64,000 bases of DNA from Catajapyx aquilonaris. Lineage: Eukaryota. How positions within the stretch are numbered: position 1 is the stretch's first letter; each line of letters begins with the position of its first letter. The DNA lies in the NCBI GenBank assembly GCA_000934665.2, contig KZ538249.1, positions 1 to 64,000 of the forward strand, read 5' to 3'. Of the stretch, positions 1 to 64,000 are shown one piece after another. The notes under the pieces were generated by a model. It saw nothing but the letters and a program-made list of their open reading frames with translations, had not been told where the DNA came from and made no database searches. The translations under genes were made by a program, and so were the position numbers.

Positions 1-265
1 AGGGCCAAGACAAAGTCTGGCTGCGCAGGAGGTGGCCCTAATTGCCAACGATTGTTGCATTGTTGCTCGAAAAAAAATGTGAACTAATGAAAAAAAAAAG
101 CTATTTTCGATATATCGCATTGTGGTTGATTACAAAACAACCATATTAGTCAGTTAGTTCAACCGACCATCCACCAGAGGCGCTGTCCGGCGCAAGCGCA
201 AAGCTGGGGTCAATCCCCGCGCAAGCGCAGAACGGGGGCCAATCCCCGAGCAAACAACATACGGC

Positions 266-615
266 CAGGGAGCATATACTACATAAGAGGCGCAAACATT
301 CGAGTTCCGCGTCTCTCTGCTTGGGTCGTTGCCAAGGCTGGCGACCATTTTGAAGTGTGGGTAACGCCAACGAGGTATAAATAGGGTACAGGCAAAAATA
401 GGGTCCGCCATCTTTGATTCGCGCGTGTTCTTGCCGTGTAGTTGCCATGGCCGACACAACCATCAAAGATGGCGGACCCTATTTTTGCCTGTACCCTATT
501 TATACCTAGTTGGCGTTACCCACACTTCAAAATGGCCGCAAAATGGCAACGGCCCGAACAGAGAGACGCGAACATCAAAGGCGCCGACAGAAGTTTGCGC
601 CTCTTATGCTCCCTG
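266..615. repeat. Long inverted repeat / hairpin (MITE-like foldback)
   Basis: 345-418 (ccattttgaagtgtgggtaacgccaac...gccatctttgat) is the near-perfect reverse complement of 462-535. Weaker pairing extends to ~266-297 versus ~593-615. Confidence 0.85.
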
Positions 616-2379
616 ATACGGCGGTGATACAACAAAGGATTTTAATAATTATTATAGATATGGAACAAGAAATTTTCCCAGGGGATGATCACACGCCTGA
701 GACGACTAAAAATTTGCATAAAAAAAGCAGCTCCAGGACTTAAGAGTATAATCCGGTTATAATGACATTGAAACAAGCAGCGCATTCAAATGAGCCTATA
801 GGGTTGTTTTCCTAACACGGGTTTTAGAAAAATGCATGTAATAAATCCGCTTATTTTGTTTACATTACGCGCAAGTTTTATAATCGATATACACGTCCTA
901 CGTGTCAAGTAATTACTGCGAATATACGCCGGGTATTACTTGATTATGACGCCCCAACGTCAATCTCGGGTACCGAAAATGCAATTGTACTGGCAAAAAA
1001 GGTTGTTCATTTGTTCATTTTTGCATACAGTGCTTACATGTCAATATCAGATTGTTTCATCGTCACCGACGCTAATTTTCTCAAAATAGTGACAATTACG
1101 GCCTTTCATGTAGCGCTCCAGTTATTGTGAAATTATGGAAACCATAAGCTTGAAGCGATATTAAATTTCGCAGTCCATAAATACACTTCGTATATCTGGT
1201 GTAGTCCCAACTTTTATTTATGTACTATTTCCATCAACACATTTTGCGAATAACGTTCGCCAAGTGGCCAACAATAATTCTTTGTACAACAATTGCCTTA
1301 AAACGATAAAATAAACGTAAGACCTCAAATGCAGATCAATAGTCGCAATCGAATTATGTCAAGATTTGAAAAGTTTGAAGTATGAAAATTAAATTACCCC
1401 CCATTCATTATCCCCTTCTTTGACTCATTTCCTTACCAGAAAACAGTAATTATCAGAAGTACATGCAAAATTACAAAATCTCTAACGTTATATCAGCCCG
1501 TTCATTTATATCACAAATATTATTTTTATACTGGATATTATAAAAGATAAAATATTTAAAATGTTAAATTTTTCATTCTGGTCCACCTTTGTGCTCGTTA
1601 ATGACTCGCACTCTAATTACTCCCTGAACTTGACACACTTTCACCATTTGACAACACCCTAATCCTGCAATGAGACTAATTAGCCAAGTCCATCTTAAGA
1701 CATGAATGATATGAACCTGACCTTTTCATCTAAAAGATCAACCTTTGGAATATATCAGATTTGAATAGACTTGATGGTTCAGCCAAATTTGTTAAGGAGG
1801 CGGGGGCGGACCACCCACACTATTTGGGTTCACACAAGGGTGTCATAGTCTTTAGATCCTGTGTGATCCAAACTGTGCTAAAAAGCATTATACGTGGGAG
1901 AAACCCGGAACCGAATCCGGAAATCACGCTTTTACTTCTACTTTAGGAGGGTCGGCAATAAGTTTGGGAACGACTCGATTAGTGGACAAGAGGGCGGCAC
2001 TAACGAGGACCACAGGCCTACTTCGTCACTAAGGTTCAAAGCCCCGTTTAGGTGCTTCAGACAACCATCCCTCAGGACCATTAATATGACAAAATTCCAT
2101 CTTAGCGCGGACTAAGTACACCTGCAAATCTTAACCCCCTTTTAATTGCAATCTCTTCTGCAAACCCTTAGCAAGTGACATGGTACTTCCGGATTAACAT
2201 TCATATGAATGGACTATTCAAGCTAGTTTGCAAAGCACCCCTAATTTCGGCTCCTTGCGACCCACGCCATTCAACCTAATTAATTGGTGTCAAAGGTTAA
2301 GACAGGTGTCGACCATTAGGTGTGTGTATACATCAGCTGTGACGTAGCAGTGACAATATAAACATTTGCACCAAAACTA

Positions 2380-2468
2380 TAAGGGTGAAAGTCGCCTGCA
2401 TGCCCTGCACTAATCCCCCCTAACTCAATAGGGATTAGTGCAGGACACGCATGCGACTTTCACCCTTA
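2380..2468. mobile_element. Palindromic MITE-like element, family A (partial copy; fuller copy at 16065-16231)
   Basis: taagggtgaaagtcgc..tgcactaatccc pairs with gggattagtgca..gcgactttcaccctta. The same core recurs at ~16105-16190. Confidence 0.7.
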
Positions 2469-2532
2469 CTAATTTTAGCAAGTTTTGGAGATATGATGTT
2501 TCTCTTTAGGACAGCGGATCTGTGCAGGCATT

Positions 2533-2534
<2 letters not shown>

Positions 2535-2610
<76 letters not shown>
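2535..2610. repeat. (AAT)n microsatellite
   Basis: About 25 uninterrupted aat units. Confidence 0.97.
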
Positions 2611-2612
<2 letters not shown>

Positions 2613-4549
2613 GAGCGTATGAGACAGCGTATGTGGGTATGAGAATGACATGTGACATTGAAAGTATGGGTAAGAATGGCAGGTCGGACTTACCGTGAAG
2701 TGACGACCGTCCTTCCTTCTCCGATGTCGACGGCTATTGAAAGCCCGCCGCACTTTCCTGCCGACGTCGGCGACGCTCGCGACGCCTGCGGCAGCACCTG
2801 TTGGAACATCACTCGATAATCGGATACTATATTTTTTTGTGTGGGGGTGGAAATTTTTTTATCCAAGCCTGCGTGAGCATTCGGATAATGATCCGAATAC
2901 TTTGTTCGCCGCATTGTACGGCACAAAAGGCGTACCGCTCAGTTGAAGGAATATTGCCAATACAGTGTCCATGAAGTATGACATTTTTGACGGCAGCATT
3001 TTAAAAAGGATGTTGGGGCGGTATGCTGCATCAGTGTGTGTGTCACACCTACAATGCAACATGCACGCACTACACGCACTCATGAAATAAACAGTTCCAA
3101 ATATAGCAGTTGACTGTTTGTACTGATTTGTAGCCGCATGTTTCTGGTTTAATTATGATGATGACAGTGTGTGACATTTACATAGAGGTTCTATCGCCCA
3201 CTACTACTTTTATAGGCCAGATTCGTCCAGTGTAGTGCAGCATTAGTAGTATTACCAAGAGGTAATAAGCTAATTAGCTCTTGGCATTACCTAAAGAAAA
3301 TTAAATTATGTAGCTGCTGCATGCATTTACTGTTCAGGGTTACAGGAATTGAGAGAAAAAGACATGCACATACAGAACAAGATCGGCGTGATTCCAGTAT
3401 ACTTTTTCTAATTACCAATAAGGAAATTCAAATTGGCCAATAACGACATAGAGTCTCATTTGTCGTTGCTATAAGTAACCGCATGAATTGCTTCTAAATC
3501 CGTGTAGACGCATGACCTTGGCGGCTAGAGTGAGCCGGGAAAACCGGAAGTGGTGGGTCACAGGAAGTTGACCATGAAACCTATTTGGGTTACGCTTAAT
3601 CCGAATCCGAAAACCGTTTGTCCGTATCTCTTGCAGTTTAGGCCCCTGATCCTCTGATACATGTCCACGGACGGACGGACCGACTGAGCCGTCCTTAAAT
3701 ACTTTTTTTTTTTTTTTAAATGCGGAAAAGTAAAAAAAAAAAGGCGTGATCTCTCAGTACAGTCGATATAAATTTTAATTTTAATTTTTAAAGTATAGGA
3801 AAGTAAAAAAATCGGACGTCGTTTTCGGAATTTCACATTTGCGATATCGCACCATTTCATCGCCGACATGTTTCTATCCAGAACCCTGCCATAATTACCC
3901 TTCGTTAAAACTTAAAATGCAGATGTGCCGCATTTACCTGATCCGCCAGTCATCCCGGAGGCCATCCCAGCAACCCGGTGTCCGCCCCGGGGCCAAGCAC
4001 CGGGCAAAAACACTGCCAAAAATGATAACGGCATTTCCAGCTATTTAGGCTACGCTACTTTCGACCCCGCTGCAACAATAGCCTCTTACACTTTTAACTA
4101 GCTGCATAAACCCAATTTAAGAAGATAAGTAGGGTCCAGATTATAATTGCACTTTTTTTTTACAGCATATACTTCTCTAAATTTCCAAGTTGCAGCATCA
4201 CAGTAACGGCCAAACAAGTAGCTAATAGTTATCGCTGCTAACGGGCTAGTAGCTGGGCGTTATTTGTGTGCACGCCTCTCACATTTTTAATTAATATCTT
4301 TAATTACGCATATTTAAACAGCATGTAACGTACTTACAGTTTTGTTAAAAGGTGTGGGGCATAACCGGATGCATATCCGCATAAACTGGAGGGATGAGTC
4401 GGGCAGCCATCGATCAGAATAGCTGCCATGATGATGAGATGCTGAGCTGACTTCCCTCTCTTGTTGTGTGAGTAGTGGTCATTTTTTATAATTGCTCTAA
4501 TTACACCTTATTCTCATTAAGACATGTTGCAGGTCAAAGCCAGGCAAAG

Positions 4550-7441
4550 ATGAGCTTCGTGGCGACGGTGCTGCAGGTGTCCAGCAAGCAGGAGAAGGAG
4601 GAGCTGAGCAAGTCCCTGGTGCGGCTCTCGCAGCAGCTGGACGACACCAAGAGGCAGCTGCACCAGGATGTGACCGACAGGTACCTGGACTTCCATGCCC
4701 ACTGCGCCCGCACCGCTGATCTCTCCGCAAGGGTGGGGCAGCTGCTGGGCGACGCAACGCAGCTGCAGGCCAAGATAGACGAGCACTTGCTGCAGCAGCT
4801 GCATTCCTCCACCTCCGAGTTCCACCAGTTGTCCGCACAGCTGCAGGAGACCAAGACGGCTCTGCAGGTATTGGCTGAACCGGCCGTGAAGGGAAACCAA
4901 ATTGATACGCTAACATTTTTGCTGTCACGCATTTGGGCCATATTTACATGTGAACAATGTCATCACCAAGCGATGAGACCAATTTTGGGCGAAAATACAT
5001 TGTTACCGTGATTCGCTTGGCGATAACATTGCTGATAAAATCGCTCATGTGTAATAGCAGATTCAGTGAGGACCGAAAATAACAATTAATTCCCCCCCTC
5101 ACCATCACTCAGCCATGCTCATTACTGCACATCGCTGTTCGAATCGCTGACATGCAAACGCGGCTAATAATGTGTGGTGTCATTTGCATGTATGACAACC
5201 GAGGAGCTTGTCACTTATGTAGGCTTTCATACACCGAGACTGAAGTCCGAACAAACTTCATGAAGTTCGACCGAAGACCAGCTGAAGTCCTGTTGATGTC
5301 CGGTGAAGTCTGTTGTACACTTACAGCGTCAAGGGGTTACGAACATCGTCTGGACTTCAGCCAGACTTCACCTGAACTTCAGTCTAGGTGTACGAAGGAC
5401 TTCATAAGTGACTAACTAATCCATAAGGAAATGGACACTGCAAGCATATGCTGATCTTAATTAGTTCGAATGTTTAATTTTGTAGGTGCTGCACCAGCTT
5501 GTGCAGGTAGAAGAGAGCATGGATGCAGCGAAGGATGCGCAGACCAGGGGTGATCATTTTGAGCGTGCGAGGAAGGTGAAGGATGCGGAGGAGCTTCTTC
5601 CGCCCTTGTCTTGTGGGAAGGATGCGACTGAAGTCACCACCAGTACCTCCGTGCCGTCTGCCCCTGGAGAGGAGCTGTCGTTGCTCAAAGCTCTGAGGGA
5701 AGCAGTGGTGCTCCAGCGTGAGATTCTTCTGTTTGACCTGGGTGAGGCCTGGAAAGGGGCCTGGCTGCTGGAGGAGGCCGATGGGGAGGGGCTGGAGGTT
5801 GGAGACGACGCCCTGTGCAGCAAGGTCATGCTGCAGGTCCGCCAGCAATCCCCGGGTCAGCTTCATGCCCTGGCTGCATCGCTTCGTCTTCACGGGGAGT
5901 TGGACGTCAAGCTACGCCGCCTTGGATCACGTGTCTTATCCACTCTGGTGCGTCCAATGGGCCGCAGACGAGCAAGGGTCATGACGACACCCGAATGCAT
6001 GGTGGCTCTAATCTGTAAGGAGGAGACAGTTCCGGCCTTTGCAAGTGTGGTCGAGAACCTCAAGGCTGTGGTTGACTTTCTGTGGGAGGCGTTTGGACCA
6101 GAGGATGACTCTGTGATGCGGTGCTTTGGCTCTGCAGTATCCAAGGACTTCTGCGAGTTCTTCCTGCGGGAGTGTGTCCTTCCAAATGTGCCCAACAGCG
6201 GCCGTGATCTGGATGCGTATACTCAGGTCTTGCCTCGTTAATTTTTAAAATGTTACGTCTTGTTCTAGTGCGATTATTATAAGTTGCCATCTTTTTAGGT
6301 CCTGGAAGTCCTGGAGGGTTTCCAGCGGCACCTGGAGTCACGGTGCTTCCTGGATGCTGCATCAGGACGCATGCTTGACCATGCTAGGGACGTTGATGCT
6401 CTCCTAGCTAATCATCTGAGTCGCCGACTTCTGGTCCAGGCACGTGCCCTGATGCTGGAGGACCTGCAGAACACGGAAGAGATTGCAGAAGACGAGCAGC
6501 CTGCCAGTGCCCAGCAGCCACGCAACCCGTTCTCATTCCCAAGGTGTCGTGTGAGCTGTTCTACTCGGAAGCTTCTTTCGTTGATTGAGTCTGCCCTGGA
6601 AGAGGCCTGCTCCAGCACCCCTGTGTGTGCAGGACGGCTTCTCCACACATGTCGTGGAGCTCTGGAGCTCTACTGCAGTGTTGTCCCTCAGCACCATTCA
6701 CGTGGGCTTGAGTCTGTCCCGGAGCAGTGTGCCCTTCTGCACAACAACTGCATGTACCTGGCACACCGGGTCCTTCTGTGCACCAATCGGATTCGCCCCA
6801 ACCTTCCTCCACCCCTGTGTGAAGACACCCTCACCCTGGCTGACATGGCACCCGTCCTGCGCCAGACCGGCACCCAGTCGCTTCTGAGGCAGATGCGCAG
6901 GCAACGCCAGCACTTTTACGATGCCCTGAAGGACGGCTTCCCAACACTGGCTGCGGCCGCGGCAGCCCCTGCAGCAGACCGCTCTCTGCAGCGTTGCCTC
7001 CTGCAACTGGGGCACCTGGAAAGAGTGTGGCGTCCTGTGTTGCCTATTCACGTGTACCGGCGTACCATGGGCACTCTGCTCAATTCAGTCCTGGAGGAGC
7101 TGCTGGTTCGGGTCACCACCGTTGAGGACATCCCGGCCGATTGTGCGGTGTACCTTGTGACTGTGCTCGGTGCCTTCTTGGACCAGGCCCCAGGTGTTTT
7201 CCGTGACGAGGCAGGAAAGGACGTGGGTTTGGCTGAGCTTTGCCGGTTGGTGCCAAAGTGGGAGAAGTTCCGAGAGCTGGTCCGTGTCCTGGATGCAAGT
7301 TTGAGGGAGCTGGAGGAGAGGTGGGCCGAGGGGAAGGGACCATTGGCGGACCACTTCTCTCCGGATGAGCTGAAGCATCTGATTAGGGCCCTCTTCCAGA
7401 ACACGGATCGGAGGGCAGCTGTCCTTGCAAACATCAAATGA
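4550..7441 (+). CDS. zw10: Centromere/kinetochore protein ZW10; coding exons 4550-4867, 5486-6226, 6299-7441
   Basis: The three ORF segments join in frame over GT-AG introns. Motifs include FSFPRCRVS, LLHNNCMYLAH, and the C-terminal ERWAEGKGPLADHFSPDELKHLIRALFQNTDRRAAVLANIK typical of ZW10. Confidence 0.93.
4936..5058. mobile_element. Degenerate MITE-like hairpin in zw10 intron 1 (family B, related to 21222-21396)
   Basis: The terminus ggccatatttacatgtgaacaat resembles the reverse complement of the 21396 end (ggccatgcttacatgtgagcaat). Internal inverted repeat aatgtcatcaccaagcga / tcgcttggcgataacatt. Confidence 0.45.
5221..5401. mobile_element. MITE-like element in zw10 intron 1
   Basis: Imperfect terminal inverted repeats aggctttcatacaccgagactgaagt / acttcagtctaggtgtacgaaggact, with internal tgaagtc / gacttca subrepeats. 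Confidence 0.6.
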
Positions 7442-9983
7442 ACTCTGAGAAAGATGTTAAAGTGACAAGGCTCTTGCATATTGAGAGTGACATGCCGAGA
7501 TTTGCTGGAATATCTGTAGTAGGTTGCATTACTCGTGATAAATTAATTACCAATTTGCCATTGTTTTTCATGGTCAAAGATCTGAGCAGCATTTTCAATG
7601 GAGCTAGTCATACCGCATTGCAGTGTAAGCAAACCGTTGGGCCTTGTTTGTTCCCGTCAACAAACCGCCTTCCCGGTGCCATCTGGTAATCACAAGCTGT
7701 GGCCATCAGTCGTGCACATGGACTGTATCTGATATCCAAAGGTCATTTCAAAAAGCTGTACGTTAGGTAAATACCGAGTTCACATCCTGATTGTAATAAT
7801 CTCCCACCATAACAATTTCATTGGCGCCAGGTAAACTTCCTCCTACAGATATCGCAGCCTAATGCCTAGATGTTGTGCAATGAGTGTACGTCAAAAGTAC
7901 GACTAATGTGGTTATGCTTTTCCAGCCAGGTGACAAGCAACCCTAATTTGTCGAGTCACAAATATTCCATTACGTTAAGAACAAAATTGAATAGCCTTCA
8001 GTGGGCAGGCTAAACCCAGACTACGTTTGCCTGGCTTTTTGTGTCCGTCACTTGTCGTGCGGAGCAGACTAGGAAAATGCACTTACCCATGCAAAATATT
8101 ATCTCTGGGCCTATTCTACCAGTATGGTCTACTTATTTCCATACAGTGAAGTCATGTTGTCTTGTTCATGTGTTAATGATAATATTGTAGTTACGGTCAA
8201 ATTTGTTGTAGCATTTATTGTGACTGTGCAGTGCGAAATGTACTCTTGCCATCTGAAATAACATCTTCATTATTTACTATGTGCGTCATTATTACTTGGG
8301 ACAATGTATAACAGGACATGACTGTGTTCCCCATCATAGCTCAGTAGCATGAATTGCCCATTGTCATGCCACATGGGTTATTGAACTACCCAGTTGGTAT
8401 AGTACATACCAGTTTCATCAACTGCATATCTCAAGGTTGCACGTTATTAACCCGGGCAAAGTCCACATGCTTTGCAATTGCTCCACGTTGATCACGACGG
8501 TGCCTGTACAGAACCAACCTGAAATCCACTTGCTAATGTGCCACAGCCATACTTGCTGAAAATTTACGCTGTACTTCCAACGAGTATGTTAAATCATACC
8601 ATTTTACAACTGAAGCGCAGGCCAACAATTAACAAATAACTCCCGCACCTTCTCTTTACGAACAGGAACTTCCTCCAATCTTGCCAAGTTTATGAAGCAT
8701 TTAAGTGCCATGGCACTTGGCCCAATTCTATTTAACTTCAAAGTACAAAATTTGAGTGCGGACTTGAAATCATTTCACACGAAACGCAACTACCTATTGT
8801 GCCTCGTCAAGGCAAAGCCGGCCAACTAGACTTCCCAACTGAACGTACGTTCATAATTACTTGGCCGTACATTATTCATCGCAAAAATTAACTACTGCAC
8901 TCGCACTCGATGGAATTTGTCCTGATGCAGCGCAGCATATTATTCATCGAGAGCAACACCTGTGAAAAAACCAGCTGAAAGGAGACTGGGATTCAGTGAC
9001 ATACAATTTTTTTTTTTACTATTGGACATGATTTTTATTTAACTAAAAATCCTGGAAACCACATACCCCACGTCAAATTATTCTTTTCCCCCCCCCTCCC
9101 CTTTTCCTCACTTTACTCTGGCAGACTTTCCAAGATGCCCTGGGGCATGTACACAATGTCGATGCACTACCCAAACACATGCCAAATCATTTCCACGCAC
9201 CGATCTCGCAAAAACTTTCCTTTCACATGACCCTTTCCAATCCAGGAACTCAAACCTTACAGTTAAGAAATACAGTGCAAAACTACTTTTGTAAACACGA
9301 AAAAACATTTTGTCACATAAGTGTGGGGGAGGTCTAGCGCCACAAGCAAAAAAATGGCGGTCCGTACAATCAGGGCTTGCAATATTTCTTTTTTATTTTG
9401 ATATTTAAATTAATTCTTCCAAGGGAAAAGGGTGGCTTTCAAAAGGGTGAGCCCTTCCAAGTATGACTCATTGGAACGAAAAGGACCAGCTTAGGGTCGC
9501 CCCCATCAGTTTCATGTCCCACAAACACATCTCGAGTGGAAGTGGCATCACTGGCAAGTGCAATCCCCTCTCCCGACCAAATCAATGAGCCATTAGCAAT
9601 GAATGAATAATGAGAACTGCGCAGACTAAGAAGAAAAGCAGGTACTCTCACTTGCAGTTCCATGAAAATTAATGCCAGTGTATGCCCCTTGAACTCGTTG
9701 CCCCTCCCACCCCTTCCCCTGTAAAATAAAAACAACTAAAATTTTTTTTTGAAATCAAATAAAAAAACAACCAATAAACACCCACAAAAATGTAATACAG
9801 TCTAGTACACTTATATCCAAAAGCCAACGACGAATACTTTGCTCTCTCAAGAAAATCCCCTCATCCATCGACGTCAGCATTCTCGCTTCTCTCCCATTTT
9901 TTTTGCTCTTTCATTTTGGTCACTCCAACTCGCCTTTTGAAACTACCTTTTAGTTTCTCTTTCTCGCTACTAGCGTGTGGGTT

Positions 9984-12900
9984 TCAATAGCGGGGCTGCG
10001 AAGGTTGGGGGCCGCGCATACTGTAAAGAATGGGCGCAGATACTGCTGTAGGCTCTCAGGTCATTTTTGGCACGGTGTATGAGGAAAGAGATCGTGTGGA
10101 GGGTGTGGAATCATACACACAGGTTTGGAATTTTCAAAAATAATAAATAAAAAATGGAGCAGGTTATCTAAAAACAACAAACGAGTGAATAAAAGCAGGA
10201 TAAATTAGGTCAACGTCATTGGTAGTCAGTCTGTCTTGCCTCTAAGCAATTCATCGGAGAATCCATCGAAGAAACATGTTGGCAAATAAATGAAATGTTA
10301 GCATGCTCATAGGCAATTGGCAAAAGTAGGCATGTAACGTTCTGAAGGCAACCTGCGTTAGGAGGACCCTAGTCATATGCGTACTCGCTACTTTTGATGT
10401 ACTTCCCTACGAGTACGCAGATCACATTCTTGGGTTGCTCCTGACACACGTTCACATTTGGTACCACTCAAATGTTACCATCGCCAGTGGCAAATAGTGG
10501 CAAGCAGACTGAATTTACACCCCCCCATCGATCATGTTGGTTTTTTTGGTGCGCAGTAGTAGTAGTAGTAGGAGTAGTAGTAGTAGAGTACCTGAGTCCA
10601 TCGTATCCATCCCTGGGCGCGTAGTGGTCTCGCGGTGCATATTCCTTAGAGCCGCCATACTCTACGCTCCCTCGGTCATGGCCAGAGGCGCCGTAGCTAT
10701 CGCGAGGGCCGCCGTATGCAGGCTTTGCCCCGTAATCTCTTGCGCTGCAACGATGGCCGGCATATGTTCGTCGTCGTCGTAACTTATTTGGTGCATGGTG
10801 GGCAGTCGGGTGGGCATATTTTAAAAAAACAGGCGGGAAGGAAGGTTTGGTTGTTCGGGGAAAGGGGGGGAGTAGGGCCTTGCCAATTAACACTTAAATT
10901 CACCCTGTCAAATGCCAGTTAAAACTTGTAACAACTGATGTGGTGGCCCCCTGCAAAATCCACTGCCACACAAAAAAAGAAACATGCATAGGTGAAATCC
11001 TGCAAAAACACTGGCCCTACTCCCCATTCATGTCCTTTAAAATTTCCAGAGCATCATTGCAAAAGCAAGGGGGGGAAAAATGGGAAACAGGCTGAATAGC
11101 GAGTGATTTTTCTCTAAACCATGTTTTGCGAGGGAGGACTTGAGAATTGGCACCGTAGCAAAGACCAATGACAAGACTTTCTTCCGTCTCTCACATCACA
11201 TTAATGTACACAGCTTCAAAAGTTAAATATCCATCTGGCATAATTGCTTAAAAATCGTCACTTGCTCCTCGTCAGCAGGAGGATCGTGGTCGTAGAATAT
11301 TTATCAGGCGAATGCTTTTTGTTAAGATCGAAGGTAACGACGCTTTTGTCATGCTCTGTCGCAACGAATCGGCGTTAACGAGTGTTTCGCAGACTGCAGT
11401 TTTTTAATAGTCGAAGTAATTATTTGCGTAGCAGGTTTTGTCGCCAAGTGCGGTGAAAATGTACGAAGAACCGCCGTGGATATTTTAAATTTTGACTTCG
11501 TGTACATGGTTGTAATCAACACCTCTTATAATATAAATGTCTAGGGGGCTGCAATTCACACTGTGGTTTTACGACTACTTTTTGGCGTTTCACAACAGGA
11601 CACTTGTCGCATTTTTCTTAAATCTGCGCAGAGAACTATACAATCAGTAAAAATTCACTTGAAGCAATCGAATGTTCCACAGTTTGAAGGTCTTGTTCAA
11701 TTTGCAAGTCATTTAACAACAATGCGACCATCTCATTTTCGGTCTTTGAACGTGGGGCAACCATGACAGTCAAGAAGGCGAAAACATAAAAGTGACATTA
11801 GCAGTCAAAAAAATCTCCAAGTCCAGAAGACACTTCTCATTCAACACTTATATCTTATCAACTGTTACTTTCTCTCCTCTTTTTTTTCTCTCTCTTATCT
11901 TTCTTTCTCTCTTTGTTAAATTACTTTTTTTCCATTATTATTGGGGGCTGAAGCTTAATCTTGCATGTTCTCATAATTGCGATAACCATACTGTCGATTG
12001 TGGGACATGCCCCTGGAAGAGAAAGAACTCATTGGCGTCCAGAACAACCAAACTACGATCAAACTGTGGCTAACTAATCAAATTGTTCTCGTCAGCATCG
12101 TTTCCTGCAGCGTCAACACTGTGGGGGAACAGAAATCGAAGCTCTTATTTTTGAGTTATCGTAGGGGGCTCAGTATTCTTGACGGCTGTTCCATTGTTGG
12201 CCCCAACTGCAAGAGAACGTCGTAGAGAGATACACACAACAGGCATCATTGCATAAATAACGTCGATCGTTGGCATTAGTGTGGAAAAACATCGAAGATT
12301 AGTAGCATTATATTTTTGGCTCTATGCTTGTACAGGGGAGAGTTCATTTGCAGGAGGCAGGTCAAATAAGGTATTCCCACCTCAGTCTATTTGGCAATGA
12401 AAAAACATACTAAGGTAGGAAGAGCAGGGGGGGTGACTTGTACGCAAACGAAACAAGGTGGTCCTAGCAGGCGAAGGGGGAAAAATATAACAGGATGGTT
12501 CTCTACGGCTCTCAGAGAAGGTACAGTGGTGATAACGAGCACATTTCTGCATGCTGGAGATTTGCCATGAGACATTTGGCAGTCCATCGAGAGTACTGAT
12601 CATTTCAGTCGTTATTCGGCATTGTTTTGAAGGCAGCCCCCTTTCGAGGTACAGTCCGTGGAAGAAAAAGGCACAGCGGAGAAACTTAAAATCGGTGAGC
12701 AGAAGCGAGAGCTGCATTTTTAGCTCAGAGGCAGTTGGTTACATGCTGCGGCCCCCATACATTTCACTCGCGTTGTGAGGATAGAGCGACTGTATTTTTA
12801 GCGAAGACTGCACGTGGGAGGTGCAACTTTTGGCTGCTGTCAAGGCTACAGTAGTTGTAGACAGATCAGAAGGCAACAGAGGTCACAAAAAAAGGGTCCA

Positions 12901-15900
12901 ACAAATCGATTTAAATCAGGCCTGATAACATCCTGTGCTCCACTTTAAAATATGAAACGCCACGTTGGTTGCTACTAGTGGGCACTTCAGTCTCACTTTA
13001 GGCTGCAGGTTAATCTTGGCCACTGGCATAAAAAGAAAAACGGCAATTATTCACAATGGAGCCCACCCAAAGCCCTCATTATTACACCTGCAGATATCAC
13101 AGATATTTCCCTGAGAAATTTGACATGTCAAACATTGTGTATCACAGTACATTGTGCATGGGTATGTAGGTGTGTTGACACCACTTGAATGATATATATA
13201 ATATCAATGCAACCCAACCCACGAAAAATTTAGCGTTCAATGCGTATCAGGCGGCGTGGTCATTTTGTGCGACGTTAAAAAATGTCCACACTGGGCACAC
13301 AATGAAGTAAAAACCACGAGGCACTGATTTAAACAGACTGAACCCGTATGAAATGGATAAATGCGATAAAAACTAAAAGGCCACACGCACAAGCCTTAGT
13401 AGATCGAGAGATGGCGCGGATCTGCGAATGGTCTCATGACAGTTTCTTTGGTGTTGTGCGATAGATTATTCTGACAAAGGGAGTAATGTACTTTTTGATG
13501 CTTCATTCTTTTGAAAAAAGAGGACTCGGTAAACAAAGAACAGGTGAACGTGTTTCAAAACGAGATAAATATGGCTGATATGGAAGATCCTCTGAAGCAG
13601 AGTTGTCAGATATCTGAAGGGGGGGATGGTGGAGGCTGAGGTGAAGAAGGCCATATCATTTCTCTCTGCATTATCACGGGAGAAGGGTGTCAATTTAGGT
13701 GGTTTTGTGGTTACCTTCCGCGTCCCAGTGGGGAGCGACTGCGATCGTAGGAGCGGTAGTAGGATCCTGAGGCCCCATAACTGTCGCCTCCGCCACCACT
13801 GCCTCCTCCGCCACTGCCGCCACCACGGCTTCCATAGCTGTCACGGGTTGAAACATAGTCGTCGTAGCGGCTGCGGTTTGGGCCTCCGCCCGTTCCTCCG
13901 CTGCCTCCTCCACCCCTGGGCCCACCCCGGAACCCACCCCTCCCACCTCCACCTCCCATTCCTCCGCCGCCCCTCCCGCGGAACCCACCCCCACCTCCCC
14001 CGTTGCTCCAGCCACCCCTCCCGCCACCACCTCCCATCCCTCCACCCCTGGGCCCTCCTCGTGGTCCGCCCCTGAAACCACCCCTGAATCCACCCCCCCT
14101 GTCGCCCCCGCCTCCCCTGGGCCCTCCCCGTCCCATGAACCCACCTCCTCCGCCCCCCCTTCCCCGTCCCCGTCCCCTGCCCCTGGATATCTCCACCTTC
14201 AGGGTGCATCCCATGTACTCCTCCCCATTGAGGCGCTCCACGGCAACCTCTGCGTCTTCCTCGCTCTCGAACTCCACGAAGGCGAAACCAGGTGGGTTGA
14301 ATGCCACCCACACGTTGTTCAGCTTGCCATACTTCTCAAACTCCTGCTCCAGGTCCTCCTTCTTCACCACCTCGTTGAGGCCTCCCACATACACGCGGGT
14401 GCCCTGGCCCCGCTCGCCCGTAATCGTCATGCTCTGCAGGGTGGCCATCCGGAGTTGACAGAAGAGAAAGAATGGAGGAATGGGGGGGTTGCAGATGTAG
14501 ATTTCGTATCCCCGGCCAAACGGGCAGTGACATGGAGGGTTCGACAAACAACTCTACCGGTGCACTTGTTCGGCATGTAGGTTAATTTGTATAATTGATG
14601 TTAATGGCCACAATATGTTACGAAAATTTTGTGTGCTGCTACATTTTCTCAACCAGTGCCCACTATGCACTCCACCAGGAAAATATTTAAAGTGTGGGCC
14701 AAACTGGCACACCACCAGTTAAAATTATGCTCAACTTCCTTTCCATTAGGGTGTAGCTTGGCCTTCACATGAAAATCAAGGCAGACGAGGCAGTTGACAA
14801 TGGGTTCACCTCCAAACGAAATTTGTAATTAACCCACCAGCGTCTTAAGATTTCAACCAAAAATGGTCAACCAGAAAAATGCTTACTGGCCTTGGATCCA
14901 CCCATCTAACCAACTCAAGCTGTGCTCAGGAAGGCTATTGTTTGATCAGTTTGGCAAAACTTATGAACAGCATCCAAAGAAACCCAGAAATTCATGGAGT
15001 CTGAGGCCCATTTTCTGGAACAGTGGTTCAAATGTAAACCCTGTTCAAAGCCAGTTTAATGAGGATTAAATCCAAGTTCAGAGAGAATTAAACCAGCCTT
15101 GAACTGGGTTTACATTTGAACCACTGTTCGAGAAAACAGGCCTTCTTATTTGGCTGGCAGCCAATGTGGCAACAAATCGTGGAAAACGTGGCCCAAAAAT
15201 TTTTGTAATGATTTCTAGTCCTGCATGTAAACAGGGCCGATATTGCACTGGACTAAGGACAACGGGACGTAGTTACTTCAAATGGCATGCACATGTGGGT
15301 AGTGTATCGACAATGTTATCACAATCAGGTCAGTAACACCCCATCACTAGGATTGACCTCACAAAAAAAAGATCCCCCAAGGTCAGCCTTTACCCAACCA
15401 CTCCCCAAACATTTCCCCAACCCAAGTTGTAAAAATATTTGGAGCATCTATTAATACCCAGAACTGCTGCCCACTACAGCTTGTTCCGTTGCAGGTAAAG
15501 CCCTAGCGGCAAAAATGTTATGTACTGAAGTTTCACCCAGATAATTTTTCTGGAACAAATCACTACCAGAACTGCTGTAATGCCCATTACGGCATGTTCC
15601 ATTGCATTCAATGCCCAAAGTGGCTGCTTGCAAGTGTTCCTTACTGAAGAATTACCTAGAACATTTTTTCCCCCGCAGAACAAATGACTTGTGCATTATC
15701 CCAACTACTAATGCCAGAACTGCTGCCCATTACGGCATGTTCCATTGCAGGTAATGGACAAATGTCTGCTCAAAAAATGTTATTCATACCCAACCTGCTG
15801 CAAAACCCATTACAGCATGTTCCATTGCAGGTAAAGCCCGAGTGACAAAACAGTACACTGTAAACTGCAAAACATGAAAAGAGCATCGGTGGCGACTGTC

Positions 15901-16800
15901 TCATGGAACATATCAAATGGATTTTTAAAAAAGCATCACAAGAGCATTAAAAATTGATGTTCCATGAGTGTCACCAGCAATGCTCTTTTCATGTTTTGCG
16001 GTTTACAGCGTACTGATCCCCCCCCCCCCCCCACCCACNCCCCAAAGAATACTTATCCACCATCCTGCCGTCAGATGTAAGAAGACCGTAACTCAAAAAC
16101 TAGTAAGGGCGAAAGTCGCATGCACGCCCGGCACTAATCCCCTCTGAGCCAGGGTGGATTAGTGCACGGCATGCATGCGACTTTCGCCCGTACCAGTTTT
16201 TGAGTTACGTTCTTCTTACAACTGACGGCAGCATCTCAGCTATGAATACCAGAACTGGTGCCCATTCTATGTTCCATTGCAGGGCGCATGTGGCAAAAAC
16301 GTTCCGTCGTGAACAAGTTTCAACAGGAACATATTTTAATGGCTGGACTGCTGCAATGCCCATTCTGCTGCATGTAAATCGAAAGTTGCAAATATGTTCC
16401 GTACTGAACAAGTTTCACCGGTAACATTCCCCCCTCCCCATAACAATTTACGCACTACCCAAGCTATTAATACCAGAACTGCTGCCCATTACGTTGCACG
16501 TAAGCGGCTGCCCCAAAAAATGGTCTGTACTGAGCAAGTCCTTTTTTTCCCCCCTGAACATAATTGTGCCATTAACATGTTTACACCCTTACGATTTGGC
16601 ACCCATCCAAATACCCTACACAAAGAGCAAACAAAGAGTAAATCATACATTGTGGGGGGGCCCCACCCTTTTGTGCCGGCCGGCTTCCCCCACCCCACCC
16701 CACCCATGCCACCCAACAACCCGACCCAAACCCTCCCCCAAATCCATATAGTAATATACCCTTTTTTTTCCATATATTAAACTGCACCAAACATTACCAT
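9984..16800 (-). CDS. Rsf1: Rsf1-like RRM + RGG/GRS-rich splicing regulator; predicted coding exons 16800-16798 (ATG only), 14433-13715, 10744-10592 (candidate cassette), 10020-9984
   Basis: The RRM GTRVYVGGL..KKEDLEQEFEKYGKLNNVWVAFNPPGFAFVEF..LNGEEYMGCTLKVEISRGR matches arthropod Rsf1 and is followed by RGG repeats and RSRSP. Downstream phase-2 exons continue the frame (..SARDYGAKPAYGGPRDSY..; ..SMRGPQPSQPRY*). The main exon is certain; the flanking exons are inferred from splice signals. Confidence 0.85.
15004..15143. mobile_element. MITE-like inverted repeat in Rsf1 intron
   Basis: aggcccattttctggaacagtggttcaaatgtaaacc pairs with ggtttacatttgaaccactgttcgagaaaacaggcct. Confidence 0.7.
15851..16015. 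mobile_element. MITE-like inverted repeat (CACTGTAAA-type end)
   Basis: cagtacactgtaaactgcaaaacatgaaaagagcat pairs with atgctcttttcatgttttgcggtttacagcgtactg. Confidence 0.7.
16065..16231. mobile_element. Palindromic MITE-like element, family A
   Basis: ctgccgtcagatgtaagaagaccgtaactcaaaaactagtaagggcgaaagtcgcatgca pairs with tgcatgcgactttcgcccgtaccagtttttgagttacgttcttcttacaactgacggcag. The core is shared with 2380-2468. Confidence 0.75.
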
Positions 16801-17135
16801 CTCTCTTGTTCGAACAGCGGTCTCGTCGCCCCCCACTTTTGACTCTTACTTATCTTCCCCCCCTCAAATCTCTCTCACACCCCGAACCTCGCTCCTCACC
16901 TACGAGATCCTTCACTCACAGGTCAGCAAAATAAAATGAACTTATCAAAAAATTGAAGAACTGAGGCTCGAAAAGGAGGGGAGAAGAAAAGTTCTCTCTT
17001 TTTTTACGGTGTGTGTGTGCGAACAACCCGGGGCAAGTAGAACTAAGACCACTTTAGAACACTACGGGAGCCGGACTGACGCTGCATCCGGGGATTCAAG
17101 GGAAGGGGGGAGGGGGTGGCATGGAAGGCGGTGGN

Positions 17136-17182
<47 letters not shown>

Positions 17183-17639
17183 AAGATCAATCACCCGCCG
17201 GGTTGCCAAATGGTGCGAACTAATATATTAGTCCGGCACGCCCCACCATTGAACTGAACCTAATACCGATAGCTGCTAACGTGGGTAGCCATGACAGAGT
17301 GGCAACACTGGAATGTTCGGGGTCCTCCGCTGCTAGGACACGGGCCAGCTCCTCGACGCCCGGCTTCTATTGGCGTAAATAATTGCGCGTTTTTGTTGAC
17401 GGTAGGTTGTTGGATTGACGCTCATTTTATTTGTAAGGGATTAATCGTTTTTTAATTAATTTAATTGTGTCCGGCGTTTTTTTGCAGGACTTAAGGGCCG
17501 ACCAACAGCGCCTCTTGCGGAGATCGGATGCGGTTCGAGGAAGGGAGGGAGATTTGAAGTTGGGAGCAGCACGTTCTGGAAAGGTGGAGCCTCGTTCGAT
17601 GCCACGGCGACAATAAAGTCTGTACTAATAATAAGGTCG

Positions 17640-18630
17640 GAATTTGATAAATAATATAGTATAAATACACACGAATACATCTGTAATTAATCCTGTTATT
17701 TATATTATTTACTAATAATAAATACAAATTATACTACAAGTAATTAATATAAATTATAATATAAGTGAAATAATACATGATGAATAAATAACACATGTAA
17801 AAATATAATGCAACTAGGATAAAAATAAATATTACAGACAATACATAATAATACATAAAAATAGAAAGAATTAATATGTAAATAATTCATATGAATAATG
17901 TAAGAGAAAAGTAATTATAACATAGGTAAAATATAATGACATATAAATAAATATTACAGATAATACATATGTATAAATGAATAAAATAAGAAAATGCAAA
18001 AATAACATAATGTGAATAAATAATTAATACATAAATACGAATACATAATATATAATAAATTATACGAATACATTTTATATGAATAAATAATAAATAAATT
18101 ATACGAATACATTTTATATGAATAAATAATAAATAAATTATACGAATACATTTTATATGAATAAATAATAAATAAATTATACGAATACATTTTATATGAA
18201 TAAATAATAAATAAATTATACGAATAAATAATATATAAATTATAAATTATACGAATAAATAATACATAAATTATAAATTATACGAATAAATAATATATTA
18301 ATTATAAATAATACGAATAATATATTAATTATAAATAATACGAATAAATAATAAATAAATTATACGAATAAATACTAAATAAATTACATGAATAAATATT
18401 AAATGAGTAATGTGAATAAAAATAATGAGTAATATGAATAAAAATAATGAGTAATATGAATAAAAATAATGAGTAATATGAATAAAAATAATGAGTAATA
18501 TGAATAATACATAATACATAAACAATATGTATAAATAATAAATAGCTACATAAGATAAATTAATCATAAATAGGGATGTAAATAAAAGTTAAACAATGAA
18601 TTAATGAATTAATTTAATAAAACATTTAAT
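17640..18630. repeat. Extremely AT-rich low-complexity tract with minisatellites
   Basis: A 39-nt unit aaattatacgaatacattttatatgaataaataataaat occurs ~4 times (18057-18225) and a ~22-nt unit aaaataatgagtaatatgaata ~4 times (18418-18505). Confidence 0.9.
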
Positions 18631-18840
18631 AGCGTACAAAAAGCATCAGTTTGAATATCATTGGGTAAATGCATGTAATTACGTTATTAACGCATAATGC
18701 ATTAGAAAATATACTGCGCTTGATAGTTGCAATAGGAACACAACTTGATTTATTTACAATTGATTTACAACTGACTTGTCTAATGTCATGCAGGTTTTTT
18801 TACCCTCCTGGATAGTAGAGTCCCAAAGCACGCTTGTAGG

Positions 18841-21800
18841 ATGGCAAATAATAATAATTCGGCAAACAGTCCACCGACTGCAGGCAACCAGCCGCCACAA
18901 CACAAGCGTGAATTGCCCCTGATCCTAGTCCCGTTCGGTAGTGATGGTGCTAATTTGCCTGAGAAAGATGCTTTGAACTTGGATGAGACGGTTGAGAATC
19001 ACTTGTACAGTGGGCTCAAGTCCATGAAAGGCTTGAAGTTGGGGAAGAACACCACGCGGCTTGTGATCGCTGGTCAGCCTTTGAACACGGTGGAAGGTTT
19101 GGACACCATGCCACAGTTGTATGAACTGTGGATCAGCGAGTCCGAGCTGAAAGAAGGACCTAATCTGAGGGCCGTGCCATCACTGATATCTCTGACTCTC
19201 ACAGGAAACCAAATAAAAAAAATGCAACCACTCAGTTACCTGCCACAACTGACACTCATCAGGATGGAAAAAAATCAGATTACATCTTTCAGGGTATGTT
19301 TCACTTATTACTGCAGTTACTCATTGTGGTGAAACATAATTTTTCCCATCCAACTGCAGGATTTTGGCACCCTTCCATCTCTGAAGAGGCTTTACGTAGA
19401 TGGCAACTGCATCCACCACCTGTCGGACTTGCGCTTTCAGTTCCCTCGCCTGGAGGTACTCAGCCTGAGCGGGAATCCCATCACCTCTTTAAAGGAACTG
19501 TCCCGTCTGGGCACCCTCCCATGCCTGAAGGAAGTCAATGTGGCGCCAGGCCCCTGTGGGGAATGCCCCGTGTTCCATTCCGTCCTCTTAAATCACTACA
19601 TGACCTACCACCTCCCAAGTCTGGAAAGGATTGGCAATGGCATGGACGTTGGCCCTGAGGAAAAGAAGGAGGCGATTGACTTTCTGACCCAGCGGAAGCT
19701 GATCTACCAGGCGGAGGCGCAGGACGTTTGGAAGAAGCAGGCCTTAGCAGAGCGGACCACAATAACCGAGCATCACCGAAGAATCAACGCTCTTCGGGAG
19801 AGGCTCTACCAGCTCATGGCAGCTCAAGTCAGGATGAGGGACGGATCTAGGATGAAGAGCAAGGAAGATGTGCGTAACTGGTACCTCAAGGTGCAGGCTA
19901 GGATTGATCGCATCTGCAAGAAGGTGGCCTCTTTCGAGGAGGAGCGGATGGTGTCCACAATCAATCTCAAGGCTGAGGCGCAGGTAGGTGCAGGGAAAGT
20001 CTTCATCATATCCAAGTTTCACTGTAATGCACATAAAGTTTAATGTGTGACACATGTTGCAGTCAATATATTTCGAAGAAGCTAATGGAGTTGAATGGTG
20101 TGTGTATTTTAAAATGTAACTGTTTTAAATCCAACAGCTTAAAATACAATACCTAAACATGGAGCTTGAGAATGTCGGGAATGTGGGTCTGGAGAAATTG
20201 CTTCCTGGCAGCAACCCTTATCACCATTGCTCTGCGCTGATGGCAGAGTTTTTTTGTCATCAAGAATACATGTATGCCACGCACGTACTTGTCACAAGTT
20301 CCTAGGAGAAAATGTCAGTTCACTCACGGACAATTACATTCCAACATTGTAACCCGCAGGAAAATGGGAATCACCGGCTACAACATCCTAGAAATCAGCG
20401 GAGTGAAGAACGCCGTCCTGAATAAAGTGTTTGAATCAAGGAAAATGGATCAGGCGTTGGTCGGCATGGGAGACTACAAGCTCAATCACGTTGAGATTGG
20501 ATACGCTTTGCTCGTTCCTCCTGCAGAGTATGACTCTAGGTATACATTACTCAACCACTTAGCTGTGTGAAAGTGTACATCTGCAATGATTCCTCTAAAC
20601 CTAATACTCCCTCCGCCCCAGCTACCTGTCACTGTACACGAGTAATGCAGAGCGAGAGAAGGACTGTGTGTGGCCTCCGATGTGGGAGGACGAGCTGACT
20701 TGGGTCCTCCGGCCCACCGAACACGGCTTCTACCCACGCACTGAGAAGTACCCCGCCCCATCCTGGCTCTTCACAGATTGCCTTGCCCATGCGGACTGGC
20801 GCTGGGTGAAGGACTGGCGCCAGTATCAAGCATCCAAGGAGCATGCCAGGACTACTGCAGCCAGCTTGCTGGATGGTGGCGTGGGGCTGTCGGTCATGCT
20901 GAGGAGAAGGGTGGCACTGCTGGTCAAGATCATCATCAACGATATGGCCCCCTGCAACTTAATGGGTGCGTGGGGACACAGCGACGATGTGTACGTCCAA
21001 GATAGGCGAAAGCCGTCCGCACAGAGTTCGCAAGACTCGCAAGAAGGAGTCGAGGACGGAGAGAAAGAGGAAGAGGATGCGGATTGGAGCTCCATGTACC
21101 GGAATAACTGCGGGCATTGGAAACTCAGGAAAGGTTGCGTTTTCAGTGCCGTGCCGGCTTACCTTGTGCGCTATGAGTACACAGGGTCTGTAAGTGAACC
21201 ATCAACAAAAGCACTCTTAGACAGCGATTATATGCGAGCAATTTGCTCAGCAATGAGCATCAGTGAGTGACGAAACTAATAGTTTGCGGCAAAATAAGTA
21301 ACAATCATGGTAACAATTTATGTTCGCTCCAAACAATAGGTTTCGTTGCTCAGCGATGCTCATCGTTGAGTGAATTGCTCACATGTAAGCATGGCCACAT
21401 ACTTGTAAAGCATGTCCATGATATATTTTAAAGCATTTTATACAACGAAATTTCAAGGCATATTACAGTTATTGTTGTTCAAGCCCACATTTCAACTCGC
21501 ATTGTTGAACTGTTTCAGACGCAGACATTGCCAGCCATATTGCCATCCAATGACGATGAACTTCTTCAGTTTTCCATCACTTACGGTGACAAGCAGAAGA
21601 AAGAGTCGATCAAGTTTGAGATTTTCAGGTACTGACGCAGGATCTCATGCCATTTTTAGAGAAAAACATTAATGCAACAATGCCCTCTTTTGTTCCAAAC
21701 CAAATGAAAAAAAGGAAGCACTTCTCAAGCAAACTGACGGAGTTGGTGCTGTCTGGTCTTGGCTTCAACGAGATGGGTCCTTATCTGTGCCAAGTGGTCG

Positions 21801-24718
21801 GCAGCATGCCGAATCTCAGGTTCCTGGATCTCTCTTACAATGAGCTCACATGTCTGGCCGAGTTCCCCAGACTGGAGAATTTGGAGCGTCTGAAGCTCAC
21901 CGCCAACCACTTCACCACCTTGTGTGGCATGACTGTAAGTTTAATTCAGGATAACCCTACTGTCTTCATGAACGTAAGAGCGACCCACATGCTCTTGAAT
22001 TGAGTGATCTCAAAGCAACATTTTAAATAAACATAACTCACTTAAATGTTTGAAATTACTACAGGTCCAACCATCCCTGACCATGTTGGATGTGGACTGG
22101 AATTTCATAACCTGCATGGCGCTTGCAGGGCGTCATATAGCCAGTTTCGCCCCAAGCGTGAGGCAAGTGAGACTGGCCCACAACCCGATTCAGGATATCA
22201 CCCACCCGGACCTTCAGATCTTGTATCTGTCGACCAGCTTGCCTCATTTGATGAAAATTGATGGCTTCAGTATTCAGTCCCAGTTCATCCATACCGAGGC
22301 GTACCTTTGTCCCAAGAGGAGGGATAGGATGATTCAGGATTTGCTGCCTCTCAGGATGAAGCCAGGTCAGTTCCTGTAACGTGGAGGGGGCATTTTAATA
22401 CTCAGCTTTCATCACATGTAGGGTGCCCCGTCTCCTACCATTCCGAGGATCATCCGATGAGCCTGTCGCTCCTGTGTGGGGCACAGAGAGCTACGTATTA
22501 CTGCATTAGCAATGGAATCTCGAATATTGAATATCCCACGTCTGTGTGCCTGGACTGCCAGCGCCTGATGGCATTGCCCTTAGGGAACTCCATGGCCAGC
22601 GTCAAGTGGTTATCCGCCTGCCGCAACTGCCTCAGCTCAGAAATATTGCGTGGATTACCGAAGATTTGCCCGCAGTTGGAGGTGCAGTGGGGTGGCATCC
22701 TTTTAAAAAATGTTCAATTTGCTACACGCTTGTCCTTGTAGGAACTGAGCCTGTCGTGGAATATTATCGACTCATTGAGCTTCGTATCAGGCCTCATAAA
22801 TCTGGTGTCACTAGACCTCAAGTTCAACCTGCTACTCAAACTAGACTCACTGATGACATCCACCGTACCTCTGCTACCTTCGCTCAAAGTAGGTGGTGCA
22901 TACCATTAATTACTGCAAAAATGCCCATGTCCAAACAGGTCTTTATGCCACACTACATTCCACAATCTCATTTTCCATGAAGTACCTGGACGTGTCAAAC
23001 AACGTGCTGCAATCCCTCACGGGCCTAAGCCACTGCCCATCCCTCCGAGAATTGTACGCAAGCAACAACCACTTGTCAGAACTTCCCCCACTGCTGGCTG
23101 CAATGCACATGTGCAGCAAGCTGGAAATTCTGGACCTGTCAGGCAATGGGGTGACCACCATGGTCCGTTACCGCATCCGGATGATCTACCACCTCAGAAG
23201 CCTCCGCCTTCTAGACGGGAAAAGTGTGGAGGACTCAGCCTTGGCTCAGGCAAAGAAGGACCTTGGAGGCAGGCTGGACGTCACTATGCTTGCAGTCACA
23301 ATTGGCGAAAGAGACAAGGTTTGAATACAAAATGTTTCAAAATCATGGGGGCTAACAGCCGCAAGTAAACTGAGCCGCTTCAAAAACCTGGTCTATGACC
23401 TGCACAGCTATTACCTGTACATTTTCCCAAGCTAAATCACACTGACTTCCCATTGCCTTCCAATCCTCTCTAGCGTGCAATACTGAAGGAGAACCTGCAT
23501 CTCCCGATGTTTGCACACGTGACAAAACTGAACCTGCCCGACAGCGGCCTGTACCACATAGAAGTGGAGGCGATGGCCCAGCTGTCCAACCTGCGCACCA
23601 TGGACCTGAGTCGCAACTTCCTAACCTCTTTCTGGCAGCTGTGCGCTTTGCCCTCCCTCAGGAAGCTCAACCTGACTGCCAACAGGCTGGATGGGATTGG
23701 CACGGAAGTCCTGAGGTGCCTATTATGCCAGGTGGCCGCCAGCAGCACTTCGGGTCGGAAGAGCAAGTGTCTGCACCAGCCCTTCGCCAAGCTGCAGGTG
23801 CTGCTGCTTGGGCGGAACCTGATCACCTCCCTCAAATCAGTCTGCCTGCACATGTTCCCGAGAGTTACTGTGCTCTTCCTCGAAGGGAATTCTATCAATT
23901 CGGTGGAAGGTAATGATGGTCAGAGAGTACATGGTTACTTCTCGGAGAGCTTTGTAAATGAGAATACAGTATAAAACTTGATATAACACTCTTCAAGGGA
24001 CCCCCCCAAAAGTAACGTTATACGGTGTAAAATTTACCTATTGGAAATGATCCAGGGACCGGAAAAAAGGGGAATTAAAAGAGGGAAAGGGTTACATGAA
24101 GGGAGTGTTACATCGAGGTTTTACTGTATTTGTATGCACATTGGTGTTTTTCAAATATATAATGATCCAACTCCCTCCCAATTACCTTTTAATTACAGGC
24201 GCAGGCGACCTTATTTACTTGGAGAAACTCATCCTGGATAACAACTACTTAGAATCCCTTCCCAACTACTTCTTGGCCTCTTCCGTCAAGCTGCAATACC
24301 TATTCCTGGAGGATAACAGGTTCCGCAGCATTCCACGTGTCACTCACCTTCACGCTCTCAGATATCTCTTCCTTGCATGCAACCGAATCAAGGTAAAGTT
24401 GCCATGGATTCAATAGTTGAAGGAGATTTTTTTTGACACTTCTTGTTATGTCAGGACGTGAAGCAGATTCGTAAACTGGAGGGCACTTCACTCATTGAGC
24501 TGTCCATGTCTGGGAATCCAATTGCCAGGAATTGTGGGCACGAGTTATTCTGCATAGGATTCTGCCCGTCCCTCAAGAAACTTGATGGCTGTGAAGTGAC
24601 TGCTGAGAAGAGAGAAAGCTTGAAGTCAGGTGCGGTACCACGTAAAGGGTCTGCACTCAAAAGCTTGAAATGAGCTCATTTACCTTCCCTGATGCCTATA
24701 CTCGCAGAGATGGAATAA
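18841..24718 (+). CDS. Leucine-rich repeat protein, LRRC9-like (multi-exon, divergent; exon boundaries and C-terminus approximate)
   Basis: N-terminal LRRs (LYELWISESEL, LSLSGNPITSLKELSRLGTLPCL), then a coiled coil, then a central non-LRR region (ITGYNILEISGVKNAVLNKVFE..., AVPAYLVRYEY) resembling the LRRC9 middle domain, then many C-terminal LRRs with LRRcap motifs (YRIRMIYHLRSLRLLDG; CPSLKKLDGCEV). The segments are separated by short GT-AG introns. Confidence 0.7.
21222..21396. mobile_element. MITE-like inverted repeat in LRRC9-like intron (family B)
   Basis: tatgcgagcaatttgctcagcaatgagcatcagtgagtgacgaaac pairs with gtttcgttgctcagcgatgctcatcgttgagtgaattgctcacatgta. Confidence 0.65.
23967..24126. 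mobile_element. Tc1/mariner-pogo-type MITE (family C), flanked by TA
   Basis: ta|cagtataaaacttgatataacactc...gagtgttacatcgaggttttactg|ta. The internal cttcaaggg is shared with the copy at 31653. Confidence 0.6.
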
Positions 24719-25220
24719 ACCGTCACAGAAAACGTTGCTAGTATTCAAAACAGGTACGGAGGAGGAAGAAAACATTACTCGCAACCATTTTCAGCACAAT
24801 CACACGTTATTGAAACCAACTTTTACATTGGAATGAAATTTCATGTGCAACAATAAATAGTACATGTGTATCACAGAAGAGTTAAAATTTGGGACAAACC
24901 TAGCCCAGGTAAATGACGTGGCATTCTTCTGGTTGTCTTAAATATGCAGTGTTTCTTTGATTCAAAATGCGATACACTAAGACAAAGGAGAATATCAGTT
25001 GCCACTAAAATATTACAGTTCTGATGGCTGTGGCTATTTAGTAGATTCATTATCTCACTGAGGTGACTCGGTCTGTATTAGTCGATGCAGAAACTAATAT
25101 ATCTGTAAAAAATGTAAAATTATGTTATAACGCACATTTTAATTTCCTAAGGATTTGCAGAATACGAACCTCAAATTTGCTGGATAACCCTGATGCTTCA
25201 AAAATATTACGTGCATAGTT

Positions 25221-27455
25221 TTATACCATTACAGTAATTTGCTCTCGGGTTCGTTCTATTTTGATTGGCAGCAGACTGACCATCTCTTGGCAAACCTCCA
25301 ACTCGGGGCTCATAATTTTTGCAGCTTCTGCATGTTTTTCGCAATAATCCACAATTTTCTGTAAATAAAAAAGGTACACACATTACACATCCCGTACCCC
25401 TGTTGTTACAGGTTGCAGTCACCATCCATTTGTTACCTTGTAACTTTCGTAGCTTTTTGTCATGTGGTCTAATTTTTCATTCGGCTCTGGATTGATGATC
25501 TTTCCATGCAGCCTGCCCACATGAAAATAGGCCACCAACGCAGGTCTTAGAGTGTCATCTGAGAATGTCTCTGGCAAGTTGTTGGTACTGTGGAAGATGA
25601 TAAAATGGCATGTTAAGGTTTGTGTGAGCTAAATTATGATTCGTGGGCTGCACCTTGTCTCCCGAAGCGAATTGATGAAGGCCTCGAACTGCTCGAGGCT
25701 CTGCAACGCCAGGCGATTTATCTTCTGCAGGACGTGAGGAGTTGTCTGGTTTTCTGGGTCCTCCCTTAGCCGCTGCAATTTCAGATCCATCATGTCTGAA
25801 AGGATCTCACCAAGCTCAAACCACAGCTGGCGGCATATCAGCAAGTAGTACGTTGGATTCAGTTCTTTCACCACAGGCTCCAGGAGATCCACACGTCGCT
25901 TGTGCATCCTGCACTGCCTATGGTATGCAAATTGTGAATGTAAATGCACTGAAGCTTCATGCCAATATGACAGACAATGGCACAATGCCTAACCTCTCGT
26001 CACTGTTCTCAAAGAAGGCAAGGTGCTTGTAGGCTTGACTAAGATCCTGGACTATCTGCACATGATCTGAAGCATGGTCTTCCATGGAGTAATACTCCTG
26101 TGCCTCCTTCAGATAACGTTGCGTTTCCAAGAAGACCAGCCGGGCATCATCGTAGTCCCGCAGGGGTTTGTACGTCATTTGGTCCTCATACGACGACAGC
26201 TCTAAGGAGGGAAAGCACATCTGGTCCTCCTCTGCCTCCTGTTCACTGCTTGCTTTCTTCTCCTGTTCTTTTTCATCTCCCTTACATTCCTCCTCATTAG
26301 GATCCTCTTCCTCAGCCATCTTCAATAACCGTTCTTTGGAATAGGACAGAAGAAGAAGGCCAAACTTACTCCAACATCGGCAGACGTCAGCTCTTCTGTG
26401 GCGGTAAGCTTCACATCTGAATGGAATATTATCTCCGTCAGTGAAATCCAATATTTCTGCTTTGCATATACTGACCTGGCTTGCTTTTCCTCATCCTCTC
26501 GACTTTGTTCCTGTGCCTGACCCTCCTCAGGCCAACCCTTGTTCAAGTCAGCCCCTAATTCCGCTGCGTACCGATCCAGCACACAAATGGCTGCAGACAA
26601 GTGATGCCTCGCAGGTTTAAATGCATCTCGGGACAGAAAACACTGGGACAAGGTGGCCGCATTGAGGGCCCACTCCACCGGATCTAATTCACCACTCTCC
26701 AGCTGTCGACGCAGTGTGCGGTGGCAGTAACGCACTGACAAATGGTTGTTCCCGAGGTTACCGTGTACCTGCGCCAGGTAATACAAGCTGTGGGTGAAAG
26801 CAGCCTCCAGCTTGGCCAAGTTGCCCACAGACGCACCCCACGGCTCCAACTCTGGACGGAACAGCTCTGCCATATCATAAGGCGGCTCACACACCTCACT
26901 GGTGTAGGTCTCATACAGGCGTTCCGCATTCTCCAGATATTCCTGGAGATGGACAGGTTTTAATTTCATACCGTACGTGCTCCACAATGTGCATACCTGT
27001 GCCTGCTGCGGATCATTCCTCTGTGCCCACAGCACTCCCAACTGGTTCAGCGCGGCCATAGCAGGCAGGACAGACATGGGTGCGGCCATAGCGGCAACGG
27101 ACGATCCTTCTTCCCCTGGATTAAGCGCAGCCAAGCATTGAGTGAGCATCTCCTGTCCAGTGGCCAGCTCCTCGGTGTCCATCCCGATGATTCCCGTCTG
27201 ATAGAGCACCACAGCATGCATGCACCTCAGCCTCTCCGCATCCAGCACAATCACGCTCCCGTCGTCCCTTCCCTCGTCCATTCTCTTAGCCAGCTCCTTC
27301 TTCATGGATTCCAGCACCTCCCTGGCCTTGTACTTTGACCTGTACGGCTCCGTCTCCGGATCCAGCTTGCTCTCCTCCTCCATCAACTTCCGCACCTGCT
27401 CCAGGTCGTGCTGGAGGTCACGCACCCACTCTACGTCCTTGTCTCTTCCTTCCAT
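25221..27455 (-). CDS. KIFBP: KIF-binding protein (KBP/KIAA1279 family); exons 27455-26997, 26942-26476, 26416-25994, 25917-25654, 25587-25437, 25358-25221
   Basis: Motifs DPETEPYRSKYKAREVL, THSLYYLAQV, YCHRTLRRQL, EWALNAATLSQ, QCRMHKRRVDLLE, RPALVAYFHVGRL and ELEVCQEMVSLLP. Exons join in frame across GT-AG introns. Confidence 0.92.
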
Positions 27456-27842
27456 TACTGCTCTGAAAGCAATGGGCATGCTAAAATCACCTAGTATGTA
27501 CCCAATTTTGGTCATTACACCTCACAATTTACTCACCTAGTTTAATTGTTTGACCTTTATATTTTTTGTAATTGGTCTTTCTGTACCTTGCTAAGCTTAC
27601 CTGAGTTTTTTTGCACCTTCCTGTAGCTATTGGTTTGGGAAGGAAATCAACCAACTCTTGAATTTGCTGAAAATAAGTCACTTTCTGCAAATACTATCGA
27701 TCGACCGTACTATTGACATCTACAAATAACGATCCAAATGTCGATACTATTCTGAAACGCGCCAAATTCAAGCTTTCTTATTAATTTATTAATTATTTCT
27801 AAGTACAATTTGTCTGAGCATTTTGTTGGAATGAGTAGATTT

Positions 27843-30800
27843 TCATGGCTTGGGCAGCCTGTATGTTCCTCCTGAGAAGAGGAGCTTCTGTTCCTGCACT
27901 TTTCTGTCCAGGAAAAGTCGCAGCTCTTGCAACGACCAGTCCCCGCCTGTTGGTCCCTGCAGTGCGAACATTCGGAGCATCTGGTGGATCCTTTCAAGGG
28001 GAAGTGTTTCTAGATTGGTCAGCATGCCCACTATGTATGACCAGAACACTTGGAGCTCCTCTTCACGTTGGTCCTGTGCGGACGCAAGAGCACTTTCCTC
28101 TTCGTCTTCCTCGGCGGCTGAGAGATCTAGGATTGGGCCTTCTGCACCACTGGTTCCCGCCCCGTATCCACCCTTGCCGCTGCCTCCCCCTCGGAGTGGA
28201 CCTTCCTCGCTGACCACAAATACATCTGTGGACACCTCCCGCAGCAGGCCCTGTGACTGCCAGAAGCCCATTCGGCGACGAAGGAGAGATGATGGCACTT
28301 TCATCACTTGACTCAGCTCTTCAACACTCCACTGGTCTGATAAAGGCAAGGATAAATAATTTGCAAGATGGCACTTGGAATTATAGACTCACCTTTTTCC
28401 TGGAAGTGCCAGATAATAGTAGCATGAACTGGCGACACAGTGAATGTGATTGTGCGTCCCTTTACTTCTACGTCAAGAGTCACAGAGCCCAAGTGCGGTT
28501 TCCAACTTAGAGTGCGGCTTGCCTATGGAAATTCATTTTGAATAAAATCAGGCAGCAACACTTAGGTATATTCCAATATTTTTGAAGTTCAGCTTGATGT
28601 CACCGTTGTTCTTGTAATCCGACAACAAGGTGGCATCAATCAGAACTGATCACACTGCTGTTAAAAGAAAAATTCTTAATTATTTTTAAGGTAAAGCACC
28701 TTGAGAGTCTCAAATGCCTTGGTGTATGCCTGAAGCTGACTTGAAATCTGAGGGGGCAACTCCAATATCTCTTCCCGTAGAGTAGGCCAAAACTGTGCTG
28801 ACACAATCATGGCACTGACATTAAGCGGCGGTGACCCATCTGCTGCCTCTTGAGTTCCTGTTACTAATGTCGGGTCTGACTCGAGTCTGGAATTAATCCT
28901 CTTTGAGTCATACATGTCCTTCAGCATGACTTCACAATCATGCAGCAGAGCTTCTCCAAAACGAAGCTTCAGCAGTTCCAGGTAACGAATTTCCCTCTCC
29001 ATACAGTCGAAATGATGGGCAAGAAGACGTTCTGCCAGTAGAGATTGGTACTCCTTGGCAAACACCTCTGTACTGCCGTATATAGACACCAGGAGTGATA
29101 TGATGTCTGCTGAACGGTGTGTCGAACGACCACCTTTGACACCGCCTCGTGGGTCAGCGTCCATGGGGTCGGGAAGCCATGTAGCCCATTCCATGCTCGT
29201 TGTTTCTTCTTCATCATCTTCTTCCATAGCAGGGCCTCCAGTGCCAGACTCATCCATCATCCTGCATGTTAAAAAATTAATTCATGAAATAATAATTACT
29301 ATATTTAAGTGTGTAGGCTTCACGAGTAATACGTACACTGAATCGACAGTCCTGACGCCTCCTCTTCCTCCACCCCCTTTAGCAAGCTCCTGCGCAAGTT
29401 CACTCTCTTCCAACAAGCTTGACAAAATGCATCTAACAGTGTCACGTCGGGAACGAAGGTAGCGTCTGACTGGAAGGCACACTAGTTGTAGGAGGACCCC
29501 TTGAGGATCAAGCTGCCTCAGGGTATGAATTGCTGCAATGTAGGCAGTCAAAATATCACTGGTATTCACTCCTGGATGGAGGAGGCGGGACTGAAGCGCG
29601 TTTCTAAGACTGGTCACCAAATGAGGGCGGAGGCCAGGTGGGGAGCGTGGAAGGCATTGCCTGAGGTCCTCTACTGCCGCTTGAGATTCAGGATAGTCTG
29701 TCACGAGTAAACAAATAATATGATTATAATTAATCAAGGAATTGGTTCAATTTATGCAAAGCAATGACTTGCCTACGATGATGCTAAAAAGCTGGTCGAT
29801 CCGTGTGTGAGCGAGCGTTTCATAAAAATAAAGCAGAAGTTGAGAATGGAACGAGGAGCGAGATTCAAGGACCTTGTCAGGGCCGTATATTACTTTCAGC
29901 CAGCCAACCACTGCCACTTGCAACCACTGAAAAATTTAAACCATTCCAAAAATTAAATCGTTGTACATACTCTTTGCATGTTAAAGAAAATTACAACATC
30001 TGTTGGTCATAATGTAAAGCAAATGTTCGTAAACTGTTGTCAGATAACTGCAATTTAGGTGTTGTTTTTTAAACGTACCTCTTCTAACACCTCCAATTGT
30101 GCTTGAAAATTAGCTTGGCATGACCTCTGCACATGACCTTTAATTTGCTCCTGAATGAGCTCCAGCAGTGCTCCTCCTGCAAGCGGATCTAGGAGTCCAA
30201 GAAACGTCAGCTGCTTGTTGACATCATGGAAGGAGGATATCACCTCATCGCATCTGCACCGCACCTGCTCACATCCACGGCAAGTGTCTGCATCATCCTT
30301 ATCGGTGCCCTCACTCTCAGCCCGATACGAAAACACCCGAAACGACCTCTCATAAAACGCAATCACCCCAACATGAAACTCAGCCGGTATCTGAGCATGA
30401 AGCATGGGCCGCAAATTGCAAAGGAATGTGTCCACCTCTCCCTTCTTGCCTTCAACCTTTCCTTTCAGATGTTCCATAGCCTATGGAATATGATAGGTAC
30501 ATTAAAAATAAAGTATGTAATTTTTCCGTCGATCTCACCTGAAGCATTGGTGTGAGCGACACAATTGTATGATGCAATTCTCCCACCGCAGTCTTGAACA
30601 TATCGCACAGCCCATCCTGGCTCTCCTCCTTCGCCTCGAAGTGCTTCCAAAAGGACGGCACCACCGCCTGCCTTGCCAGCCGTTCCAGAGTCACTTCCAC
30701 CATTCCGACCGTCCCCGTGGTTATGTCCAAATCCTTCAGCACTGCTTCTACATACTCCAAATCGTCAGGAGCTGCACATACTGCTTCTTTATCCCATGGA

Positions 30801-30986
30801 AGCTAACAATGTTCGAAAAACATCACATTTTTTGGGGGGGGGAAAGAACTGAGTTATGAGACGCCACAATTTTATGCAAATGCATCTGAAGCTACTTACC
30901 GGTTTGGACTTATCAAGTACAGGGAATACAACGCATATTTTATCCCACATTAGAGTCGCCTCTTCATCAGTCAACAAATCCGCCAT
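27843..30986 (-). CDS. ANAPC2: Anaphase-promoting complex subunit 2 (cullin-homology), multi-exon
   Basis: Motifs DYPESQAAVEDL, RLLHPGVNTSDILTAYI, RYLRSRRDTVRCI, DIISLLVSIYGS..F.KEYQSLLAERLL, YLELLKLRFGE, RTLSWKPHLGSV and FWSYIVGMLTNLETLPLERIHQML. Confidence 0.95.
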
Positions 30987-31284
30987 TTTTTAACTCAATC
31001 CCTATTGAAGCCGACGCCATCTTGTGCCACAGCAGCTCTAATTCTAGTGTTCCAACATGGCCTCCATGCGCATGATCACGTGACATTAAATCCGACTGTT
31101 CATTGGCGGAACATCCTGGCGCGTTTTTAGCTACCAAACTGGTCGGTCGCACTTTTTTTTAAAGGTTTGATGCTTAAAAAACGCGTCAGAGATCCACGCC
31201 CTTTCCCAATGGAAACCTTCTGTTGAGCTCATCCTAAAAAGTCTTCAAGGGGAAAAAAAAACTAGCTGCAAAAAGGTTCACAAA

Positions 31285-32753
31285 CATGGTTAGTACGATC
31301 TGCTGTCATAATACGATGGAGCTGAACACAGAGTTGGACAGGTTGATTGTATGGGTAAAAAGTGAGAAGTGGGAAAGCACCTGATTGCATTGTCTGATTG
31401 TCCATTTTCTGTGTCTTCCAGTCGCACAACATGAAGGTGTGTGAGATTGATCCGGAGCTGCAGGAGGAGATCAAGAAGTTTCGCTTCAGGAAGAACCTGG
31501 CCAATGCAGCCATGATCAGTACGGGGGTCATTGATTCTAATGATGATTAATTCGTTACAAATAGATGTAGTAACACCTGTCTGGAATTGACTGCAGCAGA
31601 AGTTTTGTTCATTTGGATTTTTTTTTTTAAGAAGTGCGATCATTATTAATTACAGTGAAGTCCGGATGTAACAGACTTCAAGGGGCTGCGGAAATCAGTT
31701 TGTTATAACTCAGATCTGTTATCGGCAAATACATAAGCCACTAGCCATTCAAGTCTACTATAACCAAGAGGCTGTTATATCACGAGTCAACTGTAAAAAT
31801 CACGAGTAATGCTAGTTTTTCATGTAAAATGGATTATAATTATGAAAAAGGTAATTTTCACGCACAGGTCATATCACATCAGGTGATTATGAAACATAAA
31901 TTCACATTAGCCTACATATTTTATAGAATTGTGTGGTGTACTTTCACTTGTAGAATCACCTTATTCGCTGAATGTGACAAAAAGGAGCAAGGTCACAACT
32001 GATTCCTGCATTTGCAGGTGTAGGAAAATTATGGATTTTACAGCGAAAGGCCCTGATTATAGATAGTTGCTCTGGTTATAGCAGCAGTATGGATGCAAGT
32101 TTCATGATAACGAATCGCAAAGATAAAAAATTCCAACTTATTTTTGTTGTATGATTCTTGCCGAACTTTTGCTGTTTTATTGGAGAATCCGTACATAATG
32201 GCGCTACATTTGGCCTGATCAGCTGAATCTAATTAAAGTTACAACCACATTTACAAGAATGAGTGCAACTCTCTGAAATGAAACTGTGTGATATTGCATG
32301 CATTAATTATAACCATACTTCATACTTGTGCATGTTCTCGGCAGACCTGTTTTACAATGCTACTTGTTTCAGTGAAAGTGGATCGAGACCGCCATGTGGT
32401 TTGCTTGGATGAACTGCTGGAGGAAGTGACAGTGGATGAGTTGCGAGATGTTCTTCCAGAGCGTCAGCCTCGCTATGTCATCTACAGCTACAAGCTGCAG
32501 CATGACGACGGCAGGGTTTCATACCCAATGTGCTTCATTTTTGTAACTCCACAAGGTAAGTCTGTTTCGTCCTCCTGACGTAGCATACTAACTCAAAAGG
32601 TTTTTCGTTTCAGACAGCAAGCCTGAACTGCAAATGATGTATGCTGGGACCAAGCTGGCCCTTCAAAAGGAGGCCGAACTCACCAAAGGTTTTGAGATTC
32701 GAGAGCTGGAAGAATTAAGCGAGGAATGGCTGCTGTCCAAGCTCAGCAAGTGA
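31285..32753 (+). CDS. GMF: Glia maturation factor (ADF-H family); exons 31285-31287, 31422-31518, 32373-32555, 32614-32753
   Basis: Spliced product [39 protein letters not shown]...[48 protein letters not shown]...[14 protein letters not shown]. Confidence 0.93.
31653..31793. mobile_element. pogo-type MITE (family C) in GMF intron
   Basis: ta|cagtgaagtccggatgtaacag...ctgttatatcacgagtcaactg|ta, similar to 23967-24126. Confidence 0.5.
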
Positions 32754-34805
32754 AAAAGCGCCAAGTTGTTTTTCCCTTTTAAAAAAATCAGGTCCATTAT
32801 CTCTCTAGGGCAAGATAGAAACTTGAGCTGCCGGAGTTTTAGGGGGTTTCAGGATGCAAAACAGGGAATTTATTATAGTATTTTTGCTACCCATTTATGT
32901 GAGGGGGATCTGGTTACAAAGATTACATTCCCCATTCCCCTTTTTTGTATACATAGCTGGCATTGATTGCCAAAACTCGCTTACCATATATAGTTTCTGA
33001 GGCTTCGTTTTATGACAGAAAAAAAAAAAAGAGGAAGTAGCTGAGCATCTTTGTCGTGCCATTCTCAACGCAAGGTACAACTTTTTCTGGAAATTTTGTG
33101 TTCATGTTCTGCAAAGCGTATATTTTCTTGTGGTTTTGACACACTAAAAACAAAATAGGGTGCTTGACGTTTCAAGTGTATGATGTACAAGTAAATTGAT
33201 AGTCATTAAAATTATAGAGGCATTGAAGGTTACACAGTATTAAGACTCAAGCACATGTGAAATACAGCGGTCTGACAAGTACTATGCTACTGAATCTAGG
33301 GAATATCTGCACAACTACTGTGATATGTTGCATGTGTTTCAGCCTTCTGGCAGTCCAGTATTAGATACAGTTGCCTTTGGGTTGGTTTGTTTTAAACAGG
33401 GTGGAAATAAGTCTTTTAAAAATTTTGTTGACTAACAAATGGTTGAAGAAATACATTAGTAACTGGAGTTCTTGCTCAAATGTTCAATGGAACTAATAAT
33501 GACTTCTGTGACTTCAAAATGTCATAGTACAATGCAGTGTTCGTGATGTTTCCTTTTGGACATTGCATAATAGCATAATTATTACAAGGTTTTCTCTGCA
33601 TCCATGGCATTGCACTATTTGATAGGTTCATAACGAGAGAGTGAATGACTCAGTACGGCTTATTTCCACCTGATACTGCACACAATGTGAGCAGTGAGGC
33701 ATAATGGTAACAATACTGTTGATATTATTGACATAAAGAAGGAACCAAGAGCGATAACTTACAGTGCGTGAAATTGACATGATGGGTTGCATTTTACTGA
33801 AGATTGCGATGTCGGAACACCAGCAAGAATTTTTAATTCTCCAAGTCATCCGTCATGTCAGTTTAATGCCAACCTGGGAGTAGTTGTCTCTGGTTGCTAC
33901 CGTGTTAGTAAGAATAAGGGATTTTATAGCAAGCAGGTGCTCTCTGGCCAGTTAGATGTGACCAAACAATGCAAACAAGTGACAAATAGCTTTCAGCAGG
34001 TGAAATTCCTTGCAGAATAAGGAAGACGAGTTCTAGTTAGTGTTGATGAAGTAACAGTAATTCAAAATCGAAATTTTGATGATCATGTCAACCGGTTGAT
34101 TTCTGTCCAATTGCAATTATTTCAGGGGTCCAATTATGTTCCTAGGAAACACATTTTGTTTCCATTAATGGACAGTGTGTGGAACGTTTCTTTTGGATTT
34201 CGTATGCAATGTGAATAATTGCGTCTGTTTTTATGGCGTAAGATCTTTATACTCATTGTAATTCAAGCTGGAACGATTTTTGTTAGATGCATGACTTAAT
34301 AAAACAAAATACTTATTACTATTATGATTTTTAATGTCTACATTCTACTGGATTTGCTGGTTGATAGGCCATTGGAGTTTGTAACTTTCCAAAATGATTT
34401 GTACTGGAAAAAGAATAAGGTTCTATATAATTGGATCCAGTCACACTACAAACAACATTAGCACAGAAATAAGGACATCCCATCTTGCAGCTGTCATATC
34501 CTTGACTTCCACACTGCATCGGTACAGCCATGGCAGAGGCATAGCTGGGAACACGTTCAGTGATCGATGTTTGCGCCTTGGCAACATATTGACAATAAAA
34601 GTATCAAAACACAACACAAGAATACCACATTGATAAACTGTTCACAACACGACACCATTGGATTAGGTTGGATTTTTATAACAAAAATCCACCGCACTAT
34701 CTGTGCAAAAAAATAAGAAGTACGTAAGTGTTATGATGGCATATTTTTTAAACTTGAAAACAGCGATTTTTGTATTGCAGCAAAACAGTCTCAGCCTTGG
34801 AAACT

Positions 34806-35882
34806 TCACTCCGTGTTGGAGATCAAGACGTAGATCATTCTGGAATAAACGAAACGAATCAGTTGATCTACAATTATTTCTCGCGTTCAAAAAAATGCTG
34901 GCGACTAATTAGATCCTACATTGGCTTCAAGTGGCCTAACTTATCTAGCAGATGACTTATGTAATCTGTCTGAATCATATTGATTATGCATACATGTCAA
35001 GTAGGCACATGCCAGCGTGGCTTCATATAATATCAAAAACATATAACTTACCCATAAAGGTAATAGAAAAATGAGAGTATGTAAAAGGCGAGCTTGATCC
35101 ATCCTTCTCTCTGGCAGCGGTTGAGTATGTCCGCATTCATAATACACGTCGGATCATACAGGCCAGGAGAGCTCATCACCGGCCTCGTCCGGTACCTGCA
35201 TGGAAAATTTATATGCTGTGTCATTATTAAATGCAGGCGAAGAGTGTCAGTACTTTCAAATGGCGCTTCCTGCTTTTACATGTACGTACTTTAGCTCATA
35301 AGCCATCCCAGACTCGTAAGGGAGTACCAACTTCTTATCAAGGCGTACACTAGCTACATTACAAGCTACTTCTCACAGCCAGTACTACACACCCATTACT
35401 CTTCAGTTTTGTTAATTTTATTTATTTATTTTATTTATTTAAGTACCCTTCAGTTGCAACCTCCTCGCCTTGAACCACCTTACCTGTTAATATGATACCC
35501 AACTAACGGCAAGTTGAGACAGAGCGAGAACCACTCCCCGGACGCCAGAAACAGTAAGTTGAAGAATATGTGCAGCGCATACTCGGGAAGCACCAACTGC
35601 AAATGAAAATAATCCATGTAACGCACATACGTTACAATACCAAAGCGACCTTACCGGGTTGAGACTATTGCACTGGTCTATCGGATTCTTATAGTCGGTC
35701 TTCAGCTCATCAAACGCTATAATCTGCAATGGTCCAGTACAACGTTAGTTACATTGCAATGTATGACTTTTTATGACCCCCCCCAACAGGGTATGACTCA
35801 CGTGGAAGATGGCGAAGAAGATGAGGAAAGCGTCTATGATCAGGGCGCAGATGTATGCGAATGCTGCGAAGGTGAAGGACAT
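34806..35882 (-). CDS. cni: Cornichon; exons 35882-35802, 35723-35655, 35596-35484, 35195-35052, 34839-34806
   Basis: Spliced product [56 protein letters not shown]...[58 protein letters not shown]. Confidence 0.96.
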
Positions 35883-36240
35883 CGCTGCGTGCGGGACACT
35901 ACGGGACAAAAGATACGGGAGCGGGACTGTCCGGCGAAGAAGAAAAGACAACTGGACACTAGACGATTAGAAGTAGTCCGCCGGCTACTATCGTCACTCA
36001 CATATTTAAACTGGTTCAATTTAAACCGATTTAAACATGGTAGTGGTTGCATGCCCAAGAAAGTGTTAATTAATTAGTTATTAAACTAGTTTAAGTCACG
36101 TGCCATTAACTACAAATGATATCAATAGGCGTCGATAGTAACGATCATTTGACTTTGTTCCTGTTTGTTCCTGACTTCCTGTTTGGTTTACAACTTTACT
36201 TTCCTGCAAAGGAGGTCTGAACAGTTCTGAACAGTCGGCA

Positions 36241-36559
36241 ATGTCGGACAGCAAGGATAAGGATAAGTCAGGCAAGGCCAGCCCTAAAGAGAAGAAGAAG
36301 CAGACGGGCCAGGTGGACATGGGCCACTTCGAGGAGGACGATGAGTTTGAGGAGTTTCCCGTTGAAGGTGCGGTGTGCTTTCCATTGTGTGTAAAAAGGA
36401 CTGGTTTTTTAGTGGGTGTTTCTTGCAGATTGGACGAGGGATGAGGAGAGCAAAGGGGAGAGCCACATGTGGGAGGACAACTGGGATGACGACAAGGTGG
36501 AGAGCCCCTTCAATGCGCAGCTGAGGGCGTCCCTGCAGAAGTTCAAGACTGGGAACTAA
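36241..36559 (+). CDS. SEM1: SEM1/DSS1 26S proteasome lid subunit; exons 36241-36367, 36429-36559
   Basis: ..DMGHFEEDDEFEEFPVE|DWTRDEESKGESHMWEDNWDDDKVESPFNAQLRASL.. contains both acidic DSS1 motifs. Confidence 0.93.
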
Positions 36560-37142
36560 CGGCGGCGAGGATTAGTAATCAACAGCTGCCAGTTCAACCG
36601 ACATGGACAGGATGTGGAAATTTTTTCTGTATAAAAACCCATCAACTTAAAAGTAAACTGATCTCATTGATGTGCGTGCAAAGCTTTTTCCAAGTGTGGA
36701 GGTTTCAGTTTGCAACTGGCTTACAATATTGTACGAGTTTTTTGAAAATAAAGGAAGTAAAACTGTGCTTCTGTGATTGTCTTCACTATTCAAGGCATCT
36801 GCAAATATTTTTATTGTGTTACTTACAAATGTCATGTGTCACATATGTGCAAACATTACTGTCGCTTATGTCCTCAAGTCTTGTAGGACTTGCCTTGAGG
36901 GAAAGGGAGAGTAGAAAGGAAGAGAGGGTGAACATTAACATCTTCTGTACGATCATATCCGAGTCATATGTATAACTACATAAATTTATTGCTCCTGTAA
37001 CATTATCAGGTATATACATGTTCCATATGTTCCAATATCACATACAATGGACGTGTAAAATAAAGTAAGCTGAAATAAGTACCATTTAAGTAAAAAAAAG
37101 CAGGGAAGCATTATTTTGTTGATATACAGTAACAGCCCAGAA

Positions 37143-37237
37143 TCTGACATTTCGAGAACATGTTAAAACATCCAAGTACCCCCAGGGCCTGACCCTTTAT
37201 GGGGAACTCATCATACTCACCCTCTTGACATGTCAGA
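37143..37237 (-). promoter_or_regulatory. SECIS element (form 2) in the 3' UTR of SelL copy 1
   Basis: Sense RNA reads AUGA-UGAGUUCCCCAU-AAA-GGGUCAGGCCCU-GGGGGUACUUG-GAUG. It has the AUGA/GA quartet, helix II, unpaired AAA, an apical mini-stem and an outer helix UCUGACAU/AUGUCAGA, and lies ~50 nt after the TAA. Confidence 0.9.
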
Positions 37238-37263
37238 TACCAAGCGTTACATTAGAACCAACG

Positions 37264-38430
37264 TTACTGGAGGGCTTGCATTATCTCATCCAGATTTGGC
37301 CTGTCGGTAGGATTTTGATTCAGGTGACACATGAGGAGTTTTCCCTCAGCATCTGCAATGATGTCTCCACCCATTTGCAGCAAATCATCAGGAATGTCAT
37401 TGTCGTGAACCAGTGGTTTCAAACCTGATGCCAGGATCTCGGTGTAACTTATAAGGCCTTCGAATCTTGCTGTCTGAATGCCAAGAAATTAATATTTAAT
37501 TGAAAGGAGAGGGTATTGAGTTCATAATCCCATGAGTTCAAACCTAACTAATGGATAGGATAAAAAGGGATTATAGCACAAAATTGAACTTCTCAATACC
37601 TACCAGATAAACAGATCTCGGTGCTCCAACAGAATTGTAGAGCATCATTGTTGGGTCCACATACACATCAAACTCGCACTTTGTGTCGGACACCCATTTT
37701 AAAGCCTCACCTTGATCCGAAAACGAAATTATTAGCACGGAGCAGCCAGCTTTTTTCAGTTCATCCTGGAATTGCACAAATATTGTAATTGTCGGTGTGA
37801 ATCATATTAGTAACACCGTACCTGATGTTGCTGCAGCATGCTCACATGCTGTCGTCACGGCAATCAGCTAAGGTGACGCAAAAGCACGAAGAGGCAAGTC
37901 CTGTCGTTGAGCACTTCCAGCAAAGTCTGTACTTCACCAGTGGTTAATTTCGTCAGCTTGATGTCTGCAGGCAGCTTTCCGCCTTTTCCAACGGGTGCAT
38001 TTGGAGCCACATTTCGGCTCATGTTCACATCCAACTCTTTCTTCAGATAATTATCCCAAGCATACTGTGGAAAGATAGGTAAACTCATGTCCTGTTTTTT
38101 AAGTGAAGCCCATACTCACTTGTGCTTCATACAGTTCATCAATTGCATCCTTGACTTCCTTTGATGGATCTTGCTCAACCGACACACGAACCGCATCGTT
38201 CAGAGTGGCCACTCCAAGGCTACAGAAAAGGCTGCGTTACGACCAAGCCCACTACAATATATGATTGTGGCCTACCTCTTAAAAAGTGTAAGATAGAGTT
38301 TGACAAAAATGGGCAGAATCTTCCCACCCTCAAAGAGCTTCTCTGGGTCACCCTGGCAGTGCTCCCTTGCCTTCACTATCAAATCAAGGAGGGTCTCCGT
38401 CGCAGTCTGGAATGCCTCAGCACCTCCCAT
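37264..38430 (-). CDS. SELENOL: Selenoprotein L (thioredoxin/AhpC-TSA-like fold, UxxU), copy 1; exons 38430-38276, 38219-38120, 38064-37822, 37765-37604, 37473-37264; 289 aa, Sec at residues 152 and 155
   Basis: Reads CLFVLLRHLS-TGA-L-P-TGA-RQHVSMLQQHQ (TGA at 37866-37864 and 37857-37855). The frame continues through GT-AG introns to QMGGDIIADAEGKLLMCHLNQNPTDRP. A SECIS lies downstream. Confidence 0.9.
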
Positions 38431-38831
38431 GGTGGTGCCACACTCTGTACTGAACACTAGACCTTCGACCTCACTAGACGGTGCGATGATCAGATGATTA
38501 GTAGAGAGTACAGAGGTCAATTGAAGTCATGAGACATGGCACGTGGTTTGGACAAGGAACGAGCCGACACGTTCCCTCACTTGTTGTGGCACGAACGCAC
38601 CCTCGGTGATATCACACTGGCGGCAAATAAAAGCCAACTGACTGTTGATTTCTCGTTCTACTTACGAGAGCAACCGAGTGCGTATCAACACTAGCGCAGA
38701 TCCATATATTGTTCTTACTGTTACAACACAGCTTTGCCAGAGTTACTACCGTACCTGTAGCCAGTGAGGTTCGTTTCAGAGCCTTGGCAACTTCGTAACT
38801 CGTCCCCCTAGCGTAGCGTTGGAAATAAGTG

Positions 38832-39110
38832 CCCAGGTAGCACAAAAAGTTGGGCCAATATTGGACGAATGTTGGCCCAATATCTTGAATCTTGGGCAAT
38901 ATTGGCCTATCTAGCCACTCTGAAGCCATTATTGGGCCGATATTGGCAGCAGATCTATTCCCATTCAAACTCCTCAAGCAGCACAAAAAGTCGACCCAAC
39001 GTAGGAACCAATGTCGGGCCGATGTCGCGTGAAGGTCGGCAAATATGTCGACGTAGCCAGTCTGCTGTGGCGAATCTTGGCCGAATGTCGGGAGCCGACC
39101 TATCCCCATG
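38832..39110. mobile_element. Two adjacent fragments of a CCCAG-terminated MITE-like repeat
   Basis: cccaggtagcacaaaaagttgggccaatattgg.. and agcagcacaaaaagtcgacccaacgtagg.., with repeated ccaatattgg / ccgatgtcgg submotifs. Confidence 0.4.
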
Positions 39111-39452
39111 CTAACTCCTGCGAAGGCAGATAATAGCGTAGCAGCTTTATAATGCGTGACGTCGCGAGTTGTGTCGTGTGTACAGTACAGGAGTAGCCTA
39201 CTACCAGAAGAGAGACGAGAAAAGGTTGCTTGAGAAGCTGCTGGGCCAATAATAAGAAAAGAAAATTGCGAATGCTGACATGGTTAGCTTTCAATTTTGA
39301 CCTAATTAATTACCATTAAACTACCAGAGGTTGCGTTCCTTCCTCCTAGCAGTAGTGTGCTGATGATAGTCTCGTCCGAGGTAATGTCACTGCAATTTTC
39401 CTTATGAGTAAATTCACTTTCGGCCACATTGTTATGACGTTCGTTTCAATTC

Positions 39453-39543
<91 letters not shown>

Positions 39544-39549
39544 AATAAT
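39453..39549. repeat. (AAT)n microsatellite
   Basis: About 32 taa units with one interruption. Confidence 0.97.
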
Positions 39550-39680
39550 TGTTCAGCAAATTGTGAAATTGCACTCTCCAATTTGAATAAGAAGACAAAG
39601 TAGGAAAGACGTCCCACACCACGAGTTGGAGGCTTGACGCTGGCGGTGTGGCATTTTCGCTAATACTAATACGTATAGTT

Positions 39681-39757
39681 GGAGGCCTTTATGCACAAAG
39701 GAACCAGGTGTCATGTGAATCACATGACACCTGGTTCCTTTGTGCATAAAGGCCTCC
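39681..39757. repeat. Perfect palindrome, 38-bp arms with a 1-nt spacer
   Basis: ggaggcctttatgcacaaaggaaccaggtgtcatgtga-a-tcacatgacacctggttcctttgtgcataaaggcctcc. Confidence 0.95.
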
Positions 39758-40188
39758 GTTGTAATACAGGCCTCTTGACGTCACAATGGCAATAATGATC
39801 AATAGTAAACTAGAGATGATGTCACACCTTGTTATTTGCAGAATGGGTGCCATTGTGATTTATTGTTCGGAATTACGGGTACCATGTCTTTTATGAATGC
39901 AATGTACCCAAAAAGTAGAGGGTCAAATTTTTGCCGCACTGCTAGTTACTGCTAACTAGCTATAGCAGTAGGCCTATACAGGCTGTACCATTGCCAACAC
40001 GGGTGCTGTTAATATTATGGTAAGTCCTACATCAATTTATTGCTCCTGTAACAGATATTATCAGGTACATGTTCCATATGTTCCACTACACATATCATTG
40101 ACATATAAAATGTGGTAAGCTCAAATGAGTACCATTTAAGTAATAAAAAGCAGGGAAGCATTTGTTGATATACAGTAACAGCAAGGAA

Positions 40189-40286
40189 TCTGACATTTCA
40201 AGAACATGTTAAAACATCCAAGTTCCCCCAGGGCTTAATAACCCTTTATGGGGAACTCATCATACTCATCCACTTGATGTGTCAGA
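40189..40286 (-). promoter_or_regulatory. SECIS element (form 2) in the 3' UTR of SelL copy 2
   Basis: Sense RNA reads AUGA-UGAGUUCCCCAU-AAA-GGGUUAUUAAGCCCU-GGGGGAACUUG-GAUG, with outer helix UCUGACA/UGUCAGA. Confidence 0.9.
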
Positions 40287-40312
40287 TACCAAGCGTTACA
40301 TTAGCACCAACA

Positions 40313-41460
40313 TTACTGGAGGGCTTGCATTATCTCATCAAGATTTGGCCTGTCAGTAGGATTTTGATTCAGGTGACACATGAGGAGTTTTCCCTCAGCA
40401 TCAACAATGATGTCTCCACCCATTTGCAGCATATCATCAGGAACATCATTGTTGGGAACCAGTGGTTTCGCACCTGACGCCAGGATCTCGGTGAATCTTA
40501 CAAGGCCTTCGAATCTTGCGGTCTGAAATCAAAAGGAATGGATTCTTAATTATTGAAAGGAGAGAGCGTGTAGAGTATACGTAATACTATACTAAAGTGG
40601 TCAATTGAACTTTTCCTATCAATACCTACCATATAAACAGATCTCGGTGCTCCGACAGCATTGTAGAGCATCATCGTTGGATCAGCGTACATATCAAACT
40701 CGCACTTCGTATCGGACACCCATTTTAACGCCTCACCTTGATCCGAAAAGGAAACTACTAGCACGGAGCAGCCAGCTTTTTTCAGTTCATCCTGGAATTG
40801 CGCCAAAATTTTAATTTTTTGTGCGAAAAATAATTTTATTTCCGCCATACCTGATGTTGCTGCAGCATGCTCACATGCTTTCGTCACGGCAATCAGCTAA
40901 GCTGACGCAAAAGCACGAAGAGGCAAGTCCTGTCGTTGAGCACTTCCGGCAAAGATTGTACTTCACCAGTGCTTAATTTTGTCAGCTTGATGTCTGCAGG
41001 CAGCTTTCCGCCTTTTCCAACAGGTGCCTTTGGAGCCACATTTCTGACCATGTTCACATCCAACTCTTTCTTCAGAAAATAATCCCAAGCATACTGTGGA
41101 AAGATAGGTAAACTCATGTCCTGTTTTTTAAGTGAAGCCCATACTCACTTGCGCTTCATACAGTTCATCAATTGCATCCTTGACTTCCTTTGATGGATCT
41201 TGCTCAACCGACACACGAACCGCATCGTTCAGAGTGGCCACTCCAAGGCTACAGAAAAAGTCTGCGTTACGACCAAGCCCACTGCAATATATGATTGTGG
41301 CCTACCTCTTAAAAAGTGTGAGATAGAGTTTGACAAAAATGGGCAGAATCTTCCCACCCTCAAAGAACTTCTCTGGGTCACCCTGGCAGTGATCCCTTGT
41401 CTTCACAATCAAATCAAGCTGGGTCTCAGCTGCAGTCCGGAAGGCCTCAGCACCTCCCAT
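40313..41460 (-). CDS. SELENOL: Selenoprotein L copy 2; exons 41460-41306, 41248-41149, 41093-40851, 40791-40630, 40522-40313; 289 aa
   Basis: Reads CLFVLLRQLS-TGA-L-P-TGA-RKHVSMLQQHQ (TGA at 40895-40893 and 40886-40884). Exon lengths equal those of copy 1 (155/100/243/162/210), and there are no other stops or frameshifts. Confidence 0.9.
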
Positions 41461-41709
41461 GATGGTGCCACACTCTCTACTGATGGACACAGCAGGCCGT
41501 GCGACGATCAGGAGACTGGTAGAAAGTAGCCTACATAGAGGTCAATTGAGTGGATCGGAACACCTTTCCAACTGAGAAAACACGATTTTGCTGAAGCAAA
41601 GTTAAAAATCCGCTAAAATCTATTAAATCAAAATTAAAATCCTCTCCACTACTCAGAATTCATATACATTCAAGGCACGATTCAGGTCAGTATTCTAAGG
41701 CCGTGATTC

Positions 41710-41824
41710 AATGTAATAAACAACGAAAACTTTCAATAATGAGGACAGTGGCGACTGTGGCGTAACTAGTCGACTAGTTACGCCACTGTCCTCATTATTG
41801 AAAGTTTTCGTTGTTTATTACATT
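41710..41824. repeat. Near-perfect palindrome centred on actagtcgactagt
   Basis: aatgtaataaacaacgaaaactttcaataatgaggacagtggcg pairs with cgccactgtcctcattattgaaagttttcgttgtttattacatt. The left arm has a short extra duplication. Confidence 0.9.
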
Positions 41825-42482
41825 TATATTATATTTATTTATTTGTTTGTTTGTTTCTCAATGTCTATATTTAGGCGTCTCGCAAATACCACATATACGT
41901 GACTGAATTTAGGCCACATTTCCACCCCGCGCGTGTTTTTTTATTATTTTAAAGGCAATGTGATCAGAAAATGCTAGCTCCTCAACTTAACCACGCACGT
42001 AAAAAAAACATGCCTCCCAATGTTTTCGGGGTCGCTGATTTCGAATTTTAGGTTATTATTTTGAACCAAAACCTACAGAGTGATGTACCGAAAACACTGT
42101 TGAATTTAAGAGCTTGTAGGATAAATTGTTCTTAATTAATTAAGAGGGTTACTAAAAGAATTTATTCCATATAAGCTCTCTGTAGGTCTCATACATACGG
42201 CCACCTATGATCCGCCTGGGTAAGCACACTCCCATCAGCGAGCGCCTCACCCAGCCGGACCTGGAACTACCCGGCGTGGCTGGGCCGTCAGTTCCCTTCC
42301 AAGGCTCCAGCCAGCTGCAGGGAGACTCACTCGTGTGATGGCCGCAGTGATGGTCAGGTGGAAGCAGGTCCTCTTCCGCCACCCGCCGCTCCTCCTCCTC
42401 CTGCCCGTGGCTCGCCCCTGAAGTGTCCCGTGTGTGTGCGTGTGCGTGCCCCCTCCACTGGAACAACCAGCCACACGTCACT

Positions 42483-45400
42483 ATGAACTTGGCCCCCGCT
42501 GCCTATGCCTGCTATGTAGGCGCGTTCTGTGTCCTCCTCACACTGGCACACTCACAGCTGGTCATCAATGTCAAGAACCAGGTGGGTACAAGTTGGGGGG
42601 CCGCCCATGGGCACGCCCCGAGTGGCTCAGAGAACCACCACAGAATATGGTCTTAACCAAGGTCATAAATACAGTAAGGTCCAGTAGAACACCCAAGTGT
42701 GTTGATGTGACAGTGATCTTGTCGTGCAGCATGGTCTGATTGATAATGTACCTGGGGCTTATCTTGTGACGAATGGTGTCGCTGGTGACATCCTGGCCTG
42801 CTGAATTGTTTCACCAAGGTCGCCACTTCAGCAATGGGGATGATATGAAGTTTGTGGGACATGCCGGGGAGTGAAATAATGCTGGCAGAAATTAGCGCAA
42901 CCCTAAGGGGTAATCAATTAGGGAATCCAATTACATTTTTATCGGGAATGCCAGGGAATCCCCACAGGGAATCACAATGAGGAAGGGAATCCTATAACGT
43001 GTACTCCTTGCTGAGTTTTGAGCTCTCGTTGTGTGGCCATAGTTTAATAATTATAATGGTGTATTTTTAAATGTGCGGGTAACTTGTTAATAATAAGAAA
43101 CATCCGATGCATGTTTCGCAGGAATTTAAAAAATTACAGCGATTGCGTATGCTGTAAATTAAGCCATTTTGATGCAAAGCGGGGCAACACTGGAGGGAGA
43201 AATGATATACTCAAATTTTTATATTCATGCAGTGGTGTGTAATGGAGGTACTCTCATTATCCGGTTTTTGTGTTTTGCAGAGCTTCTAGCTAAATGTCAT
43301 GCTCTTAGTGTCTTGTTTTATGCCTCCAAATGCTCCAGGCAATATGATGGATGGAAGGCCTAATGTAATGGGAAAAAAAACTCAATGTTCACATGTTTTT
43401 GAAATGTATGCACCTGCATTTGGAAAGTGCTGTGCCGGTGCATAACCACACAGAACCTATGAACAATGCAGTCCTTTTTCATTCATAATTTGTGAACTCT
43501 GCATTGAATTACAGCAATGCTCCTGTAAAAATATTGGCTGGGAAAAGCAAAGGTTTTCATAAACATGTGGAATTTGGGGGCTATTTTTAAAATTTGTGCT
43601 CATATGATATTAATGAAGTTAATTTAGCATTGTTTTACAGTTACTGAATGCAAATATGTGGTGACTTTATGATGTTGGGCATTATAAATTTATGCTGTGT
43701 ACTCGAATTAAACATACCGGATAGTTCTTGTGCTAGTTCTGGCATTACAGTATTTTACAGCAAGTGAGCATGAATAGTTTAGGAAAGCATGGAAACCTAC
43801 CCATTATGTTCTGTTAGGTCTTGATGAATGATATAATTTCTCTATATTATGATAGAATAGGTTGGTAAGCAAACACTTGTATTCTGCTTCCTGCATTACA
43901 TTTCATTACTTGTGTTGTACAGCAGCAGGAAGTGGTTTTGAAATATCATTTGAAAAGGCAAACTGTTTACAATGCTGAAGCATGTTTGTTTTGTTACACG
44001 GTACCATATTGTTCAGTAATGTAAGAATGAAAACTACACACTCGGCAAGGATGTTGATCCTAGCACTTGAAGATATCTGGCATTCTTGGCACCTGGTAAA
44101 ATCATATGTCTGAATTTAGCACATGAATTTCATTTAAGTTTTTTATTGTGTTGTAAGTGATTATAACAGCAAGTCATGTGACCATGATATTTCTAGATTC
44201 TTCAACAGCTATACTCACTGCACTATGTAAGTAAATAATAAATAAATAAGGTTACTAATGCAGAATTGTGAATTGGAAACTCATGACAAAATCAATACAA
44301 AAAAAAACCACTTGTTTTGACTTCACGTAAATCTAAAATTTTGTGTCAACATTTCGCTTGACTTCTACCTCAGCTTTTTGTCATATAGTGTTAGTGCCCA
44401 GCAATCACACCGCCTGAAACTCGCTGCCACTACGGTTTGTGCCAGCAAGAGCAGCAATGTTTGCCGGTTGCCATTTTATAATAACGAGCCCAATTGTGCA
44501 TATCAGTCATCTCTCTTAGCTGATTGGCCACGCCGCTGCAAAATGCACATGCCGCTGAGGCAGATGCCATGAAAGGACAATAAGGCTTTCGGCGGCTGTC
44601 TTGTTTGGAAATGTCACTCATATGTGTGGTTTTGCTTAGCTCACCATGTGTGCGGTGGTAATGGAAGACTCGATAAATCTCTGCTTGCCCAGAACATATG
44701 AAACAGACAGGGCAGAATATGCATGAGGCTGTGCATAATAATGATATTGACTTTGTGTCACTCCCAGCTAATGACTGTTCTTTGAGAGTGTAGCACTGTA
44801 CGCTACATTTGGTTTGCTGCTGGAGTGTGGGAGGGGTGGTTGGGAGGAAGGGTTACATGATTTATAACATTATCGTGGTGGAATTAGATGTTTTATGGAC
44901 TGGCCGGGAGTGGTATGAACTATGCACTTTTAGGAAGTTATACATATCATGCGCCGGAACCAACTCTTTGAACATCTTCAATATATGCAATGTGAGGTGC
45001 AGGCGATATTTTCGATTAGTAGTCAATTAATCTGCTGGGCCAGTAGAATCTCCCTGCTGAGCAGGCTTATCACATGCATGATGGACTCTGGGTCAATCCA
45101 CACGTGCGGCTAGAGCAAAATGGGTCAGTGTGTGGAAAAAATGTCCAAACAGCATATATGACCAGGTTAGCATAATTTAATTAATATAATAATTTTATCG
45201 TGTACATATTTGATTAGCGATTAAATCAAGTGGATAAAAGGCTGGTGGATTGAGCCATGGTGATTGGTATTATTATGGCACTGAAATTACATATGGTCAT
45301 ATCTATTTGGACTGGCATTGGAAACTGACACTTTGAATTATGTGATATAGGCAAATCAGCATTTCTGTAGGCCAGCTAATTGTAAGTAACTGCTGGATTA

Positions 45401-48400
45401 ATCAAATGTATCATTACGGCTTAAAAGGCTATTTGATAAATGTGCGTTTTGTTTACTAGTGGGGCCTACAGTCCAGAATGGCCGGGGGCAACTGCTGTAA
45501 TTGTATGCAGTTGGACATATCATATTTTATTAGCAAGGGCGTGCATAATGAAATAATACATAGTTGGAATAAATATGCCTATCACTTCGTACTGTACGTA
45601 TATATTTCATTGCATCTGACTTTTGGCTGCCTTTTGCTCTATATATTTTTCATTACGGTTTGTGCAGCTTTTGCTGAGCCTTGTACATGCCAATACTGTA
45701 CCGTATTTTGGGATGTTACGTAATCTCTCAAAGTGCATTACTGCAGAAAGTGACAGCTGAGAAGGCTTTATTGATTGTATGTGTCAGGATTACTGCTTAC
45801 CAGATGGAAAGCCCAGTCACGTAACCTGTCTTGGAAATGCCAGTTGTTGTTTTTTTTTACATAGGGCCAAACAACAGCTGAATATTCAGTTGCAAACTGT
45901 ATACAGGATATATAATTTTTATTATTAAATTTCTATATTGGTATATTTTTGTATATTTTTGTATTCACACTAATTGCCCTTCATTTCTAGTTATTATTCC
46001 AGAAAAGTTAGGACAGATTGTTGTCATTTTTGACCTCCAAGTGGCGGATACATGAACTGAGGTCAACCAATTGGAAGCGAGCGGTTGGAAATAAAGCAGT
46101 GCCGGTTGGAAATACGTCCTAAATTTTTTGTCTGTGTGTGAGGAACTGTTGCTTCTGCCTAATTCTCCATCGAGGCGACCAGGCGCGACAAAAGAGAATC
46201 TGGCGGCATTGTCAGACCTGGGGATAAACAGTGTCTGTGGAAAGGACCACAAAAGCCTCCCTGCAGGGTGGGGAGGATGTTGTTCGCAAGAGGTGTGTAG
46301 AAGGGGGCATAGGGGTGGGTGAGGAGTGGGTTGATCCCGGCTGTTAATTAAGGTGAAAGGAGTGGCAGGGCACAATGAAGTTGGCATAGGCGCCGGCGTC
46401 GAGACTCTTGCAGCCAACTTCTTCCTTGCGGAATGTGGGTTCCGGAGAGAGAGAGAGAGAGTTTCAAGGCAAACTTCACTTGCTCACTTTCGGATGCCAA
46501 TTTCGGGCGTCCTCATGCAAAGTTTGGGACCCAGGACCGGCCAATTGTTTGCTCCGACCTCTGGGCTGCTGTCATTGCCTGAGAGGACATTGGGGACCGG
46601 ACGTGGACTTTGTGCAAGACGTGCTTTGGGGGGAAAGGCAATATCTTTACCAAGCTTTGATGACCAACTTCAATTAATTGCTGGGTAGGAGGAGATGGGT
46701 ATTGGCTTCATTTTTGGAGAACGGGGTTTCAAACATGTGCCAATCAGACTGGGTTTATTTGATGTAATTTGAACTCTGTAATTCGTGTACTGATTCATGT
46801 ACCGACTTGGAGGTGGTATTTTGTGCTCAACAAATACCCTCTACAAGTCAGTACTGTAGATGGTATTTGTTGATCGCATAATACCACCATAATACCAAAT
46901 ATGCAGCACAATACCAAATATGAGGAATTTAGTTCTTAATGTCTTTTATATACATTTAATTTATAAATCCAATTCAGCCCATAGTAAGGTATATTGATGC
47001 TCCCAATATTCATCAAAAAAATAGGTGCCAATCTGACTTTGCTGTTTGTCATCAAAATGTTAATTTTTCTGGCGTGCAATGAATGTCTAATACGTTGGCT
47101 GCTACATTAGCATGAGCTGAGGCTTACGTAATAAGATATTGAATTACCTGTATGTCATAATGGTCCTCGCAGTGCTTACTATTTATTACTACATTAGTGT
47201 AAACTTACATCCGAGTTTTCTCATGCAAATGGGTTGCCCTTTCCTCTAAGGCGTACTCGATGTAATCTATTTGACGACGTAACATGCAGTCCTGTGGAAA
47301 CAGTACAGTGAAACTCCATTTGCGTGTTAGCATAAATTAGGAAATTATTTCTGGTTAAGTTAGCTAACACAATTTAAACAACCGTTCCCGGGGAGTAAGG
47401 CAGAAATGAAAACAGAGTCGGCAGCACGAACCACAGCAAACAGGAAATTTCCGCTAGTTTTATTCCAGTATTAATTTTGGGGCATGAAATATAATTATAT
47501 AAAAAAATTCTCCCGTTCGACTCTGCCAGCTCAACACAGTGTGAGTCACAACTTCCATGTTGTAAAGCAGCCAGCTAGGTTGTTTTCAGTATGGAATTGC
47601 GTCACTATTGTTGTCATTTATGAATTCCAATGTGGCCTCATTTTAAATGTTTAAAAATTTAGCCTATTAGCTACTGGACGGGTAATTTTGACTCCCTCTG
47701 TACAGGGTTGAATTAGCATTGCACTGACATTATAAACCGGAATGAAAAGGGGGGGGGGGGGGGGGNNNNNNGGTGAGGTTGTCGCAGGTTGCCTGGCTGG
47801 GCGTTTGCCCGGGGCCTAAAGCGGATTTAACCTGAGCCCGTATCACAAACCGGGTGTACCGGAAAGTGCCCTAATCCCTCCTTCCTCATATTCCCTGACA
47901 TTCCTCCTCTCTCTAGGTCTCCCCCTAGGTTAAAATGCAAGGGTCGAGTTGCATATCTCTTCATTTTACAGGGCTCTCCCCCTACCAGCATAGAGCAGTA
48001 TGCGACCTAATTAACTTCTCGCCGCCTCAATCTTGTTTGGGATGCTCCACCTGAGAGATGGGCTTAACTGGCGGAGCAGCCACTAGATTGTTTCATTTTC
48101 TTGGCTAACTCGGGGAGCTTCAATTTTACCTGGAATGACCATTCCAGGGGAGGTCATTATTGTTGCTTTATTCGGGTAGGTCAGTGGCTTGGCTGCATGA
48201 GGGGTGAATGTTTCAGGAGGCTAAAAGAAGAGGGGGGATGCTAAATAAACAATGGGGTGTGGTTGGTGCATGTCTCGCAGGAGGTATAACTAGTTGGAAG
48301 GTTTTTTTTTTTTTTTTCAAAAGAGATTGCGAGTACTGGAATGTTCCTGTAGCTATGATAAAATTGAATTAAATGAAGTAAAAAAATCCGATGAACTCAT

Positions 48401-51400
48401 TGACTATCTGTGTTGCAGCTAACTGAATATTAATAATACAGGCTCGATTGGTTCAGAAAAATCTGCTTTAATAGACATGATTCAAAACAAATATCACGGC
48501 ATGTTTGGTGCATAAACGCACATTATCACGTATGGCTACATATTTGGAATATTATCTGGGAATGCTGCAACATTGATATGCCCCCAATAGTCCTCGCTTG
48601 GTTTTATCGCTGAAAGTTATTGTCAACGCCACAAGCTAGTGGATTATGTGGTTAAAGGTCCACCGTTTTATGGGCCAATAAATCCAAGGGTGCAGTCCAA
48701 GAGGGCCAAAACCGTTTTGGGTCATATGTAAGATGTGGTTATTAACTACGGTGCTAAATGAGGTGGAAATGTATGTGTTTATGCGGTTGGTCGAAAGTTG
48801 TTATCCAGTGAAGCAAATGTAGCTTCTGGACTAGAATGACATTGAATTTAAGTTACCATACTGTACAGAACTGCCGTGTAATTTCAGTTCCTGTCTTCTA
48901 CTGTAGCACGTGCTTCTAGCAATGCCAACCTCGCACTCTGAGCTAAAAAGTGGAAAAAAAGGGGCACAATCTGTACTTGGCAGCGTCACGGTTCGTTGAC
49001 TGCCTAATCTGCATGGGGTTCTATAGTGACCCCAACCGGCCTGGTCGCGTCGTACATAATTTCAAGCTGGACAATTTCCAGCCTTTGAATTTTAGACCAC
49101 CCCTGATAAAATATGCAAACGACCCTCGGCCAGCAAGATTTTTTTTTTGCCAGCCTGGATCGAAAATTGTGAGATATGTCAACTATCCTTTTTTTTTTTG
49201 GACCAGATATTTCATATTGGAGCCGACTTCGTACTTATCAACGTTGTCAACCCGTGAACCCCGACCGGCATCACGCGGCGTTAGCTCCGGAACGTCACTC
49301 GTGTGAAGCTGTCTGCCCAATCAGGGAGCAGGTGCGGCTGGCGGTGATTGGCCACGGTCACTGCTGGCGCGATATCGCGGCGCGGATTTGCATGTAAAAC
49401 GCTGCCACGTGCGTCAGCGGGCGAATCATTAGGGCATTACTCTTGAACACCGCCGGTACCGCCCTTTGAAGGAATTATGCGGTCAGGCACACTTTTTCTC
49501 TCTCTTTCTATTCGGTTGGGGCGGTCATTGGCCAATTCCCAAGCACACAGGCGCCTATAATTCCCCAGCCAGTTGTGAGAGCTAAAGAGGACGGTGCCTG
49601 CTGGTCCAAGCATAATGGCTAAAGCAAACGCCAAATGCTGCTTCATCAACGGTAAGGAGTAATTACGTAAGGCAACATTCGATTTATAACACCTGATGTA
49701 TACCAGCGATATATATTTTTTTCCTCCGCCTATTTATTGGTATCGGTGCAGTTACGGTTGGTTTGGCAACAGGCTCATCAGTATGGAAAAGCTGGATAGA
49801 ATTGTTCGTGATGCTGATAGAAGTCTGGGTTTAACAGGCAGCAGTGTTGTCATGCGAAACAATTTGCAGTGGGAGATTTCCCAGCCCAAATAAAAGGGAG
49901 GCTGGCGAGAGAGAATTTTAACCAATTGATGAAATGGCGTGATAGCCCCACTGTAGAACCCCCCCCCCAAAAAAAAAGAAGTTTCCTATTTTCATTGCCC
50001 GATGGGGAGGTGATATTGTTGGGGATGATCAGGTCGATATTCGGCCAGGACTAGTGCGTTGCATGAGGCAAATAGTGAAATTTCTGGGGTCTGCTGACAT
50101 CGTATAGGAAGAACATGGAATGTCAATATATAACCATTTTTTTCATCATATTTACTACTACTTTTCTTCCCTTGTTTTATGCTGGAAGGCTCTTGGAAAG
50201 CTGAGCCCTGAGCCCATCGTAAGTGCTAATCAGTTAAACTTATTATCCTGCAGCAGGCGCCCGTCGGCGAAAGTTTGGCTAAAGGAACAAAGTGATATTC
50301 ATTACTAGCGAGGCAGCAGCCTCTAGAATATCACGTTACTTGCGATTGTCGCGTAACTAATGGGTCTCAATTCAATTAGGAATGAAAGTTTGTGGGGGGT
50401 GGTTGAAATGGCAGTCTTTTTGTTGCATGCAGTGGTGCCAAAATATTAATTTGCACGGTTTCGAGGGTGGCATGAAATCCATAGATCGACGCATGTGGCT
50501 AGTAATCACGTCATAATATTTATAGCGCGCGATATAGTCAATTAAGGGTGTAATAATTACATATGTGCGCAACTGGTCAACATTTTTTTTGGACATTAAT
50601 TTTTTAATGCATTTAATGTTTTCAGTGTATTGTTGGTTCGTAGCCACCAAATTTTGGTTGGTTCGTTCTGGCACCCAACATCTGCAGTTGTCAGCAGCCA
50701 TTTCCAGCGACTCGATACGATCGCTAGAAATACAGCGCCCTTAATTTAAACGACAAATCGAGTTTCAGGTCGTCCCCAGGCATGGAAACCTCAACACCTG
50801 CCCAGCTTCCTTTTGTGTCCGAAAGCAACCCCCGCAGCTGTTATTAACTCCATGAATACAGTTAAGCAGTTTGGACCACATAAAAATGCACCCACGGAAG
50901 ATGTCGTGCTGTGGCCCTCATTCCATCATGAACCTCATCCGACCCACCCCCTGAAAAACCGCTAGGGCTACAAATCTTTTTTCGGTTCCGACCCCCCCAT
51001 TAATTACCGAAAGGGCGCCTCATTTGAACATTAATTGGCCACAAATGACGCCACCATTTCCTACCACCTATTGCGGAGATGGGGGCTAACCCAAAACGCT
51101 CTATTGAAACTTTGGCATGAAATTTTGTGTCAGTTCTCTGATATGCCTGCCTGACTCGCTGACGAGGCCAATATACCTGGGTGGTATAAGTCCTCCCTTT
51201 TTAGCGAGGTGCACACCATCGTTATGTAAGCCTATTGGGATGGTGGGTTGAACATTTTTCGCTAATGACGCTTGTGTCGGGAGGGTTTTTTAGGACAAAA
51301 AGGCGGAGGCATGGTTGATTAACGGGTATTGCGGTGTTGGAAACCAAAGATCGGGCGTATAATGGGGGTGGTATTGAAAGGGTTCTTGGCTTTTACTGGC

Positions 51401-54400
51401 TGTTGGATTTCAAAGGTGCGAATTTTGGTGGGAAAGCAAAATTTTCATATTGGGTGTGTCAAACGGGGTGAGATTGTGTCAGGGTATCCTGGGAGTCAGG
51501 CTTCCCTGCGAACAACCCTGCCTGGCTGTTTGCCCTCGAGAGTCAGGATACAAGAAGGCTACACTCTTAACCATTTACCTTCTCTAGAGAGGGTAAGAAA
51601 GTGGCCATTTTTTACCCTTTTTTACCCTTTATTTTCTAAGGTAATACATGCAAAATTTACCTTATAATCAATTTACCCAAGAATATTTACCCTACAATGT
51701 AAGGTAAAAAATGGCCACTTTCTTACCCTCTCTAGAGAAGGTAAATGGTTAAGAGTGTACCTGTTATGGTATAGAAGGCCTTTGTTATTGTTATAAAGCG
51801 GTATAGGTTCCGGGTTAATTTTCCTCCGGTGGGGCTAGGGATTGTGTGTCATTACATGTTATTGAAGGTATAACTTACCTCGGTGTATGAAAACGGAACC
51901 CGTCTCATTACACAGGATCATCCGCTTCCACGGAACAGGTGTTAATGAACCCATGGTTATGCGATCATTGGCCGGACTCTAATTAAAACGCAAGTGTACC
52001 GCAGGTTGGGACTTTGTTTGACTATGCCACAAATTCGGAAATGCCTAGACGCATTTTGGGGGTACAGAACCACTAGCTATTAATAACCAACGTTTATTAC
52101 GATTGTTATTGTGACTAGTAATGACAACAATTGGGGCGTCATTTGGTGAGAACACTCGATATGTTTCCAACTTAATTTTTACACGCCTTTTGGGGATAAA
52201 ATTTATCTCTGAAAATTTCTGTGCGTCCAGCGCCAGGGAAATATTTCAGCAGAAAATCCGAGCCCCCCAAAATTAGAACCCGCATTATCTTTCGCTGGAG
52301 GACAATACGTTGCAGCGCACTGCATAACTGTCAAAAGACCCCCTAATGCATCGCACTAATTTGCTCGCCGACTTTCCAGCCCAGGTTTTCAAGAGCCATT
52401 GAATATGCGTGTGCCATAGGGGCATTAGTCACGTAAACAAACGCTTGCTAAACAGTCCTAAAAAAAATGAGGGGGTAGCATCATACTGTGCGGATATAAT
52501 CCAGTACTTTTTTTCCCCCCCTCACTTCCCTGGAGCGCAAAATTCTTTTCCACATACATTTCCACCCCTTGCCCCATATCGGTACTCACCATAATAAATT
52601 TATGGGAGCCGCACGGAGGCTCAGATGCACTCTGTCAACTGCAGGAAGCAGCCCTCAGGACTGGAAAATAATAATAGTAATAACAACAACCTGGCGCCAC
52701 CTTTTTTTTTTTGGGGGGGGGGGNNNNNGGGGGGGGGGGGAGGTTACATATGGTATACCATATGTAATCTCCCCAAAAAATAAGGTGGCGCCATATTTTA
52801 AAATCCACCTGATTTTTTGGGGAGGAAATTACATATGGTATACCATATCCCCTCCAAAAATTAAAGTAAATATTTTAAAAAGTGAGGGCCATATTTTAAA
52901 ATGGCGACCTCCTATTACAAGGGTTATCAGCTGATCGATCGGGGTAAACCCGGCTCCAAATTACAATTCCTGGAACTCAGCATCAATACCAATTATTATG
53001 ATTCATAGGGCCATTACCCAAATTACGTAACCACCTTTCCCCCCTCCGGAGCCTTAACTTTTTGGGACGGAAATTATTGGAGGTATCACACGCGGAATGA
53101 AACCACCCCCCCTCTCTTTTATGGGGAAGTATCAGGAGTGAGAGCATATCAGGATCGGCCGATCGGCATTAATCCCCATTTGCATTGCAGATGGACGGCT
53201 TCCTGGTAATGGGCCTGGGTCAGTAATTTATACATACCCTATTTTTTTATAAATTTTTGCTGGAAAAAATGATGGATTAGTATAGGGATGTACATCTGAG
53301 TAATGAATGGTGGCGTATCTCGTTAACTTCTTTTTATTGGCTTTTCATTATCATTTAGATACCTTCTTCAGGTCCGGGTGGAAATGGGCTTCCGATGAGG
53401 CTACGGTTCAGGAATTGGACCTAACCCCCCTGAGGGGGCGGGGGGTTTGAAGCATGGGATTGCATGTTGATTTAATACCGAATTTCCTGGAGGCTGGACA
53501 CCCAAAAAAATGGGGAGGAAATGAGGGGGGGGGGGGTTAGTCAGCCGTAAAAATAGTGTATGACCGGGGGTTTGGCGTGAATTAAAGGAGATGGGTATAT
53601 GGCCGACGTATCAGGGCTTTTAGGCAATCCATAGCTCGGGTTGTCAATTAAGGTTATATGTCCACGGACATCGCACTCACTTTTTCTGACTGTAAGTGAC
53701 ATGGTAACGATGCCCTCGGGAACGAAGGTGGCATGTTTGGACGGGGCTCACTCCAGCGATGTGATTTATTGCTGGGCATTAAAAAATTACACTTTAAATT
53801 CGGGTCGGAACATGTGTGGGGACAGTGTTAGGTGTGTGTCGCGTGGTACATGTGACGAGTGGTACGGTAATTTATGTTGGGGGGATGAGGTATTGCAGTT
53901 TTGCGAGGGTGTACTTGCACCGATTGCATGAAGAATATGCAGTGCTGCTGCTAATAGGTAGGGTTGCATGCGTAAACACGAGTTGTTCAAAGGGCTGTCA
54001 ATTAATTAAATTAATTAATCAGTTAATTGATATTGCGTTTTGAACCCGATGCTATCTTTACTGCAGTATATAGACTTACTAAATCAGTGTGATCATTAAA
54101 ATGCAGCGTAATGATGGGCGTTAATACTTATGCGAAAAATTGTGTATGATTTTATTAGCTTCTGAATTGTACGAACAACATGCCCTGCTCTTCCTCCTAT
54201 CATGTCCCCAAATCGCTCTGCAAGCAAACTACTGCGCATGCTCAGAAAATCCTAGTGTGACGTCAGATCGTTCTTTGGTTTACAGGACTGTTTTTTTTTT
54301 GTTTAAAAATTAAGGAATTTGCTGCTGTCAATGACATCACCAAGTTGTATGAACACAATTTTAAGAGAAAAATCTCTGATTATGCAAACCCTGTGTGTTG

Positions 54401-55652
54401 TAGGTTTTATACTCATCAAAACTTTATGACCCATCAGCACATCTTGATACTCGGTATAATACCCAGGATTTACCAACACCACATCCAGTTTAATCTAAAG
54501 TGGACCATTTGAGAGTTGCATTTGCTCAACCTGTAGGGCTCTAAAAGTCACTGAAAACCCTGCACACCTTTGCGGCCTGAACGTCAGGAGGGAGGGGTTT
54601 GTTGATAATTCATTATGTGATTAAGAGGTTTTTACTGCATTTCATGAGTGGCTAAAAGTCGAACAAACACAAACCTTTCTGGGAAATCTTTTTCTGGGGG
54701 AATTGGGTAGGGGAGGGATGCATTAGCGTTTTGGTGGACATTGCATCGCTCTTGATGGGTGGTACGGAGGCGGAAAGGCCACGGAGATGGCAATGTTTTT
54801 TTTCCCCCCCGGATTTATATAGATGTACTAAAAGGGACGCTTGTGTAGGCCATAATACGAACTGGCCCTGGTAAATCGTTTTTTGGATTAGTTGGGTACA
54901 CGCGGTATCAAAGAGGGACATTTTTGAACCTGGGATTGGGTGGCCAGAAGGGGTCATTGCTGTCATTCTGGGATGGTTGCGACAAAAGTAATGATGTGTA
55001 TACTGGTCCTGTGGACAAATCACATTTTCAAGGTTTTTTTTCCCCGGTACTAATTATGTGTGGGGCCTGATGCATTCATTAGGGGAGTGTCATTCCTGTT
55101 GTCAGAATATGAGTAGCCTACAGTGCAGCCTGTACTAGTAATGAGCTTTACGGATGGTGTTTACGAATAAAGGATGCTGTCTAAGGTACTGGGTTTGATC
55201 TTCGAATCACTAGCAGTTTTGTCCGCAGCAAAACATGGTGTGTAAATTAGGGCATACCATAATAATCAACAAGTACTTACTTCCCCTCATGTACTTTCCG
55301 CCCTGAACACACCCACAATTCCCTTAATTGAACCGAGTAAGCCCTTATTTTGCCTCCGAATTTGGAAAACAAGACCCTGTTGTAATATCTCCCGATGCAG
55401 CCAAGAACCAGATTTGAACTGCCTAGGCCTGTTTGTGCCTCCTGAAGAGCCTCAGGTGCACTGTGGTCTAGTATCATGTTTCTGGAAGAGCTTACCCTAG
55501 AGTGGCATATGACGTGCAACCCCCTTTTCCTCCTGCAGGGCGGTGACGTGGTTCAGGAAGCTATAACTGCTAACGTGACGGCCGACACCGTCGTCGTGGA
55601 GTTTCAGCGCTCTGACGGCACCCTCATCACCCAGCTCATCGACTTTAAAAAT
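42483..55652 (+). CDS. oaf: Out at first protein, partial: coding exons 42483-42581 and 55539-55652; remainder presumably beyond the window
   Basis: Signal peptide followed by QLVINVKNQ|GGDVVQEAITANVTADTVVVEFQRSDGTLITQLIDFKN, the OAF N-terminus, across a ~13 kb phase-0 GT-AG intron. Confidence 0.9.
46813..46889. repeat. Short imperfect hairpin
   Basis: ggtggtattttgtgctcaacaaataccctctaca pairs with tgtagatggtatttgttgatcgcataataccacc. Confidence 0.6.
49650..49880 (+). mobile_element. Possible decayed LINE ORF2 3' fragment (Rex/Babar- or L2-like)
   Basis: ..YRCSYGWFGNRLISMEKLDRIVRDADRSLG loosely resembles the post-RT motif (..VWYGN....K.LQRVV..A..IIG). Short and degenerate. Confidence 0.3.
51560..51759. 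mobile_element. MITE with long terminal inverted repeats, flanked by TA
   Basis: ta|cactcttaaccatttaccttctctagagagggtaagaaagtggccattttttacc pairs perfectly with ggtaaaaaatggccactttcttaccctctctagagaaggtaaatggttaagagtg|ta. Confidence 0.85.
52692..52910. repeat. Duplicated palindromic unit centred on catatggtataccatat(g), spanning an N gap
   Basis: tggcgccacc..ttacatatggtataccatatgtaa..ggtggcgcca, with a second partial copy at ~52810-52860. Confidence 0.6.
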
Positions 55653-57647
55653 GTAAGTTGGTTTTCGCCCCCTCTTGTGTCGCATTTGCGTTGACGTGAC
55701 GCAAGGGTCACGCAATATATATATTTTTTTCCATGGGTATAAATGGAGCTGTTTTCCGTCGCAAAAATTGCCGGAAAGGAGCCAAAAGAGCCTGATTAAC
55801 GTCCATTGGAGAGACTGCAGTAATAAGGACGTTATATTCGTGAGGGACTTGATTTAGGCGGTTGATGAAGGAGGATATGGCCATGCGATGAGTTTTTTTT
55901 TCTGGAAAGGTCTAAGGTCGGTTTGCACGTGTGGGCTTTGCGTTACTGTAGGCCGGCATGTCGGTTCCGGTTACTTTGTTTAAAAAAAGTATAGGTCGGT
56001 ATTGCTATTTTGGGGGTTGCTGTATATTTTATCTGTTATGAAGTACTTGTCACCCTATCCCAAAGGAGTAGCGCCCTTGCAAAGTGTAAATAATTATGCA
56101 GTGGGTTGGCACATGCAATTTATAATGGAGGCACTGTTGCCACAGTTACATTGCTAATATGTTGTTACAGTATACGTCATTGTGTTACTAGCCCACAATA
56201 CTACTTTCCGTGGGTCATTTGCAATGCAAAAATTGTATCACCTTCTATGAGAATTTAACGTCTTGACCAGAGGTTATTTCTCCAACCGGCCGGTGTGTAA
56301 CTTCCGCCATTGTTAATTATACTCGTACCTTTCCAAAAACATTTGATTGGTTCACGGACGTTTAATTTAGATTTCACCTCCAGCTTACGTTTTTTTTTCT
56401 CTCAAAAGGTTCTGCTATTCGTATAATCAATGTTGTATCCGTGTCCAATCAGTGGCTGGCATACTGGCTCAGGTAACCAAAGCAGTGGATTAACTATTCT
56501 TTCCCGTTGTTTCCTTGTTCTGAAGCTGCATAATCTGGATTTCTAAAACAAACTCCAGCCCGTGGAATCAGTTCGCAAAGGGATGAGAAGTTTCGCAGAA
56601 AACTCGCATAAATGAAGAGCTGATATAGCCTAATGCAGAACGTTCCAATCGGGAAACTAGGAAAAGCAGGTATTAAGCAAGGTGTATTGTTAGGCTGGTT
56701 TTAACGGGTGAAACTGTCATTTTCTGTCATGTAGTTGTAGTGACTAGGACCACCCTGCATACATGCCCTAGTAGTAGCGGCAGTATCAAGTTCTTTGAAT
56801 TACAGGTGTCATGTAACATGTACATTATTTTGTACGAACTGTCATGGCGCATTTTCGCGAACCGATAAATTTTCCGCCTTAGCGTGTCTCTCAATTTGAC
56901 GGCCCTTTTGCCTCCCGAGTTGTGTTGATGGTGACCCAGAGCACAATTTGTTATGGAATCCAGTGTGGGGAATACTTAGAGTGCAATTACGCGATAAGGA
57001 TTGGGGGTGTTTGAGCCTCAGCTGAGGTTTAAGGAAATTTGCAATAAGGTTGGTTGGGCGGAACTCGGGCAGTTTCGGATTCATTCTACTGTAGTGGTGG
57101 AGCCTTTCCGGCCGGATTGCTCCTTTCAAGTCGAGACCTGAAGCCGCTGACTCCTTCCTCTAATTTCCCCAGTCGACAGAGAGCCTTGGTCCATGTGCAA
57201 GGCATAAGTAATTACTCCTTCCCTCCAGCCTTTGTTGTCAAGGAGTTGTCTACTCAAAATAGTGAGACTCACAACCGGAATATTCTCATGGCGCCTATAA
57301 GTTACGAGGTAGTACCTCGATAGAAGTTACGACTGTTGATGGGAAAGGTCCAGGGAGGTTCTGGCAACGAGCCAAAAAGCGAACACAGTGTGAGGGTTGA
57401 CCTCAGGTCATCCCTCCTGACCCAGCAAGTTCACTCAGGGGTCGTGGTCCAATAATACACAGCTTCGGGACAACACATTTATTGCGACCAGGCCGTTTCA
57501 CGACTCGCCTCTACAAAAGAGCCCTCCCAATATATGTCCATCAGGACACTTTCCTGCTATCTGGTGACGGGCGCGATTTTGCACAAATCGCCTACCACCT
57601 CATATGAAGAGGAACATTGAAAAATCTATATTATTACTGTCACTGAA

Positions 57648-57716
57648 GCAGGTTGGTGTGGTGGTTAAGCAGTCCGAGTGCTAATCGGGAGGCCCTGGGT
57701 TCGATTCCCGGGGCCA
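57648..57716 (+). mobile_element. tRNA-derived SINE head (truncated)
   Basis: Pol III A-box-like tggtgtggtggtt, B-box ggttcgattccc and an anticodon-like arm tccga-gtgctaa-tcggg. No acceptor-stem closure; a related copy is at 60261. Confidence 0.65.
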
Positions 57717-60260
57717 AAAACCCCCCTTTTTAAAAAGCCTGCTCCACGGAATTCCCATTTTCGCCGCTCGGCGCTCAGGGCGCCACCTCCTGGCTGGTAG
57801 CGACGCGATTTGCACTTTACCTCTTTGCCGTCGGATGTCGCTCCTCTCCCTCCCGCTCTCTGCTGCATTTACCACACTGACCACTTTTACTTTTGCCAAA
57901 TTTTGGCAACTGGATCCTAGTTGTGTATTTAGTGAACAGTAATTTGTGGCATGTACGTCTCGGTTTAAGTACTTTGTGATAAATGCGTATGGGTAGGCTG
58001 TTTTCACCTGTATTATGTGACTCCAGTATTGCGCTGCCGGGTACTAAACCGTTGTAATGTGGGATGATATGGTTACATCGAATCCGATACGCGTTAGATA
58101 CAGCCAGATAAATTACTCGTTCCATCAGTCGACAGTTTGTTGCTTCATTGAATTGCTGTGTTCGTACAGTACTAACTAAGCGACACATGTTTTGCCATCT
58201 AACTGTATCGTGCTGAATTCCAATGTATCGCAATGTATATCGATATTTTTTATCGCATAATCTGGAGAACTAGCGCACCCGTAGCCAAATTTTGGCAAGG
58301 TCTGATGATTTAGTGCCGTGATCAGAAGGTGGCAGCACTCACCAGGGGCCCTTCCATCTATCCGCCGCGATCAGCAGGTGGCAGCATTCACCAGGGACCG
58401 TTCTCCTTCCGGAGCGTTCCAGAGGCGAAAAAATAAGGCTATTATTATAGGGGGAATACTTTTGCCGGATCATGAGGAGGAATATAATGTCATTCTTATA
58501 ATTGGCACACTTAATAAAAAATGGTTGATGCATAGTGCGCCCGCGGGTGTACGCTAAGTAATAATGCGATAATTAAATAGCGTGAGTAGGTTCATAAACC
58601 GCACTGCACATTTAAAAAAGTAATATTCCGGGTGCGCACTTTGTGAATGCGCCTCAGGAAAAAAGAAAGCTGGAGACTTTGGCATAAACGTTGAGCCGGC
58701 GCAAATTCCTTTGAGCACTAAGCGCCACATTTTACCCTGGAATTTGAAATACCCAGGCTGAAATCCATTAAGGAAATGGAAGTGAAAATATCACCTGTGG
58801 AATATAAGGCAAGGAGTTGCCCTGGGGCATTTTAGAGAGGGGGAGGGGGGAGTTACTAATATTCCTCTCATTTCCCCCTCTAGAGAGTCTTTGTGCTCTT
58901 CCCAGTTTCCTAGGGTTAGTAATTTGGCTCTCTTTGACCATAATTTGTTGGTATTTCGGATTCAGTAGCAACTCCTCGACTTTCTGATTTCTATAGGAGG
59001 AAAGTTGTAAGTTGTACTTGTAGAAGTGACGGAGGTATTCGAAGCTTTTCAAGCCTCTTCATTCCTGCATTCCTTCCTCCTTCTATGGGATAATAAGGTG
59101 GTTTTGCGACTTGAGTGTCATCACATTGCATGTTCTAAGAGTCTTTGACTTTGGGGAGAGGAAGGGGGGTGTCTCGAAAGTCTTCACTCTCGAAAGTTGG
59201 CGCATCTTCTCCTCTAAGTTTTTGCATCGATTCCAACGTGAAATTATCTCGTTTCGCAAATGGAATTTCCCCAACTTGTTCTGTTGGGAGAGTCCCCCCT
59301 CCGAATTTTCGACTTCCAATAATGGGACAGGGGCAGGTTGGGAAATTCCTAGGAATTCGGTTCGATTTTTTCTTCTTCTTCTTCGCTTTTCAGGTTGGCT
59401 CGAGCAGGCAGGGGGCTGATAAAGTATCATCTGGGAATTGCCTCATAGTGTCGTTAACTTACCGGCATGGACCAAAAATGGCTGCCCGAAACTTGACACC
59501 ATGGGTCCACGTGACCGGATGTGATTAAACCGACGATAGTGGTGAACGATGGGATCAGAACGTGTCGTAGGCGACCGGATTGCACAACAAGCATCCATCA
59601 GCGCGTGGAAATGAGAATCGGTGTGAAAAGATGGCGGGGGATTGGACGCTGGGCCGGAAAATAAGAGGAAGGGGGGGGGGGGGTCCTGCCCCGAGTTGAG
59701 GGCGGCATGCCTTTCCAGAGGTGACAGCTTCCTCGTTCATCACCCCCCCTCCCTTCCTCCCCCGAATTACTACCCCTTTCGCACCCCACCCCTGCTGCCT
59801 CTTCTATGCCTTGCTGGCTACCAGTCCACTCCTCAAGATTAATGGGATTCCCTGCGACGCAATTTGGTCTCGCACACCCATCGCCCCACTGACTTATTGC
59901 TCCTCCTTGCTTACTACTTGCAAACAGACATCAAAGAGGACGGGAAGGAAGCTTCTGAGATGGGTTGCCCGCTAGGTGTCGGGGCCCACCGCGGTGCCTC
60001 CTTTGTGCAGGCGAGGAAAGGGGGCGCTTTCACCTCCAGATGACACTTGATCACCTGGAATCACTGTGAATTTGCCTGGGTTTGCAGTTGTGTACATGAC
60101 GATTGCGACGCCGGCAGTGGTTTAGGGCAAGATGTCTAAGGACATAAGCCTTCAGAGTGATACGTCCGGTCGATGTTATGGAACAATGTGTCAACCCACA
60201 AAAATGTCAAAATTGTGGAACATATACCCAAAGGATTTTGCTTCAATCAGTTAACCCGAA

Positions 60261-60430
60261 GCAAGTTGTTGTAGCGGTTAAGGAGTCCGACTGCTAATTG
60301 GGAGGTCCTGGGTTCGATTCCCGGGGCGATCCTGACCGTGGTGTTCTGTGGTTTTCCATGGTCCCCCCAGGATAATTCCGGAGTCGCTCCGTTCAATAGG
60401 CCACGGCCGCTTCCTTCCTTCCCTATCTTT
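60261..60430 (+). mobile_element. tRNA-derived SINE with body
   Basis: Same tRNA-like head (gtagcggttaaggagtccgactgctaattgggaggtcctgggttcgattcccgg), followed by the body gtggttttccatg...aggccacggccgcttccttccttccctatc. Confidence 0.75.
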
Positions 60431-63400
60431 GGCCTCATCCATGTGTGAGGAAGATTTTCAGAAAGATTGAGGTAAAATGGTGGTATTCCACCCCACTAAT
60501 GGAGCGCCGATTCTCCCAATGGAGCAATATAAAAATTATTTAAAGAAAACTTCATTTAGTTAAAATCATGGCGAAATACGCATACTTCTGCTATAAATGA
60601 CCGAAAAGGACGCTGCCCTTTTTCTCAAAACTGTTCTCATGTGGGTTGACTCATTATTGCATAGCACCGTCCAATTGGCATTAAATAAATATGAGACGTG
60701 TACCATCCAGTAGTTGTTGGATAGTTGGAAGTCTTGCTACTAGATGGCGTGCATGCATGAGGCGGACCTGGCAGCCCCAGATGAGGCTATAATGAACATG
60801 TCTGCAACCCTTGTCTTCTTGGACCACTGCCACTATACCCTGAGTGACTCTTCTAGGTCAGTGGTCAGATTTTGACCACAATGGGCAACGGAATTCATGC
60901 TGTTTTAGAATGTTTCTGGCACATTTTGCTCTAAAATGCCGGCAGTTATATCTACCTTCGAGCTATGAGAGCATGTTAAAAGCGATACAGGACCCTCCGG
61001 TTCCTGCTGGAAATGGAACAGAGTTTGGGCCAAGGATTTCTGGTGAGCTGGAGCCGCTAGCAGGGCGGTGTTGATTTTGCGGTGATGAGTTGGAATCGGG
61101 CCTGACGCTGTAACGCTGATTCTAGGAAGTGTTTGCTGGTTCGGGAATGAAGACTCGCTTCAAGCACATGCAATGAAAAGAAGCGGAGAATTCGGAAAGT
61201 CAATTCTGCGCCTGACTGGGTTTTGAAAGTTTGAATGATCCATTCTCGTCCAGCCCACCCTTTTTTTTTGGGGGGGGGGGGGGGGGTGGAAACTTCTGGC
61301 AAACAAGAGGAAAAGAAGAGGTTTTTAATGATGGTTACAGTGAATGTCAGGGACAACATTGTATACGAAACTCCGTAAGCCATGCCAGCAGAATTTTATG
61401 AACTTGGTTATTGAGTGCCAACGTTGACTGAATTTGTCTAGCTTGCTAATTACCTGCATGTCAAGCAGCGTAACAAAACCCAAACCTGTGCATTACGCGG
61501 TTCACGGCCGGCATTTATGAACTATGTTTATGGGGCGATATCATGTCTTTAGAGGGTTTCCGACAAAGGACGGCGATAGTTAATTGAAATTGCTATGGCT
61601 AAACCACCACCTATTAGCAAATGGACACAAAGTTACCGAACGTGTGAGGAAGATAACGGCCGTTTATGGTCGTTGAGCGAATTTTTCGTTGAAAAACCTT
61701 TTTGAGCTATATAGATAGGGATCTTTATGGGTGATCAATAGAAAGATAGTGGGCGGGAAAAGGGTCCACGGTTCATGCTCTATGGAGCATATTGAGCCAT
61801 CACTTATCTGCGCAGGAGGAAACTAATCTTCAGAAATGTGGCTGTCGGGACGGAGAGAATCGCGTGTTCATTTTCTTGTCATGTGACGGGCCCTAGGGGC
61901 ATGATTATTACTTGTAAGGAGATGAGAAAAGGGGGGGACCCATGGCTGCGAGACTCGGCCCCCTAATGGGGCAACTGAGGCCATTGGCGCCACCGCAGGC
62001 AGTGATTCACATTTGCATATATTGAAATATTAGGGGAGGACCATGCCATTTTAGGAGGTCGCCAAATCAGACGAGGAAATTGCACCGGGGCGTATAGCTA
62101 CCGGATGAACATATTGCCCACTGTCCCATTTTTGTCGGGTTGGTCGGAGGTGGGGCACACCAAAAGAGTCGTTCTACAATACCCGGAAATTAGGTGTGAA
62201 AACAGCTAACGTTTTAAAAAAAGGCATATTTTTTCTGGTAATCGGTCAGTGACAGGACAGCCCTTGTGTTCGTGCGACGCTCACATTAGTTACCGTCTCC
62301 TAATGTGACAATGACACGTACGAGGTCCTTTTGTACGACTGGGAGCACATGTCGGAAGTTGTCAGGTCGGGAAAGAATCCGGGATTAAATTGGCTTTGTG
62401 TTGCAGGTACTGTGAAACCTGGAGTCACGCCTATAGTACAAGCAGGGTCGTGTGCTATGCCTGGGTTTATAAATTTCTGGCGGTGTTAGGAGAAATTCCG
62501 GTGTTATTTATTAACTCGGGTGAATTAGGCGGGCACTTTTAAGCAATCTGTTTTATGGAGTGAGAGAGCACGGAATATTTTTGGAACCGAGCGTGATAGC
62601 TGGTGTTATAAAATTATAAAGTGACATTGATCATTTACCGATATCCTAGCACGTATCAGGTCGGAGCCCAGATGTATTACTAATGTAGCTAATTTGCCTA
62701 CCGAGATGCTCTATAAATTTTTAAAGTGGAAGTAGCTGCTAATAATACATAGTGAGGAAGCGACACTGTTTGTGAAAATTTAAGTGTGAAATATGCAGTT
62801 TTTATTTATCTAATTTGAACTAATTTTTAAAATTTCATGCATTATTCTATCATGCTGGTGCATGCAGGATTAAGCAGATACATGTTTGATGCTACCCTGA
62901 AATTTTAAAGTAATGTTTGTAGGGCATATCATATTTGCAACTGTTTTTTTGCACACTTTCAGGGTGGCTAGGGTCAATACCTCGAGCCACACACACACAA
63001 AAAAACGAAAGAATTACAGTCGGATTTTCGTAATTTCAAAATCGATAAAAACACCGGAGTTTTCCAATTTGCAACAGATATTATTAACAACAACTTCCGC
63101 TACTATGGCAAAACCCATGGACACCTTCCTTACAAATTGATATCGACTCATAAGCCCCGCACAACTTTTTTTGAAACTCGGTCGTTTCCAGCATATGCGA
63201 CCTTTCCGCTTACTAGCTGATGGGTAATCGCCTCTTTTTGAAGGGGGGAAAAAAACTCAAAAAAATCTATGGATTATTTACTACAGAGATGACGGCCGGA
63301 AACCTCCCGAAATTCAGCCCCATGTATAATTCAGGGCAATGATAGACAGTGAGTGGGATCCGACTCGGTCAGCACCATCCATTTTTCAAAGTACTGAACC

Positions 63401-64000
63401 GGTTCTTTCACAGGATTACGTGTTTAATTCACACCCGTAAAATATTAACACTTGCGTCGAGTTGGAAAATGGAAAGCGTGGGAAGTACCGTCGGTTGGAA
63501 AAAATTTGAAAAAAAGGAAGAAAAGTGGTTCTTTTTTATATAAAAAAAACCCCCCGCATTTTCTTTGTTCATGTAGGCGGACAAAAGGATTTGGATAAAA
63601 ATCAAGGTGTGAAAAGTTATTTCGAGAAGGAGGTGAATTTTTTCCGTTTCTTCCACTTTTTTTTCCACTAAAATTCGAATAAGTGGGGAAAAAAGCGCGT
63701 CGATGGAAATCAAACAGGGAGGCCCCTCTGCCTGAAGTCATCCAACGAGAAAATTCATGTCGCACCAATTACGTTCCCTTTTCGCTTTTTCTGTGTACTC
63801 AAAGGACCAGATTTTTTTGTGTGGGGAAAAAAAACAGGAGCCTAGATGTTACAATGGAAGTTTGTCGAGATGGGATTTTTGAAACTGTATATACAGCGTA
63901 TATTGAACTTGTGTCCTGATTTTTAAGAAAACTGCAGGATGGCAAAATATTGGAGAGATTGAAGAATGTGGCATGAGAGCCCCGGGGCCAACCCAAAGAA

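Follow-up and report, generated by a model that had tools for sequence, protein, structure and literature searches.

A scaffold of Catajapyx aquilonaris (KZ538249.1) carries two head-to-tail copies of a gene assigned here to the SelL family, and these copies are a real local duplication of a complete gene. We consider it highly probable that the pair represents two complete and maintained transcription units, the 5' third of which has been homogenised between the copies. The duplication was found in a window of 64,000 nucleotides (positions 1-64,000 of the scaffold), in which blastn aligns 36976-38453 with 40027-41483 at 87.6% identity over 1498 columns. In a repeat search, the same region appears as six two-copy direct-repeat families (D2-D7; 74-300 nt, 85-93% identity, spacing 3026-3050 nt), which jointly tile 37039-38453 and 40089-41483 and are merged by blastn into one alignment. 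The block of similarity starts with a TCAGT motif and ends shortly past AATAAA, and a 13-nt motif is present upstream of both copies (38512-38524 for copy A, 41537-41549 for copy B). An initial annotation of this DNA had described ~36983-38525 and ~40033-41548 as direct repeats from the poly(A) signal to the 5' UTR; its limits match AATAAA and the 13-nt motif.

Copy A (SelL-A, 36960-38453, minus strand) begins at the TCAGT motif, which precedes the ATG by 21 nt, and ends ~25 nt past AATAAA. The limits of copy B (SelL-B, 40027-41483, minus strand) were set by homology to copy A (blastn). The spacer between them (38454-40026, 1.57 kb) is not duplicated. Within it lie the 13-nt upstream motif of copy A, a repeat of high copy number (38763-39013), a run of (AAT)n (39448-39550) and, at 39681-39757, a perfect palindrome of 77 nt. 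Neither the DNA upstream of B nor that downstream of A resembles the spacer with an E of 1 or less. A tblastn search with both proteins revealed no third SelL copy within the window, the remaining matches all having E >1.

Gene structure and family assignment

Both genes consist of five exons on the minus strand, with lengths of 155, 100, 243, 162 and 210 nt in either copy (289 codons), so that the identical exon lengths noted initially are confirmed. All eight introns, four per copy, are of the GT..AG type. In copy A, exon 1 (38276-38430, with the ATG at 38430-38428) is followed by exon 2 (38120-38219), exon 3 (37822-38064, phase 0), exon 4 (37604-37765) and exon 5 (37264-37473, TAA stop at 37266-37264), and the AATAAA poly(A) signal is located at 36985-36990. 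In copy B, the gene model places these exons at 41306-41460, 41149-41248, 40851-41093, 40630-40791 and 40313-40522 (the last one with a TAA stop), with AATAAA at 40036-40041. Exon 3 of each copy contains two in-frame TGA codons, at codons 152 and 155 (37866-37864 and 37857-37855 in copy A; 40895-40893 and 40886-40884 in copy B), forming the motif U-LP-U. Its flanks differ between the copies (RHLS-U-LP-U-RQ in A, RQLS-U-LP-U-RK in B), and exon 5 carries several substitutions (ISYT/VRFT, GLKPLVHDNDIP/GAKPLVPNNDVP); both differences had been pointed out in the initial annotation and are as it gave them.

In both copies, exons 3, 4 and 5 match a single NCBIfam model, NF040769 ('SelL-related redox protein'; E 2e-6 to 3e-11), with the matches being colinear across the three exons (profile positions 10-51, 53-99 and 116/128-172 of 173). 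In copy A, exon 3 corresponds to positions 11-51 (E 2e-9), exon 4 to 53-99 and exon 5 to 128-172 (E 4.5e-10); in copy B, all three exons match as well (E 5.5e-7 for exon 3, 2.7e-11 for exon 5). The UxxU Sec codons of both copies fall in that part of exon 3 which aligns with positions 10-51. The exon scores sum up to ~104 and ~103 bits, which is a rough sum of separately scored exons and lies below the cut-off of 120 of this bacterial model. Furthermore, exon 4 matches Pfam AhpC-TSA_2 (E 1.5e-9 in A, 3e-9 in B), and no Pfam family was matched by the N-terminal ~125 residues of either gene. A word-index protein search with exon 3 gave no matches, and a HMMER search of 1.84 billion representatives found two proteins, one spurious match and one relative. 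A distant relative is encoded on a metagenome contig (L001), with an identity of 33% across 200 residues; it likewise has TGA at both positions (U-LP-U-RQHV), GT-AG introns of phase 0 at the same two places as in copies A and B, and NF040769 as its only NCBIfam match. Judged from the bacterial-subfamily profile, AhpC-TSA_2 and the U-LP-U motif, the assignment of both genes to the SelL/SELENOL type holds. Gene models and profile matches agree with the proposal that the tandem consists of two intact SelL-type genes, both of them equipped with a pair of Sec codons and a SECIS of their own.

Like SelL/SELENOL of fishes and aquatic invertebrates, the copies combine U-LP-U with an AhpC-TSA_2/SelL-related fold, and each has one SECIS-like hairpin as a candidate for the single SECIS of that family. 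In known SelL, two Sec residues are two residues apart and a single SECIS serves both (PMC3316567); the protein is described as Prx-like, able to form a diselenide, and present in fish, invertebrates and marine bacteria (PMC2397514, PMC2398784). NF040769 represents a bacterial subfamily, whereas the animal genes studied here additionally possess the N-terminal part of ~125 residues, introns and a eukaryotic SECIS-like hairpin. Cys-containing thioredoxin-fold proteins of the AhpC-TSA_2 family (PF13911) share the Pfam domain of exons 4-5 and carry Cys at the redox motif; in contrast, both redox-motif positions are TGA in all three sequences considered here (A, B and L001).

SECIS-like elements

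Each copy has a SECIS-like hairpin ~45 nt past the stop codon (37158-37222 in copy A, 40204-40271 in copy B, minus strand), giving one Rfam SECIS_1 match per gene on the correct strand. A form-2 SECIS is characterized by an AUGA/GA quartet at the base of helix 2, an unpaired AA(A) and an apical mini-stem. The minimum-energy folds of both copies have this AUGA/helix 2/AAA/mini-stem/GA form. In copy A, AUGA (37214-37211), a 10-bp helix 2, the internal AAA bulge (37198-37196), the apical mini-stem and GA (37172-37171) can be recognized; the apical loop of copy B is 3 nt longer. The available text of PMC3316567 supports the GA/GA quartet of SECIS elements. The scores against SECIS_1 (RF00031), 26.2 bits for copy A (E 0.081) and 28.2 bits for copy B (E 0.023), are below the gathering score of 35, at which Rfam yields no match anywhere in the window, and the two matches count as one observation because they are homologous. 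The fold of the copy A hairpin does not stand out from those of shuffled sequences (z -0.35; 70 of 200 shuffles fold equally well), and that of copy B has a fold energy of -27.1 kcal/mol (z -2.9). One U-U mismatch in helix 2 of copy A is U-A in copy B, the helix of which is fully paired. Between the copies, the identity of the SECIS is 94%, whereas the remainder of the 3' UTR reaches 84-88%. Both UGAs, the reading frame and the SECIS had been claimed to be kept in both copies; indeed, the TGAs and a SECIS-like hairpin were found in each of them.

Transcription of both copies

Run X5 and the DNA runs X1-X4 belong to different studies and samples. It is not recorded as RNA, and we took it as such because of the splice joints in its contigs. 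Both copies are transcribed, as follows for A from spliced contigs and for B from a 3' contig in this inferred-RNA run. In copy A, X5 contigs cover 36959-37336, with an end at 36959, and reach 38435; their joints reproduce all four introns to the base (37473>37604, 37764>37821, 38064>38120 and 38219>38276), the last two bordering exon 2 and the last one exon 1. A 341-nt contig (40045-40385) corresponds to the 3' end of copy B without a single difference, in a region where A and B differ at >30 places. Expression of each paralogue had been named as a check in the initial annotation, and X5 includes copy-specific sequence of both A and B.

Selection on both copies

The copies differ at 58 of 870 nt and at 30 of 289 residues. 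With dN of 0.050 and dS of 0.144, dN/dS is 0.35 (bootstrap 95% range 0.20-0.59; a ratio of 1 in 0 of 1000 replicates), this pairwise value being an average over two lineages. The Fisher test for constraint gives p 1e-4 for the whole coding sequence and 1e-3 past the first UGA, where dN/dS is 0.29, which implies that translation beyond the UGAs is under selection. There are no gap columns in the 870 coding positions vs 43 against 576 aligned non-coding positions (p 2e-17). In exons 3-5, the very distant outgroup L001 (33% identity) polarises 12 of the 24 replacements and leaves 12 unpolarised; seven of the polarised ones occurred in B and five in A, suggesting, as a rough measure of branch-specific rates, that neither copy is decaying alone. 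The two changes flanking the redox motif, H149Q and Q157K, are both derived in copy B. Both copies look maintained by purifying selection, as proposed initially: the ratio of 0.35 is not near 1, the coding alignment is gapless and replacements are shared between the lineages.

The near-identical 5' tract

Identity between the copies varies strongly along the unit (96% in intron 1, 100% in intron 2, 73% in intron 3, 59% in intron 4 and 64% in the upstream 107 nt). The divergence of introns 3-4 and of the upstream region had been recognized before. What had been missed is that the 5' third, into which introns 1 and 2 fall, is nearly identical in the two copies. The near-identical tract (38053-38336 in copy A, ~41082-41366 in copy B, minus strand) reaches from the last part of exon 1 across intron 1, exon 2 and intron 2 into the first part of exon 3, with at most 5 differences in 285 columns. 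In 2000 permutations, no stretch as long as the observed 238 columns with at most 4 differences arose, and introns 1 and 2 differ in divergence from introns 3 and 4 with a Fisher p of 3e-13. The tract most likely results from gene conversion, and as this is the simplest explanation for the near identity of the 5' third, divergence between the copies cannot be read as a simple clock.

Alternative explanations

It is very improbable that only one SelL gene exists, the alleles (haplotypes) of which were placed in tandem by the assembly. Not one contig contains both copies, the contig breaks fall inside the near-identical tract, and runs X1-X4 represent a single sample and are possibly the assembly's own data. 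Nevertheless, the spacer, which has no similarity to either flank, is physically joined to both copies: the DNA contig 38307-38859 connects it to exon 1 of copy A and the contig 39728-40385 to the 3' end of copy B, which argues against a haplotype artefact. Two other contigs join the downstream flank to copy A (35500-37336) and exon 1 of copy B to its own upstream DNA (41337-41753). Half read depth over each copy had been suggested as a sign of such an artefact; per-contig depth in X1, a poor measure, is 20-28 for copy-specific contigs vs 22.5 for the flanks and hence not halved. Moreover, introns 3 and 4, with 34 gap columns, differ far more than alleles usually do, the DNA flanking the unit on its outer sides is unrelated, whereas haplotig artefacts duplicate flanks, and both forms are also present in the second sample, X5. 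With the duplication being real, one copy, more likely B, could still be redundant and unselected, and intact only through its youth and gene conversion from the neighbour. We regard this as unlikely. A redundant copy can stay intact through gene conversion even if it is not itself selected, the conversion tract makes up ~1/5 of the unit, the recognisable upstream sequence common to A and B is just ~95 nt, pairwise dN/dS cannot separate the two lineages, and the changes beside the redox motif are those of B. However, exons 3-5 outside the tract have diverged by 6-9% at a dN/dS of 0.29, with no indel or stop, and for a neutral copy at a per-lineage divergence of 0.07-0.095, 2.6-3.4 stops would be expected (chance of none 0.03-0.08), plus frameshifts. 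The replacements distributed 7 to 5 against the outgroup, the better-paired helix and higher Rfam score of the B SECIS and the B-specific contig in X5 speak against redundancy as well.

Another possibility, which we hold only tentatively and regard as the less probable one, is that the duplication is old, with introns 3-4 reflecting the neutral rate, and that exons, 3' UTR and 5' introns look young through repeated gene conversion (concerted evolution). Indeed, K is 0.14-0.19 for synonymous sites and 0.17 for the 3' UTR, far under the values for intron 3 (0.33), intron 4 (0.59) and the upstream 107 nt (0.49); one clear conversion tract is present, and the similarity block runs from the TCAGT motif to just past AATAAA. 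On the other hand, short AT-rich introns with indels align poorly (intron 4 alone has 31 gap columns), which inflates K, and outside the single tract exons 1 and 3-5 carry differences at a fairly even density. Two sequences and no close outgroup do not separate an old from a recent duplication. This reading bears on age alone and would not conflict with two functional genes.

Comparison with known selenoprotein clusters and proposed model

SelL is tabulated with 0 or 1 copy in six invertebrates (PMC3473315, Table 1), whereas two tandem copies exist here. A 2026 survey reports SelL in nearly all vertebrates except tetrapods, and its available text reports no SelL duplication (PMC13134290); neither does the searchable literature, which gives the copy number as 0 or 1 per genome. 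Tandem selenoprotein clusters of animals and algal pairs from other families are well described (e.g., sponge AphC-like a/b, amphioxus SelP, DI clusters, Gpx, MsrA and SelU3; algal SELENOW, SELENOU and PRX pairs) (PMC3473315, PMC7539508). In the available parts of these sources, they resemble the SelL pair as adjacent genes of the same family that arose by local duplication, some with homologous SECIS in each copy; however, SelL is not among the families, and several clusters have incomplete or SECIS-less members, whereas both members of the SelL pair are complete and retain two Sec codons each. The pair therefore is a local gene duplication of an ordinary kind, affecting a family without a reported duplication in the searchable literature, and the putative gene-conversion tract across both short 5' introns is new here.

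In the model that we propose for this compact animal genome, each copy would be its own transcription unit with five exons behind a short promoter-proximal region, and its 3' UTR would carry a single form-2-like SECIS hairpin. By analogy to published SelL, the SECIS-dependent machinery would read each mRNA through both UGA codons, six nucleotides apart. The predicted product of 289 residues would combine the N-terminal part of ~125 residues, without a Pfam match, with a thioredoxin-fold (Prx-like 2/AhpC-TSA_2) domain, in which U-LP-U stands at the place of CxxC in thiol oxidoreductases and could form a diselenide. Purifying selection would keep both copies, with the 5' third homogenised most likely by gene conversion and divergence accumulating upstream of about -95, in introns 3-4 and at 30 residues, including H149Q and Q157K. 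Because of this divergence, the functions of the two copies may be split, with differences in regulation and perhaps in redox properties.

A tandem pair of SelL-type genes

A repeat search of 35000-43500 revealed six two-copy direct-repeat families (D2-D7; each 74-300 nt, 85-93% identical), whose copies are spaced 3026-3050 nt apart and jointly tile 37039-38453 versus 40089-41483. In a single blastn alignment, 36976-38453 matches 40027-41483 over 1498 columns with 87.6% identity, which bears out the tandem direct repeat claimed in the initial annotation; this repeat is real, lies at the location proposed for it and is well past chance. Its two members are SelL-type genes on the minus strand, designated SelL-A (copy A, unit 36960-38453) and SelL-B (copy B, unit 40027-41483). 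No further SelL copy was detected in the 64-kb window by tblastn with both deduced proteins, all remaining matches having E >1.

Reading of the sequence gives five exons on the minus strand for each gene, at 38276-38430, 38120-38219, 37822-38064, 37604-37765 and 37264-37473 for copy A and at 41306-41460, 41149-41248, 40851-41093, 40630-40791 and 40313-40522 for copy B. Exons 1-5 measure 155, 100, 243, 162 and 210 nt in both copies, all introns (4/4 in each copy) are GT..AG, and both reading frames comprise 289 codons with a TAA stop. Furthermore, each frame carries two in-frame TGA codons for selenocysteine (Sec, U) at codons 152 and 155 (minus strand; 37866-37864 and 37857-37855 in copy A, 40895-40893 and 40886-40884 in copy B), the redox motif being RHLS-U-LP-U-RQ in copy A and RQLS-U-LP-U-RK in copy B. 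These gene models thus confirm the identical exon lengths, the two in-frame UGAs per copy and the RHLS/RQLS difference noted initially. By motif position, AATAAA poly(A) signals are located at 36985-36990 (A) and 40036-40041 (B), both on the minus strand.

On the 5' side, a TCAGT motif, which we take to be like the arthropod initiator consensus, is found 21 nt before the ATG in both copies and coincides with the start of the high-identity block. The likeness of the upstream regions is confined to a 13-nt motif plus some further blocks reaching out to ~95 nt before the ATG; no likeness of A and B was found beyond that. A bacterial promoter/terminator scan of 38400-38800 gave 0 sites, a result that is not meaningful for an animal gene.

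The encoded proteins and a distant relative

SelL is among the very few proteins whose two selenocysteines form a diselenide. In family and homology searches with single exons as queries, which limits sensitivity, exon 4 matched Pfam AhpC-TSA_2 (PF13911; E 1.5e-9 for A and 3e-9 for B) and exon 5 gave a weak match; the N-terminal ~125 residues, encoded by exons 1 and 2 and the 5' half of exon 3, matched no Pfam family. In NCBIfam, exons 3-5 of both copies matched a single family, NF040769, "SelL-related redox protein". The matches are colinear (profile positions 10-51, 53-99 and 116/128-172 of 173; E 2e-6 to 3e-11), and the scores, added over the exons, come to roughly 104 (A) and 103 (B) bits, less than the cut-off of 120 of this bacterial-subfamily model. 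The PDB matches of exon 4 were designed TIM barrels only (E 7e-4 or worse) and were dismissed as chance.

With exon 3 as query, a word-index protein search gave 60 candidates, none at E <=0.001, and HMMER against 1.84 billion representatives returned two matches. One of these, the RCC1-type repeat protein P0001, was dismissed as spurious. The other (P0002) corresponds to exon 3 of a SelL-type gene of another eukaryote on a metagenome contig of 2956 nt (L001, positions 1308-2062), with Trp read at both TGAs. L001 possesses TGA at both Sec positions (motif U-LP-U-RQHV), and its exons 3, 4 and 5 are flanked by phase-0 GT-AG introns at the same positions as in A and B. Its protein is identical to that of copy A in 67/200 residues (33%) and to that of copy B in 65/200. 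As both TGAs and the introns are shared, conservation of the U-LP-U core and of the gene structure extends to this distant relative. Rfam SECIS_1 gave no match on L001 at E <=1; a candidate AUGA...AAA...GA stretch was seen by eye at ~2107-2160 (fold z -1.2).

The two proteins fit the published descriptions of SelL as a Prx-like, diselenide-bonded protein restricted to fish, invertebrates and marine bacteria (PMC2397514, PMC2398784). Among the six invertebrates in Table 1 of PMC3473315, five have one SelL gene and one has none, and SelL is not among the 20 entries of the selenoprotein list of the centipede Strigamia (PMC4244043, Table S26). A 2026 survey places SelL in nearly all vertebrates except tetrapods and adds nothing new on the family (PMC13134290). 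No described SelL duplicate was found in the literature searched, part of that search being swamped by unrelated terms. Tandem clusters are nevertheless reported for other selenoprotein families, in part with a homologous SECIS element in every member (PMC3473315, PMC7539508), and copies A and B resemble them as the same kind of event, here in SelL.

SECIS-like elements

Each copy has a hairpin like SECIS_1 of Rfam ~45 nt 3' of the stop codon on the minus strand, at 37158-37222 in copy A (26.2 bits, E 0.081) and at 40204-40271 in copy B (28.2 bits, E 0.023). The putative SECIS noted initially is present in both copies with scores below the gathering score of 35, at which Rfam gave no match in the window. 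In both folds, a lower stem is followed by an internal loop (AUGA in its 5' part, GA in its 3' part), helix 2 of 10 bp, an unpaired AAA and an apical mini-stem. Compared with 200 shuffles, copy B folds better than every one of them (z -2.9), whereas copy A does not (z -0.35). Identity of the copies is 94% in the element versus 84-88% in the remaining 3' UTR; within the element, B differs from A by an insertion of 3 nt in the apical loop and by a U-A pair in helix 2 where A has U-U.

Transcription and splicing

Contigs of a public run (X5), whose sample and study differ from those of the DNA runs and whose record gives no run type, lack precisely the four introns of copy A, the joints being 37473>37604, 37764>37821, 38064>38120 and 38219>38276 (all CT..AC on the plus strand). 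As GT-AG joints are also present in two neighbouring genes, this run behaves as a cDNA assembly. One contig (36959-37336) stops ~25 nt beyond the AATAAA of copy A. Another, of 341 nt (40045-40385), has 0 differences from copy B and takes in the end of the coding sequence, the SECIS-like element and the greater part of the 3' UTR; in this stretch, A and B are told apart by more than 30 differences. Copy-specific sequence of each gene is therefore present in X5, and the transcript check suggested in the initial annotation came out positive for both, with spliced contigs for A and the B-specific contig for B. Coverage of copy B is blank over 40520-41523, which is uninformative, since the 5' exons of copy A are also far more thinly covered than its 3' end. 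Contig depth was 31-34 for the 3' contigs of A and 6.3 for that of B, but is a poor measure, so no ranking of expression is made.

Genomic neighbourhood

The neighbour at 36201-36975 (plus strand) is convergent with copy A, is spliced in X5 (intron 36366-36426) and matches no Pfam family. Its open frame ends within ~15 nt of the end of the copy A transcript; with these ends at 36975 and 36959, the two 3' ends abut or overlap. A spliced minus-strand gene follows at 35596-35980 (X5 joints 35596>35655 and 35723>35802). Further away, we found genes for ZW10 (4472-7441, plus strand), KIF1-binding protein (26322-27521, minus), the cullin-like APC2 (28676-29746, minus), an RRM protein (13711-14553, minus) and an LRR protein (18784-20043, plus). 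The best named matches of the ZW10 exon are cockroach and termite proteins (43-44%), and those of the APC2 exon are from cockroach and termite (54-57%) and from scorpion and Priapulus (54%). With their long exons and short introns, the neighbour genes are those of a compact animal genome, which by these matches belongs to an ecdysozoan, probably an arthropod.

Arrangement and origin of the two copies

DNA contigs of three runs (X1, X3 and X4), which come from a single sample and may be the data behind the assembly itself, chain the locus, although none spans both copies. They lead from the flank into copy A (35500-37336), from exon 1 of copy A into the spacer (38307-38859), from the spacer into the 3' end of copy B (39728-40385) and from exon 1 of copy B into its own upstream DNA (41337-41753), with breaks at high-copy repeats, an AAT run, a palindrome and the near-identical tract. 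Depth in X1 was 27.8 and 20.4 for contigs specific for A, 20.5, 20 and 22 for those specific for B and 22.5 for the flanks. Contig depth is a poor measure according to the caveat of the tool, but these values are about equal, not the half depth over each copy that had been named initially as a sign of an artefact. A haplotype artefact is an unlikely source of the two copies. Variant letters in X1 at 37851-37951 do not represent a third variant, as 7/7 are those of copy B and stem from a B contig aligned to A.

The copies share only the transcription unit and ~95 nt upstream. Sensitive blastn of the spacer against the DNA upstream of B, and of the DNA downstream of A against the spacer, gave nothing at E <=1 except a 22-nt chance match. 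The spacer (38454-40026, 1.57 kb) is mostly composed of repeats, namely a high-copy element (38763-39013), (AAT)n (39448-39550) and a palindrome (39681-39757). In one simple history, ~1.55 kb would have been duplicated directly in tandem, with further DNA inserted later between the two copies.

The repeats have features of their own. High-copy repeats at 38763-39013 and 41775-42276, which are mutually unrelated, are located 330-800 nt upstream of the SelL copies and have summed contig depths of >1000 and 120-720, respectively (flanks ~22-35). An open frame of 223 codons (38612-39283, minus strand) overlaps the first of them; it has no Pfam family at E <=0.01 and may be a transposon remnant. 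The (AAT)n microsatellite recurs 37 kb off (2530-2612). The 77-nt palindrome is almost perfect (98.7% self-complementary in blastn), and its bin depth is 385 in X4 (flanks ~35), 20.6 in X1 and 71 in X3. It has sub-threshold matches to miRNA precursors on both strands (best 39 bits, gathering score 56), but its appearance is closer to that of a foldback or MITE-type repeat than to that of a miRNA gene.

Selection and probable gene conversion

Copies A and B differ at 58/870 coding nucleotides and 30/289 residues. The Nei-Gojobori estimate for the whole coding sequence (dN 0.050, dS 0.144) gives a ratio of 0.35, not the value near 1 that the initial annotation had regarded as adverse; the codon bootstrap gave a 95% range of 0.20-0.59, with a ratio of 1 in 0/1000 replicates, and Fisher's test of synonymous versus non-synonymous counts gave p 1e-4. 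From the first UGA to the stop, dN/dS is 0.29 (p 1e-3), so the frame 3' of the UGAs is constrained, as expected if they are decoded. There are no gap columns among 870 coding columns versus 43 against 576 aligned non-coding positions (p 2e-17). Under neutrality at the synonymous rate of one lineage, a copy should have acquired 2.6-3.4 stop codons, the chance of none being 0.03-0.08.

The divergence is mosaic. Exons 1-5 are 92, 99, 94, 91 and 92% identical, and introns 1-4 are 96, 100, 73 and 59% identical (31 gap columns in intron 4). One tract (A 38053-38336, B about 41082-41366) has <=5 differences in 285 columns. A 238-column stretch with <=4 differences occurred in 0/2000 permutations, also with introns 3 and 4 excluded, and introns 1 and 2 contrast in divergence with introns 3 and 4 (p 3e-13). 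Coding constraint does not account for introns that are identical; the tract is most simply read as a product of gene conversion, conserved intronic elements being the alternative. Furthermore, synonymous (0.14-0.19) and 3' UTR (0.17) divergence is below that of introns 3 (0.33) and 4 (0.59); the exons may thus understate the age of the duplication, as judged by comparison of two sequences.

With L001, a very distant outgroup, 12/24 differences in exons 3-5 could be polarised, 7 having changed in B and 5 in A. At both motif-flanking positions, A retains the ancestral residue (H149, Q157), whereas that of B is derived.

Meaning of the pair

The tandem pair is real: both SelL-type genes are intact, constrained and transcribed, and they share a putative gene-conversion tract. 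Beyond that, a gene has been duplicated locally in the ordinary way. The unlike upstream DNA and the derived residues beside the motif of B are no more than hints of functional divergence. Labour could be divided between the copies, A keeping the ancestral RH..U-LP-U-RQ environment and B being altered in redox properties or partner and in expression, but we regard this as rather improbable. B would have gained Q149 and K157 beside the diselenide motif, clustered changes in exon 5 and an unrelated upstream region; as a diselenide oxidoreductase, it would have its redox potential shifted or act on another partner, and its expression pattern would not be that of A; gene conversion would meanwhile hold the shared N-terminal part identical. 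If true, this would be the first natural paralogue pair for studying how UxxU-adjacent residues tune diselenide chemistry.

The family also carries an annotation warning, as SelL-type genes get truncated at TGA or have Trp put at Sec sites (e.g., P0002), and SelL copy numbers in public protein sets are therefore unreliable. The pair shows that the cost of two UGA recodings does not prevent a gene from being duplicated and retained, its SECIS being more conserved than the remaining 3' UTR. Two maintained SelL copies in one species are a natural experiment: since 30 residues differ, including both motif flanks, comparing the redox potentials, partners and expression of A and B could reveal the constraints on the motif.

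Follow-up and report, generated by a model that had tools for sequence, protein, structure and literature searches.

The locus at 38430-37264 on the minus strand of the 64-kb window (the whole stretch of DNA analysed) raises the question of whether a reading frame interrupted by two closely spaced TGA codons encodes a short protein, is a pseudogene, or continues as a full-length selenoprotein in which both UGAs are translated as selenocysteine (Sec, U). The initial annotation had adopted the last of these readings and proposed a selenoprotein L (SelL) of 289 residues with a UxxU redox motif.

Gene structure of the UGA-containing locus

The gene, hereafter copy A, lies on the minus strand of an intron-containing, eukaryote-type genome and consists of five exons, each flanked by GT..AG, that together span 38430-37264. 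The joined coding sequence of 870 nt comprises 289 codons and a TAA, and the sole internal stops in its frame are the two TGAs at codons 152 and 155 (LLRHLS-U-LP-U-RQHV), located exactly where the initial annotation had placed them. The features of copy A are as follows (X1, a public sequencing run, and the NF040769 and Pfam profiles are described below).

38276..38430, minus strand: exon 1, whose ATG (38430-38428) has the context caccATGG; an X1 spliced contig covers 38276-38435
38120..38219, minus strand: exon 2, with X1 contig joints at 38219/38276 and 38064/38120
37822..38064, minus strand: exon 3, 81 codons, phase 0, holding both TGAs; positions 11-51 of the NF040769 profile
37864..37866, minus strand: TGA of codon 152, predicted first Sec of UxxU; unaltered in the X1 spliced contig and equivalent to the first Cys of CxxC in bacterial SelL-related proteins
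37855..37857, minus strand: TGA of codon 155, predicted second Sec of UxxU; kept in the X1 spliced contig and equivalent to the second CxxC Cys in the alignment
37604..37765, minus strand: exon 4, 54 codons; positions 7-54 of 114 in Pfam AhpC-TSA_2 (E=1.5e-9) and 53-99 of NF040769
37264..37473, minus strand: exon 5, 69 codons plus the TAA at 37266-37264; positions 128-172 of NF040769
36985..36990, minus strand: candidate AATAAA poly(A) signal, near the 3′ limit (36976) of the duplicated unit

The open reading frame predicted with translation table 11 does stop at 37864, as had been noted. When TGA is read as U, the frame goes on as LFVLLRHLS-U-LP-U-RQHVSMLQQHQ until it meets a GT donor, and the spliced product ends in LQMGGD...NPTDRPNLDEIMQALQ, in agreement with the QMGGD...NPTDRP C-terminus that had been recognized before. 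The earlier count of three more exon segments after the UGAs holds only when what is left of exon 3 is included; otherwise two exons follow. At the 5′ end, an in-frame stop is located 33 codons upstream of the ATG, with no further ATG between the two.

Spliced contigs from a public sequencing run

A sequencing-run lookup for the locus returned a single holder, the public run X1, and nothing listed as RNA; 59% of the sampled words of the locus occur in X1, whose library type is unrecorded. Mapped onto positions 36400-38900, the contigs of this run skip 37474-37603, 37766-37821, 38065-38119 and 38220-38275, which are the four predicted introns. The joins were found at 37473/37604, 37764/37821 (equivalent to 37765/37822), 38064/38120 and 38219/38276, and the skipped intervals run CT..AC, corresponding to GT..AG on the minus strand. 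One contig of 480 nt, which extends over 37307-37972 with the introns removed, shows 0 differences and includes both TGAs; therefore, these codons are neither spliced out nor altered. Two other contigs extend the coverage in both directions, one of 333 nt spanning 37992-38435 and one of 378 nt spanning 36959-37336, the latter tying the end of the coding sequence to the 3′ UTR with its SECIS-like element. The initial annotation had called for a check of the exon junctions and had named splicing out of the UGAs as an outcome that would speak against it; the X1 contigs cross these junctions and retain the UGAs. They are uninformative on expression level, strand and transcript ends, and the run may share the organism of the assembly.

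A tandem paralogue and selection downstream of the UGAs

Via a second match to the SECIS_1 model of Rfam, a tandem paralogue (copy B) absent from the initial annotation was located at 41460-40313, with the five-exon structure of copy A.

41306..41460, minus strand: exon 1 of copy B
41149..41248, minus strand: exon 2 of copy B
40851..41093, minus strand: exon 3 of copy B; codon 152 is a TGA at 40895-40893 and codon 155 a TGA at 40886-40884; LLRQLS-U-LP-U-RKHV
40630..40791, minus strand: exon 4 of copy B
40313..40522, minus strand: exon 5 of copy B, including the TAA at 40315-40313

The two copies share 259 of 289 amino acid residues and 812 of 870 coding nucleotides. The duplicated unit (36976-38453 versus 40027-41483; 87.6% identity over 1498 aligned columns) reaches from 23 nt 5′ of the ATG to approximately 290 nt past the stop codon, and no third copy of it was found in the 64-kb window. 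Between the copies, identity is 95-100% for introns 1 and 2, compared with 69% for intron 3 and 59% for intron 4, an unevenness that might result from gene conversion in the 5′ half.

According to the Nei-Gojobori comparison of copies A and B, dS is 0.144 and dN is 0.050, giving an overall dN/dS of 0.35. In particular, codons 156-289 accumulated 15 synonymous changes over 88 sites and 17 non-synonymous changes over 314 sites (dN/dS 0.29; Fisher p=0.0012), and codons 1-151 yielded a dN/dS of 0.43 (p=0.09). The segment past the TGAs, which would remain untranslated if these were read as stops, is therefore under purifying selection.

SECIS-like elements in the 3′ UTRs

At gathering thresholds, Rfam gave zero matches over the whole window. 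A permissive search of the same 64 kb returned 17 matches, two of which were to SECIS_1 (RF00031; E<=10); each of these two lies on the minus strand, 3′ of a UxxU gene.

37158..37222, minus strand: SECIS-like element of copy A, RF00031 at 26.2 bits (gathering 35), AUGA core starting at 37214
40204..40271, minus strand: SECIS-like element of copy B, RF00031 at 28.2 bits (gathering 35), AUGA core at 40263, helix 2 fully paired over 10 bp

The reported E-values of 0.8 and 0.22 are scaled by 4227 families and correspond to about 2e-4 and 5e-5 for RF00031 alone in the window. There is thus one SECIS_1 match per gene, 3′ of both UGAs, and since both scores stay below the Rfam gathering value, the function of these elements is one that we infer. 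The AUGA of either copy starts 49 nt beyond its stop codon; in the mRNA of copy A it starts 463 and 454 nt past the two UGAs. The statement of the initial annotation that a SECIS follows the gene is thus borne out by a same-strand match at 37222-37158.

Each element combines AUGA with a helix 2 of ~10 bp, has AAA 5′ of its apical loop and a mini-stem, and carries GA on its 3′ strand. They share with the eukaryotic SECIS of RF00031 the AUGA...AA...GA core, the length of helix 2, the apical mini-stem and the position in the 3′ UTR on the coding strand, but differ from it in scoring under the gathering cut-off. The layout with an apical mini-stem is that called SECIS type 2. The minimum free energy of the copy A fold was no better than that of shuffled sequences (z = +0.23), and the copy B fold gave z = -2.65. 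Our own crude pattern-and-pairing scanner reported 9 candidates on both strands of the window, the two RF00031 sites being among them.

Family assignment and correspondence of UxxU with CxxC

The Pfam family AhpC-TSA_2 (PF13911) was matched by exon 4 alone with 38.6 bits (gathering cut-off 27; E=1.5e-9; positions 7-54 of 114) and, weakly, by exon 5 of copy A (positions 78-113); exons 1-3 of copy A matched nothing significant in Pfam. A more specific assignment was obtained with NCBIfam, where NF040769, "SelL-related redox protein", was the sole family that exons 3, 4 and 5 of copy A matched, each over its own stretch of the profile (positions 11-51, 53-99 and 128-172; E=2e-9, 2.1e-6 and 4.5e-10; 37.3, 27.5 and 39.5 bits, respectively). 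These matches are colinear and abut across a splice junction. The same family was matched by exon 3 of copy B and, as the best family, by all three exons of the distant relative described below, one of which had a weak second match. For copy A, the rough sum of exons scored singly is ~104 bits, where whole proteins have to reach 120 bits and true bacterial members score 127-166 bits; generic peroxiredoxin-like (Prx-like) genes from five test genomes scored 20-36 bits against the same profile, and sub-cut-off relatives 60-77 bits.

Bacterial members of NF040769 were sampled in two phyla, represented by 301 and 401 genomes. A member over 120 bits (127-166) was present in 11 of the 301 genomes of the first phylum and in none of the 401 genomes of the second. 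None of these members has an in-frame stop, nor does any bacterial member among the 30 matches listed for the first phylum have one at the motif. All ten fetched members, each above the cut-off, have the motif (F/L)(L/V)RHFG-C-x-F-C-(R/K)E. When eight of them were aligned with the spliced window proteins in MAFFT, all eight had Cys opposite both U152 and U155; the two remaining fetched members, recovered with the profile, show the same motif (RHFGCIFCRE). The identity of the domain to bacterial members is 16-23%. The earlier proposal that the UGAs occupy the place of a CxxC motif is consequently confirmed by alignment, U152 and U155 matching the CxxC cysteines of NF040769 members.

The bacterial proteins and the window proteins thus have in common (L/F)LRH(F/L)x-[C/U]-xx-[C/U]-R and QM(P/G)G...DRP. 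They differ in that the fetched bacterial members are CxxC proteins, intronless and only 16-23% identical to the window proteins, whereas the latter are UxxU proteins encoded by genes with introns. In addition, the window proteins possess an N-terminal part of ~125 aa that matches no family; the bacterial open reading frames measure 183-342 aa from stop to stop, and some may have N-terminal extensions of their own.

AhpC-TSA_2 is also the family of SelU/PRXL2 (PRXL2A-C). SelU proteins have one Sec, in a CxxU-type motif, and are not known to possess the long N-terminal part. The window proteins resemble SelU and peroxiredoxin-like 2 proteins in the AhpC-TSA_2 match of exon 4 (E=1.5e-9) and in a PRXL2A-like cluster among the feature neighbours of exon 5 in a protein atlas, and are distinguished from them by Sec at both motif positions.

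Distant relative and further searches

An exhaustive HMMER search of 1.84 billion representatives with the UxxU exon (exon 3; E<=0.001) gave two matches. The sole true relative in that search was P0002, a gene call of 103 aa with LFILLRHFA-W-LP-W-RQHV; the other match, an RCC1-like repeat protein (P0001), was spurious. The contig of P0002 (L001), retrieved by a metagenome scan, represents a eukaryotic relative in which the motif is encoded by TGA-TTG-CCT-TGA, both TGAs being written as W in the public gene call. A second hit of the metagenome scan (L002) proved to be a chance match of 11 residues in a bacterial contig.

The L001 gene contains two phase-0 introns positioned as in copy A, followed by a TAG after the exons at 1622-1783 and 1841-2059. 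Its identity to copy A (~34%) amounts to 22/63 residues before the motif and 45/131 after it, so that conservation shows no drop past the TGAs. A hairpin 45 nt past the stop codon comprises AUGA, a helix mismatched at one of its 10 positions, AAA, a mini-stem and GA, with a chance expectation of 0.05 at the rate of our own crude scanner; this candidate element was detected by that scanner, and a SECIS was unreported by Rfam in the 3′ region of L001. The recovery of only one true relative in the HMMER search would mean either that the similarity of the UxxU exon to fish SelL is weak or that those proteins are outside the library.

Word-index protein searches with the UxxU exon, the C-terminal exon and a three-sequence alignment of exon 4 gave no match, which is weak evidence. 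The exon-4 alignment produced 31 pattern matches in a prokaryote genome collection, 0 of them confirmed, and tblastn with exons 3 and 5 found no match in a plasmid collection. A PDB sequence search with exon 3 returned none, and the PDB matches of exon 4 were de novo TIM barrels only and spurious. The AlphaFold model of exon 3 alone was uninformative (mean pLDDT 56.5). In a protein atlas, the top matches of exon 5 were unnamed bacterial clusters, with a "putative Peroxiredoxin-like 2A" cluster at rank 13 (score 0.93) as a weak lead. tRNA genes were not found in the 64-kb window; two UGA genes with SECIS-like elements, under purifying selection, are indirect evidence that the host genome would possess Sec-decoding machinery.

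Comparison with known SelL and proposed function

SelL (SELENOL) of fishes and aquatic invertebrates is said to have been originally described by Shchedrina et al. in PNAS in 2007. SelL is characterized in one account by two Sec residues two positions apart that are served by a single SECIS (PMC3316567). Another describes a peroxiredoxin-like motif and an absence, among vertebrates, from tetrapods only (PMC13134290), and a distribution over fish, invertebrates and marine bacteria has been reported (PMC2397514). The nearby Sec residues of SelL can form a diselenide bond, as stated in PMC13134290 and PMC2397514. A marine metagenome survey terms SelL "a Prx-like protein" and mentions a further Prx-like 2 family with UxxU sequences (PMC2398784). 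As far as the invertebrate results given in a 2012 survey are concerned, SelL was present in five of six genomes, with 0 or 1 each: once in Amphimedon, Trichoplax, Nematostella, Capitella and Branchiostoma, and not in Lottia (PMC3473315).

By these described features, the window proteins are alike to animal SelL in the UxxU motif, the peroxiredoxin-like domain and a single 3′-UTR SECIS-like element for both UGAs. Their length of ~290 aa is similar to that of fish SelL. They differ from the figures given in the 2012 survey, 0 or 1 SelL per invertebrate genome, in being encoded by two tandem copies (PMC3473315).

Each protein is accordingly modelled in two parts. Residues 1 to ~125 would form an N-terminal part of no recognised family, and residues ~126 to 289 a peroxiredoxin-like domain of the predicted thioredoxin fold (AhpC-TSA_2; SelL-related redox protein), in which the CxxC redox pair appears to be replaced by the selenocysteines U152-L-P-U155. 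The lone SECIS stem-loop of the 3′ UTR would assist decoding at both UGAs. If the proteins work as published for SelL, they are expected to be thiol/selenol oxidoreductases that may alternate between diselenol and intramolecular diselenide forms. Sec incorporation, the diselenide and a substrate are predicted features of this model.

Alternative explanations

Taken together, it is very probable that the window, part of a metazoan-type genome, contains a tandem pair of intron-containing genes, each coding for a 289-aa selenoprotein L-type protein with UxxU. The arrangement is more than chance: the spliced contigs match the predicted boundaries, and the paralogue and L001 repeat the layout. The initial reading as a 289-aa SelL with UxxU gains support from the NF040769 alignment, the UGA-keeping spliced contigs, the paralogue, L001 and the dN/dS of 0.29, Sec insertion being its predicted component; orthology to fish SelL is suggested by the defining features of the family together with the NCBIfam link. 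An assignment to the Prx-like2 superfamily outside SelL, either as a SelU/PRXL2-type protein or as an independent two-Sec Prx-like lineage that acquired UxxU, appears improbable. It would be compatible with exon 4 falling in AhpC-TSA_2, with the "putative Peroxiredoxin-like 2A" cluster matched by exon 5 (but at rank 13 and score 0.93) and with an NF040769 sum of ~104 bits, under 120. That sum is nevertheless well over the values of generic Prx-like genes (20-36) and of sub-cut-off relatives (60-77), NF040769 is the sole NCBIfam family for exons 3-5 of copy A and exon 3 of copy B and the best one for the L001 exons, and SelU proteins have a single Sec. The published record bears on both sides, UxxU being reported in another Prx-like 2 family (PMC2398784) and two Sec two positions apart with a single SECIS being described as the hallmark of SelL (PMC3316567).

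A still smaller probability is given to the TGAs being true stops, which would leave a truncated protein of 151 aa or a decaying pseudogene with the downstream frame as a relic. The end of the table-11 frame at 37864 fits this explanation, as do the sub-threshold SECIS scores and the predicted nature of Sec insertion, but the Prx-like domain itself is downstream of the TGAs, and neither copy contains further stops or frameshifts in the 134 downstream codons, which extend across two introns. Purifying selection on codons 156-289 (dN/dS 0.29, p=0.0012) points in the same direction, as do the L001 gene, which at ~34% identity keeps both TGAs and is equally conserved before and after them, and the SECIS-like elements found in all three genes. 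A variant nuclear code with TGA read as Trp or Cys, which would yield a WxxW or CxxC protein without selenium, is scarcely credible. The rendering of both TGAs as W in P0002 agrees with it but shows only which code the gene caller chose for that contig. In the window, TGA terminates ZW10 (7439-7441) one residue past its C-terminal Pfam domain ZW10_C2 (2-152 of 152) and ANAPC2 (27845-27843) three residues past its C-terminal Pfam domain ANAPC2 (1-60 of 60); TGA therefore acts as an ordinary stop in this genome, and reading through the in-frame TGAs calls for a dedicated mechanism. Furthermore, window exons of 380-399 codons are free of TGA, and the only in-frame TGAs found are those at the redox-motif positions of genes with SECIS-like elements.

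Within the SelL reading, both copies and L001 could belong to a divergent, lineage-restricted SelL clade. This extension is possible but rather doubtful, and is considered because the ~125-aa N-terminus belongs to no family, the UxxU exon has one relative among 1.84 billion representatives, and the tandem pair is kept with different motif flanks, RHLS-U-LP-U-RQ in copy A and RQLS-U-LP-U-RK in copy B. If it were true, the copies could differ in redox potentials or partners and would not be simply redundant.

Significance of the locus

The locus adds a member to the known SelL family, leaves the knowledge of that family unchanged, and is unsurprising to a selenoprotein specialist. Selenoprotein genes are systematically mis-annotated when UGA is taken for a stop, and a standard pipeline reading UGA in this way would probably report two 151-aa fragments or pseudogenes here. 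SelL is little studied, and two tandem gene models with transcript-level support are material for comparing UxxU contexts and are useful for asking how one SECIS serves two close UGAs. Finally, the locus helps to place the organism among Sec-using lineages.

Tandem duplication of the selenoprotein L gene

The five-exon selenoprotein L-type (SelL) gene on the minus strand, copy A, has a tandem paralogue, copy B, with its own UxxU motif and its own SECIS element, separate from that of copy A. The duplicated unit spans positions 36976-38453 and 40027-41483, respectively, with 87.6% identity between the two stretches. Copy B was not mentioned in the initial annotation.

40313-41460, minus strand: SelL copy B
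40204-40271, minus strand: SECIS element of copy B

Introns 1-2 of the two copies (38120-38276 in copy A and 41149-41306 in copy B) share 95-100% identity, whereas introns 3-4 (37474-37821 and 40523-40850, respectively) share just 59-69%. Since the first two introns are near-identical and the last two have diverged, gene conversion may have acted on the 5' half of the pair. The metagenome contig L001, which carries a eukaryotic relative of these genes, has more introns in its N-terminal part (900-1300) than the SelL genes of the window; its gene model covers position 1299 onward.

Repeats and repeat-like stretches between the copies and elsewhere

38612-39283, minus strand: open frame of 223 codons, between copies A and B
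39440-39590: long (ATT)n-type microsatellite, between copies A and B
41735-41825: long, nearly perfect inverted repeat (arms of ~35-40 nt, GTCGAC centre)
39681-39758: mir-890-like Rfam match, sub-threshold (39.2 bits)
52746-52848: MIR7993-like Rfam match, sub-threshold (44.8 bits)

The 223-codon frame has no Pfam match and sits amid repeated 'GGCC(A/G)ATATTGG'-like words. At 38662 and 38832-38835, several contigs of the public sequencing run X1 break off in loose ends, a sign that the stretch may be a repeat or mobile element. The inverted repeat, located ~300 nt upstream of the copy B ATG, resembles a hairpin or MITE-like element, and the two microRNA-precursor-like matches are probably mere hairpins or inverted repeats.

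Gene neighbourhood

The neighbours listed here from ZW10 to ANAPC2 are metazoan-type.

5486-7441, plus strand: ZW10
13711-14553, minus strand: RRM protein carrying a long RGG tail
18784-20043, plus strand: leucine-rich-repeat exons
26322-27521, minus strand: KIF1-binding protein
27843-29746, minus strand: ANAPC2 (cullin-like and ANAPC2 domains)
36241-36559, plus strand: DSS1/SEM1 (Pfam DSS1_SEM1, E=9.6e-11)

DSS1/SEM1 is convergent with the 3' end of copy A. It also appears to be spliced in run X1, because the loose end of one contig at 36423 resembles the upstream DSS1 exon. Runs of N at 16039, 17135, 47766-47771 and 52724-52728 mark small assembly gaps or ambiguous bases.
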